Below the pieces are notes generated by a model. The model was not told where the DNA came from. It was given only the letters and a program-made list of their open reading frames with translations, and made no database searches. From Raillietiella orientalis (lineage: Eukaryota), in contig JAYWIR010000002.1 of the NCBI GenBank assembly GCA_036172245.1, forward strand, positions 3,596,001-3,660,000: 64,000 nt of DNA, in the 5' to 3' direction. This document shows positions 1-64,000 of the stretch, in pieces. Position 1 is the stretch's first letter; each line of letters begins with the position of its first letter. The position numbers and the translations under genes are program-made.

Positions 1-2427
1 CCTCTCCCATCGCGGGTGGGGGAGACCTGCGAGGATGGAAGCGGAGCGTCGCGTTGTCAAGGTGACAGACGAAAGTGCGCAGCAGCAACGTATGTGGCAG
101 GTTTGCTCACGCGACCGCGTGTGTGTGTGTGTGTGTGTTTTTTTTTATTTCCCTCTTTCTTCCATTTTCTATGGAGCAGCATTTTCTTGTTTCTCGTCGT
201 CGTGTGTCCAGACGAAAGTATTCGGGCAGCGGAGGGGGAGGGAAGCGCAAGCTCCCGAGCAGCCTCTTCTCGCGGGATGGGAGGGAACAGGCGGGGGTCT
301 GCGTTTTCCACGCCATTGTTCGCTCGAAAAAAAAAAAAAAAAAAGAAGGAAAGAAGAAAGAAAGGGACCTCGAGCAGACGCGCGCGCACGTGGATGTCCC
401 GGAGCCACATCGGAAGCGGCGGCGCTCCTGACGGGGCACCGGTGGTCCGGGATAGGCGTTCGCGCGTCGCTGGGAGTGGGTCACAGGAAGAGATTTGGGA
501 AGGGAGGGGGCACGTTTTTTGTCGACGCACCGCCTGTTGGGAACGAAGGGATGCCGATTTTTTCGTCCCCGTTCCCGGACTGGACTGCGCACCGACCTAG
601 AGGCCGGGGGGGGGGGGGAGGTTCGGGGTCGCCGACGCGCTTGCATTCCTTCCGCGTCCCCAGTCAGCCTCCTGCATCCACTCTGCACATTTGGCACCTA
701 CGCCACTGGAGCCACCTCGCCGCTTTTCCCGCTTTATTTTTCGTAGGCGAGTCGACGACGGGGATGCCTCGTGGCTCCACTCGGGGGATGAAACGGCCGC
801 GGGGTCTGTGCTCCAGGAAACCGAGGATGGGAAGGAAGGGGAAGCTCTCCTCTGCGAAGGGGTCATCGGTCGGGGCTCGAAAGTGCACTCGGCAAGGGTC
901 AGGAGGGGGGAGAAAGGGGAGGGTCGTGTACTGAGGGCGAAAGTGGGAAGGCTGCTCACTGAGTTCGGGACGACGCGGAGCCCGAGGGTGGTCAGCACGC
1001 CTGGGAGCAAACACAGCGACCGACGGCGGCGGGAGGAGATTGGAAGGCGGGGGGGGGGGGGGGAAGGACGACTCCGGCTCGCCGCCGCCGCCGCCGCCCT
1101 AAGAGGGAGGTGCGTCTGCACCCATCCGGTGATCTCGCGAAGTGTTGCCGGCTCCTGCACCGCGGCGGCCGAGAAATCCCTCCGCTCCCCACTCGCCGAG
1201 CAGGGACGAGCGAATTTCCCAGTCCCTCTGCCTCCTCCTCCTCCTCCTCCTCCTCCTCTTCCTTGCCCGTCCTCCCTCCCGATTTTCAATAATGCAAGGA
1301 GAGCGCTTTGGCAGACCAGCCGGGAAGGTGGGCGGAATTTGGCACATCCTCGTGAGTAGAGCGAACGCGGGAGATGGAAATAGAACCCGCTATTTCAGTT
1401 CCTCGATGTTGGGGTTCGCGGGATTTCACGAGGATGAACGGCGTGCCCGACGGAGACACGGATTTCCCTCCCTCACCTCCTTTTTTCCCGCTTTTCGCCT
1501 GCACACACGCGCGCGGCCAGAGTTCTCCAGGGAAAGCGGGGGTGGGGAGTGTCGCGTGTGTGTCGAAAGACGCACACGCGAGAACAACCGGGCGGGGGGG
1601 GGGGGCATCCGGAAATCCCGTTAGCTGCCCGGCCTTTCCTGTTTCGGAGATTTCGCGTCCCGGCAAAAGTTCCGCCCTCGCCAGAGGAAGCGACGAGGCA
1701 AAACGGAGTCTCCGGGAAGCCTCATTGCCTTCCCAACGGGGAGGGAGGGAGGGGGGCGAGGAGGGGGACGCTGTCCTCGCCCCGAAGCTTCGGAAAAGGT
1801 ACGGTCGCAGTCACCGCGGTTCTTCGCGGAGCGCCTGCGACCGCTGGCCTGCGAAGCTGCGATGACGGTCCACGTGGTCGGAGATCACAGTTACGCGGCA
1901 CCCTTCCCCCCACCCCCTCACCCCTGTGGAGGAAGTCCTGAGAGACGAGCCGGGCAGGGTGGTGGACTGCACCTCTAGAACGAGGGTGGGGGCGAGGGGA
2001 AGGGGGAGGACTTCAAAGAGCCAATTTCCCACCCCGAAACACGGGAGCTCCCTGGGGGGCAGGAACACGGCGAAACAAACAGGGATTTGTCGCCGGGATC
2101 CGGTAAGGAAGGAGGCGAAGAAGGGGGGGGGGGAAGGGGGAGGATACTTTGCCCCGCTGTCTCCTCATCCCTGCCAATTGATAGAGAAATGCATCTTTAG
2201 CCAATTAACATGACGAAAACAGAAGAGTTGGCTTTCATGGGAAGAAGCGTTCCCTTCGATAGGTGTTCACGTAGAAAAAAAAAGGAAAAAAAGGAAAAAA
2301 AAAAAAAGAGGCAAAGACAAAAAAGAAAGAAAGAAAGGAAGGAAGGAAAAAAAACCGAAAAAAAGCGGGAAGAAGAAGAAGAAGCAGGAAAAAAGGAACG
2401 GACAAGCGGGAAAGCGAATGGGGAAGG

Positions 2428-2432
2428 GGTGT

Positions 2433-2463
<31 letters not shown>
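2428..2463. repeat. (TG)n microsatellite with one interruption
   Basis: Directly visible run gtgtgtgtctgtgtgtgtgtgtg... Confidence 0.9.
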
Positions 2464-2556
2464 GGGGAGGGGGGGGTGCCACGCTCGCGCACACACAAAC
2501 TTTCAAACGGCGGACAAATGTCGGGCGAGGCGAAAGAGAGCAGCAAAAGGACTTAC

Positions 2557-2608
2557 CGAAGTTCGATCGCTTCCTTGGTTGAGGGTTTTCCTGCTTCCTG
2601 CGCGACAT
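2557..2608 (-). CDS. First coding exon of a probable second BCL11-like gene (paralog B), encoding the NuRD-recruiting peptide MSRRKQENPQPRKRSNF; remaining exons not seen and presumably left of the window
   Basis: The minus strand reads gacATG TCG CGC AGG AAG CAG GAA AAC CCT CAA CCA AGG AAG CGA TCG AAC TTC G|gtaagt. MSRRKQxxP is the NuRD/RBBP4-binding motif of BCL11, SALL, FOG and ZNF521 proteins. It is followed by a consensus donor (GTAAGT at 2556-2551). Length (52 nt) and phase (1) match exon 1 at 17826, with 13/17 identical residues. Confidence 0.75.
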
Positions 2609-2709
2609 GTCAGGGAATTTCTCTCCCGCGACGGCGGCCGCGACTTACTTGGCTTATGCGGCGACGGATGTGTCCGCAGCACTGTGCAAACCGCGTGCAA
2701 CGCGAGGAT

Positions 2710-2715
2710 AACTGA
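2710..2715 (-). promoter_or_regulatory. Candidate Initiator (Inr) element for the minus-strand gene
   Basis: TCAGTT on the - strand matches the arthropod Inr consensus TCAKTY. It lies about 105 nt upstream of the ATG at 2608, with no ATG in between. No DPE was seen at +28 to +32. This is a short motif match only. Confidence 0.3.
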
Positions 2716-3293
2716 AGTGGACCATGCGATGCTCGTGGGCTTTTCGTCGTACTGCGTCTCCCCGGGAGAGAACGATTCTCGACCTTGCTGAGTAGGCACA
2801 GGAGAGATACAGTCCGCGGGAACAGGATCGCCACCGCTTTTGAGCATCGGTCTTTCTGCTCGTGGCCCCATCTCGTTCTCGACGGGGATGCTCCGCAGGA
2901 CGACCGGAGCTCGCGCGCGTAGGAAGTACCGCATCCCCCGGATGCACGTACTTGCTCGCGTTTTGTCCACGCGGCTCGGCCTGGCGCGGGGGGGGGGGGG
3001 GCACCCGATCGCGTCCCCGGGAGGGCACGCCACGTCCACTAATGAGCACAAAACACTCATTAGCCGGGATTCTCCAGTCGGGACGCACTTACCGCGAACA
3101 CAGCAACACGAATGCTTTGCGGGTCCTTTGGCCGCGATTATTCCACGATGCCACCGCGGGCGCGAAATAGCTGCTCGCACGCAGGAATACCGAAATTTCG
3201 TGATGGGAGTCCTGGAGGCGCTTATACGTGGCTGCTGCATTAATTGCGGGAACATCACAACGGGCGCGCGAAACAAAAAAAAAAGAAAAAGGA

Positions 3294-3324
<31 letters not shown>

Positions 3325-3645
3325 AAAAAAAAAAAAAAGGTTCCTCGGTCCCTCCCCCCCCCCTCCCTGTGCGGTTCCGGGGATGGAGCAAACCGAACTA
3401 TCAGGTTTGATAAACCGGATCCTTCGCTTGCGTGTTTGCTCAAAACGTAAGTAATAGGAAACACAGTAAGGCGCTTATATTTTCCTTCTTCAATTTAAAC
3501 AGACACCTGTTTGATATCGGCATGTTGATAAGCACACGGGAACACTAGAGGGAACGCTGCCACACTCTATCGGATGCAGGAGCTCCGTTCCGCTCTCCCT
3601 CCAGCCTCGGTTTTCCACATTTGTGTGTGGGCTTAGCACACCGAC

Positions 3646-3741
3646 GAAGAAGAAGGTTTAGAAGAAGAAGAAGAAGAAGAAGAAGGGGACGAGAGAGAGA
3701 GAGAGAGAGAGAAAGGAAACAGAAGAAAGAAAAAAAAAAGA
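3646..3741. repeat. Compound purine-rich simple repeat, (GAA)n + (GA)n + A-runs
   Basis: Directly visible runs gaagaagaag... gagagagaga... aaaaaaaaaa. Confidence 0.85.
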
Positions 3742-4849
3742 GAGGGAGGGAGAACAAAAGAGAAGGAAACCAAGAAGGAGGAAGGATGGCAAAATTAAAG
3801 AGGAACGCTTCGTGGCCACTCGGTTGGCCGATTTCAGACGTTGCAGCGTTTGGGTCAGGAGCATCGCCACGCCACAGCTTCCGAGTGAAGATGTTCATGG
3901 GTGGAACAAATGAAACTAGCAATCTGCATCATCCTTCATCTAACATGCTGGGAGGGGGGGGGGGGGAAGAGGGGAGAAGGGGGAGGGGAGGAACAGTAAT
4001 TAGGAGACTCTTTCAAATGAATCAAAAACCGGAGGCAAATCGTGGCGGGGGGGGGGGGGAATCGATCCACGCAGGACAGCAAAAAGCTGATTTGGTACAT
4101 ATCCGAAACGAGTGCTCTCCCGGTCGCCGTGGACAACGCAGGAGTGGTGGTCGTTGGTCACAGAGAGGAACGGCTCGCGTTTTGCAGGAGTCGGAGGAAA
4201 GTGGATATCCGGCTGCCTCGCTGACCTGGATGACCACCACGTCGCGTGTGGCGCACATACGCTTAGAGTGAGGCAGTTTCCAAGTTGCATCGGCGTTTCA
4301 GAGGAGCTCTCTTCTTTTTTTTTTTTTTTTTTCCTTTCCAAAAAGAAACGTTTCGTGCATGCGCGTGTACATGTACGTGTTTTTAAATATGCGCGTATGC
4401 TGTACATAGGCAGATTCATGGAACCGTAGACGGGAAAAAAAAAAAAAAAAAAAGCAGCAGCTACGTCTGAGCTACATCTACAACCCTCGTGCAGATCACG
4501 GGGAAGGTCTTCTTCATTCTGGGACGGAAGAATTCCTGCATCCGTTTGTGCTCTCCCATTGCAGCAAGACTTTAGGCACAACAAATCCCTTGCTGGGGAT
4601 AGGCGAGGGCAAACGAGCAAAATCAAACAAGAATTTCATCACTTCAAGACGTAGAGCAAGATGCATCGCTTTATTAAAGGAAAGAATCAATCTAAACAGA
4701 ATGATACATGCTGCGAAATGGCCGTGTTTCCGTTGCAAGTGTTCCAGCATGGAACAGCAGCAGCAGCAGCAGCTTTCCTGCTGCTAGCCAGCGGCACTCG
4801 CAGCTGGCATTCATCAGGAGCGCGAGCGTGGTGACATCTACAAGAACTC

Positions 4850-7100
4850 CACAGTACCAAGCCGAAAACTCCGCCGAATGTGCCCGCTTGTCTTCTCTCT
4901 GCACGATTTCCCTGCACTCTGCGCCTTCGAAATCCTCAGGATATTCCTCTTTACGAAGCCGTGGCACCGGGACCGCCCATCTTTAGGGCAGCAACAAAAA
5001 CTCTTCGGTTTGTATGACGAAGTTGCATCCCTCACGAGGACAAGATCTTACCGGTTTCCTGCTCCTACGTACTCTCATGTGTTCCCTAGCCAGTGCCCAA
5101 GCGCAAGCGAATTCCTTCCGGCGTATCCTTGAAGGTGCACACGTGACGGTGATTACAACGCGTGCAGAAAGCTGTCTTCGCAACGCCTTTTCCCTCCCGC
5201 TTAAGGACCGCGTGGTCACGTGTCTGTGCAGTTTCCTCCGCAAGGAGCCTGCAGCCAGCACGCAGGGAAGTATCTGCAGAGCCTCGCTGCCCAGATGGCG
5301 GCAAGTTAAGCCTCGCCAGTCGCCACTTCTTCCCGTGCCGATCGCGAGGCGAAACGTCAGCAGACGACCCGCGGACGACGCCGATGCTCTCTCGACCGTG
5401 CTGACCATGGGACTGGCAAGCGGAGGCCATGTGGCGCCAGTCCTGGGGAACTCCCTTTTCCTTGAGAGATTCCTCCGGGCCGCCATAGCAAACGCCTCGA
5501 ATGGCCATGACCGAGGTGGTCCTGCAAAATGAGAAGTTCCTCGGAACGTCTCGAAGACGACGTGAGAGGAAGAGAGCCCTCGCTCTCCTGGGGAAGGGGG
5601 AGGGGGAACCTCATGGCGCCACCGAGAGAGCGGACACTCCGCGGTGCCGCAGTCCCAACTCCCCAAAAGGATTCCCGGACCGCCGAGTTCGAAATGGGCA
5701 GCGTCCCGGCGTTCCACGTGGTGCTCGTTGTCGTCATCGGGAGAGCCTGGAGACGAGCGCGGGAAAGAAGTGTCGCCGGCGCTGTTTTCTCCGCTAGGAA
5801 GCAGCAGCGGCGAAAAAGGACCGAGGGCCAGAGCAAGAACAGGGGCGGAAGCAACGGAAGAAGAGGAAGGGGGGAGGAGGACGCCGGAGCTACCTCGCAG
5901 AGGCGGCGCCACCACTCGGGAGTTTTCGGCGGCGCGACGAGGCGAAGTCGGCGTCCTGTTCCTTTTCCCGCTGTTTCAGGGAACGCTGCCAAGTCGGGGG
6001 GCTTCGCTCAAGCTAAAAATAGTCATCCGTCCTCTTCCGATGCGCGAGATGCTCTAGGAGACGCAGGATCAGGGCTCCCGCCGACGCAGGTGAGAGCAGC
6101 TCCGGACAGAAAAATCCTAGAGGGAAGCAGCGACGTTTTCCGGATGGAGGGAAGGAAGATGCGCCATCCATCCTCCAGAGGCTCCCCTCAATCCCTTCCC
6201 CTGAGGCGGGGATGCGTCGCGCGCGGCAGCTTCGCTCCTCCCATTCGAGGAGGCGCTCGATTTCTTGGCGCCGCTCTTTGAGGGACGCGAGAGACCCCTG
6301 CGTCCCCAGGGATGACCGGCCTCGAGGGTCCAGAGCCAAAGAAGCGCCCGTGGCGGTGGCGGAACCACCGGAAGGAGGAGTAGAAGGAAGGTGGAGCAGG
6401 CATGAGGGAGCCGCTACTCCGTTTCTCTCTCCTCCTCCCTCTCCTGCCAGCAGCCTCCTCGGGACACTCGAGAGCTCGTCTTGAGGAGGGGGCAGCACCT
6501 ACCAACAGAGGGCAGCCTCCAGCCCGAAGGCAAGAGGAAAGAGGCACCCCTACTACGAGAGGAAGGGGGGAAGGGCGGGAATTTCTTCCTCGCCCCTTCC
6601 TGATAGGATGGTGAAGGCCTCACCCAAGCGCTCGAGGGCAGGAAGCTGGATCCACCAGGGAGGAAAACGAAAGGGGTGGACGCGCTCCGGAGAGACTGCC
6701 AGGGAGCTCCTCTCTGCATTTCAGCGTCGTCCCATAGCACGGTCTGGTGGCAGCGATGGAGCTAAGCTGTTCTGGAAGCCGGGGTCTGCAGGGACAGGGG
6801 AAGAAGGACTCTTGCGAAGAACGCCTTTCCGTCCTGAAATCCTCTTTCGCGAACCTTCTGCGAGGCCAGCCATTTGGACCCTCGCTCTAGACCAGAGGGC
6901 CCGCGTTCCCCTGTTCCCGCTCTCCTCGAGCCCGCAGCAGAGGGAAAGACGGGAATGATTCCATCTTCAAAGCTCGAAAGCGGGAGCTCCCTCACGGTGC
7001 TACTCAGAAGCTCGCGGAAGGAGAGGAGCTGCTCCTCCGGACTCCGGGGGCATCCTTCTGGATGGGTCGGCTCTGAAGGAGCCAAGTCCGGAGAAGCCCC
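4850..7100 (-). mobile_element. Decayed Ty3/Gypsy-like LTR retrotransposon pol relic (RNase H end, integrase core, integrase tail)
   Basis: Frameshifted minus-strand peptides occur in Gypsy pol order. About 6880-6760: 'SKWLASQK...SQESFFPCPCRP/GFQN', resembling KWL..K...LQEF.F...YRPG..N. About 5470-5300: 'LKEKGV/RTGATWPPLASPMVSTVERAS...DW', resembling the integrase T.YHPQ.N.VER...DW. About 5100-4965: 'AWALAREHMR...DLVLVRD...K.F...RW', resembling the GDLVL...PRW.GP tail. No LTRs were identified and the boundaries are approximate. Confidence 0.45.
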
Positions 7101-10100
7101 CCGCTAGCCTGTCACGCAGGTGGCTCTTTTTCCTGTAAGTTCGCAAAGGGGGGGGGTGCCTGGGGGGAGAGAAGGTCGCGCTCTTCCTCTCCCCTCCCCT
7201 TCCCCCAGAAGAGTTTCCTGCTGCGGTGGAGCGCGTGCTCTCAAGAACCGCATCTTCTCCGGACCCGATCCTTCCTCCCATGAAAGGAAACACTCTGCGG
7301 CAAAACAGGACATATCCCTGCGGTCCGCTCCGGAGATCTCAGAACAGGCGGACTCTCGGATAGAGCTCTCCCCGAGGACCGCGTCCCCGGACAGAACCAC
7401 CGGCGGCCGCCTCAGGAGACGGCGAACGAAGTGCTGCCTACTCTCCCAGTCCACCCTACTCTGGCTGAGAGCACCGAGACCTGGGACTCACGACTGGACG
7501 GTGACGCGAAAGCGATCGTTTTCGTATTTCTCCCCAGCCGCTTCGCCCGAATACTTCCAGCCCCCCAGGGAGGATCCAAGGACCCCGTTCCGGGATCCAC
7601 TCCATCCTTTCCTTTACCTCTAAGCCCTCGGGGTCTCCACCAACACCTATCTTTCCAGCTGCCCCATCTCTCGAGAGCTAGAAAGGTGGAGGAGGGGAAT
7701 GGACTTCGAGTTGATCTTCCCCTGGTGTGGAGCGGGTGCGTCCATCGGGCCCCTTACTCCTCCTTACAAGCCTCAGCTTGATCCGGGAGCCGGAGAAAAG
7801 CCTCGAAGGGACGTTTCCACGCCATGGAATGCCGTGCGTCGCTCATCTCCGGACATCTCCCGCTTCCCTCCGAGAGAGACGCGAGGACGGTGATCGCCTT
7901 CCCCTGCTCCCGTCCTTCACGAGTCTCCCACGCGAAGGAGTGGGAAGGAGTGGGGACCGGAGCCGCGGCTATTCAAGGGACCACGAGGGATGGCTCCCCG
8001 CAGGACAAAAATGGTTTTTTTCTTCCTCTCCTCATCGCTCCCGGATTTTTTTCCTTCCTCTTTCCGTTTTTTCAGAACCGGCGAGAGGGACTCTCCCTTT
8101 TTTTCCCGTCCCTCCTTCCCTTTTTTGTGTTTTTTACCTTCGCACCTTCTCCGGGCGCCGGCACAATGGGTCGTCCTGGCGTACAATGGGGGCTTAGGGG
8201 GAGTCCGGGAGGGGATGGGGAAAAGGGTCGGGCGGGAGCGCTGTCCGTCCTTGGGAAATGTCCGGCGCCTCCGCGGGGTCGCGTCCGATAGGGATCTCCG
8301 CGGCCGGGATCGGCGCTCCTCCTCTGGCGGCCGCTTCCTGGAAGCGCTTTGTGTCACTCCCCCTCCTCGTTGCCTTCTCATCCCCGCTCGAAGCGCACGG
8401 CGCGGAGGAGACCGGAAGCTTGCCTCCGGTGTCGTCTTCGAGCCGGCGTTGCTTGGTCGGCCGTTCGGACGCTTCTCGAGGAAGGGCGGGAGCATCCGCC
8501 TGACCACAACCGCCGTCCTTTCCTCGTCACCTCCCGTTCCTCACGGAAGGAGACGTAGGCAGATAGGGAAAGACGAGACAAACGCTGGGTTTTAAAGGTA
8601 TTTTCAAGGACTGTGGTGGACGTCTGGCACAGCCGTCTCTCTCCCAAAGTGCAGTCGTTCGCTCGCTGTCCGGGCAACGCAGGTGGCCTCAGTGAAGGTG
8701 GCTCCCTTTCTCACGCGTTTCTTTCAGGATTCCGGGATTGTGTAGAATGGTCCTCCCCTAGTCGTCGTTCCTCCTCCTTTCTCCAGCTCTCTTCCTTCTT
8801 TCCTCGTGCCCTTTCTCCCTCTCCCTGTTTCTTTAGGTTCTGGAAGAGGCGGCACTCTCATCTGTGGTCTCGCGGGCGACCCCACTGATTCGTAGATGCC
8901 TCCTTCCCTCCCAAGAATCAGGCTTCTGGAACGACAGAGGCACTTCTGAGAGCATTGCACGTTCTACCACCCGCATAGAAGATGCGCTGGCGCTCTCAAC
9001 TGCAACGTCTGCGGAAGAAGGAGGAGACCGGGAAATGCATGCATCTTCGCGTCTCCGAATCCCCTGGGAAAATCTCATCGTTCTTCTCGATCGCTTTCGT
9101 CTATCCCTACTCTTTCCAGGTTCCCCATCTGCTTTCAAGTCAACGTCCCCTCCCTCGCACCTTCCCCGCCCTTCATTGCATCCAGAGCATCCCAGGGAGT
9201 CCTTCCTCCAATCGGACTCACTGACGCTGCATCAGCTAGCAGGGATCCCTGGAAAGGCAACTCAGGGAAGGAATGCGGGCACGGTGAAGAATCGTGGAGG
9301 AGGAACAGAGGAGGAGGAGGAAGGGGGGGGGGTACACGCTGAACCGCCTGCACCCGCTTTCTCCATCTTCACCATCAAGGAAACAAAATTACGGAAGATG
9401 GAAGAAGGAGGTTCCCGGCCACGATAGCGCCGCCATCTCCCTGCTCAGAGCTTTCTCTTCACGAAGACGAGCTTCCACCATCGGTTTGCTCCGGATCTTG
9501 ACTTCGGGGACAGTACCGAGAGATCGGGAGATCCAGAGGGTCGCACAAGCCTACCCACGGGTGTCGGGATACCCTTCCGCGCCACTCGCTTGTGCCTCCC
9601 GCTACGCCAGTGATGGAAGGGAGATTCAGAGGAGCAGCCTGGAGGAAGGCCAAAACGCCTACGGAGGCTCCTCGGGGCGATGGGCCCAGAGAAAGAGAGA
9701 GAGAGAGAGAGGCGTGAAGCCAGTCACGTGAAGGACAGAAACAGGGAACGAGGCTTATCTCTCGCCCAGGAGATTGTGATCGGGGCACCTCGCTGGTAGT
9801 GAGAAGGCGGGAAGCGAGTCGCCTTCCCACCCGCATTCGAGTTTGTCCTTCCTTCATTTACGGAGAAGGGAGGGGACAGCGTTCAGATCGCTATATCCTT
9901 TCGTCTCCTCGGCTGCAATGAGCCAAAGGCGTTCAGAAGGCGACCCGCAAGGGCTAAGGCTTGCCACGGGGAGGCAACATGGGAGTACGTTCCCCGCGGA
10001 GGAGCCACGCAGTTCGAGGGAGGTACCTCCTCTGGCCGCAGCGAGCGCTCGGGCGGACTGTCACCGCGCAGATGGCTCACTGTCTCCAGCAGCTATCCCG

Positions 10101-13100
10101 AGTACTCTGGAAGAAGCGAGAGACAGCTGCATGCACTTCAGGCTGCTGTCTCCCGAACTCGGGTGCCTTTTTTTTTTTTCTTTTTTTTTTAGCCAGGGAC
10201 CTTCGGATAAAGAGAGGAAGTAGGGCGGTAGCAGCAGCACTTAAGCATGAAAAAAGGCAAGTGATGCCTCTGATTTGTGGACAACGGGTGCTGCAGAAGG
10301 GGAAGGCAGGAAAGACGGGAAGCGCAGCCAGCCTTCAGTGGAAAGACTGCTTCCTCCTTTTTTTTCCGTGTGGCCTGTTGTGTGCGCAACCCAGCCAATT
10401 TCCTCTCCCACCCTTCCCTTCCAGCGACTTTTGGAACTTCAGTTCCGCGGAACTCCCAGTTGGTTTTCTTTGCAGAGGAGGACACTCCATGCCGAGCTCT
10501 CCCTTCCTTTGCTTCCTACTCCCAGTTCTTTCCCATTTCTCCCTTTTCACGTCACGCCTTCGTTCCTTGTCATGGACTTGCACCTGGACCGTCAGGCATG
10601 ACTTTCTTCCTCCCTCCTGGAGCATCGCTGTCGGAGAAGGGATAGTATGCCGCTGTTTCCCCAAGGAACTTTCCGGCTTATGGGATAGCAATAGCCCGGA
10701 ATAGCGTTCAAGGGGAAGGAAAGAGGACAACGACATCTTCCTTCTTCCGGAGTTATTCTCCCGCGTTCGCTTCCTTCCCCGCGCTCCAGAGGCCCGGTCT
10801 GGCGAAGCGGTGAGGGAGGAGAAGACTTTCAGGAGACTGTGGACCGGGAATTCTCCATGAAAGCGATTCTGGACTGCCCCATGGAAGTTTCTCCCGTCGA
10901 AATCGCTGCTGTTCATAGGCAGTAGGACTGGAAGAGAATGTGTGCTGTCACTGCTTCCCAGGTTTCTCTCCTCTCCGGCTCTCCCGAGAGTCTTTCATGC
11001 CTTCCCACCCTGCAGAGGTCTCATCCGTGGAGGAAGAAGGCCATCTGAGTCCTGTCTGTAGTGATCGAGTTTCTTGTCAATTCCCTAATCCCATCCTCCT
11101 CCCTTTTCTGCTCCTGTCCCCCAGGCGAATGAGGGTCCTAGCGGAGAGAGTAGGAAATAGAAATCTGTGAGACCTTTGAGAATCCGTGATCCTTGCTCGA
11201 ACAGAAAACCACTTGGCTGCAGGCCTTTCCCTCCAGGGTGCCTGAAAATTTCAGTAGGAGCTCTATCTCCGTTCCACTGGCAGCTATTGCCTTCCCATCC
11301 TTTCCATCTACATAGCACCAACAGAAACCATCCGCTCCTCTAGTCAGTTGCCGCAGTGGTTCTCTTCCCCATATTAGGCAACGTACTCTTCCTTCTGACG
11401 GCCAAAGAGGTTTTGAGCCATCAAAGACCACTGCCCCTGGGCAGCGAGGAAGTCCCGAGTATGGCACCTTCTACCCTGCCTTCGCTCCGGTGCTAAAGTC
11501 TAACTGCAGCCACAGAGGGAGTGGTGAGCAGCAGCATAGCAACGTTCTCCCGTGGAGCTGGTCTGGTGAAGGTCCTGGAGTATGTTGCGTTCCTGGCGAT
11601 GGTGGAGGTAAGGGTAGGGCAGCACGGAGAGATCTCCCGGAAGTTTTCAGCCACTTCAGTGTCACGAAGGGACGCTCCAGCATCTCCTGAACGACCCTCT
11701 AGGCAAGGGAGTGCGCAGGCCAGCGAACGACATGGCGGACGACCAGCTCGCCGCCTCGATTCTCCTGCCATCTAGGAGTATGCTGTTGAAACACTCTCTG
11801 GGATAAGCGTTCCCTCTCCCCTCTTTTCCCTTGAACACGAAAGCACCAGCAGCAACCGCAGTATCAAATGAAATTTTCCATGCATCTATGAGGCTACCGG
11901 ATACATGAGCCATCTCGAGTGTAGTGCGCCACGGGCCATGTAGCCAACGGAGGCGTCCACGCGCCTTTGTCGATCCTGAACAGATGCTAGGCGAAGAGAG
12001 GGCAGCACGAAGTCGATAGGCAAAAAGTCGGGAGGGCAGGGAGCAGAAAGAGGAGAACACAAGGGAGGGGGAGGAGGAAGGAGGGAGAAAGATACCACGT
12101 GACTCGTAGCAGCTTCTCTAGCTACGAGTTGTGCACGTCCGCAAAAGCGCACAGGGAGTGCTGACGTCACGAGGCGTCTTGGGAAGCGCCCTTCCGGTCG
12201 CGGAAGGAAGGAACCCCCCTCTCCAAACGAAGATCTAGAGAACCGCTAACTCCTCCCTCCTCCATCGTGGAAGGATTTAGGTAGAGGAGGCTGCCCCCCG
12301 TTCTTGACGAGAGGTCCGCACGTTTGCCACAGCAGCAGCAGCAGCAGCAGCAAGGCTGTTTTTTGTTTTGTTTTTGCTACTGGCAACTCAACACTACTGA
12401 GATGATCAAAGTGGCTCCGCGCTCTGCTTGCCGCCAGCTATGCGACATGGTGGCGCTCCGGAGCAAGCGAGTATCATGTGGCGGGGACGGGTCTTGCGTG
12501 CATCCGAGCGTTCCCGGAGGCGCGTTTCCATCTTCCACCGCTCCGAGTGGCGGCCCGTCCGCTCCCGGCCGAGTTTCGCTCTCCCTCCCGCCAGCATTCT
12601 TTTCCTCTGGAAGCCAGCCACAGTCGGTTCCGCTTCCCTTCCCGGTTGCTGGGGGGAGATTCCACACCGCCGCCTCCACCGCTGCCGGCGGACAACGTGT
12701 GTGCGAAGTGCTCCAAACTGATCGGAGGGGAAGGGCAAAGGGGGGAGGTAGCAGGGGAGGGGATTGAAGGGGGCAGAAGAAAATGGGTTTCTCTGATGCA
12801 GTGCTGATCGAGGTAACGCATCTTCCCCACGGCGATGCGATCACCGAGGACGGGAATCGGGCGCTTCCCCATGACTGGCGGCAGCTGCGGCGGCTGGCAG
12901 GAACTAGGTTAGGGCTCGGCGGGAGGGAGAAGGGCGGGATGAGGGAGAGGGGGGAGGGGAATCGTTGCGCCTGACCCTCCTCTCTCTCTCGAGAAGCATC
13001 TGGAGCCACCTCGGAGTTCTCTCCCGCCGCCGCCGGGAAGAGTGAGGGGGGGGGGGGTTACGGGCTGAGGCGTGTGCTCCAGGCTTTTCACACGAGGTAG

Positions 13101-14399
13101 AGCATCGATGACGGGATCGTCCGGGGGTGGAAATTCCTCCTAGCGCCTACACGGAGGCACGCGCTTGGCGAGTGGCGCGCACGGCCTCCTTTTCTTCCTG
13201 CTGCACGACGGCCTCCCCCTCTCCACAGCTGGATACGCGGTGAGCCCGCGCGAGAGGACTCTCTCAGCTCGAGGAAGGTCTGCGGCAGCGCGCCTGTGCC
13301 GCCTCCTTGGAGTGAGCTCGCGTCTCGCCCGGGACTTTCCTGAGATCGACCTGGCTGCCCCCGAGTCTCGTTGTCTTTCGCAGCAGCGAACCTTCTACTA
13401 CCTCCCTCCCGGCTCCGGAGGGCAGTCGAGGTTCTCGGCAGCCCCCGTCCCGAAGGCGGGATCACAGGGACGCGGGAAGAGGTCCCCGCTCCCAGGTATC
13501 TCCCTGGACCCCCTGCTTTACCTCCGGGCTTTCGCCTTCTCGTGGGAAGGGACGCTGACTGGACCTTCCGGGCACTTCGCCTAACGGGAGGAACAGAAGC
13601 GTCGGCTCTTCCGGTCGAGTCGGCTCTTCAGCGCCTCGGACGTGCGAGGCCTCCACTGCTGCGCCTTCCTCGAGAGACGGGGAAGGGTGGGGGGGACGAA
13701 GGTGAGGATGAGAAGGGAGAACGCGCATCTATGTAGGGAGCGCCTGAAGTGGCGGCAGCTGTAGCCAGAAATACGCGCGCGTTTCCGGGGGCGATGCTCC
13801 TCATCGTCCCTGAGAAGGCTGAGGACAGAACCGCGGCCGAGTCTTCGATCGACGGTTCCCTCGTCCGCTGGAGGGATCCGTGGCTGTTTCAAGGTGGGAA
13901 AGTCTTCAGCAAGGGATACTGGCTGAGGACGATCGTGGAACCATTCCCGACGGTTCCCGGAAACACTATCGAGGAGAAGGAGAGGAGGGAAAATCCCAAA
14001 GGAGGCGGTGGGGCCCTCGCGGGAAGGGGGGAGAGCAGGCGCGTCATCCTCTGCTTCTGGACGGAGCCCGCTCTTTCCGTGGCCTTCGACTCCTCCGGGG
14101 CCTCCCTGTCAGTCTTCCCAAGAATTCACACACCCAGTCCTGAAAACACGGCCTGCTAGTGGGGTCATTCGAGCCACGCCGTGCTGATCGCGCGGGCGGG
14201 TCCAGTACGACGCGAAGAGGCAGGCCTGTCTCATCCCATGAGGTGGATCCGAAGCTTGGGAGGGCCGCGGGGCCGAAATAAAGCGGCGCGGCGCGTCCTC
14301 CCGCACCGTCGAAACGGGGAACGCGTGCTATCTCTTCCCGAAACGAAGCGAGGAGGAAGGCGAGAGGATCTCCCCCGGCCCCATTTCTTCCTCTGTCCT

Positions 14400-14600
14400 C
14401 ACCCCACTCTCTGCTCTACTTTATCCCGTTACCGACCGATTCTCGCTCCACTCCACCTCCAGCCCCCTCCACTTCAATTCGTCCTACTTCACCCCCACCC
14501 CACTTCACCCAAGTTTATTCTTTCCCCACCCCATCCCGATCTTTCCTCACCCCAGTTTACGTCACTCCGGCTTACTCTGTCTCTTCACTCAACTTTGTCC
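14400..14600. repeat. Degenerate pyrimidine-rich short-unit repeat (CACCC/CACTC/CACTT-like)
   Basis: Recurrent ccact/cttca/cacccc units with very few G on the + strand. Confidence 0.5.
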
Positions 14601-17179
14601 CGCGCGCCCTCATCCAAAGGGTTTGACCCTTCCAAGGGGCATCCGATCTCGCCAAAAGAGGCAGGGCCGACCCCCGGCAGCATTCCTAAGGAGACCTCTC
14701 CTCGGCCCAGAGAGAGGAGAGGGCACGTGTCCCTTCTCCTGGCTACCTGGGCATCGGGGAGAACCCGAGCAGGCGGTGCCACCGGACAACCTCGTACCTG
14801 GCGACAGGGGTCCGCGTGTCTGGACGGCTACCTGCACTCCCGGGCTCTTCCCTGGATTTTCCGGGGGGCTCCTCGAGGGTCCTCGAAGTATCCACCGCCT
14901 TCGAGGGGCTCCGCCGCATCAGAGGGGTTCTTTCCTCCCTTATTTCATCTCTCTTCGCTCTTTCCCCGCTGCGGGTGCCACGGTCGGTGCGAGTGCCAGA
15001 GACCCGAGCACCCTACCCTCCGCTCCATCTCCGGTGCGCGTGCATCCCGGAATTCCCGCTGCGTGACCGCTGCTCCTCTCGTCTCTCCTCTTTTCCTTTA
15101 TTCTGAGCTGACCATCGAGGAGGAGACAGGAAGAAAGGGGAGCAGAAGTGGACAATGCGGGCGCCAAAAAAGAAAGAAGAAAAAAAAAAAGGGGGAAAGG
15201 GGAGCGTGGGAAGAGATCAGGCACCCTCTCGGAACTACTGGCCGTCAAGGCCAGAAGGAGATGGAGTTCGGGCCGGGGTCCAGAAAGAGAGACCTCGTCG
15301 GCGCGACTTCCCCCGACCCGTGGTGCGGGTGAGAGCGCGGTGAGATAGAGAGGCGTGCTCTGGCGGACCTGCCGAAGCCCTGCCGATTCAGGCGCGCTCT
15401 GGCGGGGATGCCGGCAGCGATGGTGGCACTCCAGGAACTCGGTTCTGCCGGTGCCACCGGCTATCGGTCGCAAGAAGTCCGTCGTCTCACCGTCCAACGG
15501 GGGCAGAGCTGGCTGCCGCATCGAGAACGAAAGGCAGCGCACGGAGCGAGTCATCTAGCGGCGTACCCTGCACCTTTCTTGAAGCTGCCGACGTGCTCTT
15601 CGGGGAGGGGAGGGGTTGCGGTCTGAGAGATCACCCCTTCTTCCTCTCTTCCTTCACACAATTTCACTTGCACGTGAGGAGGAAGGAAGGGGTGGGAAGT
15701 GGGGCGGACCGAACGGGATCTCCTGTTCCCCGTGCCGCCGAGGATCGTCTTCCTTTCTAAGCGTGACGTGGCTGCGTTTGATGCAAGGGGAGGTGCAGAG
15801 CACTCTGGTCCTCTCTGGGGGAGGGAAAGGGGGGCAAGCGATAGGTACCTCCGGAGAGGCTCTTTTCTGGCTTGTGCCTTTCTTCTGTATGTGGAAACGA
15901 GAGCGGGTCGACAAAAAGGAAGTGCCTTGACGACAGGATGACGAGGAAACGGGGGGATCACTCATGATTTCGTCTGGAGGGAGGGTGGGCAGATGGATTG
16001 GGGGAGGGAGGATTAGAAGAGGAAGATGGAGGGTGGAAAAGAGGACGCTTCCGTTTTCTCAAGGTCGTTTCACTTTTACTCGACGGGCCGTGCACCTGAC
16101 GGTCCCACCGGCCCTCTGTCGGAAGAGAACGCAACCGAGCGTGCTTTCTCCGCGGACCGCCACGCCTGTCTCGGCGCTAGGGACGCGGCACGGCGGCCTC
16201 CTCCTCCCTTTCCCTTCATCCCGAGTGCCTTCCGCGTTCCTCGCTTGCTCGCTTTTTGCGTCACCGTGCTCGACGCGGCTGTTTTTTCCTTCTTCCCTTC
16301 CTGTCGCTGCTTTCACATGACTCACGGCACTCTCTCTTGCGCACGAGCGCGTGCGCGCTTCGTCCACGGATCGCGGCATCCGCCCTGTCCTGCCCTCCTC
16401 CCCCTCTTCGCCATCCAACGTTTTTTTTTTATCCTTCTCGGCGGTGATCAGATGCGGAACAGGGGGCATGGATGGGGATTGGGGAGGCGGGGTGGCATGC
16501 GCGGCCACTCTGATTCTTTCTCACGCTCACAGAGGAAGGCGGGCTGTCACGAGAAAGATGTGAACCTGGTCGTCTGCGGGTGCTACAGACGAAACCGCTT
16601 CCGCTTTGATGAGGGAGATCCGCAAAGAATGGCGGCGAAGGAAGGGGGGTTGAACGAAGAGGATAAACCAGGAACCAGCATCCACGTATCTATATATAGG
16701 TGCTCCATTTGTGGCGCTGCTGCTTGGGTCCACCTGCACACTTTCGAGATTATCCTCTTTTCCGCGTGTGTGCATTTCTCCCCCCCCCCCCTATCCCTCC
16801 CCCCGCTGCTCTCCTGTCGCGTCGAGAACGCGGGGGTGCATCTACCCAGAGTTCTCGAGTGCGGGAGGCGCATGCGCGCCGGCGTCCTCTTGACGTCGAC
16901 GGGAGGCGCTGCCGAGAGGAGCGGAACGTGGAAAAAGGAAGGCGAAGGAGAGGAAAAAAAGAAAAGGAAGGAAAAGAAGGAAAGATGGAGAGGCTTTTCG
17001 CGCGAGCCGAGCCGCGAGGACGTGGAGGGAATTCTCTGCGGGTACAAGAAGAGCGACGAGGACGGAAGGCGGAAAAGGGAGGCGAGAGAGGGACCGGGTG
17101 GGGGGGAGGCAGGTGACTCCGCACGTTCCTCTCTTGGGAAAGAAAAGAAGAGGAAAAGCGGGGCGAGCGAAGGGACAAA

Positions 17180-17560
17180 CCCGCTCTGCCGCGCGCGCAA
17201 AAGTACCTCCGCCGCCGCCTGCAAGTACCGCCGGTGCGCGCGCGCGCCCTTCGCTGACCGCGGCCGGGATGCTCGGCTACGAGTCGGCTGCGAGGCGAGT
17301 TCGACGGGAGCGCTGCGAAGAGCAGGGGCAGAGATGGCGCGAGGCGGTCACGCGTACCGTCGATCCGATCCGATCGCGTTTTACCCGGCGGTGCTGCCGG
17401 GAAGTGCCTGCCGTTGCTCGGCGTTCTCGGACTAGCCCGCGCGCCGGCCGACGACGACGACGCGCGCACTCCCCTCGCGTGTGCGTGCCCTGCGTACTGC
17501 GTGTGTGCGTGCGCGGCGCGCGTGTGCGCGCCAGTCACCACGTTCTGCTACTGCTGCTTC
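17180..17560 (+). promoter_or_regulatory. Probable promoter/5' region of the plus-strand BCL11-like gene
   Basis: Very CpG-dense segment with alternating purine-pyrimidine tracts (17461-17530), ending at an Inr-like CCAGTC (17531-17536) about 290 nt upstream of the ATG at 17826. Inferred from position and composition. Confidence 0.35.
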
Positions 17561-17668
17561 ACCACTACCGCCGCCGCCGCCGCCACCACCTCCGCCGTCG
17601 CCACCACCACCACCGCCACCACCGCCACCACCGCCACCACCACCACCGCCGCCGCCGCCGCCGCCACC
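17560..17668 (+). repeat. Interrupted (CCG/CCA)n trinucleotide repeat in the putative 5' leader
   Basis: About 36 triplets: caccactaccgccgccgccgccgccaccacc...gccgccgccgccacc. Confidence 0.95.
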
Positions 17669-17825
17669 TTCCGCGCCCCTCATCTTCTTCCTTGTTCCCC
17701 CCCCCCTTCCCCCCCCCCTCCTCCTCCTCCTCCTCCCCCTCTCTGGAGAGGACGGCGACGAAGAGATGACGATGTGTGCCACCGCCACGTCCTTCGCCAG
17801 CATGAGATGACGGACCCACACGGAC

Positions 17826-17877
17826 ATGTCTCGCAGAAAGCAGGAGAACCCTCAGCCCCTCAAGCGTGTGCACTCCG
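17826..17877 (+). CDS. BCL11A: BCL11-like gene (paralog A), coding exon 1: NuRD-interaction peptide MSRRKQENPQPLKRVHS
   Basis: gacATG TCT CGC AGA AAG CAG GAG AAC CCT CAG CCC CTC AAG CGT GTG CAC TCC G|gtgagt. This is the BCL11-type MSRRKQ N-terminus with a canonical donor. The phase-1 end joins in frame to the exon at 29005. The symbol denotes the family, not strict orthology. Confidence 0.9.
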
Positions 17878-18399
17878 GTGAGTAGGGATTTCTGACGAGG
17901 CAGCAGCAGATGGGTTGCTTTCGCTCGGAGCGGGTGCGCGCTTGCGAGCGGGAGGAGGAGCTGGGAGGGGAGGGTTAGACTTCCCTCCGGCTCTGTTTGG
18001 TTTTCCTCCCCGAACACGGAGCGGAGAGGCTCGCGCCTGCCTTCCTTCGGGTCCCCTCTGAGGTGCGGCCGACCCGGTGAGTTCTCCCCCTGCTTTCCTC
18101 CTCGTCCCACCTCCCGTCCGCTCTGGAGGAGTGCATCGACACGACCCACCACCACCACTTCCGGTCCCGATAAGCTCGAATCGATCCGTGCAAACAGCCG
18201 GCTTGGGCTCGCGGTTCATCCGGTAGGGCGTGTGTGATCGACCCGCTTTCGCTCGTTCTTCTCGCCCTTCCATGCCCATCGTCCTCTGCGCACTCTTTTC
18301 CGCCTCCTCCCTCCTCACGGCCTCCCTGGGGAGTGGGAATCTCACGCAACTCCTACCCCATTTCCCGGGAATCAAGACGACACCGAACCGTTTCGGGAA

Positions 18400-18800
18400 A
18401 CGCTCCGGAGAGAGCGCATCGTGGTCCGTGATCAGACTCCTTATCGGGACCGGACAAGGGATAGTGACTTCGAGGAAGGGATTTAGGAAATGAAAGCGAG
18501 GAGGAAGGGTGGGCGGTGGGGACCGAGGAACACGAGGGCTCATCCCCACCATCTTGGATAGTCGCGAGCGATGGATGCGGGAGCAGATAACGTTCTCGGA
18601 AGGCTCTCAGCCTCCCTGCCTGATTTCTCCGTCTATTCCTTGCTCTTCCCGTCGAGTCGCTGTTGGTCCCGACGGGGCAAGGATCATCGGTACGTCCCTG
18701 GCTGTGGAGGCTGCGGCTGAGGCACAAAGGCGCTCCATCAGGCGGCGGGTTGTGCGATCTGTGTTTGGGTAATCTTTGCACCTCCCTTCCCCCCCTTCTG
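18400..18800 (-). mobile_element. Possible decayed non-LTR retrotransposon AP-endonuclease relic
   Basis: Minus-strand peptide '...RRNQAGRLRAFRERYLL...TIQDGGDEPS...KESDHGP' loosely resembles the APE motifs N..G.RL..F, LN.G.PT and SDH.P. Weak. Confidence 0.25.
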
Positions 18801-21800
18801 CTTTGCCTCTTCGACGCAGGCATCACGAGGCAGATCCGACTTGATTGCTGCGGGCATTGCCAGTTCTTCTTCCTGCCTTGAGGTTTTGATGACAAGGGAG
18901 AGGGAAAGTTCAGGAAGTGGAAAGAAGAAAGAGAACCCTCTCTTCTCCTGCAGGGAGCTTAGCGCGCTTCCGCTTACGGTCGCACCATTTTTCACGCTCT
19001 GCAGCCTCCTGTATCATCGGCGGTCACGTGACCTCGAGCAAGCTGGATGACCAAAATAGAGCGGGAGGGGCAGCGAGTGGGGTCGCCGACACATTCGACT
19101 CCCGGGCTTTCCTCGCATTGCTTTCGGCTCCATCTCCGTGACCATCCCTTCTTTGCGGACCACTGAATCTCCTGAGAGCCCCCCTCCTGGGGGAAAAAAC
19201 AAAAAAACAAAAAAACTACGACAAAACTCTCGAGCCGCGAAAAGCCTTGAAGCTGCAAATCCTTATCCTTTCGTGTCCTTCTTCGTTTCGCTCTCGAGTG
19301 TCCGCGTGATGCCTTCTGTTTCTCCCTCGTCTTGAGTGCTCTTCCGCTTCTTAACGACAGGGTGGAGCTATCGCAGTCACCATCCTTCCCCGCAATATTT
19401 CACCGTGTAGACCCACCAATGAGAAAGCCAGAGATGGTCTGAAGTTTTCGGTGGTCCTGCGAAATCTCGCATCCTGCCTCCCTGAACTTTTCTTACTGCC
19501 AAAGTCTTCGGCAACTGCTACTCGCCCGCTTTGCTCGTGACGATGGCTCGCGTTTTGGAGAGTTCTCTCGCCATATCGCTCGTATGAAAGATTCCACGGT
19601 CTTTCATCTTTGAGGGATCCTCCCGAAGGAAAAAAATAATTTTTCATCTCATCTTCCTCTGAGGATCCTCGGAAGAGCACCGGCAGAATCCTTTGGCTCG
19701 TAGCTTGTCAGTGTACAGAGGAATCCGACGTATTTCTCCGTAGAAGCTTCGTCCTTGCTTTCGCTCTACTTCTCCTTCCCACATTTCTGCCGCGCTCGGA
19801 GAGGAATCTCCAACCAGAAGAGTGGGGGGAAGGGAGGAGGAAGGAGGTTCGGTCGCTCAGTGATTCCTCTGATAGGATTTGCCACGATGCTCCTTTGTTA
19901 TGTCGATGCTCGCCTCGCTGTACAATCTTCAAGAGCAGGAAGGAAGCGTGTACATCCACCGATGTCACTTTCTCAACGAATGAACGCGTACGAAAGGAAC
20001 GATCACTCCTGGCTGCGGTCAGTGCACAAAAAGTGGTGTATGACCTCACGCTAATTATGTGATGCGTTACTTCATTACGGCATTCACATTAGGCAAGAAT
20101 GCGTACTCTGTGTACATAGCGTTTTGCAACGTGCACACCCGACGTAAGGCACCTTCGCGCTGTGTACGGTGTCATTACAGCTTGGACATGAGTGAGTGTA
20201 CAAGCACGCCATTACCATGTTGCTACAAATGAAGAATGCTAATAAATAGGCTTACTTTACCCGTTGGGTGTATGTGGTACGCAACAAATTTTCATATGCC
20301 CTGTTCGATTCAAGGGGGAAGGGGGGGGGGGGGAAGAATCACTACATAAATTACAAAACTCTCCACACAATATCTTCTTGCTAACCTTTACTCTGGGAGA
20401 TGAAGGGAGGGGCAAGAAGCGACAGCAGTACGGCAATGATGGCGCGCTCTTCTCTCTCGAAACTTCTTTCTTGAGAATTCTCCGGAAGTAGATCAAAGTA
20501 ATTCTGATTGGAATTTTCAGGTGGAAAAACCGTCGTTGTTGACAACAAGCACTGCCCCCCTCCCCCTTCGTTTCTTTCAAACTGCAGTCGCTCCAACAAC
20601 GTCAGCAGCACTTCCGTACAACTTGCATGGTTTCTCCCGAATCACTAACATGGCCTCCAATCTTCTAGGAGCTTCGTTCTCCTTTTTGGCAGGAAAAAAA
20701 ACAAAAACACAATATACCTATGCAACCGTGCATATGCATTTCCGTGTGTACGTGCATTCACGTGTGAATAATACATCCTTTCATATGCTTAATCACGTAC
20801 CGGCTCGTGAGACGCCAAAGGAAGAAAAAAAAAAAAAAATCCGTCTCTGTGTATTTTCTATATGTATGCGCGTACTTTCGCGGTCACCCTCGGTCACATG
20901 TGCCAACGTCGCTGAACGTCCGCCTTCAATAGAAATCAGCAGCCCTACTCTTGTGCAGTCCACGGCTTCAGAATCGTTCCCTGATTTCCTCCGAACATTG
21001 AATTCAGGAAGCCTCGTCGAAGTCCCTGTCCCTGCAAGGCACTTCATACCTTTTCCCTCCGCACTGGCTGCACCACGTACAGTACAAAGACGGCTCCCAT
21101 TCATTATTTGATCGTAGTCTTTCCTACAAGCGCTGCTACGGCAAAAGCAGAAAGCGTCGTGGAGTCCCTGATTTCCATGTTCGTCATGTTCCCGGTGGCG
21201 GGAGAAGCGAGGGATGATGGCTTCCCGGTAGGAAGCCTGTACGAAATACTTTTACAGCCGTGATATCAAATTGTGGTCCTAATTGCAAATAAAGCAGACT
21301 GACTTTTTAACTATTCTCGTTACTGCCATTTAAAACGGAATCAAGTTCGGGAAACTTGGAATGCTTTACCAAAGTTCCTCTCGCCACTACGGAGTCGCTC
21401 TGGGAATCATCCGATGGTGTAAATTTCGTTTGAGGGAAGAGCAATAAAACTTTTACGGATTATGAGAAATCGAGTCGTGATCATTACATAGTGATCACGA
21501 CGTAGACGAAATTACATTAAATCCAAGTGAGTTCTTCCTTACTGTGATTTCTGATGAATCTAAAGTAGGACTCGGATTTTTTTTTCACGAACGATTCCTC
21601 GACCTGTCGTTTTCTTCTTCTTCCTCCTCCTCTTCTCCCGAAATGTAAGCTAAGGAGGCGATTTAGGTTGAAGAAAGTGGTGTTAATTTTGCTGCTCCCG
21701 AAAACGGCGACGACAACCCCCCCTTCTTCTTAGAGTATTCTTCGCAGAATTTCGAAAATCCCCATTCAAATCCTTCCTTCCTCTCTCGTCTTCAAGATCC

Positions 21801-24800
21801 ATCGACGCTTCTCGTATTCGGTGTGGATGTTATCCTTTGGACTGCTTGTGAGGAGAGGAACGTGCATGTTAAAACGCCCAGCCAAAAAAAAAAGTGTACC
21901 GTTGTCAAAATGGCGCTTCTGTGCGGTGTTTCCGATTTTTTTTTTTTTTTAAATAGCAACAGAGGGATTCTTGCGTCCCCCTGGCAACGAGAGTCGCTCA
22001 ACAATCGCAAGCTCGAAACAGTGCGTTCTTCGTTGCTATGCATTTGAGTGTATTTATAGAATCGCCTGCGTCCGCTTCCCGTTGTGATGAATCGCAGAGA
22101 GATTCGAAGTGTGTGTGTGAGAGTGTGTGTGTTTTTTTTAATATATAACTGTGTCCCCGCATTCAATCTCCCGTGTGCGCGGTGCAGCATGGAATCGGCA
22201 ACCGATTTATTTTCCCACTTCTCTCATCTCTGAAGCGCACCAGACGGGAAGGCACGGAGGGAAAAAGAGAGACGCACGTTTGGAACACGCTTTGGTCCCT
22301 GAACGTTTCCGACACGCCGCAGTGGCAGAGGCGGGAGCAAACCACCGTCTTTTCCACCATCTCGCTTGCCTTTCTCTCTGGATCCTCTTCCTTTTTTCTT
22401 TTTCGTTGTTTCTTGGACTGATGCGTCGACGAAAGGTTTCTGGGCCACGACCCGCTGAGATCCAGCTGACACCGTCCCCTATCAAGCAGGCAACACGAGG
22501 CAGGGACAAGCGTACTCTGTGCATAGTCAGTGCTCCTCTTCTGTCGGCGAGTGCTGCATCAGGGGTGGAGGAGGGAAGAGAGTGCGGAGAAGAAGACTTA
22601 TTCCTTCTGCCGCGCCACAGCGCCGCCAAAACTCATCCTACTTGACTCAGATGATTCCGAGTACCGTCGTCTTTCCAAAGTGGAGTGCGATTTTTATTTC
22701 CTCCCCCTGCCCTCACCTCTTCCTTTGCCTGCAGTCCGTTATCACGCGAGCGTTTGCCTGTATAAGGGGCCGGGTCCTCAAGTGTGCGCCGTCTTTCGCA
22801 ATTGCAGGAGGCAAGGAAATGTTAATCATGACTATGGAATCAGCAGGTCCTCGGACTCGCTTCAGTCTTTCACCATTTCTCCCCTGACCCCTACCTGCTT
22901 CCCCTCCCCACCTTTCCTTGTTTTCCCTCGCTTCGGTGACTCTTGGTGTCGGATTCCGGCCCTCGGACAAGCGAAGGGACTTTTTCTCGGGAAGACTCTA
23001 CTCGATTTTTGAAGTGCGGATTTTTTTTCTTTCGCGGCGCATGCGCAGAAGAAGAAAAAACGCAGTAGCGAGCTTTGGCTTTCCGCGCCGCTCAGCTGAA
23101 CTGACGCGGAGCGGCGAATGTGGACGGAGGCATCCCTTGGAGAGGAAGAGGGACCGAGGAGGAAGGGAAAGGGGAGAGCTCAAAGCGAGGAATGCAAACG
23201 CCAGCTCGGGGCTCGCGAGGCACCTCGAGGTCCTCTCGACCTTTCGATTTGTCGTCGCATGCCACCTGCTCAGGTGTTGATTGGAGTGGCGGGGAACACC
23301 CTACTCCTATGTTCCCTCAAGGTCCACCCGGAGCTCACGCTCGCCTCGCTTCCGCACCCAGCTGTCCCTCGCCCCTACACTCCTACGAGGTTTCCTTTCG
23401 GGTCGAGGGGTCGTCTGCTTCTTTCTCCTCCCATTGACTCCTTCCTTCGCGTGAAAGTAGCTGTTCCTTTCTTGCCGATGTCCCTCCGGCTTTGCGAGGG
23501 GGGGAGGGCAAGCGGTAGGCTTCTCCCGCCAGATGCCCCTGCAGGATGATCCTGGCGGGTGCCCAGCCCTTCGGGTCAAGGAGGGGGGGAAGGAAAGGAA
23601 GTTTCCAAAGGTCCGGAATCCGTCCTCCTGTCCTTCCCTCTCTCTCTCTCCTGGGAAGGGCTCGGTCCGCGTGGGCGATTCGGGACACGTTCCAGGCGCC
23701 GGGAGCGGCTCGTTTCTTGCCCGGAGAGGAAGGAGGAGAGAGGCGTGGAGCGCTCCTGCCGGTTCTCATCTCACCGAGAGAGACCAGGAAGCGCCACCCG
23801 CGACCTCCGCGGTGCGATTCCCTCTCTCCTGCTCTCAGGAAGCGGAGCCCCTCTCCAAGGATCACCCCAGAACCATATTGGGGACATCCACGTCTTGAGC
23901 TTTGCACCGATCTCTCCCTTTCTCCGAGTGGGGGGTGGGGGTGGGGCAGGGGCTGGTCATTTTTCCTCTCTAGCGTTGACTCTTTCGCCGTGCATCCTCC
24001 TCCTTTCCCTGCGAGGGAAGAGGGAGAAGAGGGAGTCACTCGACCCTCGGCTGCATCGATGCCTCCTCCTCGCTGCTTCCTTCGCCCCTTCTGCTCCCTT
24101 CTTCCTTTCCGTTCCCGTGTGTGGGCAAGGAAAGCTTCTACTACTCTCCCCTCCTCTCCACTCCCTTTTCCCTGTTCCCTCTTCCCGTCCACACACGCAC
24201 AGGTCCCTTTCTCATCTTTGCCTTCCCTCCCCTCCGAGGTCCCTGGCCCGGGTCCATCTCCTCTCCTCTTCCCGTTCGGCAGGGGCCCCGCCTCCCGGGA
24301 ATCGGGTTCCGCGCGCTGCCACGGACGCGGAGGGAGGGAGGGAGGGAGGGGGGAGGGGGAGGAAGGGAGACTTCCTCTGTCCGGTGCGCACGTCTTCGCC
24401 GCCGCCAGTAATTCGCTATTGACCAAACGCGGTTGCATGACCCTTCGGGCTGCCGCGATCGATGCAGGCGCGGCGCCGGTTGCTGTGCCGGACGCGCGCC
24501 TCTCGCCCTTTGGGGCACTTCCGTCGCCGCCTCTGAGGAATCACGCGAGGGCGCTGCAGGCCCCTCCGGGGTCCGGCTGAGTCCGGGAAGGAGGAGGAGG
24601 AGGCGGGGAGAGGGAAGCGCGTTCGCCCAAAGGAGGGAGGGAAGATGCCGCTGCCGAGAGACTTCCGAGACGTCGCCGGCGCCGCTCTCGGACAGCGACG
24701 GAGCCGCAGATGGCCGGCGCCCCGGCCGCCGTTCCCGCCGTTTCCGGGATGCTGACGAGCTCCTTGGCTGCGGCGATCAGGGCGCCCTGATTGGGGGACG

Positions 24801-27656
24801 CCCCCCTCCTCCCCCTCCCCCCCTCCCTGCGCGGGAGAAAAGGAGCGCCACCTGCGCGTCGCCCTGCCCCCGCGGGAGGGCAGCGGACCGACCCTCGAGG
24901 AGGGGGGGGTCATCAGCCGGACGCCGCCTCTTACACCCCGAGGCGCCCACCCTACCCATGGGAGGTCCAAGTTGACGCCTAGGAGAAAGAAGGGACGGTT
25001 CGCCCAGGAAGGGGGGACAGGGGCGCTCCGGATCGCCCCTTCCTCCAGCCGAGGTCCCTCTCTACTCCTCCCTCTCCGCTCCTGCCGTCGGCTTGATGAA
25101 TGGGAAGGACGGGCTGCGCGCCGGGACCGTCGCGTAGCTCGGGGGCGGAGGTCAGCGGGAAAGGCCATGGGAAAGAGTGCCCCGTCGGGAGCGTGTGCGT
25201 GTGCGTGCGTGCATGCTGCGCGCGCGCGCGCACGAAAGCCCGTCCGGTCGCTCCCGGGAGCGGCGAACATGTGGCGTCCCTGACGCGCGCGGGGGCGCGG
25301 CAGGGGAACCGCCGCCGCCATCTGCGCCGCGGAGTCGCCGATCTGCGACGGGACGAGCGCGTCGGGCGCGGAGCCGGGAAGAGGCGCCGCGCGCTTCCCT
25401 GCCTCTCCCGCGGGGAACGCCGTCCGGGGGGGGGGACATCCTCCGTTTTGGCACGCCAGCCGCCCGGGAGGTATCCACGAGGGGTGAGGGTGGAGACTCC
25501 AGGAACCACCTCCGGGAGAGGGCCGATTCGCCCCCGAGCGGCGCTGTCCGCGGTGGAGGAACGCGGGAGTCCCCCCTCCCCCTCCCGCTGAGCTTCCGAT
25601 GAGGTGCGCGCGCGCGCGCACCAAGTTCCCTGCTTGCTACGTGCATGCGCGTGGGGGGGGGAAGGGGAAGGAGTCACGTCTTCGCGTCATCCGGCGCCGC
25701 CTCACCGCGTCCTGTGCCGCGCGACCTCGGAAAAAGGGGACCGCGTCCGCAGTGCGAGCCGGAAACCGAAGGAACGAAGGGGATCGGCTCCCGCCTCACC
25801 CTCAGCACTCCCCCTCCTCCTGTAGTCGCCCTCTCATCACCCCCGAGGAGCGCGCGGCTCCATGGCGGCCCTCCTGACAAGGAGTGAGGGAGGCGGAGCC
25901 TGTGGGAAGCGAACGTGGACGGCGCGAAAGTTCTCACTTCCAGGGACTGCGGGGCGAGTGGCCCCGCGCCACCCTGGGTCTCACCCCGGCAAGATCGCGT
26001 GCTGCGTGCGTCCCTACTGCCAACGTGGTGCGCGAGCGGAGATGATTGTGGTGGAAGGGGGATGGGGATGAAATGGAACGGGCGCTCCCTGCGGCTGCCG
26101 GTCCGCCGCGGAAGCGCGTGAGTATCTGGGCGGGGAAGTCCCCCTCCCGCCTCTGCCTCCCTCCCCCTCCTCCCCGGTCGCGGGGCTGCGGAGATGTCGC
26201 AGGTCGGTGAACGCGGCAGCGGCGGGAGGGCGTGGCAGGTCACCAGGGGGTGGGAACAGCTTGGGAGAAATGGGCGCGAGGTTCACGCGGCGGGAACGGA
26301 AGTTGGCTTCCCCCGGGTCGCGCGACAGGCAGCGCCCGAGTCCCCGCGAGTTCATCCTGCAGGATTGACGACTACGGCGGGAGGGACGTCAAAAACTGGC
26401 GCCGTCATCGTCGCCGCGTTCCTCCCTCCCACTTTTCCTCTTTTCTGTTTTTCTTTCCTTGCCTTCTCTCCTCCTTGTGTGTGCGTGTGCGCGCGTTTTC
26501 CTCCGAATAGCAAGGCACGTGAAGGAAACAGGGGTTGGTGGGGGGGAGAGGAGCAGGAAAGTGGGAAACTTGCAGCGACGGCGGCAGCCTCGTCTTTTCG
26601 CCGCCTCCACCGGCCACACGAGGCACATCGTAACGTCCAAAGGGCAGGCCCACTGCAGACTGCAGGGGAGGGTCCCGTGGTCTTGCGTGGTCCGAATTTT
26701 TTGGCCACGGCGTCCGATTTTCAGACACTCCGCGCGTCATTTCGAGATTCGAAAGGCAATGGCGCGGGCCGCGGATGATGCGAAGGCAACCACCGCTCGA
26801 TTGTTGGGGTTGACGCGAGCGTTTCTACGGCAACAGCGGGCGTTTGCAAGAGGCCGGATGACCTTTAACACCGAACCTGTTAACGGGAATGATAAAGTGA
26901 GCTTAAGGGAGAATTAGAACGTCGCTTGTAAGCACTGGAGTCAAGATACGCTGCGTGTCTTCCCCCCCCCCCCCTCCCCCCAGATCGTTACTGTGGTTTC
27001 CATACGCCCCCGTGAAGGAGCACAGCATGGCTGGAACGGCTTCTCCGGGGAAGCGTCCAGGCGCGTGGTGTCCAAAGTGTCAACAGTGTCGCAGAATGTT
27101 TTTCCGGAACAACCTATGTTTACGTTCCCCGGAATTACGTGTGTATTGAAAAGTGGCTTCCCAAAGAGGAGGGAGGCAAAAGGAGTTTTCTTTAATCGCG
27201 CGAAGATTTCGACGTGCTTCACGGATTTTTGCTCTCTCGTAAAAGATACACGTAGGTAAACAATGAAAATTAAACCATGGTAGTCGTCTGTTTTCCTTAA
27301 ACAACAATAAACAGCCTCATAGTGAGGCCATCTCGGGAAAGCGCTCCCATAAATCTTCCGGGAATCGAATTAATTCCGTGCCATTTACTCGTGAATCGCG
27401 GAAGAAGCGTTCGCGTATTGACTAACCAAGGCAAGCGTGCTCGGGGATCCTCCGGAGTCGTCCTGCTCTCCAGACGAACATCGGGAGATTCCCTTCCCAG
27501 TAGTTGTCATGTGAACGCACTTTCCTTTTGCGTCTTGGCTGCCGCCGTCCCCGGTCTGCACAAACTGGGAGTCTCAGCTTTCTTCGTTCAGAACGATTTC
27601 ATTGCGTATTCGGTTCTCCGTTTTTGTTTTTCTTCCTTCCTCTCCTTTTGGGTTTC

Positions 27657-27658
<2 letters not shown>

Positions 27659-27716
<58 letters not shown>
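27659..27716. repeat. Perfect (TG)n microsatellite, about 29 units, in intron 1
   Basis: Directly visible. Confidence 0.95.
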
Positions 27717-27725
<9 letters not shown>

Positions 27726-29004
27726 TTTTTTCCAGTGTAAAATTAAAAGGAAAAAAAACAGCTTGCTAGCTTCGTCACCTAGGAGACCGCGAACGCCGGG
27801 AAAGGCTGCCTGCTACGACACATCAGAGTGCAGCGCAAATGATTCATCAGGGTGCTCCGCGTGGAACTTGGCAGCCATTTCCTCCTCCTTTTCTCGCGAC
27901 TCCCAGCAAGCCTATTTTTTTTTTTTTCTTCTTCTTTCAAGGAAGCGTTTTCTTTCTCTTCCCCCTATCCCTCTCCCTTCCTCCGTTTCCCCCACGATTC
28001 CGAAGATGAATCTTTCCCCCGCGTTTTTCCTCGACCCAAAGAGCATCGAGAGTTTCCTTGGATACTCCTCTCGTGTTCTGATTGGACGCTCGCGATTCTA
28101 GTCTCGCCAGCAGCATCCCGCAGTATCACTCGGGTTTTGTTCCTTTGGAGGTTTTGTCCGTTCACGCGTTCCCGAGCAGCCGCTATCCGCTGGCGGGTCC
28201 AGCAGGCTCATCTTGCAGGCGCAACGACGGCGGGACATGTAGGACTCGCGCCTCCCCTTCACTTTTCCTTTGTGGTTTTCCTTTCTTTCTCCTCCTCCTC
28301 TTTTCCTGCATTTTCCACCTTTCCGAAAGTGCGAGGAGCATTTTCTTTCTGTCTTTTCTCCCACTTTCTTCCGTCGGGAAGGTGCGGGGCATGCAAACAG
28401 CCCCACTCGTGTCATTCTGACCACCTCGGGCTCCTAACGAAGCTTCTCTTTGCTTTCCCGAGAGCGGAGAGAGTTCCTGTTTTTCTTTCCCCTCCGTTCT
28501 CATCTTCCCTCGGTTCTAGCCGGGACCTTGCAGCCCGGGTCCCCTCGGTCCGTTTTCCGTGTTCCAAAGAAGAGCATCAAGCGCGCGCTCTCGAGTTGGT
28601 AACAGCGTCTCCTTAGCCTCCGCTGATCATCCTGGCGTCCAGAGATCTCTCCTCGAGCAAGAAACCAAACGGGGGAGAGACTCTATCCTGAGTTTCTCGT
28701 TCGCGGAACCAGGAAACGGAGAAAGACCGCTGCGTTCCTACGGGAGCGTCAGCATCCTGCCATTCAGACAGTCCTTTCCGTGCTCGCACCGCGGGGACGC
28801 ACCCTTCAGGAATGACTCCCCTCAAGAAACCCTTCAGAGGGAGCAAAGAGTTTTGCCTGCTTCCTTCTCTGCTGCTCCTTCATCTTAAAGATTCTTGCTC
28901 TGGCTCCACCCCCGTTTTTCTCTCTCGCTTCCCCTCCCTCCCTTTCTCGTTCCTTCCTCTTTTTATACGACTGCCACATTATTTTTGTTTTGTTTCTTTT
29001 CCAG

Positions 29005-29346
29005 ACGAGCAGAACGAGTGCCCCACCTCTGACCTGCTCGTTTGCGGACGATGCCAGAAGGAGTATCTCTTGTCGAAGATCGTGAGTTTCATCCACCACA
29101 AGAACTTGTGCAGGGACGGTGGGGGCAACCATACGAGGAGCCCCGGAAGCGACTCTGACAGCGATAGGTGCGACCGGATGTCTCCCTCCGGGGATCTCGA
29201 AACCGGCTCGGAGGTTGCCGTCCACCTGTGCTCAGGGAGCGCGGAAACAGGGAGGACCGCCTCCCGTTCCCCTGGCAACGCCGACACAGGCGACAGGGAC
29301 AAGTCATCTGACCCGGCAAGCAGGAACCCCAGAGGAGGCCGCTGCG
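29005..29346 (+). CDS. BCL11A: BCL11-like gene (paralog A), coding exon 2: CCHC zinc finger (ZF0) plus low-complexity linker
   Basis: Strong acceptor tttttgttttgtttcttttccag|AC. It encodes DEQNECPTSDLLVCGRCQKEYLLSKIVSFIHHKNLC, matching the BCL11 ZF0 pattern DLL.CG.C.....L..I..FI.HK...C. The donor is TGCG|gtaaga at 29347. Length is 342 nt, phase 1 to 1. The 3' boundary is less certain than the 5' one. Confidence 0.85.
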
Positions 29347-29749
29347 GTAAGAAACGTTCCCCTTCTTCCCCTTCGCCCTCGCGCGCAGCGGAGGATGACG
29401 TCAGGGAGCATGGAGTCGGAGTGGACTGGGGAAGGGAGGGGGGGGAGGGAGGAAGGAGACTCCGTACCCAAGCCTAAGATCCTCCCCCGCACGTCGATGC
29501 GCTCTCGCGAAGGTGATCATCCAAGCTCGTGAGTCGAAGGCAACGCGCGCGGGGCGGACGGGCTTTGTCGTGGAGGCGGGAGTCCGGCAAGGGGCCTTTC
29601 CCTTTTCCCTCTTGTTCGCAGGTTCATCTGGGACTCTTTCCAATTAGCAGGGGAGACCAATTCTTTTCACGGTGGTCCCTTCGCAAGTGTCCTCCTCCTT
29701 CTTAGACCTATCACCGATCGTTCTCGGGTGACCTCCTCGACCACATCCG

Positions 29750-30400
29750 CCACTTTCTTTCCGGCAACCGGGAAGATCCTTCTGTAGAAGTTCTTCCGAG
29801 TCGCTCGTCTCGGGGATGGGTGGACTGTTCAGGCATCAGGGAGAGTCTTTTACCCTTTGAAAGCCAAGGTGAAAGGAGTGGGAGTGGCGTGGTTGCATAT
29901 GGTCCCTGCAGATAGAACGACATCCTCCAGCCTGAGGAGATCATAATGACCTGTCCTGAGGCACAACAGGGCTGCGTCTCTTCTATCTTCCCGGCGACTA
30001 CTCGGCACTGGGGTGTCCCCCCCCCCACCTCTCTCTCCACCATTCACTTCCCTTCTCACGAGACCTTCCGACGGGGCTTCGGCGATCTTCCGACCAACCC
30101 ATGGGCTCTTCCCCTCTCTCCAGCTTATCCTCCCCTGTGAAGCAGATTCTCCCTACCTCTCAAAGTCCAGCCTCCAGCCACTGTATTCGTCTGGGAAGCT
30201 TCTTGCGTTACCTTATTCTCCGGATGAGGTCTAGAAAGAGGACCAGTGATCGGACTGAGCATCCCGAAGGGAAAGAGTAGGTTCAGGAGGAGGTTGAGTT
30301 TGCATCCCGTCGCTCCTCAGGGAGACTAAGGCACTTGCTGGCCCGACCTGCCTCTCTCCTGGCGACGTAGGTTTTTCTTGTACGCGGCGTCTTCTGCTGC
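29750..30400 (-). mobile_element. Decayed I-group-like LINE ORF2 3' fragment in intron 2
   Basis: Minus-strand 'SSRREDRRDAALLCLRTGHYDLL' (~30000-29935) resembles the RR....L.RLRTGH motif that precedes the C-terminal zinc knuckle. The upstream 'REAGRASK' (~30350) weakly resembles the RNase H E.AD..AK motif. Confidence 0.35.
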
Positions 30401-33400
30401 GTTTCTGGAGGCCGGCTGGTTCCCGGAGAAAAGCGTAAGGAAACTGAGAACGCGCTGCTCCTACGGGCAGCGGGACCCAAAGGGTTCCGTCCTTCCTGCA
30501 GGTGCCTTCCCTCGGGTGCCCGTGTCTTGGGCAGGTCGCGACACGGCTCAGGGATCCGCTTTCTCCAGATGCGGATCCCAGTCAGAAAGAAAAGCTTTCG
30601 GCCTCGCACGCACGGGCTGGGGCTGGTCCGGGCATGTCCCGCAGCTTGGGAAGAGAGGGCACTGGCAAGTGGCGGTGGCGAGCCACCATGCAGAGGCGAG
30701 ACGGGGAGACGTCGAGCAGTCTCTTCGGGGAGCGTGCATGCAACCGAAACGGCTCCCTCTCTCGGGCAGTTTTCACCGATGCCTCAGTGGCTTCCGTGGA
30801 GCGAATCTGGAGAGGGGAAGGACAACCTGAGGGCATGCAGGGGGGGAAGGAAATAGGGTCTTCTCAGAGGGAGGGAGGAGAGGAGGAGAGAGAAGGAACC
30901 TGGTGGAGCCTCTGAAGGTTCCATCCTTTTCCCTGGCGTCCCAGGGGCGCATGCGGATGACAGAAGAGGTGGTGCGCGCGCCAAAAAGCTCACGAGCCGA
31001 GCACCCCCACTAGCGAAACCTTAAGAGAATAAGAGGATGACGACCCGCGGAAGAGGAGGGACCGAGGAAACGAGCGGTCCGGGGCTCTTTCTCCTATCCC
31101 TCGGAGAAAGGCTGCTGACCGCTGTGGCTCCGCCTGACCTCCGGAGGTTGCCGCAACGGCGTCGGGGAGGGGGGGAGGGTGGTGGTGCTCGCGTTTCCGC
31201 CATCGCGTTCGACTCGTCTCGAGAGCCAGGCGCTCCACCCAGTGCTGTCGTTTTTTATCCTTCCGCACTGAACAGGCAAAGGCCTCCAAAGACGAAGAAG
31301 GAAAGGCGCGTTTCTGCGGAAGCTGCGCCGGCAACAGGTGTGTCCGCTCTTCGCAGCCCCGCGTTTTGTTTTGTTTTTTCCCCTCCCCCCCCTGGCAGCC
31401 CTCTCTTCAGCCAGAACACGGAAACCGGGCTGCCGGCGCTGGAACGCGAGGAACCGACTTCCGCTTCCTGGGTCTAGGGAGCGCGTGCAGCAGCAACACG
31501 CGACCATCCGAATGCACAGGAAGAGCTGCAGATGACGAAGGGCGTCCGTCGTTGAGCGCGCTATTCTGCAGCGAGCGTGAAAAAATCTGACAGGACCGGA
31601 TTGGCCGGGTCTTCTCCTTTTTCTTTTTTTTCCCTCCTCCTCCTCCTCCTCCCTTCCTTGGAGTGCTTTTTTTCTGCGGGAGCTCTGGAAGGGAGCCAAA
31701 CCCGCGTCACCGTTGATTTGTTCACGGAGCGCCGCCGCCACCGCGCAGAGCGGGTTGTCGTCATTCACGGCTTGCTGGTTCCCGCGGCAGGGAGAGGCGG
31801 CGACGCTCCCGAAGGCGGCGCCGGCGTCGGGAAAAGGCGCGCGAGCGCTTCGGGATGCGGAACCGGGATAGGCGGTTCCGCTCTCCCCCCTTCCCCCCCC
31901 CCCGGTTTTCCGCGCCCTCGTGCGAGCTATCGGTCCCCACCGCTTGGAGCAGCAGCACCAGCAACGGCGGCGGCGGCGATGGGATTCGTCTGGAGGCAGC
32001 CGCGTAGGCGTCTCGCCCTTGTGAAAGGGAGGAGGCGCCGCATCCCCGAGTGGTAGTCGCTCCCGCCGCCGCCCGCACTTGCCTCCCCGGGGAAACACGT
32101 GCATGCGTTGCAGAAGAATCGCTGCGAAGGCTCCTTCTCGCGCGTTCCGCTTCCTTCCCCCCCTCTTCCCCCCCCCCCCTTCCTTCCTCGCGAGCCGAGC
32201 CGGGGGAATGCAGAACGACGACGACGAGCGCGCACGCCCCCTTCGCTCTGCGCCGCAGTGGCTCGGAGCGCGTCCTCTGCAGCCGCATAAGGGCAAACGC
32301 GGCGGCATGCGGTTGGGCCCGGTTGCAACCATCGCTGCTGCCGTCGCCGCCGCTGCCCATGAGTACGCGCGCCCCCATCGGGAAAAGCGCCGGGAGCGGA
32401 ACCTGCCGCAGGCAGAAGACGCTCCTGCTTCCCGGTGACGAACGCATCCCGAAGCGCGGAAGAGACTCTCGGGAAACGGCTCGCCTGCTGGGCGCGGAGG
32501 CAGAAACGGAGAGCCGGGAGGGACGGAGGAGGGGGGGGGGGGAGGAGCTCCAAGGAGGGAGCGAGCCTTGCGGAGGAAGAGGGAAAAGAAAAATGGGCGC
32601 CCGGCAAGGTGCGAGGAGGGAGCGCGGGGAGCGATAAATTCCGAGGCCTCAGGGCGCCGCCAGGGACGAGCCGCTCCCGAGATACGAACGACGGGAGGCT
32701 CACTTCAGGAAGCCGGTTCCTATCGAAGGGTGGTCCTGCGGGGTGAGGATGGGGGCGGGGAGGGGGAGGGGAAAGGTGTGTGACTCGGATGACTCGAAAC
32801 CCTGGTTTCTGCGCCACTGCCGCCACGAGGCGCAAATACAGGCGGAGGAGGGCAAGAGGAAGAGGATTTCCTTCCTGCCGATCTCTTCTCTTCCTCCGGC
32901 TGGGCTGGATGGGGATGCGCGTTCGGTCCTGTCTGCATTCCCAGCTGCCGCTTTGGAGCGGGAGAAAGGAAGGAAGGAAGGGGATGGAAGAGGGGGGAGG
33001 AGGATTCGCAGCGCCTCCCCGGAGTGCCCTCCTTGGCCAAGCAGAGCCGGAGAGAGGGACGCCACAGGAACCGCTCGCGCCTGTCCTCGCGCGCGTGGGG
33101 CCGCCGAAAGTTCCCTCCCCATCCACGGACGAACCCGGGACGAGACCGAGAAAATTTTCGATAGGAGGAGGGCGTCTTCGGGTAAGTGCAATTAAGGAGA
33201 TCCGGCCGCATGTGCGACCCACATGCGCGCTGGAGCTCTCCGTGGGACAGGAGTCTCCGGGATGTATGTCGGAAAGCGGACGGAGAGGGAGGGGGGCGTT
33301 TGTCCCGGGGGGAGAGGATGAGATCGAGGTGGGGTGCTGCGTTCTCCGAAATTTTCGTAGCGGCGGGAAACGCTGCGCTCCGGGATGCCGGGCCTTCCTC

Positions 33401-35588
33401 CCCGGGCGAGATCGGCCGGAGCAGGGCCGGTTCCCCCGCAGCTCGGAAACGATCCCGAACTCCCGAGTTCGCTCGCGGGTGGTCAGGAGGGGAGCGTCGA
33501 GGAAAAGCAAGAAAAACGTCGAACTTTCCCCTCGCGTTTTCTCCGCTCCTCGCCCCAGCACGGGCACCGTCGGTCGCACGGGAACGCTGGGAAAGCTCCG
33601 GAGAACAGCTGGAGGACCGAAACAGGAAGCTGGGGGGGAAGAGGGGAGGGGGGAGGTAGGAGGAAAGAAAAACTCCCCGAACTCAGCAAACGCGGAGGAG
33701 GGGAAGGAGGACCTTCGTAAGAAGACGCTCTCGGTGTTGTGCAAGGTGCGAGCCTGGGAGAGGGGACCACGCAACCGGGGGAGGGGATGGGGCTTTCGTG
33801 ACCGGTGATCGTACGCCGCGACGTCAGCACGTCATTTGTGCGAAGGAGAGGAGCGCAGCAGCTTTCGAGAAAACAAACCAATCCTTCAGACGGTCGCCTC
33901 CCGTTTTAACCTGACCTGTCGTCCTTCTGCCGCTCGCACTTGGGTGCGCTCGCATAAATCAGACGAGCGGAGCCGTGAGGGAGCGCTCGCGCTGCCATCT
34001 CGGGGCGGAGGGCGACGCTTCCTCGTCTCGAGGATGTTCGTCTTGTGTGCACCGACTCAGCTGCACTGCCGGGAGGAAATTGCGAGGCTCCTGCCGGAGC
34101 GTTGGCATCCCTCAACTTGAGCCTCCGATGCGGCAGCAGAGGCAGCAGCAGCAACAGCAGGTGCTCACCCGAAGGTGCGTGTGTGCTGAAGTCGTGCTTC
34201 GTCTCCGCGCGCGCGTGAACGAAAAAGGAAAGAAAAAACAAACAACGGAATCATCTACCAGTTCCTGGAAACAGATGCGTCCACGGAAGCTGGATGGAAA
34301 GGAGAGAGAGAGAGAGAAGGGGAAGGGGGAGAGAGAGGACTGCAACCACCGAATGGAAGAGGGATGCGGAGAAGATCTTTGCAGACCTCCTGGATGGGCA
34401 GAGGACGGACCCGAGGCGACTCTGGAGCGTGGACGGCAGGCGCTGCCCCGGACCCGGTGACCCCGTTCCTGCGTGGGCCGTGCCTCCGCCGCGTTCCCTT
34501 GTCTCGGTCCCGTCTGCTCGGGGACTCAGAAAGGGGGGAATAGAACAAAGGAAGGAGCAAAGGAAGGGGGGGTCTCCCCGTGCCGGCGAGGCGACGAGGC
34601 TCTCCGAGCTCTCGGAGGAGGTCGCGGGCGCGCACGGGTCAGCGCGCGCGTTCACCGCGGGTGCGGACCCGCCGGAAGGGCTGGCGCGCACAACACAAAG
34701 CGGGCGACGGGGGCAGTGATGCGAGCGAAAGCGAAAGTGATCTACGTGGTGCAGCGCCCTCTCCCTGACCCGCGCTCTTCCCGTTAGTCCTCCGCTCTCC
34801 GGGAGATCCGATCTGCGAGCGCCTCCTCTGGGGTCTTCGAGAGCCCATCATCCCGCAACACCAGAGCAAAAAAGACGAAGAGAGAGGGGGGAGAGGGAAA
34901 AAAGGAGCTGTCGGAAGAAGAAAGAGTTGATCCCCGGTGCCGGCTCCGCTGGCTGGAAACTTGCTAATCCGAATTACGGGGGATGATGCTTAACAGAAGG
35001 CGTGCGCAGATAACGGACGCGTCTCTCCCGCGACGGCTGCTGCGTGCACCCCGGCTTTCAAATCAGTTTTTTTTTTTTTGGCTCTTTATCCCTGGACCCG
35101 TGCTGCTTTCGTTCCACGTTGATTAAGTGAGGAGCTTTGCGTTCATCCCGCGCGTTCATCACGAGGATGCGGGAGTTGCGCAAGGGTTCGGCACGCTTGT
35201 TTGGCGGGATGCGGCAAAGGAGGAACTCGGGGGACTGGAGAGCTCTCCCCGTGTGCTCTCCGATGACGTCAGCAAGAGCCGACGTTTTTATGCTCTCAAG
35301 ATGGCAACCGAAAGAATGGACCAACGAAAAACACGATCCCGGTGCGCGATTCTTCGATCTCGTATGTACATTAGGGAGGGAGGGAAGGGGGAGGAGGACG
35401 AGGAGGAGGATTTTTTCTTTTTCTTTTCTTTTTTTTTTTTTTTTAAAAAAAAAAAAGAAATACTCATCACGCCACGAAAGCAATCGGGAAAAAGTGGAGC
35501 ACTCTTCAAAAAGTGCTACCATTGTGACGTCACGCTTTCCGTCACACTTTCGACAAAGCCAGGGAATTCACGCATCTGCCCAAGAGGA

Positions 35589-35656
<68 letters not shown>

Positions 35657-35672
35657 TGTGTGTGTGGTGTGT
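35589..35672. repeat. Compound (TC)n(TG)n microsatellite in intron 2
   Basis: Directly visible. Confidence 0.95.
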
Positions 35673-36849
35673 GCGTGCGTTGTTTGTTTAATTCCAATAA
35701 ATGTCAGGTCCATTGCTTTACGCATCCATCTCGGAGAGGGGAAATTCGAGGCAGGAATTCTTCGTTCCTGGAGTAGGGAGGGTCGAGAAGTCTCGCAGGT
35801 GATTGCTGCAGTCCTCCTCCTCCTTGTTCCCTTCCCCCCCCCCCTCGCTCGGCATCTCATCGCTTTTTTGCCTCGCGGTTCGTCCGCTCGGGCCACCTTT
35901 GACCGACCGGAGCGCCGCCACAGCGCCTCTCCCTCGTTGCGAAAGCGCGCGCGTGTGGCGGCAGGCGGACACCCAGCGCGGGCTTCGAAAATGGCTGCCG
36001 CCCGCAAGCCCCAGGGTTTTTTTTTTCCCCTGGCTCCCCCACTCGTTGGCACGGTTGCTACTGCTCCCGTTTCGAGAGAGCCTCCTCCGCCCCTCCGTCT
36101 GTATTTCTTGCTCCTGGCTGTCGAGCGCGCCACGGCCGGGCGGATTCCTCCGCGCGGCCACTTCCCGGAGCTCTCCACCGTGTTCCCCGTCTGGTCTTCC
36201 TCATCCGGAAACGCTATGCGAACGGCAGGTCTCCCGGCCTGCTCTCCCGTCGGTTTCCCTTTTGGGTGGGTGAGCGGGGTGTTCGTGTTGCACTGGAATC
36301 CACGTGGCGCTTTCGGTTTCCAAGGATCCGGCGCGGGCGCGGCTAAGGAGGGACCCGCCTCCTTTCGGGAGGGGTCTCCCCCCTCCCTTGCAAGGAGGCG
36401 TTCCTAGCCGAGAAGCGCTTCCGTCCGCTTCCCGGAAAGTCTGCGTTCAGACTGTCCTCCACTGGCGTGCAGGGGAAGCTGGGGATTTCCCCGCTTCGCT
36501 CTCAGGGCCTTCGCGCTCCGGAGGGACATCCGTCAGCAGCGAGGTGCGCGCGTTTGCAAGCGACCTCTGACCCCTCTCGGGTCACGAAGCTCCCCCAGCT
36601 CGTCCAGCGTGCCACCGCTTCCTCTCCCTCCCGCCAACCTCAGGTCCCTTCCTATCCGGGCACTTTGCGATCCATGCGTGGTGGCCCTCGATTGAAACCC
36701 AGTTGCGCCGGGACGTTTATTCTTGCGAACAAACCTGTGTGTAACCTGTGACTGGACCAGCGGTCCAGTCACGCCCTAGATACTGGCAGCCTGCCGGGTC
36801 CCCGGTACGCAGACAGGTGCGGTCCACCTCGGCAGCAGAGGGGAGAGGG

Positions 36850-37490
36850 CACTAAACAAAAAAATAAACAAAACTGGGGAGGAAACGGAAAGGGATCACT
36901 GTCTGCTGGGAAGGTCCGTCATCTTCTGAAGGATGCCGGCAAGCTGTTGCTGAATGGTGGATACCAGATGGGGCCATCGTGTCGCCATCCTGAGGAAGCG
37001 GGCGGCGTATACGGTGGCATCCCTAACGCTGGTTCCTCCCGTCGCTTCGCTCCATGCAGCGACGATCCCGCGTAGGCAACACAGGGCTGCTAGAGAGGGC
37101 GCTGGTGACAGAGCGTCACTGACGAAGAGGGTCTCGGGTTGCCTCCGGGGATTCCCAGGGCCGCGGCAAAGCGTTCCCATAGGGTTCGGAGGGCCACACA
37201 ATCCACTAACAGGTGGGGTAAGTATTCCCTCTCCCCGCACCTGACACAATTGGGGTTGACGCTCCCCCGCGTCCAGTGGTGTCGGTGGGCGTTGTACGGG
37301 AGACCCCAATACAGAACCAGCAGTGCCAACTGCTACCACTTCATGGGGAGCGTGCGTAAGTCCATGAGCACCGAGGGCCACTTGAGATGTTTCTCCGGAA
37401 CATCCAGTAGCTTGCCCCAGCTCAAGTGTCCGTGTGGGGTGGTACTCGGGGTCGCCCTCGACTTGTTGGGGTCCGTTCACAGTCGCTCCG
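36850..37490 (-). mobile_element. 5'-truncated L1/Tx1-like LINE ORF2 C-terminal fragment (zf-RVT-like region), inactivated
   Basis: Minus strand reads 'LSWGKLLDVPEKHLKWPSVLMDLRTLPMKW*QLALLVLYWGLPYNAHRHHWTRGSVNPNCVRCGEREYLPHLLVDCVALRTLWERFAAALGIP'. This has the LP...C-x2-C...H-x4-C...W signature of the non-LTR ORF2 zinc-binding domain. There is one in-frame TAG and a probable downstream frameshift. Confidence 0.7.
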
Positions 37491-38292
37491 GGACGCTTCC
37501 CGCCCCTATCGGCGTCTCCCGAGGAGGGGCGCCGCCTCCCGTTGCACTCATCCGGCAGCTCCCCCGTGCGGGAACTTCGGCGGGGATTGCGCGCGCGTCC
37601 TCTCGGGGCGTCTCTCCCGCCGAACGGCCCGTCGGCGCTCCCACCATTCTTCTGGCTGCTCCTCACATGTCCTCCGCATGAAAGCTCCGGCGATCCTCCT
37701 CGCCTCTCGTTGCGCAGATGGCCGGCGGGCTTCCCAGGGAAGAGTGGAAGAGGGGGGGGGGGGAGAGGGAAGGTCCCTCGCGGGGCACCGACGAAGGCCC
37801 TCCTGCGCATGCGCGTGGACGCGAGGGCAGAATCCGTCAGGGTCTTCTCCGCGCACGCAGCAAGGAGCCGCATTGATCAACTGTCCCCTGTCCCCGTTCC
37901 TCGCGGATTGAAAATTCCAGGGAAGAAGGGAAGGGAGGGAGGTGTTTGAGGGGGGGAGGAGGGTGGGGGAGAGACAAGCAAACAGACAAACAGAACAAAA
38001 ACTGCCTACAACGGGTGTCAACCTTTTTTTTTTTTATCTGCCGTTCTCAGCACCGAATGATCCTCGGTGACAGATGCGACTGTATTTTTCCGAGTTGGCT
38101 TGGTATCCTCTTGCATCTGCTCTTCCACTCACCCCTTTTTAATTTAGATATGTTTGTTTAGAACTAAGGAAGGGAGAATTCATTTCGGCTGTCAGCATCA
38201 CGCGCGCGCTCAGAGGAATTTTCGTCCTGCGGATAACAGAGGGAGGGAGAGAGAGAGAGAGAGAGAAGAAGAAGAAGAAGAAAAAAATATAA

Positions 38293-38296
<4 letters not shown>

Positions 38297-38337
<41 letters not shown>

Positions 38338-38357
38338 GCACGCACGCACGCACGCAC
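38297..38357. repeat. (CA)n followed by (CACG)n microsatellite
   Basis: Directly visible. Confidence 0.95.
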
Positions 38358-39420
38358 AGACATAAGACGGGCAAGAGGAATCGTTCTCCCGAGGAGGATG
38401 TTTTGAAACCAAACGTCGCGGCGGAGTCGCGGAGGCTGGAGCAGCAGCAGCTCCCACGCATGCGCAGGAAAGCAGCGCAGCGTCGATATTCCAGCTTCGC
38501 CTTTAATGACTTGACGTGTACGGTGCGTGCCGCTGTGGACGTTCGCTCCCTTCCCAGTTTCCCGAAGCGCACGTGTTGTCCCAACCTGGGTACTCAGAGC
38601 GTTCAGATGTCTTCGGTTGACATCGAAACGTGCGCGCTCGCTCTGCTCCCATCTGATGCAGAGGAGAGTCCGCAGGACTCGGCCTCTCTCTTTTCATTTT
38701 TCCTCTTTTTTATTCCCCTCCCCCCCTCCGTCCTGTGTTCCTTCATCCTCGGGGGGGGGGGGAGATAATGACTTGTGCTGGAGGCATTTCTTATCTGTCT
38801 GGAGATTGCCGATTTTTGCTCACGCCTCTGCGCAACGGAACAGGAAGCGGAGAGGGGGGGGTCACCGGAAGGGACATCGCGCCGGAAAAAGTTTCCAGCA
38901 GATGGGCATCCGAGATCCTCCACCTGCTTCTGTTTTCCTCCTCCTCCGGAGCCCGTGAGTCTTCCTTCGTTGCTGGGTTTCGCGCGCGTCGCGGGATGAT
39001 CCTGCACGAACAACAATCGCTGTTCCTCCCCTTTGGCCCCCCTTCCCATCCTCTCCATTCCCAGCAGCTCTTGTCCGCTTCCCCTACGAGCCAGTAAAAC
39101 GAGAACCCAGTAACGAGGCCTCTCTGGAAGACCGGAAATTTTTCGCCGTCCGCGGCGGTAGGTGGTGGCTCGACATCCCCGATTGACCCTATTCCTCCCT
39201 CCCCGGAATGGTCAGGCGGTCAAGAGAAAGGAAAATGCAAAGCCCGGAACCTTCCACTTACGCTCGCCCAAACCTCCCGCCGAAGAGAAGGTTACAGTGA
39301 GAGGATCGAGGAGCATGCCGAATAATCTTCCAGAACTGAAGAGAAGGTTCGAGCGCTCCTGAACTCTTCCCGTTCGTCGTGACCTCGCAGAGTTGCCACA
39401 GCCGTGCAACAATGCATTTG

Positions 39421-40030
39421 TTCATTTATTTATTTATGCAGCGTTGGACGCAGGCACCGAAAGCGTTCAACAATGTCGCGTACCAATGGGTGAGCCGACT
39501 GAACGGCCTCGTCAGGCGGACGACCGGTTTGGGTACCATGACAACGGTCTCTGAGACGCTCGCAGTAGCGTAGGAAACGTTTCGTGGTGCCATTCGTGGG
39601 GCACTCCCGACACTGCAAGCGCCGTGGCAGCCCCAGCAACGCAGCAGCTGGACTCACGATTCAACGTGAACGTCTCGATCCTCAGCAGCGAGCTAAGCAG
39701 CTTCCCGGTTTCTTCCCCAAGTGGGTCCTGTGCTCCCCGCTCTCTTCTCTTCGGAGGCACTTGACGGATGGAATTCCCCGTGCTCCTGGCGAGCGCGGAC
39801 ACCTTCTCTTCCCGGCTCCCTGGATCCTCTTCCCTGAAAAAAGCTCGATGGCGAAGGAGGAACCGCCCCGTGAAATTTTTCGGGACTCCCGAGAATTTTC
39901 CAAGCAACGGAAGCGGTCCTCCCTCTCGCCGTTCCCGCTGCCATCTGGGAACCAGTATCTTCCCGGCCGGCCGGTCCTTCTCGACGCGAGCGGTCTTGCT
40001 GATCCCTCCAGGCTGCCGCGAGGGTCGATA
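39421..40030 (-). mobile_element. Decayed RNase H-bearing (I-group-like) LINE 3' end with a (TAAA)n tail
   Basis: Three minus-strand segments in order: 'RYWFPDGSGNGEREDR' (cf. W.P...G..GNE.AD), 'KLLSSLLRIETFTLNR' (cf. L.RLRIGH..LN) and 'QCRECPTNGTTKRFLRYCERLR' (degenerate C-x2-C...T..H.L..C knuckle). These are followed by TAAATAAATAAAT at ~39436-39424. Confidence 0.6.
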
Positions 40031-40765
40031 GCGCTCCCTCGGCTCCTCTTCAACTAGGCCTTCCCCTCCCAATGGAGCCGAATGGCTCCGTCGCCAACGT
40101 GCGAGAGGTCCCGAGGAGCAGAAGGCAGGGGAAGGGAGCAGGGCACTTCGGGATCGCGCTTCTGAGAGTTTCTCACCCTGGAGTCATGCCCCTCGGCACA
40201 GCCCCTCCTCTCCCTCGTGAAAGGTGACCTCGGACGTGCCTCCCGCGAGCGAGACGTGCGACCGCCTTCGTGCGCTCTCTCGCCGCCCACTCCCGAGACC
40301 ACAGGGGTCCCTCCCCCCCGGCAGGTTCGGCGCTCCAGGTTCCGTCCTCCCTTCTTTTGCAAGCGCAGGTTCCTGGGTGCGTGCCAGGTGGCGGTTGCCG
40401 GAAAGGGTCGCTCGCGCAGCCTCCTTGGTCTCGTGTCAGCGCCCCTGCCCTGGAGAACCCTGGCGACTTCCGCCTCCCGGTTCTCCCCCTCACCGGACAA
40501 GGGCTCTAGGGCAAGGAACATCCGACGCTCCACGGGATGGGAAGGGGAAGGAGACCAAGAATCCTCTCTCGTAAACTCCGCCGTTTTTCGTTCCCGCGGT
40601 GCCTCGCTTGGCGACTCGCAAAGCGGGCGAACATCTGCCATTCGTATCTTCCGTTGAAGGTGGAGCCCACATTCACTTGTCTTCTCTGCCTCTGCTTTGC
40701 CCTCTCCTTTCGCGCCCCCTCGACGTCATCCCCGCACTGTAGGGGGGCATTTCTTTTCTCGGCAG

Positions 40766-42966
40766 CGTCGCCCCTGGTCTGCTGCATCTGCCGGATGTGC
40801 TTCCACTCGGCGTGGGAGCTGCTGAAGCACGCACAAAGGAGCCACAGCATCCAGATCTACGCCGAGTCCCCTAGTGAAGGAGCGGGCGCGACGTGCGCTC
40901 CACAGGAGGAGGGGGCAGCGAACGCACACGGGTCACCTCCAGCGCATCACCCTCCGCCTGCCGACTTGCCAAAGCTGCTGCTGGAGTCCTCCTCCTCCTC
41001 TTCCTCTTCCTCCTCCTCCTGCAAGCCAGCAACGGACCTGCAGCGCGCCTTGGACGTCTTCCGCAAGCCGCTGTCCGAGAAGGCGCAGACCGGCGGACGC
41101 TCATCCCTCCTAGCGAGCGCCAATACGCGCGACTTCCGCATCGACCGCATCCTCTCGGACCAGTTCCGCTTCGCCGCGGTTGCCGCAGCCTCTTCCCCGG
41201 GAATCCACCACCATCTGGTGTCCCCTTGCGAGCCCGCCGCCGCTCTGCTGGACGGAGCTGCAGAGCGGGAGTTGTCGTCCCCCACGTTCTCGCACCACCA
41301 GCCTGCCGTCGGAGGGGGCAACAGCATATCGAACGCCCTCCGGGACTTTTACTCCCAGCGCCTCCGGCAGCTCGTGGACCCCTCCTCTCTGGGTCGCTTC
41401 CCTGCACCCCACTGCCTCGGGTCGCCGGTCTTCCCTTTCCCTGAGGCTCCAGGGACCGACATCCCGAGAGACCTTGATCAGCGGCCGGGAGCCTCCCCTG
41501 CCTCTAGGACCTCCGGTCGCAAGCACCGCAAGAGGGATTCGAAGGGGGTCGCCTGCGACGTCTGCGGGAAGGTCTTCAAGCTGAGAGCCAAGCTGGAGAC
41601 TCACAAGAAGAGGCACCAGCTGAAGATCCTCCAAGGTCCTGCTGCTGCCGACGGCTCGGCGAGTTCCCGCGAAGACGTCGGCGCGGGGGAAGGACAGCCG
41701 CAGTCTTGCAGAGAGCGCCGCCTCAAGGAGGATGACAACGGTGCTGTGCCAATCAAAGCGGAAAACCCCGGAGACGCCGCCGCACAGGAGGGCGAAAGCA
41801 TCGCTGAGGAGAAGAATCGTCCTCCAGGGAGCGGCGGCGACGGGGATGACGCCTCTCCCTCAGCGCCTGATCGCCGGAACACACTGATCCAGGAGCTCAT
41901 CGAGAACACCGGACTGGTGGACATCCAGGAGTACAGTGAGGCGTACGACCAGGCCCTACGGGAGTCCAACGCGGCGGCAGAGGAAGGAACGCGGCGCCAG
42001 AACTGCGACGCCCCCTCCGGGCAGGCTGGCGGCGGCGGCGGCAGCGGCGGCGCGTGCTTCGATTTTCCCGGTCTGCCCGCCTCCGCGGAGGACGTCCTCA
42101 ACGGCGAATTTGGCGGCATCGGGGCGAGGAGAAACTGCTGGGGCGGACTGGTGTCCGACTACCGCCTGGGCGGCCACGTTTTCACTGGCAGTGGCAGCGG
42201 ACTGACCTACCCGCTACTCGCCTACGAGGGAGCCTTCTGCGACAAGCAGCTCAAGGCTTGCCTGGGCTCTGCCTCGCCCTTCGGAAAGGGTGCGACGGCA
42301 TCTGATGTCTGGGCGCCGCCGTCACCGCTCCTGCCCCCTCCCACGAAGGAGAACTGGTTCTCCGCTTCCAAGGACGACGGTGCCTTACCCAACTCAGTTC
42401 CTAGCCAGCCTCACCACCGGTGCAGGGGTGCGGGAGGCGCTGCGGCAGCAGCGGCAGCGGCTGCCGCCGCTGCTGCTTTGTTACTGTCCTCTTCCTCCTC
42501 CTCCTCGATCCCCGGCGCGTCCCTATCTTCCTCTTCCTCATCCTCTCCCCCACTACTCCTCGCGGCAACGAAAGCCACCGGCCGGAGGAACGACACGTGC
42601 GAGTTCTGCGGAAAGGTGTTCAAGAACTGCTCTAATCTGACGGTGCACCGAAGATCGCACACCGGCGAGAAGCCCTACAAGTGTGACCTGTGCTCCTATG
42701 CGTGCGCCCAGAGCTCCAAGCTGACGCGGCACATGAAGACCCACGGCCGCACGGGCAAGGACGTCTTCCGATGCCGCTTTTGCGACATGCCTTTTTCCAT
42801 CGCGTCCACCCTGGAAAAGCACATGCGCAAGTGCGTGGCTAGCCAAGGAAGAAAGAGCTCCTCCTTGGTTTACGCCTCGCTGGCACCCCCAGCGTCTGCG
42901 TCGGCGGTGGAGGAGTCTGCTAAGCGCAAGCACGCGATGAAGGCCGCAGGCGGCGGCTACTTTTGA
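40766..42966 (+). CDS. BCL11A: BCL11-like gene (paralog A), large terminal coding exon: ZF1, one central C2H2 finger, C-terminal triple zinc-finger cluster, stop TGA
   Basis: Acceptor tttcttttctcggcag|CG is in phase 1 with exon 2. The exon encodes [27 protein letters not shown] (ZF1), the [10 protein letters not shown] motif, the [25 protein letters not shown] motif, and [81 protein letters not shown]. The last is nearly identical to BCL11A/B ZF4-6. Confidence 0.95.
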
Positions 42967-43582
42967 CGATGGCATGCGTTCCTCGTTTCTTTTTTGTTCT
43001 TTCTCTCTCTCTCTCTACCCTGTTCGCGTAGTGTGCTGCAGTGTTCGCCGCTGCAGCGCCAGGGCTCTCCTTAGTCCTTTAGACTTTGAGAAGTAACAGT
43101 GCAGGCGGAAGAAGAGAGGTGACCTCCGGCTCCCAGGGTGCATTTTGCTCTCCCCGTTACCTCTTCCCCCCTCACAAGTCTCTCTCCTCCGTTGAACAAG
43201 ACAAGGAATTTTTATCCTGATGCCCAGGTGTTTTGCAAACGGCGCTGGATCCGGGAACGACGAAGTGTAGAGTTTTTGACCTCCATTACCATTCTTCTGA
43301 TACGTTTGTATCCCCAGCCCACCCCTTTGCCCTCCTCTTTCGTTGCATTCCGCCGGAAGTGCGGGGCAACTCCTGCAAGGATCTGCATTGTCGGTCTTTG
43401 CTTCCCCCCCACCCCCTCATCCCTTCCCTCCATCTCACGGGATCTCCTCTTGAACGAAGAGTCGAATCCCCAGAATTCCCTTCTCGTCACAGGTGTCCCT
43501 GAAAGCATATTTAGAATATAACAAAGAGAACGTTATTAAAAAAGAAAAAAGCCAGGAAACCAAAAAAAAATCTTTTTAAGTT

Positions 43583-43588
43583 AATAAA
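43583..43588 (+). promoter_or_regulatory. Candidate polyadenylation signal of the BCL11-like gene
   Basis: First AATAAA seen after the stop codon (~620 nt downstream), in an AT-rich patch. It is preceded by ATTAAA (43535-43540) and followed by a T/GT-rich tract near 43621. Further AATAAA hexamers occur at 44.9-45.8 kb. Confidence 0.45.
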
Positions 43589-44549
43589 AACGTAAATTAT
43601 TGTCAGCAAGACATGGCAACTCTGTTTTTCGCTCTGGCGTTTGCCTGGTTTCCGGGAGAAAGGCTGGAGAAAGGTGAGAGTTTTTCCGGGACGAGAAGGA
43701 TGCGCCGCAGCCGTAACGACTGTTAAAAGATTCTGCTCATCCTGGAGAGGCTCTTCCTTTCCCTCCTTCATTGGAATGAAGATGTCGGGAAGAATTGCCA
43801 CGGAAAACACGTTCGGAGCAGAGTGATGGGTATGTGTCTCAACCAGAAAGGTGATCCGTTTTCCAGGAAAGACGGAGAGACTCTCTTCGTCTTTCCTTTA
43901 TCTCTGGTGGACGACGAGGACTGACGAACCTGGATTGACTGTTTCCTGCATGCAGCAAGCTGCGCTGTTGCTTTTTCTTGTACTTTTTCGAAACGGTGAA
44001 AGTCCGATGCTCATGGGAGCAGGAGGCTTCTCAGGATTCTGGACCGCACCGCCTATCGAAAAGCCCTTCGGTTGTCCGAGGCCAATGCTGATTCGTCTCT
44101 GTGTTTCCACACGAGAAGAAAGTGCACCCTTTGCTTGTCATCCCTTTGCCGAGGTGGGAAGGTCTTGGTTCTCTTCAAGCAAACAAGAGTCACCGCCTCC
44201 TGTTTCTCTTCCCTCCCCCTTGTAGATGAAGAGTTTTCTCCGGAAAGGGTTCAGGTTCTCCTCCTTCGCTCTCGATGCGTGCAGCCGATGGACGTCTGGG
44301 ACTCGCAACCGTGCTTCAGGAAGAGTGAAGCACACGTTCGCAAGAGAAGACTTTGAGGGCTCGGATGCATCCTCGCATTGGGGCTGAAGTAGGGCACTCT
44401 CCTGTTTCGAGGAACCAGTGGGTCTTCTCGAGCCGGCGTGCCTCCCGCCTCCTCCCTTCTCCTGGAAATCGTTTTCATTGCCTCCGCGTCAGCCTAGACT
44501 AAGTGCTCTCTCGAATCTCGATTTCTGGATTCCTTTCCCTGGACTCCCA

Positions 44550-45260
44550 ATCCTCCTCCTTTCGAGTGTCACTTTATTTCTCAGCTTTAAGTCATTGGCC
44601 GAGATCGACAAGAAAGAACTACAAAACACGAAAGCAGCTTGGATCAAAGGAAAATAGATATGTGAGAGGTTGGGGGAACACAGGTCCTGGTTCTCTCCTA
44701 GTCTAGAGGGAGGACTGTGAAGATGTCACCTCATTCTCACTATCAGTGTGAGTCAAGCTGTGGCACTGAAGCCAAAGAGGTTGCAGGCTGTGGACAGTGT
44801 AGGTGCAGTCTCTGGTCTCTCCTTCCTCCCATCACTCCCCATCAGTGCGAGGAGGAAGAAGAAGAGAAGCAAATAAAAGTGAGGGACACCAGTGTGCAGA
44901 GTGCGAGGGGGAAGAAGGAATTCTGATCAGCGATCCGGAATGCCTCGATAACTGCGCACTGCCATCATTTCTTTCAAACTCTGAGAAAAACTAGGACCTT
45001 ACTTAAGAAGGGTGTTGTTAGTTGGCACAATCACGAAACCAGTAAGCCCTAACGCCACAACGGCCCCGACGAAGTTGATCCAAGGGAAGCATCCAGAAAC
45101 TCCCGGAAACGCGCTCCACCTGCCATCCACCAGAAAGGATTAAAAATTCCAGTGGGTGTGGAGCATCGCCTCTCAGCGGGAACTCGCGAAGAGATCACTT
45201 GAGATGCACGTGAATCTCCTTCCCTTTCTTTGGAAGCCTTTGATTCAGAGCATCCCACCA
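44550..45260 (+). mobile_element. Possible decayed LINE ORF2 relic (linker into the RT N-terminus)
   Basis: Frameshifted hints in the expected order: 'SLWSLL', 'REANKS', 'NGPDEVDP' (cf. PGPDGI.P) and 'KIPV/WSIA' (cf. IP..WK.A). Weak. Confidence 0.25.
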
Positions 45261-47049
45261 GGCGGTGACAAGTTTGGCACTTATTTGTGAATAAAACATA
45301 AGGGAACCTCTTTTAGGGCGAAAGAAGGATTTACAACGCAACGTTACTCAAGTAGAGCTGCCTGCGTGCCTGAGAGTGTGCGCGCACAAACGCAAGACGG
45401 CACGTGGATGCGCGCTCCATAAACAGAGCCGTCTCATTGTTACACTTATTCTTAGATCGTAAGCATTGTTACGGAGGCTATTAAAAGTTGTTACTCCTGA
45501 CAACGGATTCCAAGCAACCCGTTGACAAGCGCATCATCTAGCAGATATGTGTGTATTCTACTGCGCAGAAGAATCTCATGCTTTCCGGCTTCCATCGGTC
45601 CTGGCGTGGCGATATTCGTTTGCAGGATGCGAGGAAGCTGCGTGAACTCTGCTGATCAGCCAGGAATGCGTGGCGAATAAATTCGAAGAGGAAGCCGAGG
45701 AAAAGAAAGAAGAAAGATCAACTGCCCAGAAAAATCGGAAAATAAGAATCAGACGGCGGAATAAAAATTACTTGTTACTTTTATTTTCGCAGGCGTCTTC
45801 CAGTCTACCCCAATGGCTGCAAGGAATCTGTTTGTGTGTTAGTAATAAACTCACAGAAGCTGTCATGCACAAAAACGTGATGGTTAACTTGACAATAGGA
45901 AATGGTCTCCTGGAGAGAAACGAATGCCCCTTCCGTCTATGAACCATTTTTGTAGTTTTTTTTTTTTTTTTTTTCATGTGGAAGAGAGAAATCTGAAAAC
46001 TTGGCTGAAAAAAGACAAAAACATCAACTGTGATTTCTTGAGGAATGGTTTCAGGTGCGAAATATTCCGAATCGCAGTTCATGGAAAGAACAGCATGGTG
46101 CTCGAACTGTGACCTCTCATTCAATCCTGCATCCAATCACTCATCTTATCCTTCTCATAATCGTAAGACTATATGCTCTTTCGAAATACAGAATCACGCA
46201 GATAATGGTCCTAATCTCTGAATTTCTGCTGCAATAATTTGTTTTCAGGTATTTTTTCTTCAAATTATTTTTTTGCTCTCCTTGGCTCGTTTGATGTATT
46301 CGTTTTGACACTTAAATTCTGATGGATTAAGTGTCTGAACAATTAGTTGGGACACAAGGGAACCTCTGGACAATTTGTGAAAGAGAAGTGACAGAACTTT
46401 CCAGACCAGGAAAAGTACCGAGGCTACAAATTTTCATACCATGCGTCCACGCATTGCCGTCCACTGAGGCAAAATCCATTGCAAAGACTGATTGATATGT
46501 TTGACGGTGTGAAAACAATATCTGCCGTTTCCGTGAAGCACCTGTTTTCATGAAAGGAGGATGCCAAACTTCACGAAGCTCTACAACATTGGTCAAATTT
46601 GCATGTCTTTCCCTATACAAGTTTGACTTGGTGAAAAATATGCCCAGGAAATCTACTTTCACTTGATTGGGCACTCTTCGGGATGTTTTTTTTTTTTGGT
46701 CCCTGAAACGACTTGAAATCAGGTATCAATTCCGTTGATAAGCAAGCACTTTTTGGCATACGTTACGAAAGGGTTACCAAGCAACCTATGAAGAGGAGTT
46801 CAGCGCGTGCACAGACATGCACTTGCTGCCGGTTTTGCATACGATCCCTGTAATGTCTGTGGTGCTAGCCAAGTGGACGACTGTTAAATTTTCATGGAAA
46901 TGGAAATGTATTACTCGCTCCAGATGTAAGCCATGTTCAGTGCTTACGGGAACGTGGCTGGTGTGTTGCTGGGCAGTCGGTACGTCGTCTTGTAGTTACG
47001 GCTTGCTTACGTTAGCAATCGAGACTGGCTACAGACAGACGCGCACTCT

Positions 47050-48300
47050 GGTTAGATAGGCTTGCTTGGGATACCTAAGCTCGTACAAGAGCTTCGATGA
47101 GAAGATCTGCAGGAGAATCTAAAGGCGCTGCTAGGTTCGCTGAAAATCAGCGAAACGAGAGGAATGGACGCTCTTTTCTCGAGCTGCGTTCCTGTAGCAA
47201 GAGCTGAAGCAGCTGTTAGATAGGAGCTAAAGAGTAGAGCGGGGATGCCCTTGCTCTTCAAAATGGAAGAACTGCAAGCTGAAAGTGTCACCCTGAAACC
47301 CGTCTTCTGCTCTGGAGGTGCTGTGCTGAAGAGTAATCGAAAATGCATCCCTGGGCAAATGCCAGTCGTCAGATCAGCAAGAGAGCCACCAGGCATAGGG
47401 GTGTAGAAGAGAAAGGGGTAGAGGAGAGAAGAAGAGAAGGATGGGCACAGTGAAGAAGTTCTCATCGCCTATACATGATGTGGGGACTCTCAAACGCGGG
47501 AGGGAAGCAATGGCGGTAGCAGCAGCAGCGAACAGGTAAGGGGGAGGAGCGGATGGCGGGAACTGAAGCCCTCCACGTAGGGAGGGGGGAAGAAGGAGGG
47601 GAACAGCAGGGCAAGCTGGCCCGAGAAGCGGCCGAGCCCGAGACCCAAAGAGTGGTCCAACTCACGTGACCTTCGCGGCGTGGTCGGATGGATATACAGA
47701 CGGGGACGAGGGAGGAGAATTTCCGGAGACCCTTTGGCAGCGGGAAGTGAAAGAGAAGGAGGATCGGGACCTGCACCGAGCCTCCTCCGCAGCTGCATCT
47801 TGGCGTCTGCTCGTTTCTGTTGCCTCGGGGAAAATTTCCTTTCTGGGAGCATCTCTGGACGGCTGCCCAGGAGGACTTGCGGCGCAGCCAACCTGGTGAG
47901 AGGAGTCGGACTGGGAGGAAGCGGAAAGAAGCAGAGCGATGGTTAAGAGGAGGGGACCCCCAGGGGACCTCTTGACCAGACCCAGCTTTCATCATCCTCT
48001 CCCCACGGCTCTTCCTCCCTCCTGGACCTTCGATCCGGAGGACGAGGGCAGCAGCGCGTTGGCGTACGGAGCGGCTCTCCCTGCCAACCCTCGTCGGGGT
48101 CACATAGATTCCCCTTCTCTTCCCGACACAGGGGGAGTTTTCCAGCTCTCCTCCCCACTCGACACTTTCCAGAGGCCTCGAAAATCGAGGGCCTCCCTTC
48201 CCGGATCTGAGGCAGCAAAGTCCGCCTCAGGAAAGGCAATTCTCCCTTTTCCCTGGAGTGCCCGCCTCCCTTCCCGGCCCTACAAATCCCCATCTGGAAA
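47050..48300 (-). mobile_element. Decayed LINE reverse-transcriptase relic
   Basis: Minus-strand frameshifted motifs in RT order: 'ALDFRGLWKV' (cf. LDF.KAFD.V), 'AGSGQ/RSPGGPLLLTI' (cf. GVPQGSPLGPLLF.I), 'RKFSPRQ' (cf. L.FSP.K), 'ELDHSL' (cf. .LD..L.W), 'FDYSS' and 'QLEKRASIPL'. Confidence 0.4.
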
Positions 48301-51300
48301 TAAGGGGTCCCATTCTATGACTCGGGAGGCACGTCTCCCGAGGCTTGTCCCCGCCCTGCATGGTCGTTTGCTCCCCGGGGGTTTCCGGGACGACGAGCTC
48401 CACGCCCCACTGCTCCGCGTGCGTCCAGGAAAACCACCGGAGCCCTTCTTCGCGTATCACGTCATCGCTCCTCCCCGTGCCCTCCCGCTCACTTTCCCAA
48501 GAAGACCTAGACTCTGCGGCTCCCTGCCCTGGCGGGGCGTGCAAGCAGGGACGAGAAAAGAGGAGGGGGGGGACGATCGGAAAGGAAGTCCCCCATCCCC
48601 ACCAAAAAAAAAATGAAAAATGAGAAAAAAAGAAGTCCTGCGGCTTCGCCTCTTGCGCAAGGGCGGGACAGCGGGGTAGGCGGATGATTCGGCACTGGAG
48701 CAGGGCGACGCAGAGACACGGCGCCGTTGCTGGGGGAACCGCCCGCTCCTCCTGCCGTTTCCACGGAAGGAACCGCCCCGCCCTCTCTTCCGCCCTCCCC
48801 TTCGGGAAGGGGAGGGAAAGGGAAGGAGAGAGGCGCTCTGGCGAGGCCGAGCGTCCGTCCGCCGCCGCCCTCGCGCCTGCGCTGCGGCGACCGCCGCCGC
48901 TCTCGAGGCGTCGCGTCGCGCCGGCGATCGCCGAGCGGTCCGAGAGAGGGGGACCGGGAGAAGGAACAGGGAGGCCTTACCCACTTTCTCCCCGGCTCCT
49001 TGGCGATGACCCGAAGCACTTGTGGGCGACCTGCATGCTTGGGTTCCTCTCATTCCTGGGCCTGTTCCGTTCCCTTGGGCCCTTTCGCGGGCGCAAAGGG
49101 CACTGAGACGGAGACGCTTCCGGCAGTTTCTCGGGAGACGAGCCTTCGGGAAGGGAGGAAGCGGCCCGACGGGGGAGACAGGTCTCCCCGCCTTACCTGC
49201 ATCCCCGGCCCTCGAGGATATTCTTCGGCTCCTAACCGGCCTGCCGCTGCCGAGGCCCTGCGGTCGCCAACGCGCCGTTCCGGGGCCCGAAGGATCCTCC
49301 CCTCCAACGGAGCCCCGGGAGACCGAAATCCTCCCACACGACGCGGCTCGGGGCCGAGGAAGGGGACCTCAGTCCTCCTGAAGCGGGTCAGGGGAGGTCG
49401 TCGCCCGCTGTGTAAGAGAAACCTCGCGGGTTCTGTCCTCCAGAGGCTTTGAGAACCCCTTCTTCGGAACGCTCTCCCCGAGAGGAACTCCCCTCTCCTA
49501 CCCACCGCCACGCCGCGCTATCCCCGCTGGCGCTCCGGCGCGGTCCTGGAGGTGGGAGGGCGGGAGAAGCCGCATTATCCCGCGTACAGAAGAAATCGAC
49601 CCTTCCCTCCTGAGCTCCTCCTCTTTCCTTCCCCGCGCGGGTTCTCCTGGAACTCGTGGGAGGGAGACCCCTGCCCCCTTCCTTCCCTCGTGTGGTCTCC
49701 TCTCCACAGTCACCGAGACAGATGCGGAAAAAGGGGGAAAGGGGAGGGATGACGTCAGCGGAGGAGGAGGTGCCGGGGGGGCATCCGTCCAGGGCGCCGG
49801 GGAGGGACTGGGAAGAGCGCAATGGGGCGCTGCCGCGGACAGAAGTGTCCCTTGCAGGACGTGCCCCAGGAGCATGCGGGAGAGGGAGGGGCCGGAAAAT
49901 GGGGTAGGTCCCTTCAAAGAGCCGCATTGGTCTGGTCACTCCCGCCGGTTCCCTGGGGAGACTGCGGAGACGCGGCATCCGGGGTCCGCTGCGGCGCTTC
50001 CCGCTCCATAGCTCGGGAGTCTTAGAGTCTCCCCCGTAGCCGCCAGGCAGTCCGGGACGTGCCGCAGGAGCTCCCTTCTCTCCCCGGGACGCATCCCATT
50101 CCCCCTTCCCCTCCCTCCCGCCTCCTCCCAGAATGCCTCCCTCCTTTCACGTTACGCGGGAGATGCGTGTTGCCCACGGCAAGGAGACCCCGGACGGGCC
50201 CCAGGGGTCCTCCGGCTGGGAACTTTCCCGATCCCGAAGGCTTTCCCTCTCGGGGCGACGGCGCCTCCCGTCTGAGAGACGCTGGGAAATCCTGGGAACT
50301 ATCGGGCCGCCGCTCTCTCCCGGCGGTCCCGGAGGAGCGTCGCTACCACTGCCTCACCCCTTTTTTTCCTTCCTTCCCGGTCTTCTCCCCCCCCCTTCCC
50401 CCTTCTATCCTGTTTCTGCAGGCTCTCCCGCCGCGGGGCGAGGACGGCTGCGCGCTGCTCCCCTTTGTCCCGGCCGCCGTATTTCATCCGCGCGCTGGGA
50501 GCGGGAGGAAGGCCCCGTCCTTTGTGTTCCCCCGGGAAGCCGCCGCCTGCCGCAGCCACTCGAGTCCTGCGGTCGCCGCCGCCGCGGAGGGAGGGGGACG
50601 GCAGTCCTCCCTGCTCCCGTTCTCCCCATCCCTGACTAGGACCTCCTCTTCCGGCGAAGCCTCCACCCCCGGGACTCGCTCCGGAAGACCGCGAGCGAAC
50701 GGGAGCGATGCGGGACGTGCGCGCGCCTGGACCGGGAAGCGAGTAGAGGCCGCGGCCTCCGCAGCCCAGGAGAGCTCTCGAGCGCTCCTCTGGCGGACGC
50801 CCGCGGCGGCCGGAAAGAGGACGCGCAGGGAGGGGAGGAGAAGGGGACGAACGGCGGCAGGAGCGGGAATAGGGAAGGGAGAAGGAGTCCCAGGGATGTC
50901 CGCGGGAAAAGGTTCCTGAAGCCGGCTGATCTGCTCCCCCCCTACTCCCTAAGGGATTGATTCACCTTCACGCGGCACCTCGGAGCATCCTCCTCTCCTG
51001 CCCAAACTGGGGCAGAGGGGGAGAGAACCCTCTTCCCGCTGTCTATTTCCTCAGGAGGCAACAAGGTGAGAGAGGGAAGTCACGCTCGCAACTCGTATAC
51101 CGAAGAGCTTGCGGCCTTCTTGAGGACTGGCTGCCCTCAGCCGCCCTCCCCCCCTTCCTCTCTCGAAGCTTTCCCTTGCTCGCTTCTCTCCCGAGGGTCA
51201 CCCCCACCCCTCCACCCCATCCCACTTACCGTCGTTCCTCCCCTCCCAAGCCATCCCTTTACGGTATTGGGCCCCTCTCCCCCTCCTCCTCCTTTTTCTT

Positions 51301-52900
51301 TCCAAACGGGTTCCTCCCTGCCGAAATGGCCTAGCCAGAAAACCACATTTGGCTGTTACGAGCGGAAGGGGACGGCGAGAGAAGAGGAGGAGGAGAAGAG
51401 GAGAAAAGGCATTGTGTGGCGACTCCTTTCTCTCCGCCTTCCGATAGCGGAAGGATGAGACGGAAAGCCCACGACTCTTCTGCTCCCTTCATGCCACACA
51501 CACCCCTGCACAAGATGCTCGCCTTCACGACAGTAGTCGGAGGCACCGTCACCCTCGCCAAGAGTGGGGGGGGGGGGGGCAGGCAAGCAAAATGCACAGA
51601 CTTGCAGACGACGGCGGCGACGCTGCAAATTCCGCGCTTTTGGCGCTGAAGGGAAGGGAGGCGGGGATGAGTCTTCAGGTCATTCGCAGGCACGGAGATT
51701 ACTGGGAAACGCTTAAGAACACGGAATACAGCAACATGGCGTCCAAAAACCGTCCGCCCGCCTACCGATCGCTCGGCGAACTGATAATCGCAGTTGCGTT
51801 GTTGCGTCACGCATCGCCCACCATTTTGTTTTTTAGCCTTCAGCGTGATTTTTAGGGATGGGACACCACGCTTTGACCACGTCGGCCCCGCGCGTGCTCT
51901 ATGTGACCCCATGAGCACGTCCTCCGCGAGCACGCCCGGGCAGCGCCTGACCCGGGTTCCGCGGTCATCCTCGGCCCTGACGGCAACTCGAGTGCGAGCG
52001 CGCGTGTTTCGAACGGATCGAGTTGAAGCTTGCAGATGGCATCCAGCGACGTCAGAAGGCAGGAAGGAGGAGAGAGCAGGAACACGCGGAACAGAGCAGG
52101 TAGGGTGTGATCTTCAGGCCATTGCATGGCTTTGGGGCATCGCCACTGCTTCCGTGTCAAGGCCGAGCTAGAATCACCGCATCGTGTCTGTGTTCCCACA
52201 GTCACCACGTTGGGGGTGCAAGCCAAATAAGCACAATGGGTGGCATGGAAGCGGAGCGCACGTTTTACGCTGTCGCACGCACCCGCTCAGAGATGCACAC
52301 ATCCCCTCCCCCCCCACGCGTGCACCCGCGCACGGCAAAAGCGGTGAGCTCACACGAAATGACACGCACCGTTGTGCCAGACGCACGTGTGCGCGTTCTC
52401 AATCTGGCGCTCGGTTTCTCCACGTGCGTTTTGTGCACATTTACTTGCATCGTATGTGGTATAAGTAATCACCCTATCTGAGACAAGCACGGATCGTCAC
52501 ACGGAAGCACTCTGGTCATAAGGGAGGAAAAGGTGTCGTTCCATTGGAAAAATCGAACGCGGAAAAAATCGCTCCCTTGGCATCCCATTCCATGCAAGAA
52601 ACCGTGCAAATTACAATATCAACAGTAACATGAAATGTGACATCATAAGGCGAAATGTTCACCTCACCCTCGACATTCGAGTCCTCTTGACAAGAGTGAA
52701 AAATGATTTGTTGCTGCATGAGCATGCAGCATCCCGATAGCCCCACTGATGCGTTTGCTGTCGCAATGGCAATGTGAAGATCGATGTAGATTAAAACGGC
52801 ATTCGGTAAGCCTCTTTGCCTGGCAAGTACACCACAATACGGTACACACGCGCACGCACGTACGTGCCCACACGTACGCATACACACGTATCCCCTGAAT

Positions 52901-52904
<4 letters not shown>

Positions 52905-52938
<34 letters not shown>
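52905..52938. repeat. (AG)17 microsatellite
   Basis: Directly visible. Confidence 0.95.
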
Positions 52939-52941
<3 letters not shown>

Positions 52942-55900
52942 ACAGGATCAGGGAACACGTTCCCTTGCTGGAAGGCGATTCCCCCGAAAATTTCCAGTCG
53001 GTGGACAACTCGTGCGCGATATAAATGACCTATGGAAATCCTTTATGACTGGAAAACGAAACGACCCCGGTCCGACGGTGCCGAAGGAGTTCCTGTCACC
53101 CGATGCAGATGCACAAGGGATGCCTTGGAGTCCACAAAGCGACGACCGCACACAACAGGTCACGGGGGAAACCCTTGGAGGGTCGCAGACGGAGGCGTCC
53201 TCTTAGATAGAGCAAGGTGCCAGCGAGGGCACGCGAGCAGGCAGTTCGGGGGTCACGTGCTGTTTTCTTGAGTACGTGAAAAATCGGAACGCTACCAGGC
53301 GCCGGTCTTCTGAAAATTTTGGACGGGAAGATTCATCCGCCGCCATCCACGGATCACTCAAGGGAGTACCAGCAGGGAAGCAAGCGCGGGTTTTTTTTAT
53401 CCCGTTGCCTGGCATCTTCGGGAGAGTCGGGAATCCTCCCCTCCCCCCCCCCTCCACGAATCGGTGGTAGCCGGACTGTTAGCTCTTCCAGCCGCGCACG
53501 GTGGCCACGTAGGATCCCAGGACGGCCGCGGATGGATAGACCACAGAGTCGGAGAGCTAACAGACGGATGCGCCGCCATGCGAGAAACGGCACGTCTTGA
53601 AAGCAAATGAAACAGCGCACATGCAAAGGAGTGGGCTCGCGGGATTAGGCGGGTTTGCTCGCATCGGAGCCACGAAACGCTTCCGCGCAAGCAGAACCAC
53701 TTGCCGGGAACGCTTGACGTGTGAGCGATGCAACCTGGCGATGGGGACGATTACATAACGCTGGATCTATGTAACGGAGTGCCGGCGGACATTCTGGGGC
53801 TGCTCCGGAAACTGAGCAAACGGAGCGAGCGATCGAACTCTTTCATCTTCGAAGAAGAGCGTTCCTTCCCACAAGTGCGAATCTTTTGGGGATTTACATC
53901 TTTAGTATCTTGGAAGTTCCACTACACACTTTTTTTTTTTTTCCTTTTCTTTCCTTTTCCCGTGTTTTCCCCCTCTCCTTCCGATTTCCTTTCCAGAGTT
54001 TTGGATTCTCGAATGATCAGGAGCAGAAGAAGTTCGTCACTTCGTTCCCTGTTGTCCACGGCGTATCGACCGCGGCCATGATGGAGGCACGATCGCCGCC
54101 GCGGCCATGTTCTCCTCCTCCGCGGAATTAAAGAAATTTGTCCGCCGCGCTCTCCGCCAAGTGGTGATGAACCTCGACGCTAAGCGAGCGTCCGTGCATC
54201 TTGGAGAGTCCTTGGAGTCCCTCCCCTCCCCCCCCCCCCTTCCTTCCTTCCTTCCTTCCTTCCTCCCCGAGCGTCCACGGTTGTGTTCTCTTCGCACGCT
54301 CAAGATCTGAACTGTGGCACCAAACGGATCCGATTAGCCATCATCCGATTCGTGTCCGGATCCTCCCCGATCCATCTCGACGCCACGCGCGTTCGCCAAA
54401 CGCCAAATCGAGCGTGTGTACCGTACACGCGGACCAGCCGCCGGCCAATCGCTCGCGCTGCTGCCTTTTGGAGAAAATCGCCGTCTCCTCCTCTCCGTCC
54501 GCAAGGCACGAACTCTCCTTCCTTCCGTTTTTCCCGCGGATCCCCCGCGATCTCTCGTGATGCGATTCCCGTTCGCGCGGATTCGAAGAACCATCCGGAA
54601 GATAGCCGGATGTGGCACCAAAGGCGTGGGAGCATCCTGGCGCGGCTGCTCCTGAGAGGTCCCAGAGCAAGCTGTAGCGCCCGCCCGAAATTTCTTAGGT
54701 GAAATTCCTCCCGTTCCAGCTTCTTGTTTGCTGAGAAGGTAATCCCTGGACGCGATTAAGAAATCGGAATTTAAACTGCATGCCTATTTTCGAGAGGAAG
54801 GAAGGGGGGATGGGGGATGGGGGAGCAGCATTCTCCATGTGCATTCATTTTGTGTAATAAATAATTTAGGCTTTCAAAAATGCATTCAGCAGGCAATTGG
54901 CTTCCTCCTTGGCAGTTGCGTTTGTTTCTTGCTTTCTAAAACTTTTTTGCTATTCTTCGGGAAGCTGCGAAATGGGTTTCAGAAGAATTTTCATTTCCGT
55001 CTCGCGTAATTAAAGAGGCGGATGCTTAATGAACACAGTGCGATCATTATGTGTTTATTAGCCGGCTCATAAATCATAGTACAATCGGGAACGTTTTAAC
55101 ATTCTCTTGCGCACGCTGGAGGAGTTCTTCTTTTTTCCTTTTGTCCTCCTCCTGCTGGAGAAAAGGAGGTGCGGAGACGAGGGGGGTGGCACGAGCACGG
55201 TCGATAGGTGGCGAATTGACTGTAATTCCGCAGAGACGCAGACTCGGGTGGAAGCTCCGTCGGACCCCTCCGCCTCTCCCTGGCGCGTCCCTGTGGTTGT
55301 TGTGTGTGCGTTTTTTCTTCTTCTTCTTCTTCTTCCTTCCCCTCCCCTGCGCTGAACGCTTCCGTTGTCTGGGTTTTCCTTTCACGGCCGCACACTCTTT
55401 GAATGGCGAAGTTGACTTTCATCAAAAGTTTCGTCCTCTTCCACGAGATATTCGCTCGAAGGGGTCCTTCAGATTAGCACTGGCGTGCAGGAAACGAGCG
55501 CCAAGGACCGATGCAGCTGGAAGCCGTCAGTCCTCTCGATCGAACCGGCGAAATCAATCACACCGAATGCATGCGGAACGTACATACATTTTTCTTCTTC
55601 TCCTTCCTCTCTCTTTCTCTTTTTTCTTCTCCTTCTTCCTCTTCAATGTATGACTCGTTTTAAAGTTAAAAGGGTGAGAAGGGGAAGCGATGATTAGGGT
55701 TAGCTGCGATCCTTAGTCTACATGCATGCATTATCCCCAATCAGGTCCTCCGGCCGTAATTCTCTCAATTCGTACACAGAATACGTGATTATGCAAATGT
55801 CTGGGCTTGACTTCAAAACCCGAAGTATGGAAAAACTTCCGAGGGCGAGGCTACAAAGGGTGATGGACAAACATGACAAATTCGAAAACGCACCCGGTGT

Positions 55901-58900
55901 TTTCCTCCCTCTTCCTCTTTCTTCCTCCCGTTTTCCTCCTCGCGATGGAACGAGGGAGAAGGAGGGAACGAAAAAAAAGAAGCGAAAAGGAAGCTGTCGC
56001 TGCTGCCGCTGCCGCGGTGGTTCTTTCCAGCGGTGCTCACCGATCGCTTGGGTCACGCGTTGGGGGTCACGGCGCGGGCCGAGGACTGACCGGACGGAAT
56101 CCAATTACGGGCCCGTCGCCGTTAATTGAAGGATGCCGACTTCTTCGTTTCGCCCGCTCTGAGGCGGGTACCGGTAGCACGGGTTATCGGCTCTCGGTTG
56201 CACGCCAACTCCTCCGCTCAACTCGGTGCATCTCAAACGGAAAGGATTGCGCTTTTCTCTCTCTCTCTCTCTCTACTCCTCGCCCCTCCTCCCTTCCCCC
56301 CCCCCCTCTTTTTTTTTGTTTGTTTGTTTGCTTGCTTCCTTCTTCAAATCGCTGCTCCTTCCGCAGATGCCTTCCAGATCCCCCACCTGGCAAGATGCTG
56401 CAAGCCACAGCAGCATCTGTACACACTTGCAGCGTGGAAAGTGGATCCAAGAAGAGATCGTTTCAACGCTGAGGAAACTGAAACCTTCTTTGCCGCCCTC
56501 TTCCTCTTCCTTCATACGTTCTCTCTCGCCTCTCCTCCTCCTCTTCCGAGAGTCACAGGATTAACTTCTTCATACATTCTGCATGAGACGCTTACCGCAA
56601 CCAGACGTTGCTCCCGCTCATCCCGTGGAATGGATTGTCCTACGCACTGTGTTCCTCCTCCTCCTCGCTTCCCGAAAACTCCCTCCCATCCGAATCCCCT
56701 TCCTGAAGACCAGATAGCCGGGATGGCGCATCACCGTAGCATCAGCGAAAGTGTCGTGGGCACGTGCATCCCATCCCACGACGGAGGTTATCCTTCGAGG
56801 ACGAGACTCTTCAGTTCTCGCCCCCCCTCCCCCCCCCCTCCTTCCTTCTTCCCCCCCGTATCGAATTAGGAATCCGGCGTCTTTTGATGCTCCAGGAATC
56901 TGCGCTGCTCGGAGGCGTCGCGACGGCGGCTTTGCGCACGGCGTGGCGAGTGCATCCCACTGCAGGAGCGCGGCTATCCCGCGGACCTCCCTTCCTTGCG
57001 CTCCGGTCCGTTTCTCTTCTTCCGTCCGAGAGAGAGCTGGTGAAAGATTCGGGTCGAAGAGGATTCCCCCCGCCATCCGTCGCAGGCGATCACCATCGCA
57101 ACGGCGACCTGATTTCGCGCGCGCGTTTTGCACCCGCGCGTGCGTTTGGCGCGCAGAACGGAAGAACCCACGCCGCACGGCGAGCCCGAAAGCATCTTCC
57201 TGCTCGGTTTTAGGAAGAAATTGTCACATCAGCACACAGCATTTCGGAAATCCCGGATTCGGCAAAAGTTAGGATTTCTTTCGAGCTGTTTAAAGCCTTT
57301 CTACATCGGAAAGCTTTCCATTCCAGTCAGTGAAGAACACAAAGACATATCACTGGCAGAAATCCTAAAGGCCTATTGCGTTGCTAGGAAACGACAAGGA
57401 ATCCGATTTGAAAGGAGAGGAGGAAAGGAAGGAGGAAGGAAAAAAAAAAAGGGGGGGGGGGCGGGATGGAGGGAGGAGGGGGGGGGAGGGAGAGAACACA
57501 ATATTTTGAAATCCCCAATCATGGTTGCGTTCGCTTCGATTTCCTCTCCTCCCCGCTTTTCGATCTTTCCCGTTTCCATGAGTGGACGCCGCGGTAATGA
57601 CTACCAGAAATCGAACGCCTGCTTTTATTGCTGCCGCTGCCTTGGCAAGCTGACAGAACCGAACGAATCGGCGTGTCGCGATGCGTTTCCGATTGACCGT
57701 ACCTGAATTTTTGCTAACGAGGAAGATTAGGAGAGAAACCCTCCAGGGAGGGGGGAGGCAGGGGGGGGGAGAAGGAAACAACATGGAACAGGCAGGGAAA
57801 AAAAAAATCGATGGATCAATAGAAGTGCTTCGGCTACTTGCTGCAGCGAGGCCTCGGCCAATCGGACAGCTCTGTTGATCTCGTTTTTATTGGTCGAATC
57901 TGTGATATCTAGGAGCTATTATGCATCGCCTGGTTACTCGGGTCTCCCTGGTAGCCATTTTCGTTGGCGTTGCCTGCGCTGCGTCGGCGTTCCGGGCAGA
58001 CACTCGCGGACAGCCGTCGACGTCGCAGCGTGCGCTTCCGCGCCCTGCTTCCCGTGGGGACGAGGAGGTCGTGGTGGTCGCGGTCCTGCTTGGAAGAGCG
58101 AACACCTCCGCACCGCCGCCGTCATGGTAACAGCGAATCGGGGAGGTTTTGGCGGGTGAAACGCACGCATGCAGTCCGGGCCTTTCCCGAGCAAAAACTA
58201 CGAATACAAACCGTGGGATGAGCAGAATGCCTTGGGGGATACCACCGAAATGAACGGAACGGGGTGCTATTCGAACGGGGTGCAAACGAATGCCTTCCAC
58301 AGCCCCCACCCCCGCCGTAGACCGTTCTTCTCCGAAACAAGAGATGCTTGTCCGTCAGCGGACAGGAACAACATGACGGATTCGAGATTCCTCATTAAGC
58401 GAATTCGGATGAGGGCGCATGCTTCATGATCAGCGTGATTGATACAGCGATGCAACAAATGATTCATGTGAATCCTTACTCACGTGGTTGTAATTCAGAT
58501 GCTCCCACGTGCAGCGTGGCACGGAGAAGCTGATAATGTGGAGAGATCATCATCGTCGCGCGGCCTTCGCCGATCACTTTGTCGAACAGGAAAACAAACA
58601 CGGCGAGCATGCGGATGGATTCCTGGCAGTGCTATCAGGTCGAACATCAACAGACGGGAAGAAATCGAAAGTACCGAAAGAAGAAGAAGAAGAAGGGAAA
58701 AAAAAAAAAAAAAACCTTCAAAAGCATTTTTCGCTCAGCGAATGAAAAGCGGCTCGTGGAACGCAGGGGCAGATTATGAGGAAGACGCACAGGAGCAGAT
58801 CAACAGAACTCGACCGGTGTTTTTTTTTTTTTTCCTCCTCCTTTTCTTCTCATCTTTCCTAATGAGAACTGAGATGAAGTCGCGAGGTGCAACAACCGTC

Positions 58901-61900
58901 TTCCGCTCAAATGAAAAGGACGGCAAAGCGGAGGTTGCAGGCTGCGTGGACAAGGAGACGGGATGGAAGGCATCGAAATCTCTCCTGCAAGGCCTTTGGA
59001 TTCGAGGAGCAAACGATTTCGCAGGCGTGGACTCGAGGGGGGAGCGGAAGGGGGGGGGGGGATTACTTTTATTTTTAGAAAGGAAACTTTGCACTCGCTT
59101 GGGTCTTTGGAACCCCTTCAAAATTTTCGCATTCAAAATGAGTAATGCGTTCTCTGTCACGGCAATAAAAGGTTTGAGGAAACATAAAATGGAGAACACG
59201 GTTTGATAAAAAAGATCCTCGGGCATTTTAATCACGGCGAGTCTCCTCGAGAATCGATGCGTTTTAAGAGTGGAAAGGGCTCGGATGGATGGGATGTGTT
59301 TCGAGCGTCCGACGCCGTTTGAGTCGGCATCCCGACCTTCTCCCCCCCCCCCCCCGGGCGGCCAGCAGCAGCACTCGGGCATGTCTCGGAGCCACCGGAG
59401 CTGCTGGCTTCAGTCGGGCATCGGAACGGGAAGAACGGATCGCTGCACCCGGGACCAGTGAAGATCTTCCTCTGCAGCTGAAGCGGTCTCTTCGAGACTG
59501 GACCTCCAAGCGGTGGAAGCGGTGCCGTGGGTGGCAGCAGCTCCCTTCCCGTTTCGTCATCGCCCTCGATGATCATTCCTCCACGCGCTCTTCCCCCCAC
59601 CTCAGTCACTTCCTCCGCTCCCCGGAGCTCGCGTTTCCCTCGGCCTCCCTCGAACGAGCTCCGGCGGGCCTCTTCGCCGCGCCAGAAGGAATCGAAAACG
59701 CTTTCCTTCCGACGCAGGAGCCAGGAACAGGTCAGCGATGTCTTCCGGTTCGCGGAAGACATCGACCTCTTCCCCACCTGCGGAAGAGGTCGCGGCAAAG
59801 TGAAGAAATCCATCTGACATGGAGAAAACGGCATTACGGAGTGCAGACCCCGGATAAGGGATGCTTTCCGGTGGAAGCGGGAACCTGCCAGAAGGTGCCC
59901 ACGGGCCAGAAGACGCTCTGGAAAGGAGGCTAAGGACCCTCTCTTCTATCGGATTGGGAAGGGCCACACACACGAGCACTCGTGCGAACGGCCCGCTGAG
60001 GTTTTTTGACCGACTTTTGCTCTGTGCGAGGAAAAACACACTTTCATGCAGCTGCATGCGTTCTGCGGCAGCGCGAATTGGTACGCAGCCTGAGATCGAT
60101 GGCTGCGATCACCGTCGGTGTCGTGGGAAACCTCGGTTGCGCTTTGGAAGAGGAGATTCAGTTCCGTCTTGGAGAGGGGATGAAAGGGCAAGGATGCTCC
60201 GCAAGCGAGCGAGTAGGAGACAACCCCTAACCCCCCCCCCCCTGGGCCCCGGTAGCTTGACAAATGGGTGTTGCGTCCCGACGAGGGCCCCTGGCGTTTC
60301 CGTGAAGACGCTGCGGCGGTGGCTGGACCAAGGGAGGCAGTACTTCGCTCGGAAGCAATGCTTCCCTCCTCCTCCTTCGAAAACAAAAAGCTGGATCTGA
60401 TGGCTTTGCTTTGTTCGCCCCAGTGGACGACAAGAATTTTGATGGCATTCGAATGCAGGACGGCACAATGAGAAGGCTCGAAAAGTCCAATTCGGTGAAC
60501 GTCCCCCTTTTTTTCTTTTGTCGTCTGCAAGTGCCATCGATTCAGATAAAATTCATTTTGGACTTTTCCTTTAGGACCGCGCGCGCGCTCCCTAAGACAT
60601 TCTCCTATGCCTTTTCCCAGTCTGACGTTTGGCATTCTTTCTCTCCGTCCACGCCGCAGTCGCCCTGTTACTCGCGCGATCCGAGTCCACACACCGTCAG
60701 TTATGCATGTCCGTGTGCTCGGATTCGTGTGTGTGCATACATCACGTATGGATACCTCGTGCTTGCGACTGTGTCCTTAATGTTTGAGTTCCATCTCCAT
60801 AAATCAGGAGCGGCATCGTGGAGCATCGTGAATCTGAAAACGTTCGGCAGCACTCTGGGAAGCACTTCGGGATGCAGAAATTTATACCGTTACTTCTTCT
60901 GGACGTCCCATCGAAGTGTCGGATGACTTCAAGCTCTCCCCAGGCGTCTCCCGTACAACCCGAAACCTACTCGTCCGACGGTACCTCCGGAAAAAGTCAT
61001 CTGCTGATTGAACTGCCCTGCGTCGCATATCTGGCGAAAATTTGTATCTTGAGCGTTCGACATCTCGAGCTTTCGTTCCATAAGGCTACATCGACTGGAC
61101 AGGGAAATAAATATCCGAAGGCAGTGTTCGCGTGCGACGGAGGGCGCGACCGAGTCCTCCGCAGATGCATGGTCGGGGCTTTCTTATCGCGAAAAAACGA
61201 AACTCTTCGTATCATCAATGCAAAGGCTGATAACAAATATCTTATGTAAATTTGCGCTCGTTTCCTTATTTGAAAAGTGATTTCTTCTTCCATTCACCTT
61301 GGAGCTCCTGTTGTTGTTGCCTTTGCCGCTTGCCCCTCCCCCCCCCAGCACCCTCGTTCCACTGCGGGTGCTCCATTCCAGGCGCTTCTTCTGGACGACG
61401 CTCCCTTCTTCCAAAGCAAAAGAACGGTTGCTGCGCAAACCGGCACCGTGGGATGCGAGGAGGCGATCCCGACGGTGACCCTCCGTTCCGGAAACTTGAA
61501 AGTTCCGCGGAAGAACTCCAAATTTTAAAACTGCTCCGAAATTCTATTGGAAACTCCAACAGCGCTGAAATTCTATTTGCAAGGAAGAGGCCACGCCAGA
61601 AATCCGCACCTCATCTCCGTCCGTGCATGAATCTGAATTGGCTAGCAAATAGAGGAGAGACTGCGGAGGTTTCCCCTGCCTTCTTGCGCTACGCACTTGA
61701 GAAGAAGCTGCTCCTTACTCGGAGAACAGAGATTTGCAGCTGACGGATGATTAAGTCGGCATTATTCTGAGAGAGAGAATGAGAGAGGAGGGGGAAGAAA
61801 AAAAAAAAAAAAAAGGAATCCGCATCTTTTTTCTAATGAAACGGAGCACTTTTTTGGGGGGGTTCCCCATGCTTAGCAGTCCATAGCCAGGGGAACAGAA

Positions 61901-63535
61901 AGGATGATAGATAGATTTGCATACTTTCCGGTAGGTAATCAATGAATCTTTACGCTTTAGTGGAGCACACGGACACTAATTTCACCGTGTTCATCCCTCC
62001 GCAAGAAGAATACGCTCGCCCTTCAGAATCTGACTGAACGACAAGCATCCGTGGCTGCAGTCGAATGGATGGAGACGGGTCGTGCCCTGTGGCCACCCAG
62101 TTTGCGCGCAGCCGTTTCCTGAGGACAAGACGAACTTCGATTCCGCCTGCCAGAAGTGAAATCCAACAGTCGGGATGGAGTCCTCAGTCGCCATTAGCCA
62201 CGCGCTCTTCCACGGGGTGCCCTCAACCACGTGGAATTTTTTTCGTTTCTCCATTTCTCGAATGCGAACCTGGAGGTCGACTTTCGGTCAGCAGATCTCA
62301 TAAAATATCGTTCCGCCGCATCCTAGGCCTGTGAGCTCCTCTTTACATTAAGTTTTAAGTTTTATATACATATATATATATTTAACTGAAACCGCAAAAA
62401 CTCACCATTGCTACCAAATTTCTCTTCCTTGCGCGCATCTTTGAATATTTTCGTAGCAGTTTCGAGGGTATGGAGGGAGGGGAGGGGGGGAGTAGGGAGG
62501 CGCGCCTGTTCGTTTTTCCCTCCACTTCCTGGCGCTCCGTGCAAGAATTTTCTTTCCTCCTCCTCGGGAACGCAGAATGCTACGCGTTCGCCCACGCGAC
62601 GAGCCGGAGGATGCTCATCGGAAGCAGAGCTCGCCCTCTGATCTCAGGTGTCACACCGCAATTTTCCCTCAATTCGTTTCCGCGCCCGATCCTGGTTCCC
62701 GGATTCGGAAGCGCCCCGCGGCCTCATCGTTGCCTCCGAGGAATTTGAACCGGCCAATGAGGGCTGGGAGCGGATGAGAAGAGGGGGAGCAGGGCCCATC
62801 CCACCCGGAGGAGTTTAATGAGAAACGGCCCCTCGAAGGGAGGATCGTCGTCGTGGTCCCTTGCGATCGCAAGGGAGGCGACAAGGTGAAGGGACTCTCG
62901 CCCACGCCCGTCCCAGGTCCCTGCTGGTGAAAGGCCGCAGGAACCTTCAACTGAACGGCCGGGGAAAGCGGCCTGATCCTAAAGGAGCTGCGTAGGGGCG
63001 CGTCCGACTCTCCTCGCGACTGCGCCTCTTCCTCTTCGTCTAGGATTGCCTTCCCCCGCCCCACCCCGAAGCGCCGACCATCCTCGACATCCCTCCCCTT
63101 CCCCGTGGAGCCTCGAGAGTCCTGGGCCGGTTTTCGCGCGAAGAACGCTCTCTCCTCCTTCCACTTTGGCGCTGATCCCCGAACCCCTCTCCCGATGCGG
63201 TGAAGCGCGGTCGCGTGCGGGAGGGGGTGGGGACAGGAAAGACCGACCGGGGAGTCTGCTGCTCTCCCGGAGCCGTAGCTGCCCGCATCCTGGAAGCGCG
63301 GCGGCAGAGGCGTTTCGTCCCGGACACGGCGGCTCCCGTTCCCCGGAAAAATTCACCTTCGGCCGGAGGGAGCGGGGGAATGAAGTGTCCCGGGGAGGCC
63401 GCTAAGCACCTGACGCATCGGCACCCCATTATAAACCCATTACACGCGATTTGTTGTGTCTTGTCGGGACTTAACCCCCAAATTTGGGAAACAGGACGAG
63501 CGACCCATTCAATAATGTCCGCTTCCGCTCCTCCG

Positions 63536-63538
<3 letters not shown>

Positions 63539-63572
<34 letters not shown>
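63539..63572. repeat. Poly(T) homopolymer, about 34 nt
   Basis: Directly visible. Confidence 0.95.
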
Positions 63573-63574
<2 letters not shown>

Positions 63575-64000
63575 TGTTAGCGTTTGCCCCCTCCCTCCTC
63601 CCCCAAGCGGCTTATTTTCCACTTTTGGGGAAAATCGCATTATCACTGCTCCGTAACCTCGGGGTCTGCCGCTGTCGCTGTCGCTGCCTTTTTTTTTTTC
63701 CTTTTTCCCTCCCCTTTTTTTTTTTTTTATGAGGACTTTCGGGATCGATTCCGCCCGATAATCTCGATTACACGTAAACAGAGCGAGAAGGCCGCACGCG
63801 GGATTTCCGGTCTCCTCCGGGCGGCGCCGAAAGGACTCTAACGGGAGGCGGGAGCGGGCGGTGGCGGCCGCGAGGCGGTTCCCGGAGGTCCTTCTCCTTC
63901 CCCCGAGCCAAGAGGCGCATCTTCTCCCGGAGTCTCCCCGCCCCGTCTTCAGCTACCCCCGGGGCTGCAGCATGGGCGAGCACTCGAGAGGAATCCCCGC

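Follow-up and report, generated by a model that had tools for sequence, protein, structure and literature searches.

Two short coding exons with MSRRKQ starts face away from each other in the window (the whole 64,000-nt stretch of Raillietiella orientalis DNA analysed here, part of contig C2), raising the question of whether they open two BCL11 genes and how such an arrangement could have arisen. As originally predicted, both are 52-nt exons, located at 2608-2557 on the minus strand and 17826-17877 on the plus strand, both start in a gacATGTC context, and both end in phase 1 with a G followed by GTAAGT or GTGAGT; they are identical at 39/52 nt and 13/17 aa, with synonymous differences in six of the 13 codons for identical residues. 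A profile of this exon gave two strong matches in 364 kb, scoring 74 and 73, with the next at 41. The exon that had been proposed as confirmation, a ZF0 exon on the minus strand whose acceptor is in phase 1, was found 11.8 kb downstream of 2557 (PF25491, 45 bits), and it is followed by ZF1 and then by ZF4-6 that are 91% identical to those of the plus-strand gene, which identifies the minus-strand exon as BCL11. With PF25491, ZF1 and BCL11 ZF4-6 in the downstream exons, the spalt, FOG or ZNF521-type identities once considered for it can be set aside, and an orphan or trans-spliced exon need not be invoked given a full BCL11 gene downstream.

Table 1. Features of the BCL11 cluster, in window positions or, where prefixed, positions on contig C2.
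Feature	Position	Strand	Remarks
Gene B intron 1, start	1..2556	-	11,783 nt total, GT-AG, phase 1; leaves window leftward
Gene B exon 1	2557..2608	-	52 nt, MSRRKQENPQPRKRSNF; phase-1 donor
Interval between A and B start codons	2609..17825	.	15,217 bp; GC 0.59
Gene A exon 1	17826..17877	+	52 nt, MSRRKQENPQPLKRVHS, RRKQxxP NuRD motif; phase-1 donor
Gene A exon 2	29005..29346	+	342 nt, phase 1-1; ZF0 CCHC finger 29034-29111; PF25491 40.3 bits
Gene A exon 3	40766..42966	+	To stop; ZF1 40780-40845; ZF4-6 42598-42834
Gene B exon 2	C2:3586773-3586486	-	ZF0; left of window
Gene B exon 3	C2:3580472-3578657	-	ZF1, frame break 3580209-3580136, ZF4-6; left of window
Gene C exon 1	C2:3545924-3545888	-	37 nt, MRIKMP type, MRIKMPPLRITL; left of gene B
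Gene C exon 2	C2:3533700-3533356	-	ZF0; PF25491 42.5 bits
Gene C exon 3	C2:3533303-3531814	-	Last exon

The head-to-head arrangement of genes A and B stands, but the proposed divergent pair does not, since a third gene, C, follows B in tandem on the same strand and completes a cluster of three BCL11/Chronophage genes side by side (C and B reading leftward, A rightward) that spans ~107 kb. Its neighbours are SF3A3 and Hsp70 to the left and a kinase gene to the right. All three share one plan, with a phase-1 exon 1, a ZF0 exon and a large last exon, joined by GT-AG introns 1 and 2 in phase 1; the models encode 864 (A), 693 (B) and 623 aa (C), and intron 1 measures 11.1, 11.8 and 12.2 kb, respectively. 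For gene A, an RNA contig from a relative with ~95% identity contains the exon 1-2 junction, an alignment of the relative's RNA at 29004-29346 has ends that coincide with both ends of exon 2, and exon 3 is partially covered by RNA contigs from the same source; a run search with the gene A span (28500-44500) returned one run, with a share of 0.05. Genes B and C are predicted to be spliced as modelled. In a genome-wide search, PF25491, the BCL11-specific CCHC finger (ZF0), exceeded its Pfam cut-off of 27 bits in A, B and C (40.3, 45 and 42.5 bits) and nowhere else, ZF4-6 blocks at 81-100% numbered three, all on the same contig (next best 48%), and no fourth BCL11 copy was found. The host mitochondrial gene order assigns it to Pancrustacea. 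By SF3A3 there is no close relative among named sequences (68-71% at best), and a quick SF3A3 tree built from a stitched query set the host next to an ostracod, on a long branch and with an SH-aLRT support of 83.

The flanks of A and B are as unlike as the original prediction had judged by eye. Blastn of the two territories gave five plus-strand matches, of which three are ZF4-6, exon 1 and ZF0 and the other two are simple repeats, and therefore no conserved flanking similarity; among the three copies, too, we found no conserved non-coding similarity except simple repeats. No second copy of the interval that separates the start codons of A and B was found elsewhere in 364 kb, and Rfam families gave 0 matches in the window plus 60 kb leftward, this interval included. 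Divergent promoters for A and B probably lie within it. A distance of 15.2 kb would be too far for one core promoter to serve both genes unless they have long 5′ UTR introns.

All three copies have an isolated ZF1 with an F-x-SAW motif, and their ZF4-6 match bird BCL11A at 66-67 of 82 aa, with unchanged base-contact motifs in ZF4 and ZF5 (for these contacts in BCL11, see the accessible part of PMC12006351). The ZF2-3 pair is absent: every copy lacks ZF3, A and C have one divergent central finger (41554-41616 in A), B has none, and no ZF2-3 was found among scored candidates elsewhere in the genome, making A, B and C variants rather than canonical six-finger BCL11 members. The central pair is present in 185 of 190 full-length homologues and missing in five, and all 120 top matches to gene C carry it together with ZF4-6. 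Named BCL11s of Artemia (P0334) and Halotydeus (P0470) also lack ZF2-3, and this independent recurrence weakens the loss as a shared character of A, B and C. The original prediction had overlooked both gene C and the absence of this pair.

The N termini divide the copies differently. A and B carry the RRKQxxP motif and C does not; the first 14 aa of gene B are those of Limulus P0282. The human motif binds RBBP4/NuRD according to the accessible text of PMC6644156, the genome has an RBBP4/Caf1-55-type gene (PF12265, contig C27), and by this analogy A and B would bind RBBP4 and recruit NuRD through RRKQxxP, and C would not do so through that motif. No MSRRKQ-type exon for gene C was found in 45 kb. 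Its MRIKMP exon came from a motif-blind scan that yielded two distinct donors in 45 kb; it resembles beetle starts in sequence and in its 12-codon+1 length, with G-K read-through as in Sitophilus P0284. Two exact instances of the exon pattern exist in the 210-Mb genome, and ~1e-4 would be expected in the searched stretch, and no MRIKMP remnants were found in the A and B introns, where the best other score was 30 and not a start. Among the named proteins retrieved, the MRIKMP start is found in 27/36 pancrustacean taxa, mostly beetles, and 0/13 chelicerate taxa, and the RRKQ start in 0/36 and 11/13, respectively. None of these 36 and 13 taxa yielded a single gene that combines the two first exons, so that a two-exon ancestor is unobserved.

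On balance we lean towards lineage-specific duplications that split two ancestral alternative first exons between the NuRD-recruiting A and B and the NuRD-motif-free C. In the simplest history, the coding sequence of one gene in this pancrustacean lineage would have opened with either the 52-nt MSRRKQ or the 37-nt MRIKMP exon, C would have come from a tandem duplication that omitted the distal MSRRKQ exon, the MRIKMP exon would have been lost in the A/B ancestor, and a later inverted duplication would have set A and B head to head. A and B are sisters in our trees (supports 86/90 and 83/92, the latter with a long-branch warning), have common ZF0 and ZF6-linker signatures, and differ over ZF4-6 by a dN of 0.049 and a dS of 0.45. 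The lineage-specific origin claimed for the pair thus has moderate support for A+B, and for gene C, which the free tree places outside the A+B group, neither grouping is rejected: an A+B+C clade has a p-AU of 0.36, and C with other pancrustaceans, without A and B, has 0.34.

The latter grouping is what one would expect from an ancient paralogy, which we consider possible though rather unlikely. On this view, a duplication of BCL11 close to the base of Pancrustacea would have been followed by the origin of the MRIKMP exon in one copy, now C, which would be the orthologue of Chronophage in insects and branchiopods. The other copy, with MSRRKQ, would have stayed adjacent here and given rise to A and B, and would have been lost from the remaining sampled pancrustaceans. 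That no sampled gene carries both exons speaks for it, as do the divergence of C, at or near synonymous saturation against A and B (dN 0.11-0.13 over ZF4-6), and the A/B-like intron-1 distance of C exon 1, as expected of a sole first exon. It requires, however, that C and A/B lost ZF3 independently, that the MSRRKQ copy disappeared repeatedly and that tandem linkage endured over a very long period, and the domain-only tree places A+B, not C, within a weak pancrustacean group (81/93), leaving C unplaced.

A second alternative concerns gene B, whose ZF1 and ZF4-6 lie in different genomic frames, the first of which stops ~30 codons on, and which has lost the two central fingers as well as a conserved helix. 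It is improbable that B is for this reason a recent pseudogene or, with a real frameshift before ZF4-6, a short ZF0/ZF1 protein with a dominant modulating role comparable to that of the short BCL11A isoforms in humans: ZF4-6 has a dN/dS of about 0.11 against A within a 490-codon open frame (GC3 0.86), the break sits in C-rich runs, and removal of one 74-nt GT-AG segment, whose donor is good, would restore the frame. Split frames also occur in the mitochondrial contig of the same assembly. We read the break as an assembly indel or a 74-nt intron.

Still less credible is a single complex locus in which the B MSRRKQ exon is also spliced to the phase-1 ZF0 acceptor of C, 65 kb away, to give a NuRD-binding C isoform; the strand is shared, the phase is compatible and C itself lacks an MSRRKQ exon, but C already possesses a conserved first exon and the splice would have to jump the whole B body and 3′ end. 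A copy-number artefact through haplotype duplication or misjoin is effectively refuted, in agreement with the original prediction, as nucleotide identity between the copies is 67-78% in conserved domains, no introns are shared and the 364 kb contain 0 Ns, even though an 11-kb tandem duplicate (99.9% identical) 75 kb further left means that the contig can hold near-identical repeats.

Under our preferred history of split first exons, work on human BCL11 suggests that all three proteins would bind TGACCA-type sites through their intact ZF4-6 and probably oligomerise through ZF0, while the low-affinity ZF2-3 array would have decayed. Copy-specific expression could then set the amount of NuRD at shared targets, probably in neural development. 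A broader reading, plausible yet short of probable, is that this genome keeps a transition state of arthropod BCL11, in which an early pancrustacean gene that had an old, NuRD-binding MSRRKQ exon along with a more recent MRIKMP exon was later split in this lineage among three clustered paralogues that lack ZF2-3, form hetero-oligomers through ZF0 and adjust the NuRD dose at common TGACCA targets. Insects and branchiopods would have kept only MRIKMP, so that Chronophage would have lost direct NuRD recruitment, and MRIKMP would be an undescribed co-factor motif.

BCL11 is commonly portrayed as a single gene in flies, as duplicated in vertebrates and as endowed with six conserved fingers, and loss of the N-terminal NuRD tag of human BCL11 leads to disease. 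A three-gene cluster without ZF2-3 is therefore a natural test of which BCL11 parts are dispensable, and it brings together MSRRKQ and MRIKMP start exons that have otherwise been seen only in separate arthropod subphyla. These features point to a co-repressor tag swap in pancrustacean Chronophage, apparently unremarked before, and the cluster may record the exchange of the NuRD tag for the MRIKMP tag in insects. We found no report of a BCL11 tandem cluster or first-exon swap in the literature searched, which lay mostly outside subscription journals and excluded supplements, whose alignments could bear on the N-terminal claim. As MRIKMP is a short conserved peptide, its partner could be sought in Drosophila or Tribolium.

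Like Drosophila Chronophage (CG9650) and the BCL11s of insects and Artemia, the three copies combine ZF0, ZF1 and ZF4-6 with a C2HC ZF6, and exon 1 of gene C corresponds to the MRIKMPAVRIAQ start found in beetles, Bemisia, Lygus, Hetaerina and Teleopsis, with a near-identical start in Artemia. Unlike A, B and C, nearly all examined insect proteins retain ZF2-3, and Drosophila has a single BCL11 gene, Chronophage (accessible part of PMC9482335). The 17-codon+1 MSRRKQ first exon of A and B is that of chelicerate BCL11 (Limulus, Pycnogonum, spiders, scorpion, ticks), and chelicerates also have several BCL11 paralogues per genome, but there MRIKMP is absent (0/13 taxa) and ZF2-3 is retained save in some mites. 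The two Parasteatoda copies, probably products of a whole-genome duplication, lie on separate contigs of 102.7 and 92.0 Mb and hence form no tandem array. Human BCL11A and BCL11B are on separate chromosomes. A and B have in common with these human genes the RRKQxxP-RBBP4/NuRD motif (accessible part of PMC6644156), and the cluster shares with them the ZF4-6 base-contact residues and the ZF0 oligomerisation finger, which matches PDB 9b4p/9bv0, whereas both human genes retain a bipartite reading head of ZF2-3 and ZF4-6. A precedent for duplicates that capture one ancestral promoter comes from a different family, the pea-aphid follistatin triplication, in which each duplicate kept one of several ancestral promoters (accessible part of PMC11874257); expression was partitioned there, and here the partition would also strip a co-repressor-binding peptide.

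The minus-strand exon that the original prediction placed head to head with a BCL11-type first exon indeed begins a BCL11 gene (B), with the BCL11 fingers ZF0, ZF1 and ZF4-6 found downstream, and a third gene on the same strand (C) starts 33 kb past the end of B. The BCL11-specific CCHC finger ZF0 (PF25491) scored above cut-off at exactly three sites in the 210-Mb assembly (14 of 14 candidates scored), and ZF4-6 of the plus-strand gene A, used as a query, gave three blocks of 100, 85 and 81% identity, all on contig C2, the next match standing at 48% (150 of 199 candidates scored). On that contig the window occupies C2:3596001-3660000. Introns 1 and 2 of all three genes are GT-AG and phase 1; the second intron of C is 52 nt long with a weak donor, and similar-sized GT-AG gaps occur in the adjacent SF3A3 gene.

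Coordinates of the three BCL11 genes and of neighbouring or related features
Feature	Position	Strand	Product or remark
Gene A	window 17826-17877, 29005-29346, 40766-42966	+	864 aa
Gene B	C2:3598608-3598557 (window 2608-2557), 3586773-3586486 (ZF0), 3580472-3578657 (ZF1, ZF4-6)	-	693 aa, 74-nt segment removed
Gene C	C2:3545924-3545888, 3533700-3533356 (ZF0), 3533303-3531814	-	623 aa
74-nt segment of B	C2:3580209-3580136	-	GT-AG
Further MSRRKQ..P start (L015)	C1:7417237	-	
Multi-finger gene	C1:7400096-7406163		
Other MRIKMP match	C46:220138		
Flanks of cluster	C2:3496000-3531000, 3701000-3720000		
11-kb tandem duplicate	C2:3428574-3455445		99.87% identity
Reverse-transcriptase-like ORF	C2:3421660-3425682		by eye
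trnL2-region duplicate (L074)	C282:1692-2313		degenerate

The first exons of A and B are as predicted, with 39 of 52 nt and 13 of 17 residues identical, phase-1 donors and synonymous codon changes at 6 of the 13 shared residues, and they are the sole strong exon-profile matches in 364 kb around the window (scores 74 and 73; next 41), a search that found no MSRRKQ exon for C. The copies are old, as had been proposed: over ZF4-6, A and B differ by dN 0.049 and dS 0.45, comparisons of C with either one are saturated or nearly so, and the introns of the three genes have nothing in common except simple repeats. The trees make A and B of the inverted pair sisters, moderately supported and subject to a long-branch warning, in a set that now includes C, which they leave unplaced. 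Contig C1 has a further MSRRKQ..P start, and the multi-finger gene that follows ~10 kb downstream of it is probably spalt- or FOG-type.

The cluster has 54–62% GC and a CpG o/e of 0.9–1.06, changing sharply to 37–42% and 0.71–0.78 in flanks that house Hsp70, a C2H2 gene, SF3A3 and a kinase that we take to be CDK8-like. An 11-kb tandem duplicate on C2, either recent or an assembly artefact, lies close to a reverse-transcriptase-like ORF.

In B, ZF1 and ZF4-6 are in different frames, and removing one 74-nt GT-AG segment restores the frame. The segment includes C-rich runs. It looks as if it was once coding sequence, since its final codons are similar to a D-F-R-M-E box that homologues conserve. 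In our judgement the break is somewhat probably an assembly indel; an intron is a possible reading, and a real frameshift is improbable.

Of the central fingers ZF2-3, one divergent finger remains in A, one in C and none in B, and a Limulus ZF2-3 query against the genome, with 150 of 247 candidates scored, hit nothing but the ZF4-5 pairs of the three genes, at 75%. The pair is missing in 5 of 190 full-length homologues compared, so its loss is rare but not unique. The contact motifs of ZF4 and ZF5 are intact in all three genes; ZF2-3 is described as a low-affinity and ZF4-6 as a high-affinity array, with ZF0 mediating homo- and hetero-multimers (PMC12006351). A, B and C are BCL11 orthologues, but their architecture is a variant of the canonical six-finger one.

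RNA from one small metatranscriptome was aligned to window positions 28500-44500, the region of A exons 2-3. A 514-nt contig (depth 5) matches 29004-29346 with 17 differences, indicating a relative ~95% identical, and runs 155 letters further; the 30 of these compared are the exact end of exon 1, so this one contig supports the first splice of A and both ends of exon 2. The relative's RNA differs from A at 79 positions, and 40 of these comprise 26 at third positions, with 24 synonymous and 11 non-synonymous codons. Past the exon 2 donor, 16 letters of the contig repeat the first 16 of exon 2, a candidate back-splice or circular-RNA-type junction exactly at the splice sites, seen in these 16 letters of one contig. 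Exon 2 is phase 1-1 and flanked by 11-kb introns; scorpion BCL11 (P0270) has isoforms without it, and a 'circBCL11B' is reportedly named in human papers.

A motif-blind scan of 45 kb upstream of C for exons running from ATG to a phase-1 donor returned two donors, one of which ends the 37-nt first exon MRIKMPPLRITL. MRIKMPAVRIA(Q/K) or its tail stands at the N-terminus of 19 of 120 homologues, and isoforms imply a 12-codon+1 first exon, as in C. The exact MRIKMP pattern occurs twice in the genome (the other match is on contig C46), with ~1e-4 expected in the 45-kb stretch. We tallied starts over named ZF0-containing proteins, from annotations in which a distant small exon can be missed; unnamed entries and those of molluscs, vertebrates and Strigamia, whose gene model gives no information on the start, were set aside: chelicerate taxa show RRKQ in 11/13 and MRIKMP in 0/13, and pancrustacean taxa MRIKMP in 27/36, about 22 of the 27 being beetles and the rest Artemia, a damselfly, two bugs and a fly. 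Decapod and amphipod BCL11 (P0471-P0491) have a third N-terminus, MEVLYPxNLALLSMFLK, that is neither.

The host is a pancrustacean with an RRKQ-bearing BCL11, a start found in 0 of the 36 pancrustacean taxa of this annotation-based tally. On the mitochondrial contig C282, trnL(UAA) immediately follows cox1 (under the ARAGORN default score, clear in the sequence), the signature of Pancrustacea (PMC1590035), and a 93.5% copy of mitochondrial sequence on contig C50 ties the mitochondrion to the R. orientalis genome. Between cox2 and trnD there is no trnK; it adjoins trnR, an arrangement shared in part with Argulus and Armillifer (PMC10999652, PMC12856591), although the remaining gene order differs. 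C282 also carries a rearranged tRNA block (G, E, N, F, A, S1, nad3, R, K), and the trnL2 region is repeated in degenerate form ahead of cox2; nuclear contigs hold many cox1 copies.

On the minus strand the MSRRKQ exon is followed by the B body, the MRIKMP exon and the C body, the order expected if a gene with two starts had been partly duplicated in tandem; an inverted duplication would then have produced A. We lean towards such a split of a two-start ancestor among A/B and C. Ancient paralogy of C to A/B, though rather unlikely, stays a serious rival because C is unplaced and topology tests reject neither an ABC clade nor C with other pancrustaceans. A and B would, by analogy, recruit RBBP4/NuRD through RRKQxxP (PMC6644156), an RBBP4-type partner gene being present in the genome. 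C has the same DNA-binding head and the same oligomerisation finger as A and B, without the motif. Neural roles of Chronophage in Drosophila (PMC9482335) and a spider (PMC10848406) suggest a neural role here.

The head-to-head pair by itself would be only moderately notable; what sets the cluster apart is both first exons occurring together in one genome and the ZF2-3 decay common to all copies. In the main texts of the open-access literature searched, neither BCL11 genes clustered in tandem nor the two start exons are the subject of any paper; tandem copies that divide promoters between them have a precedent (PMC11874257).
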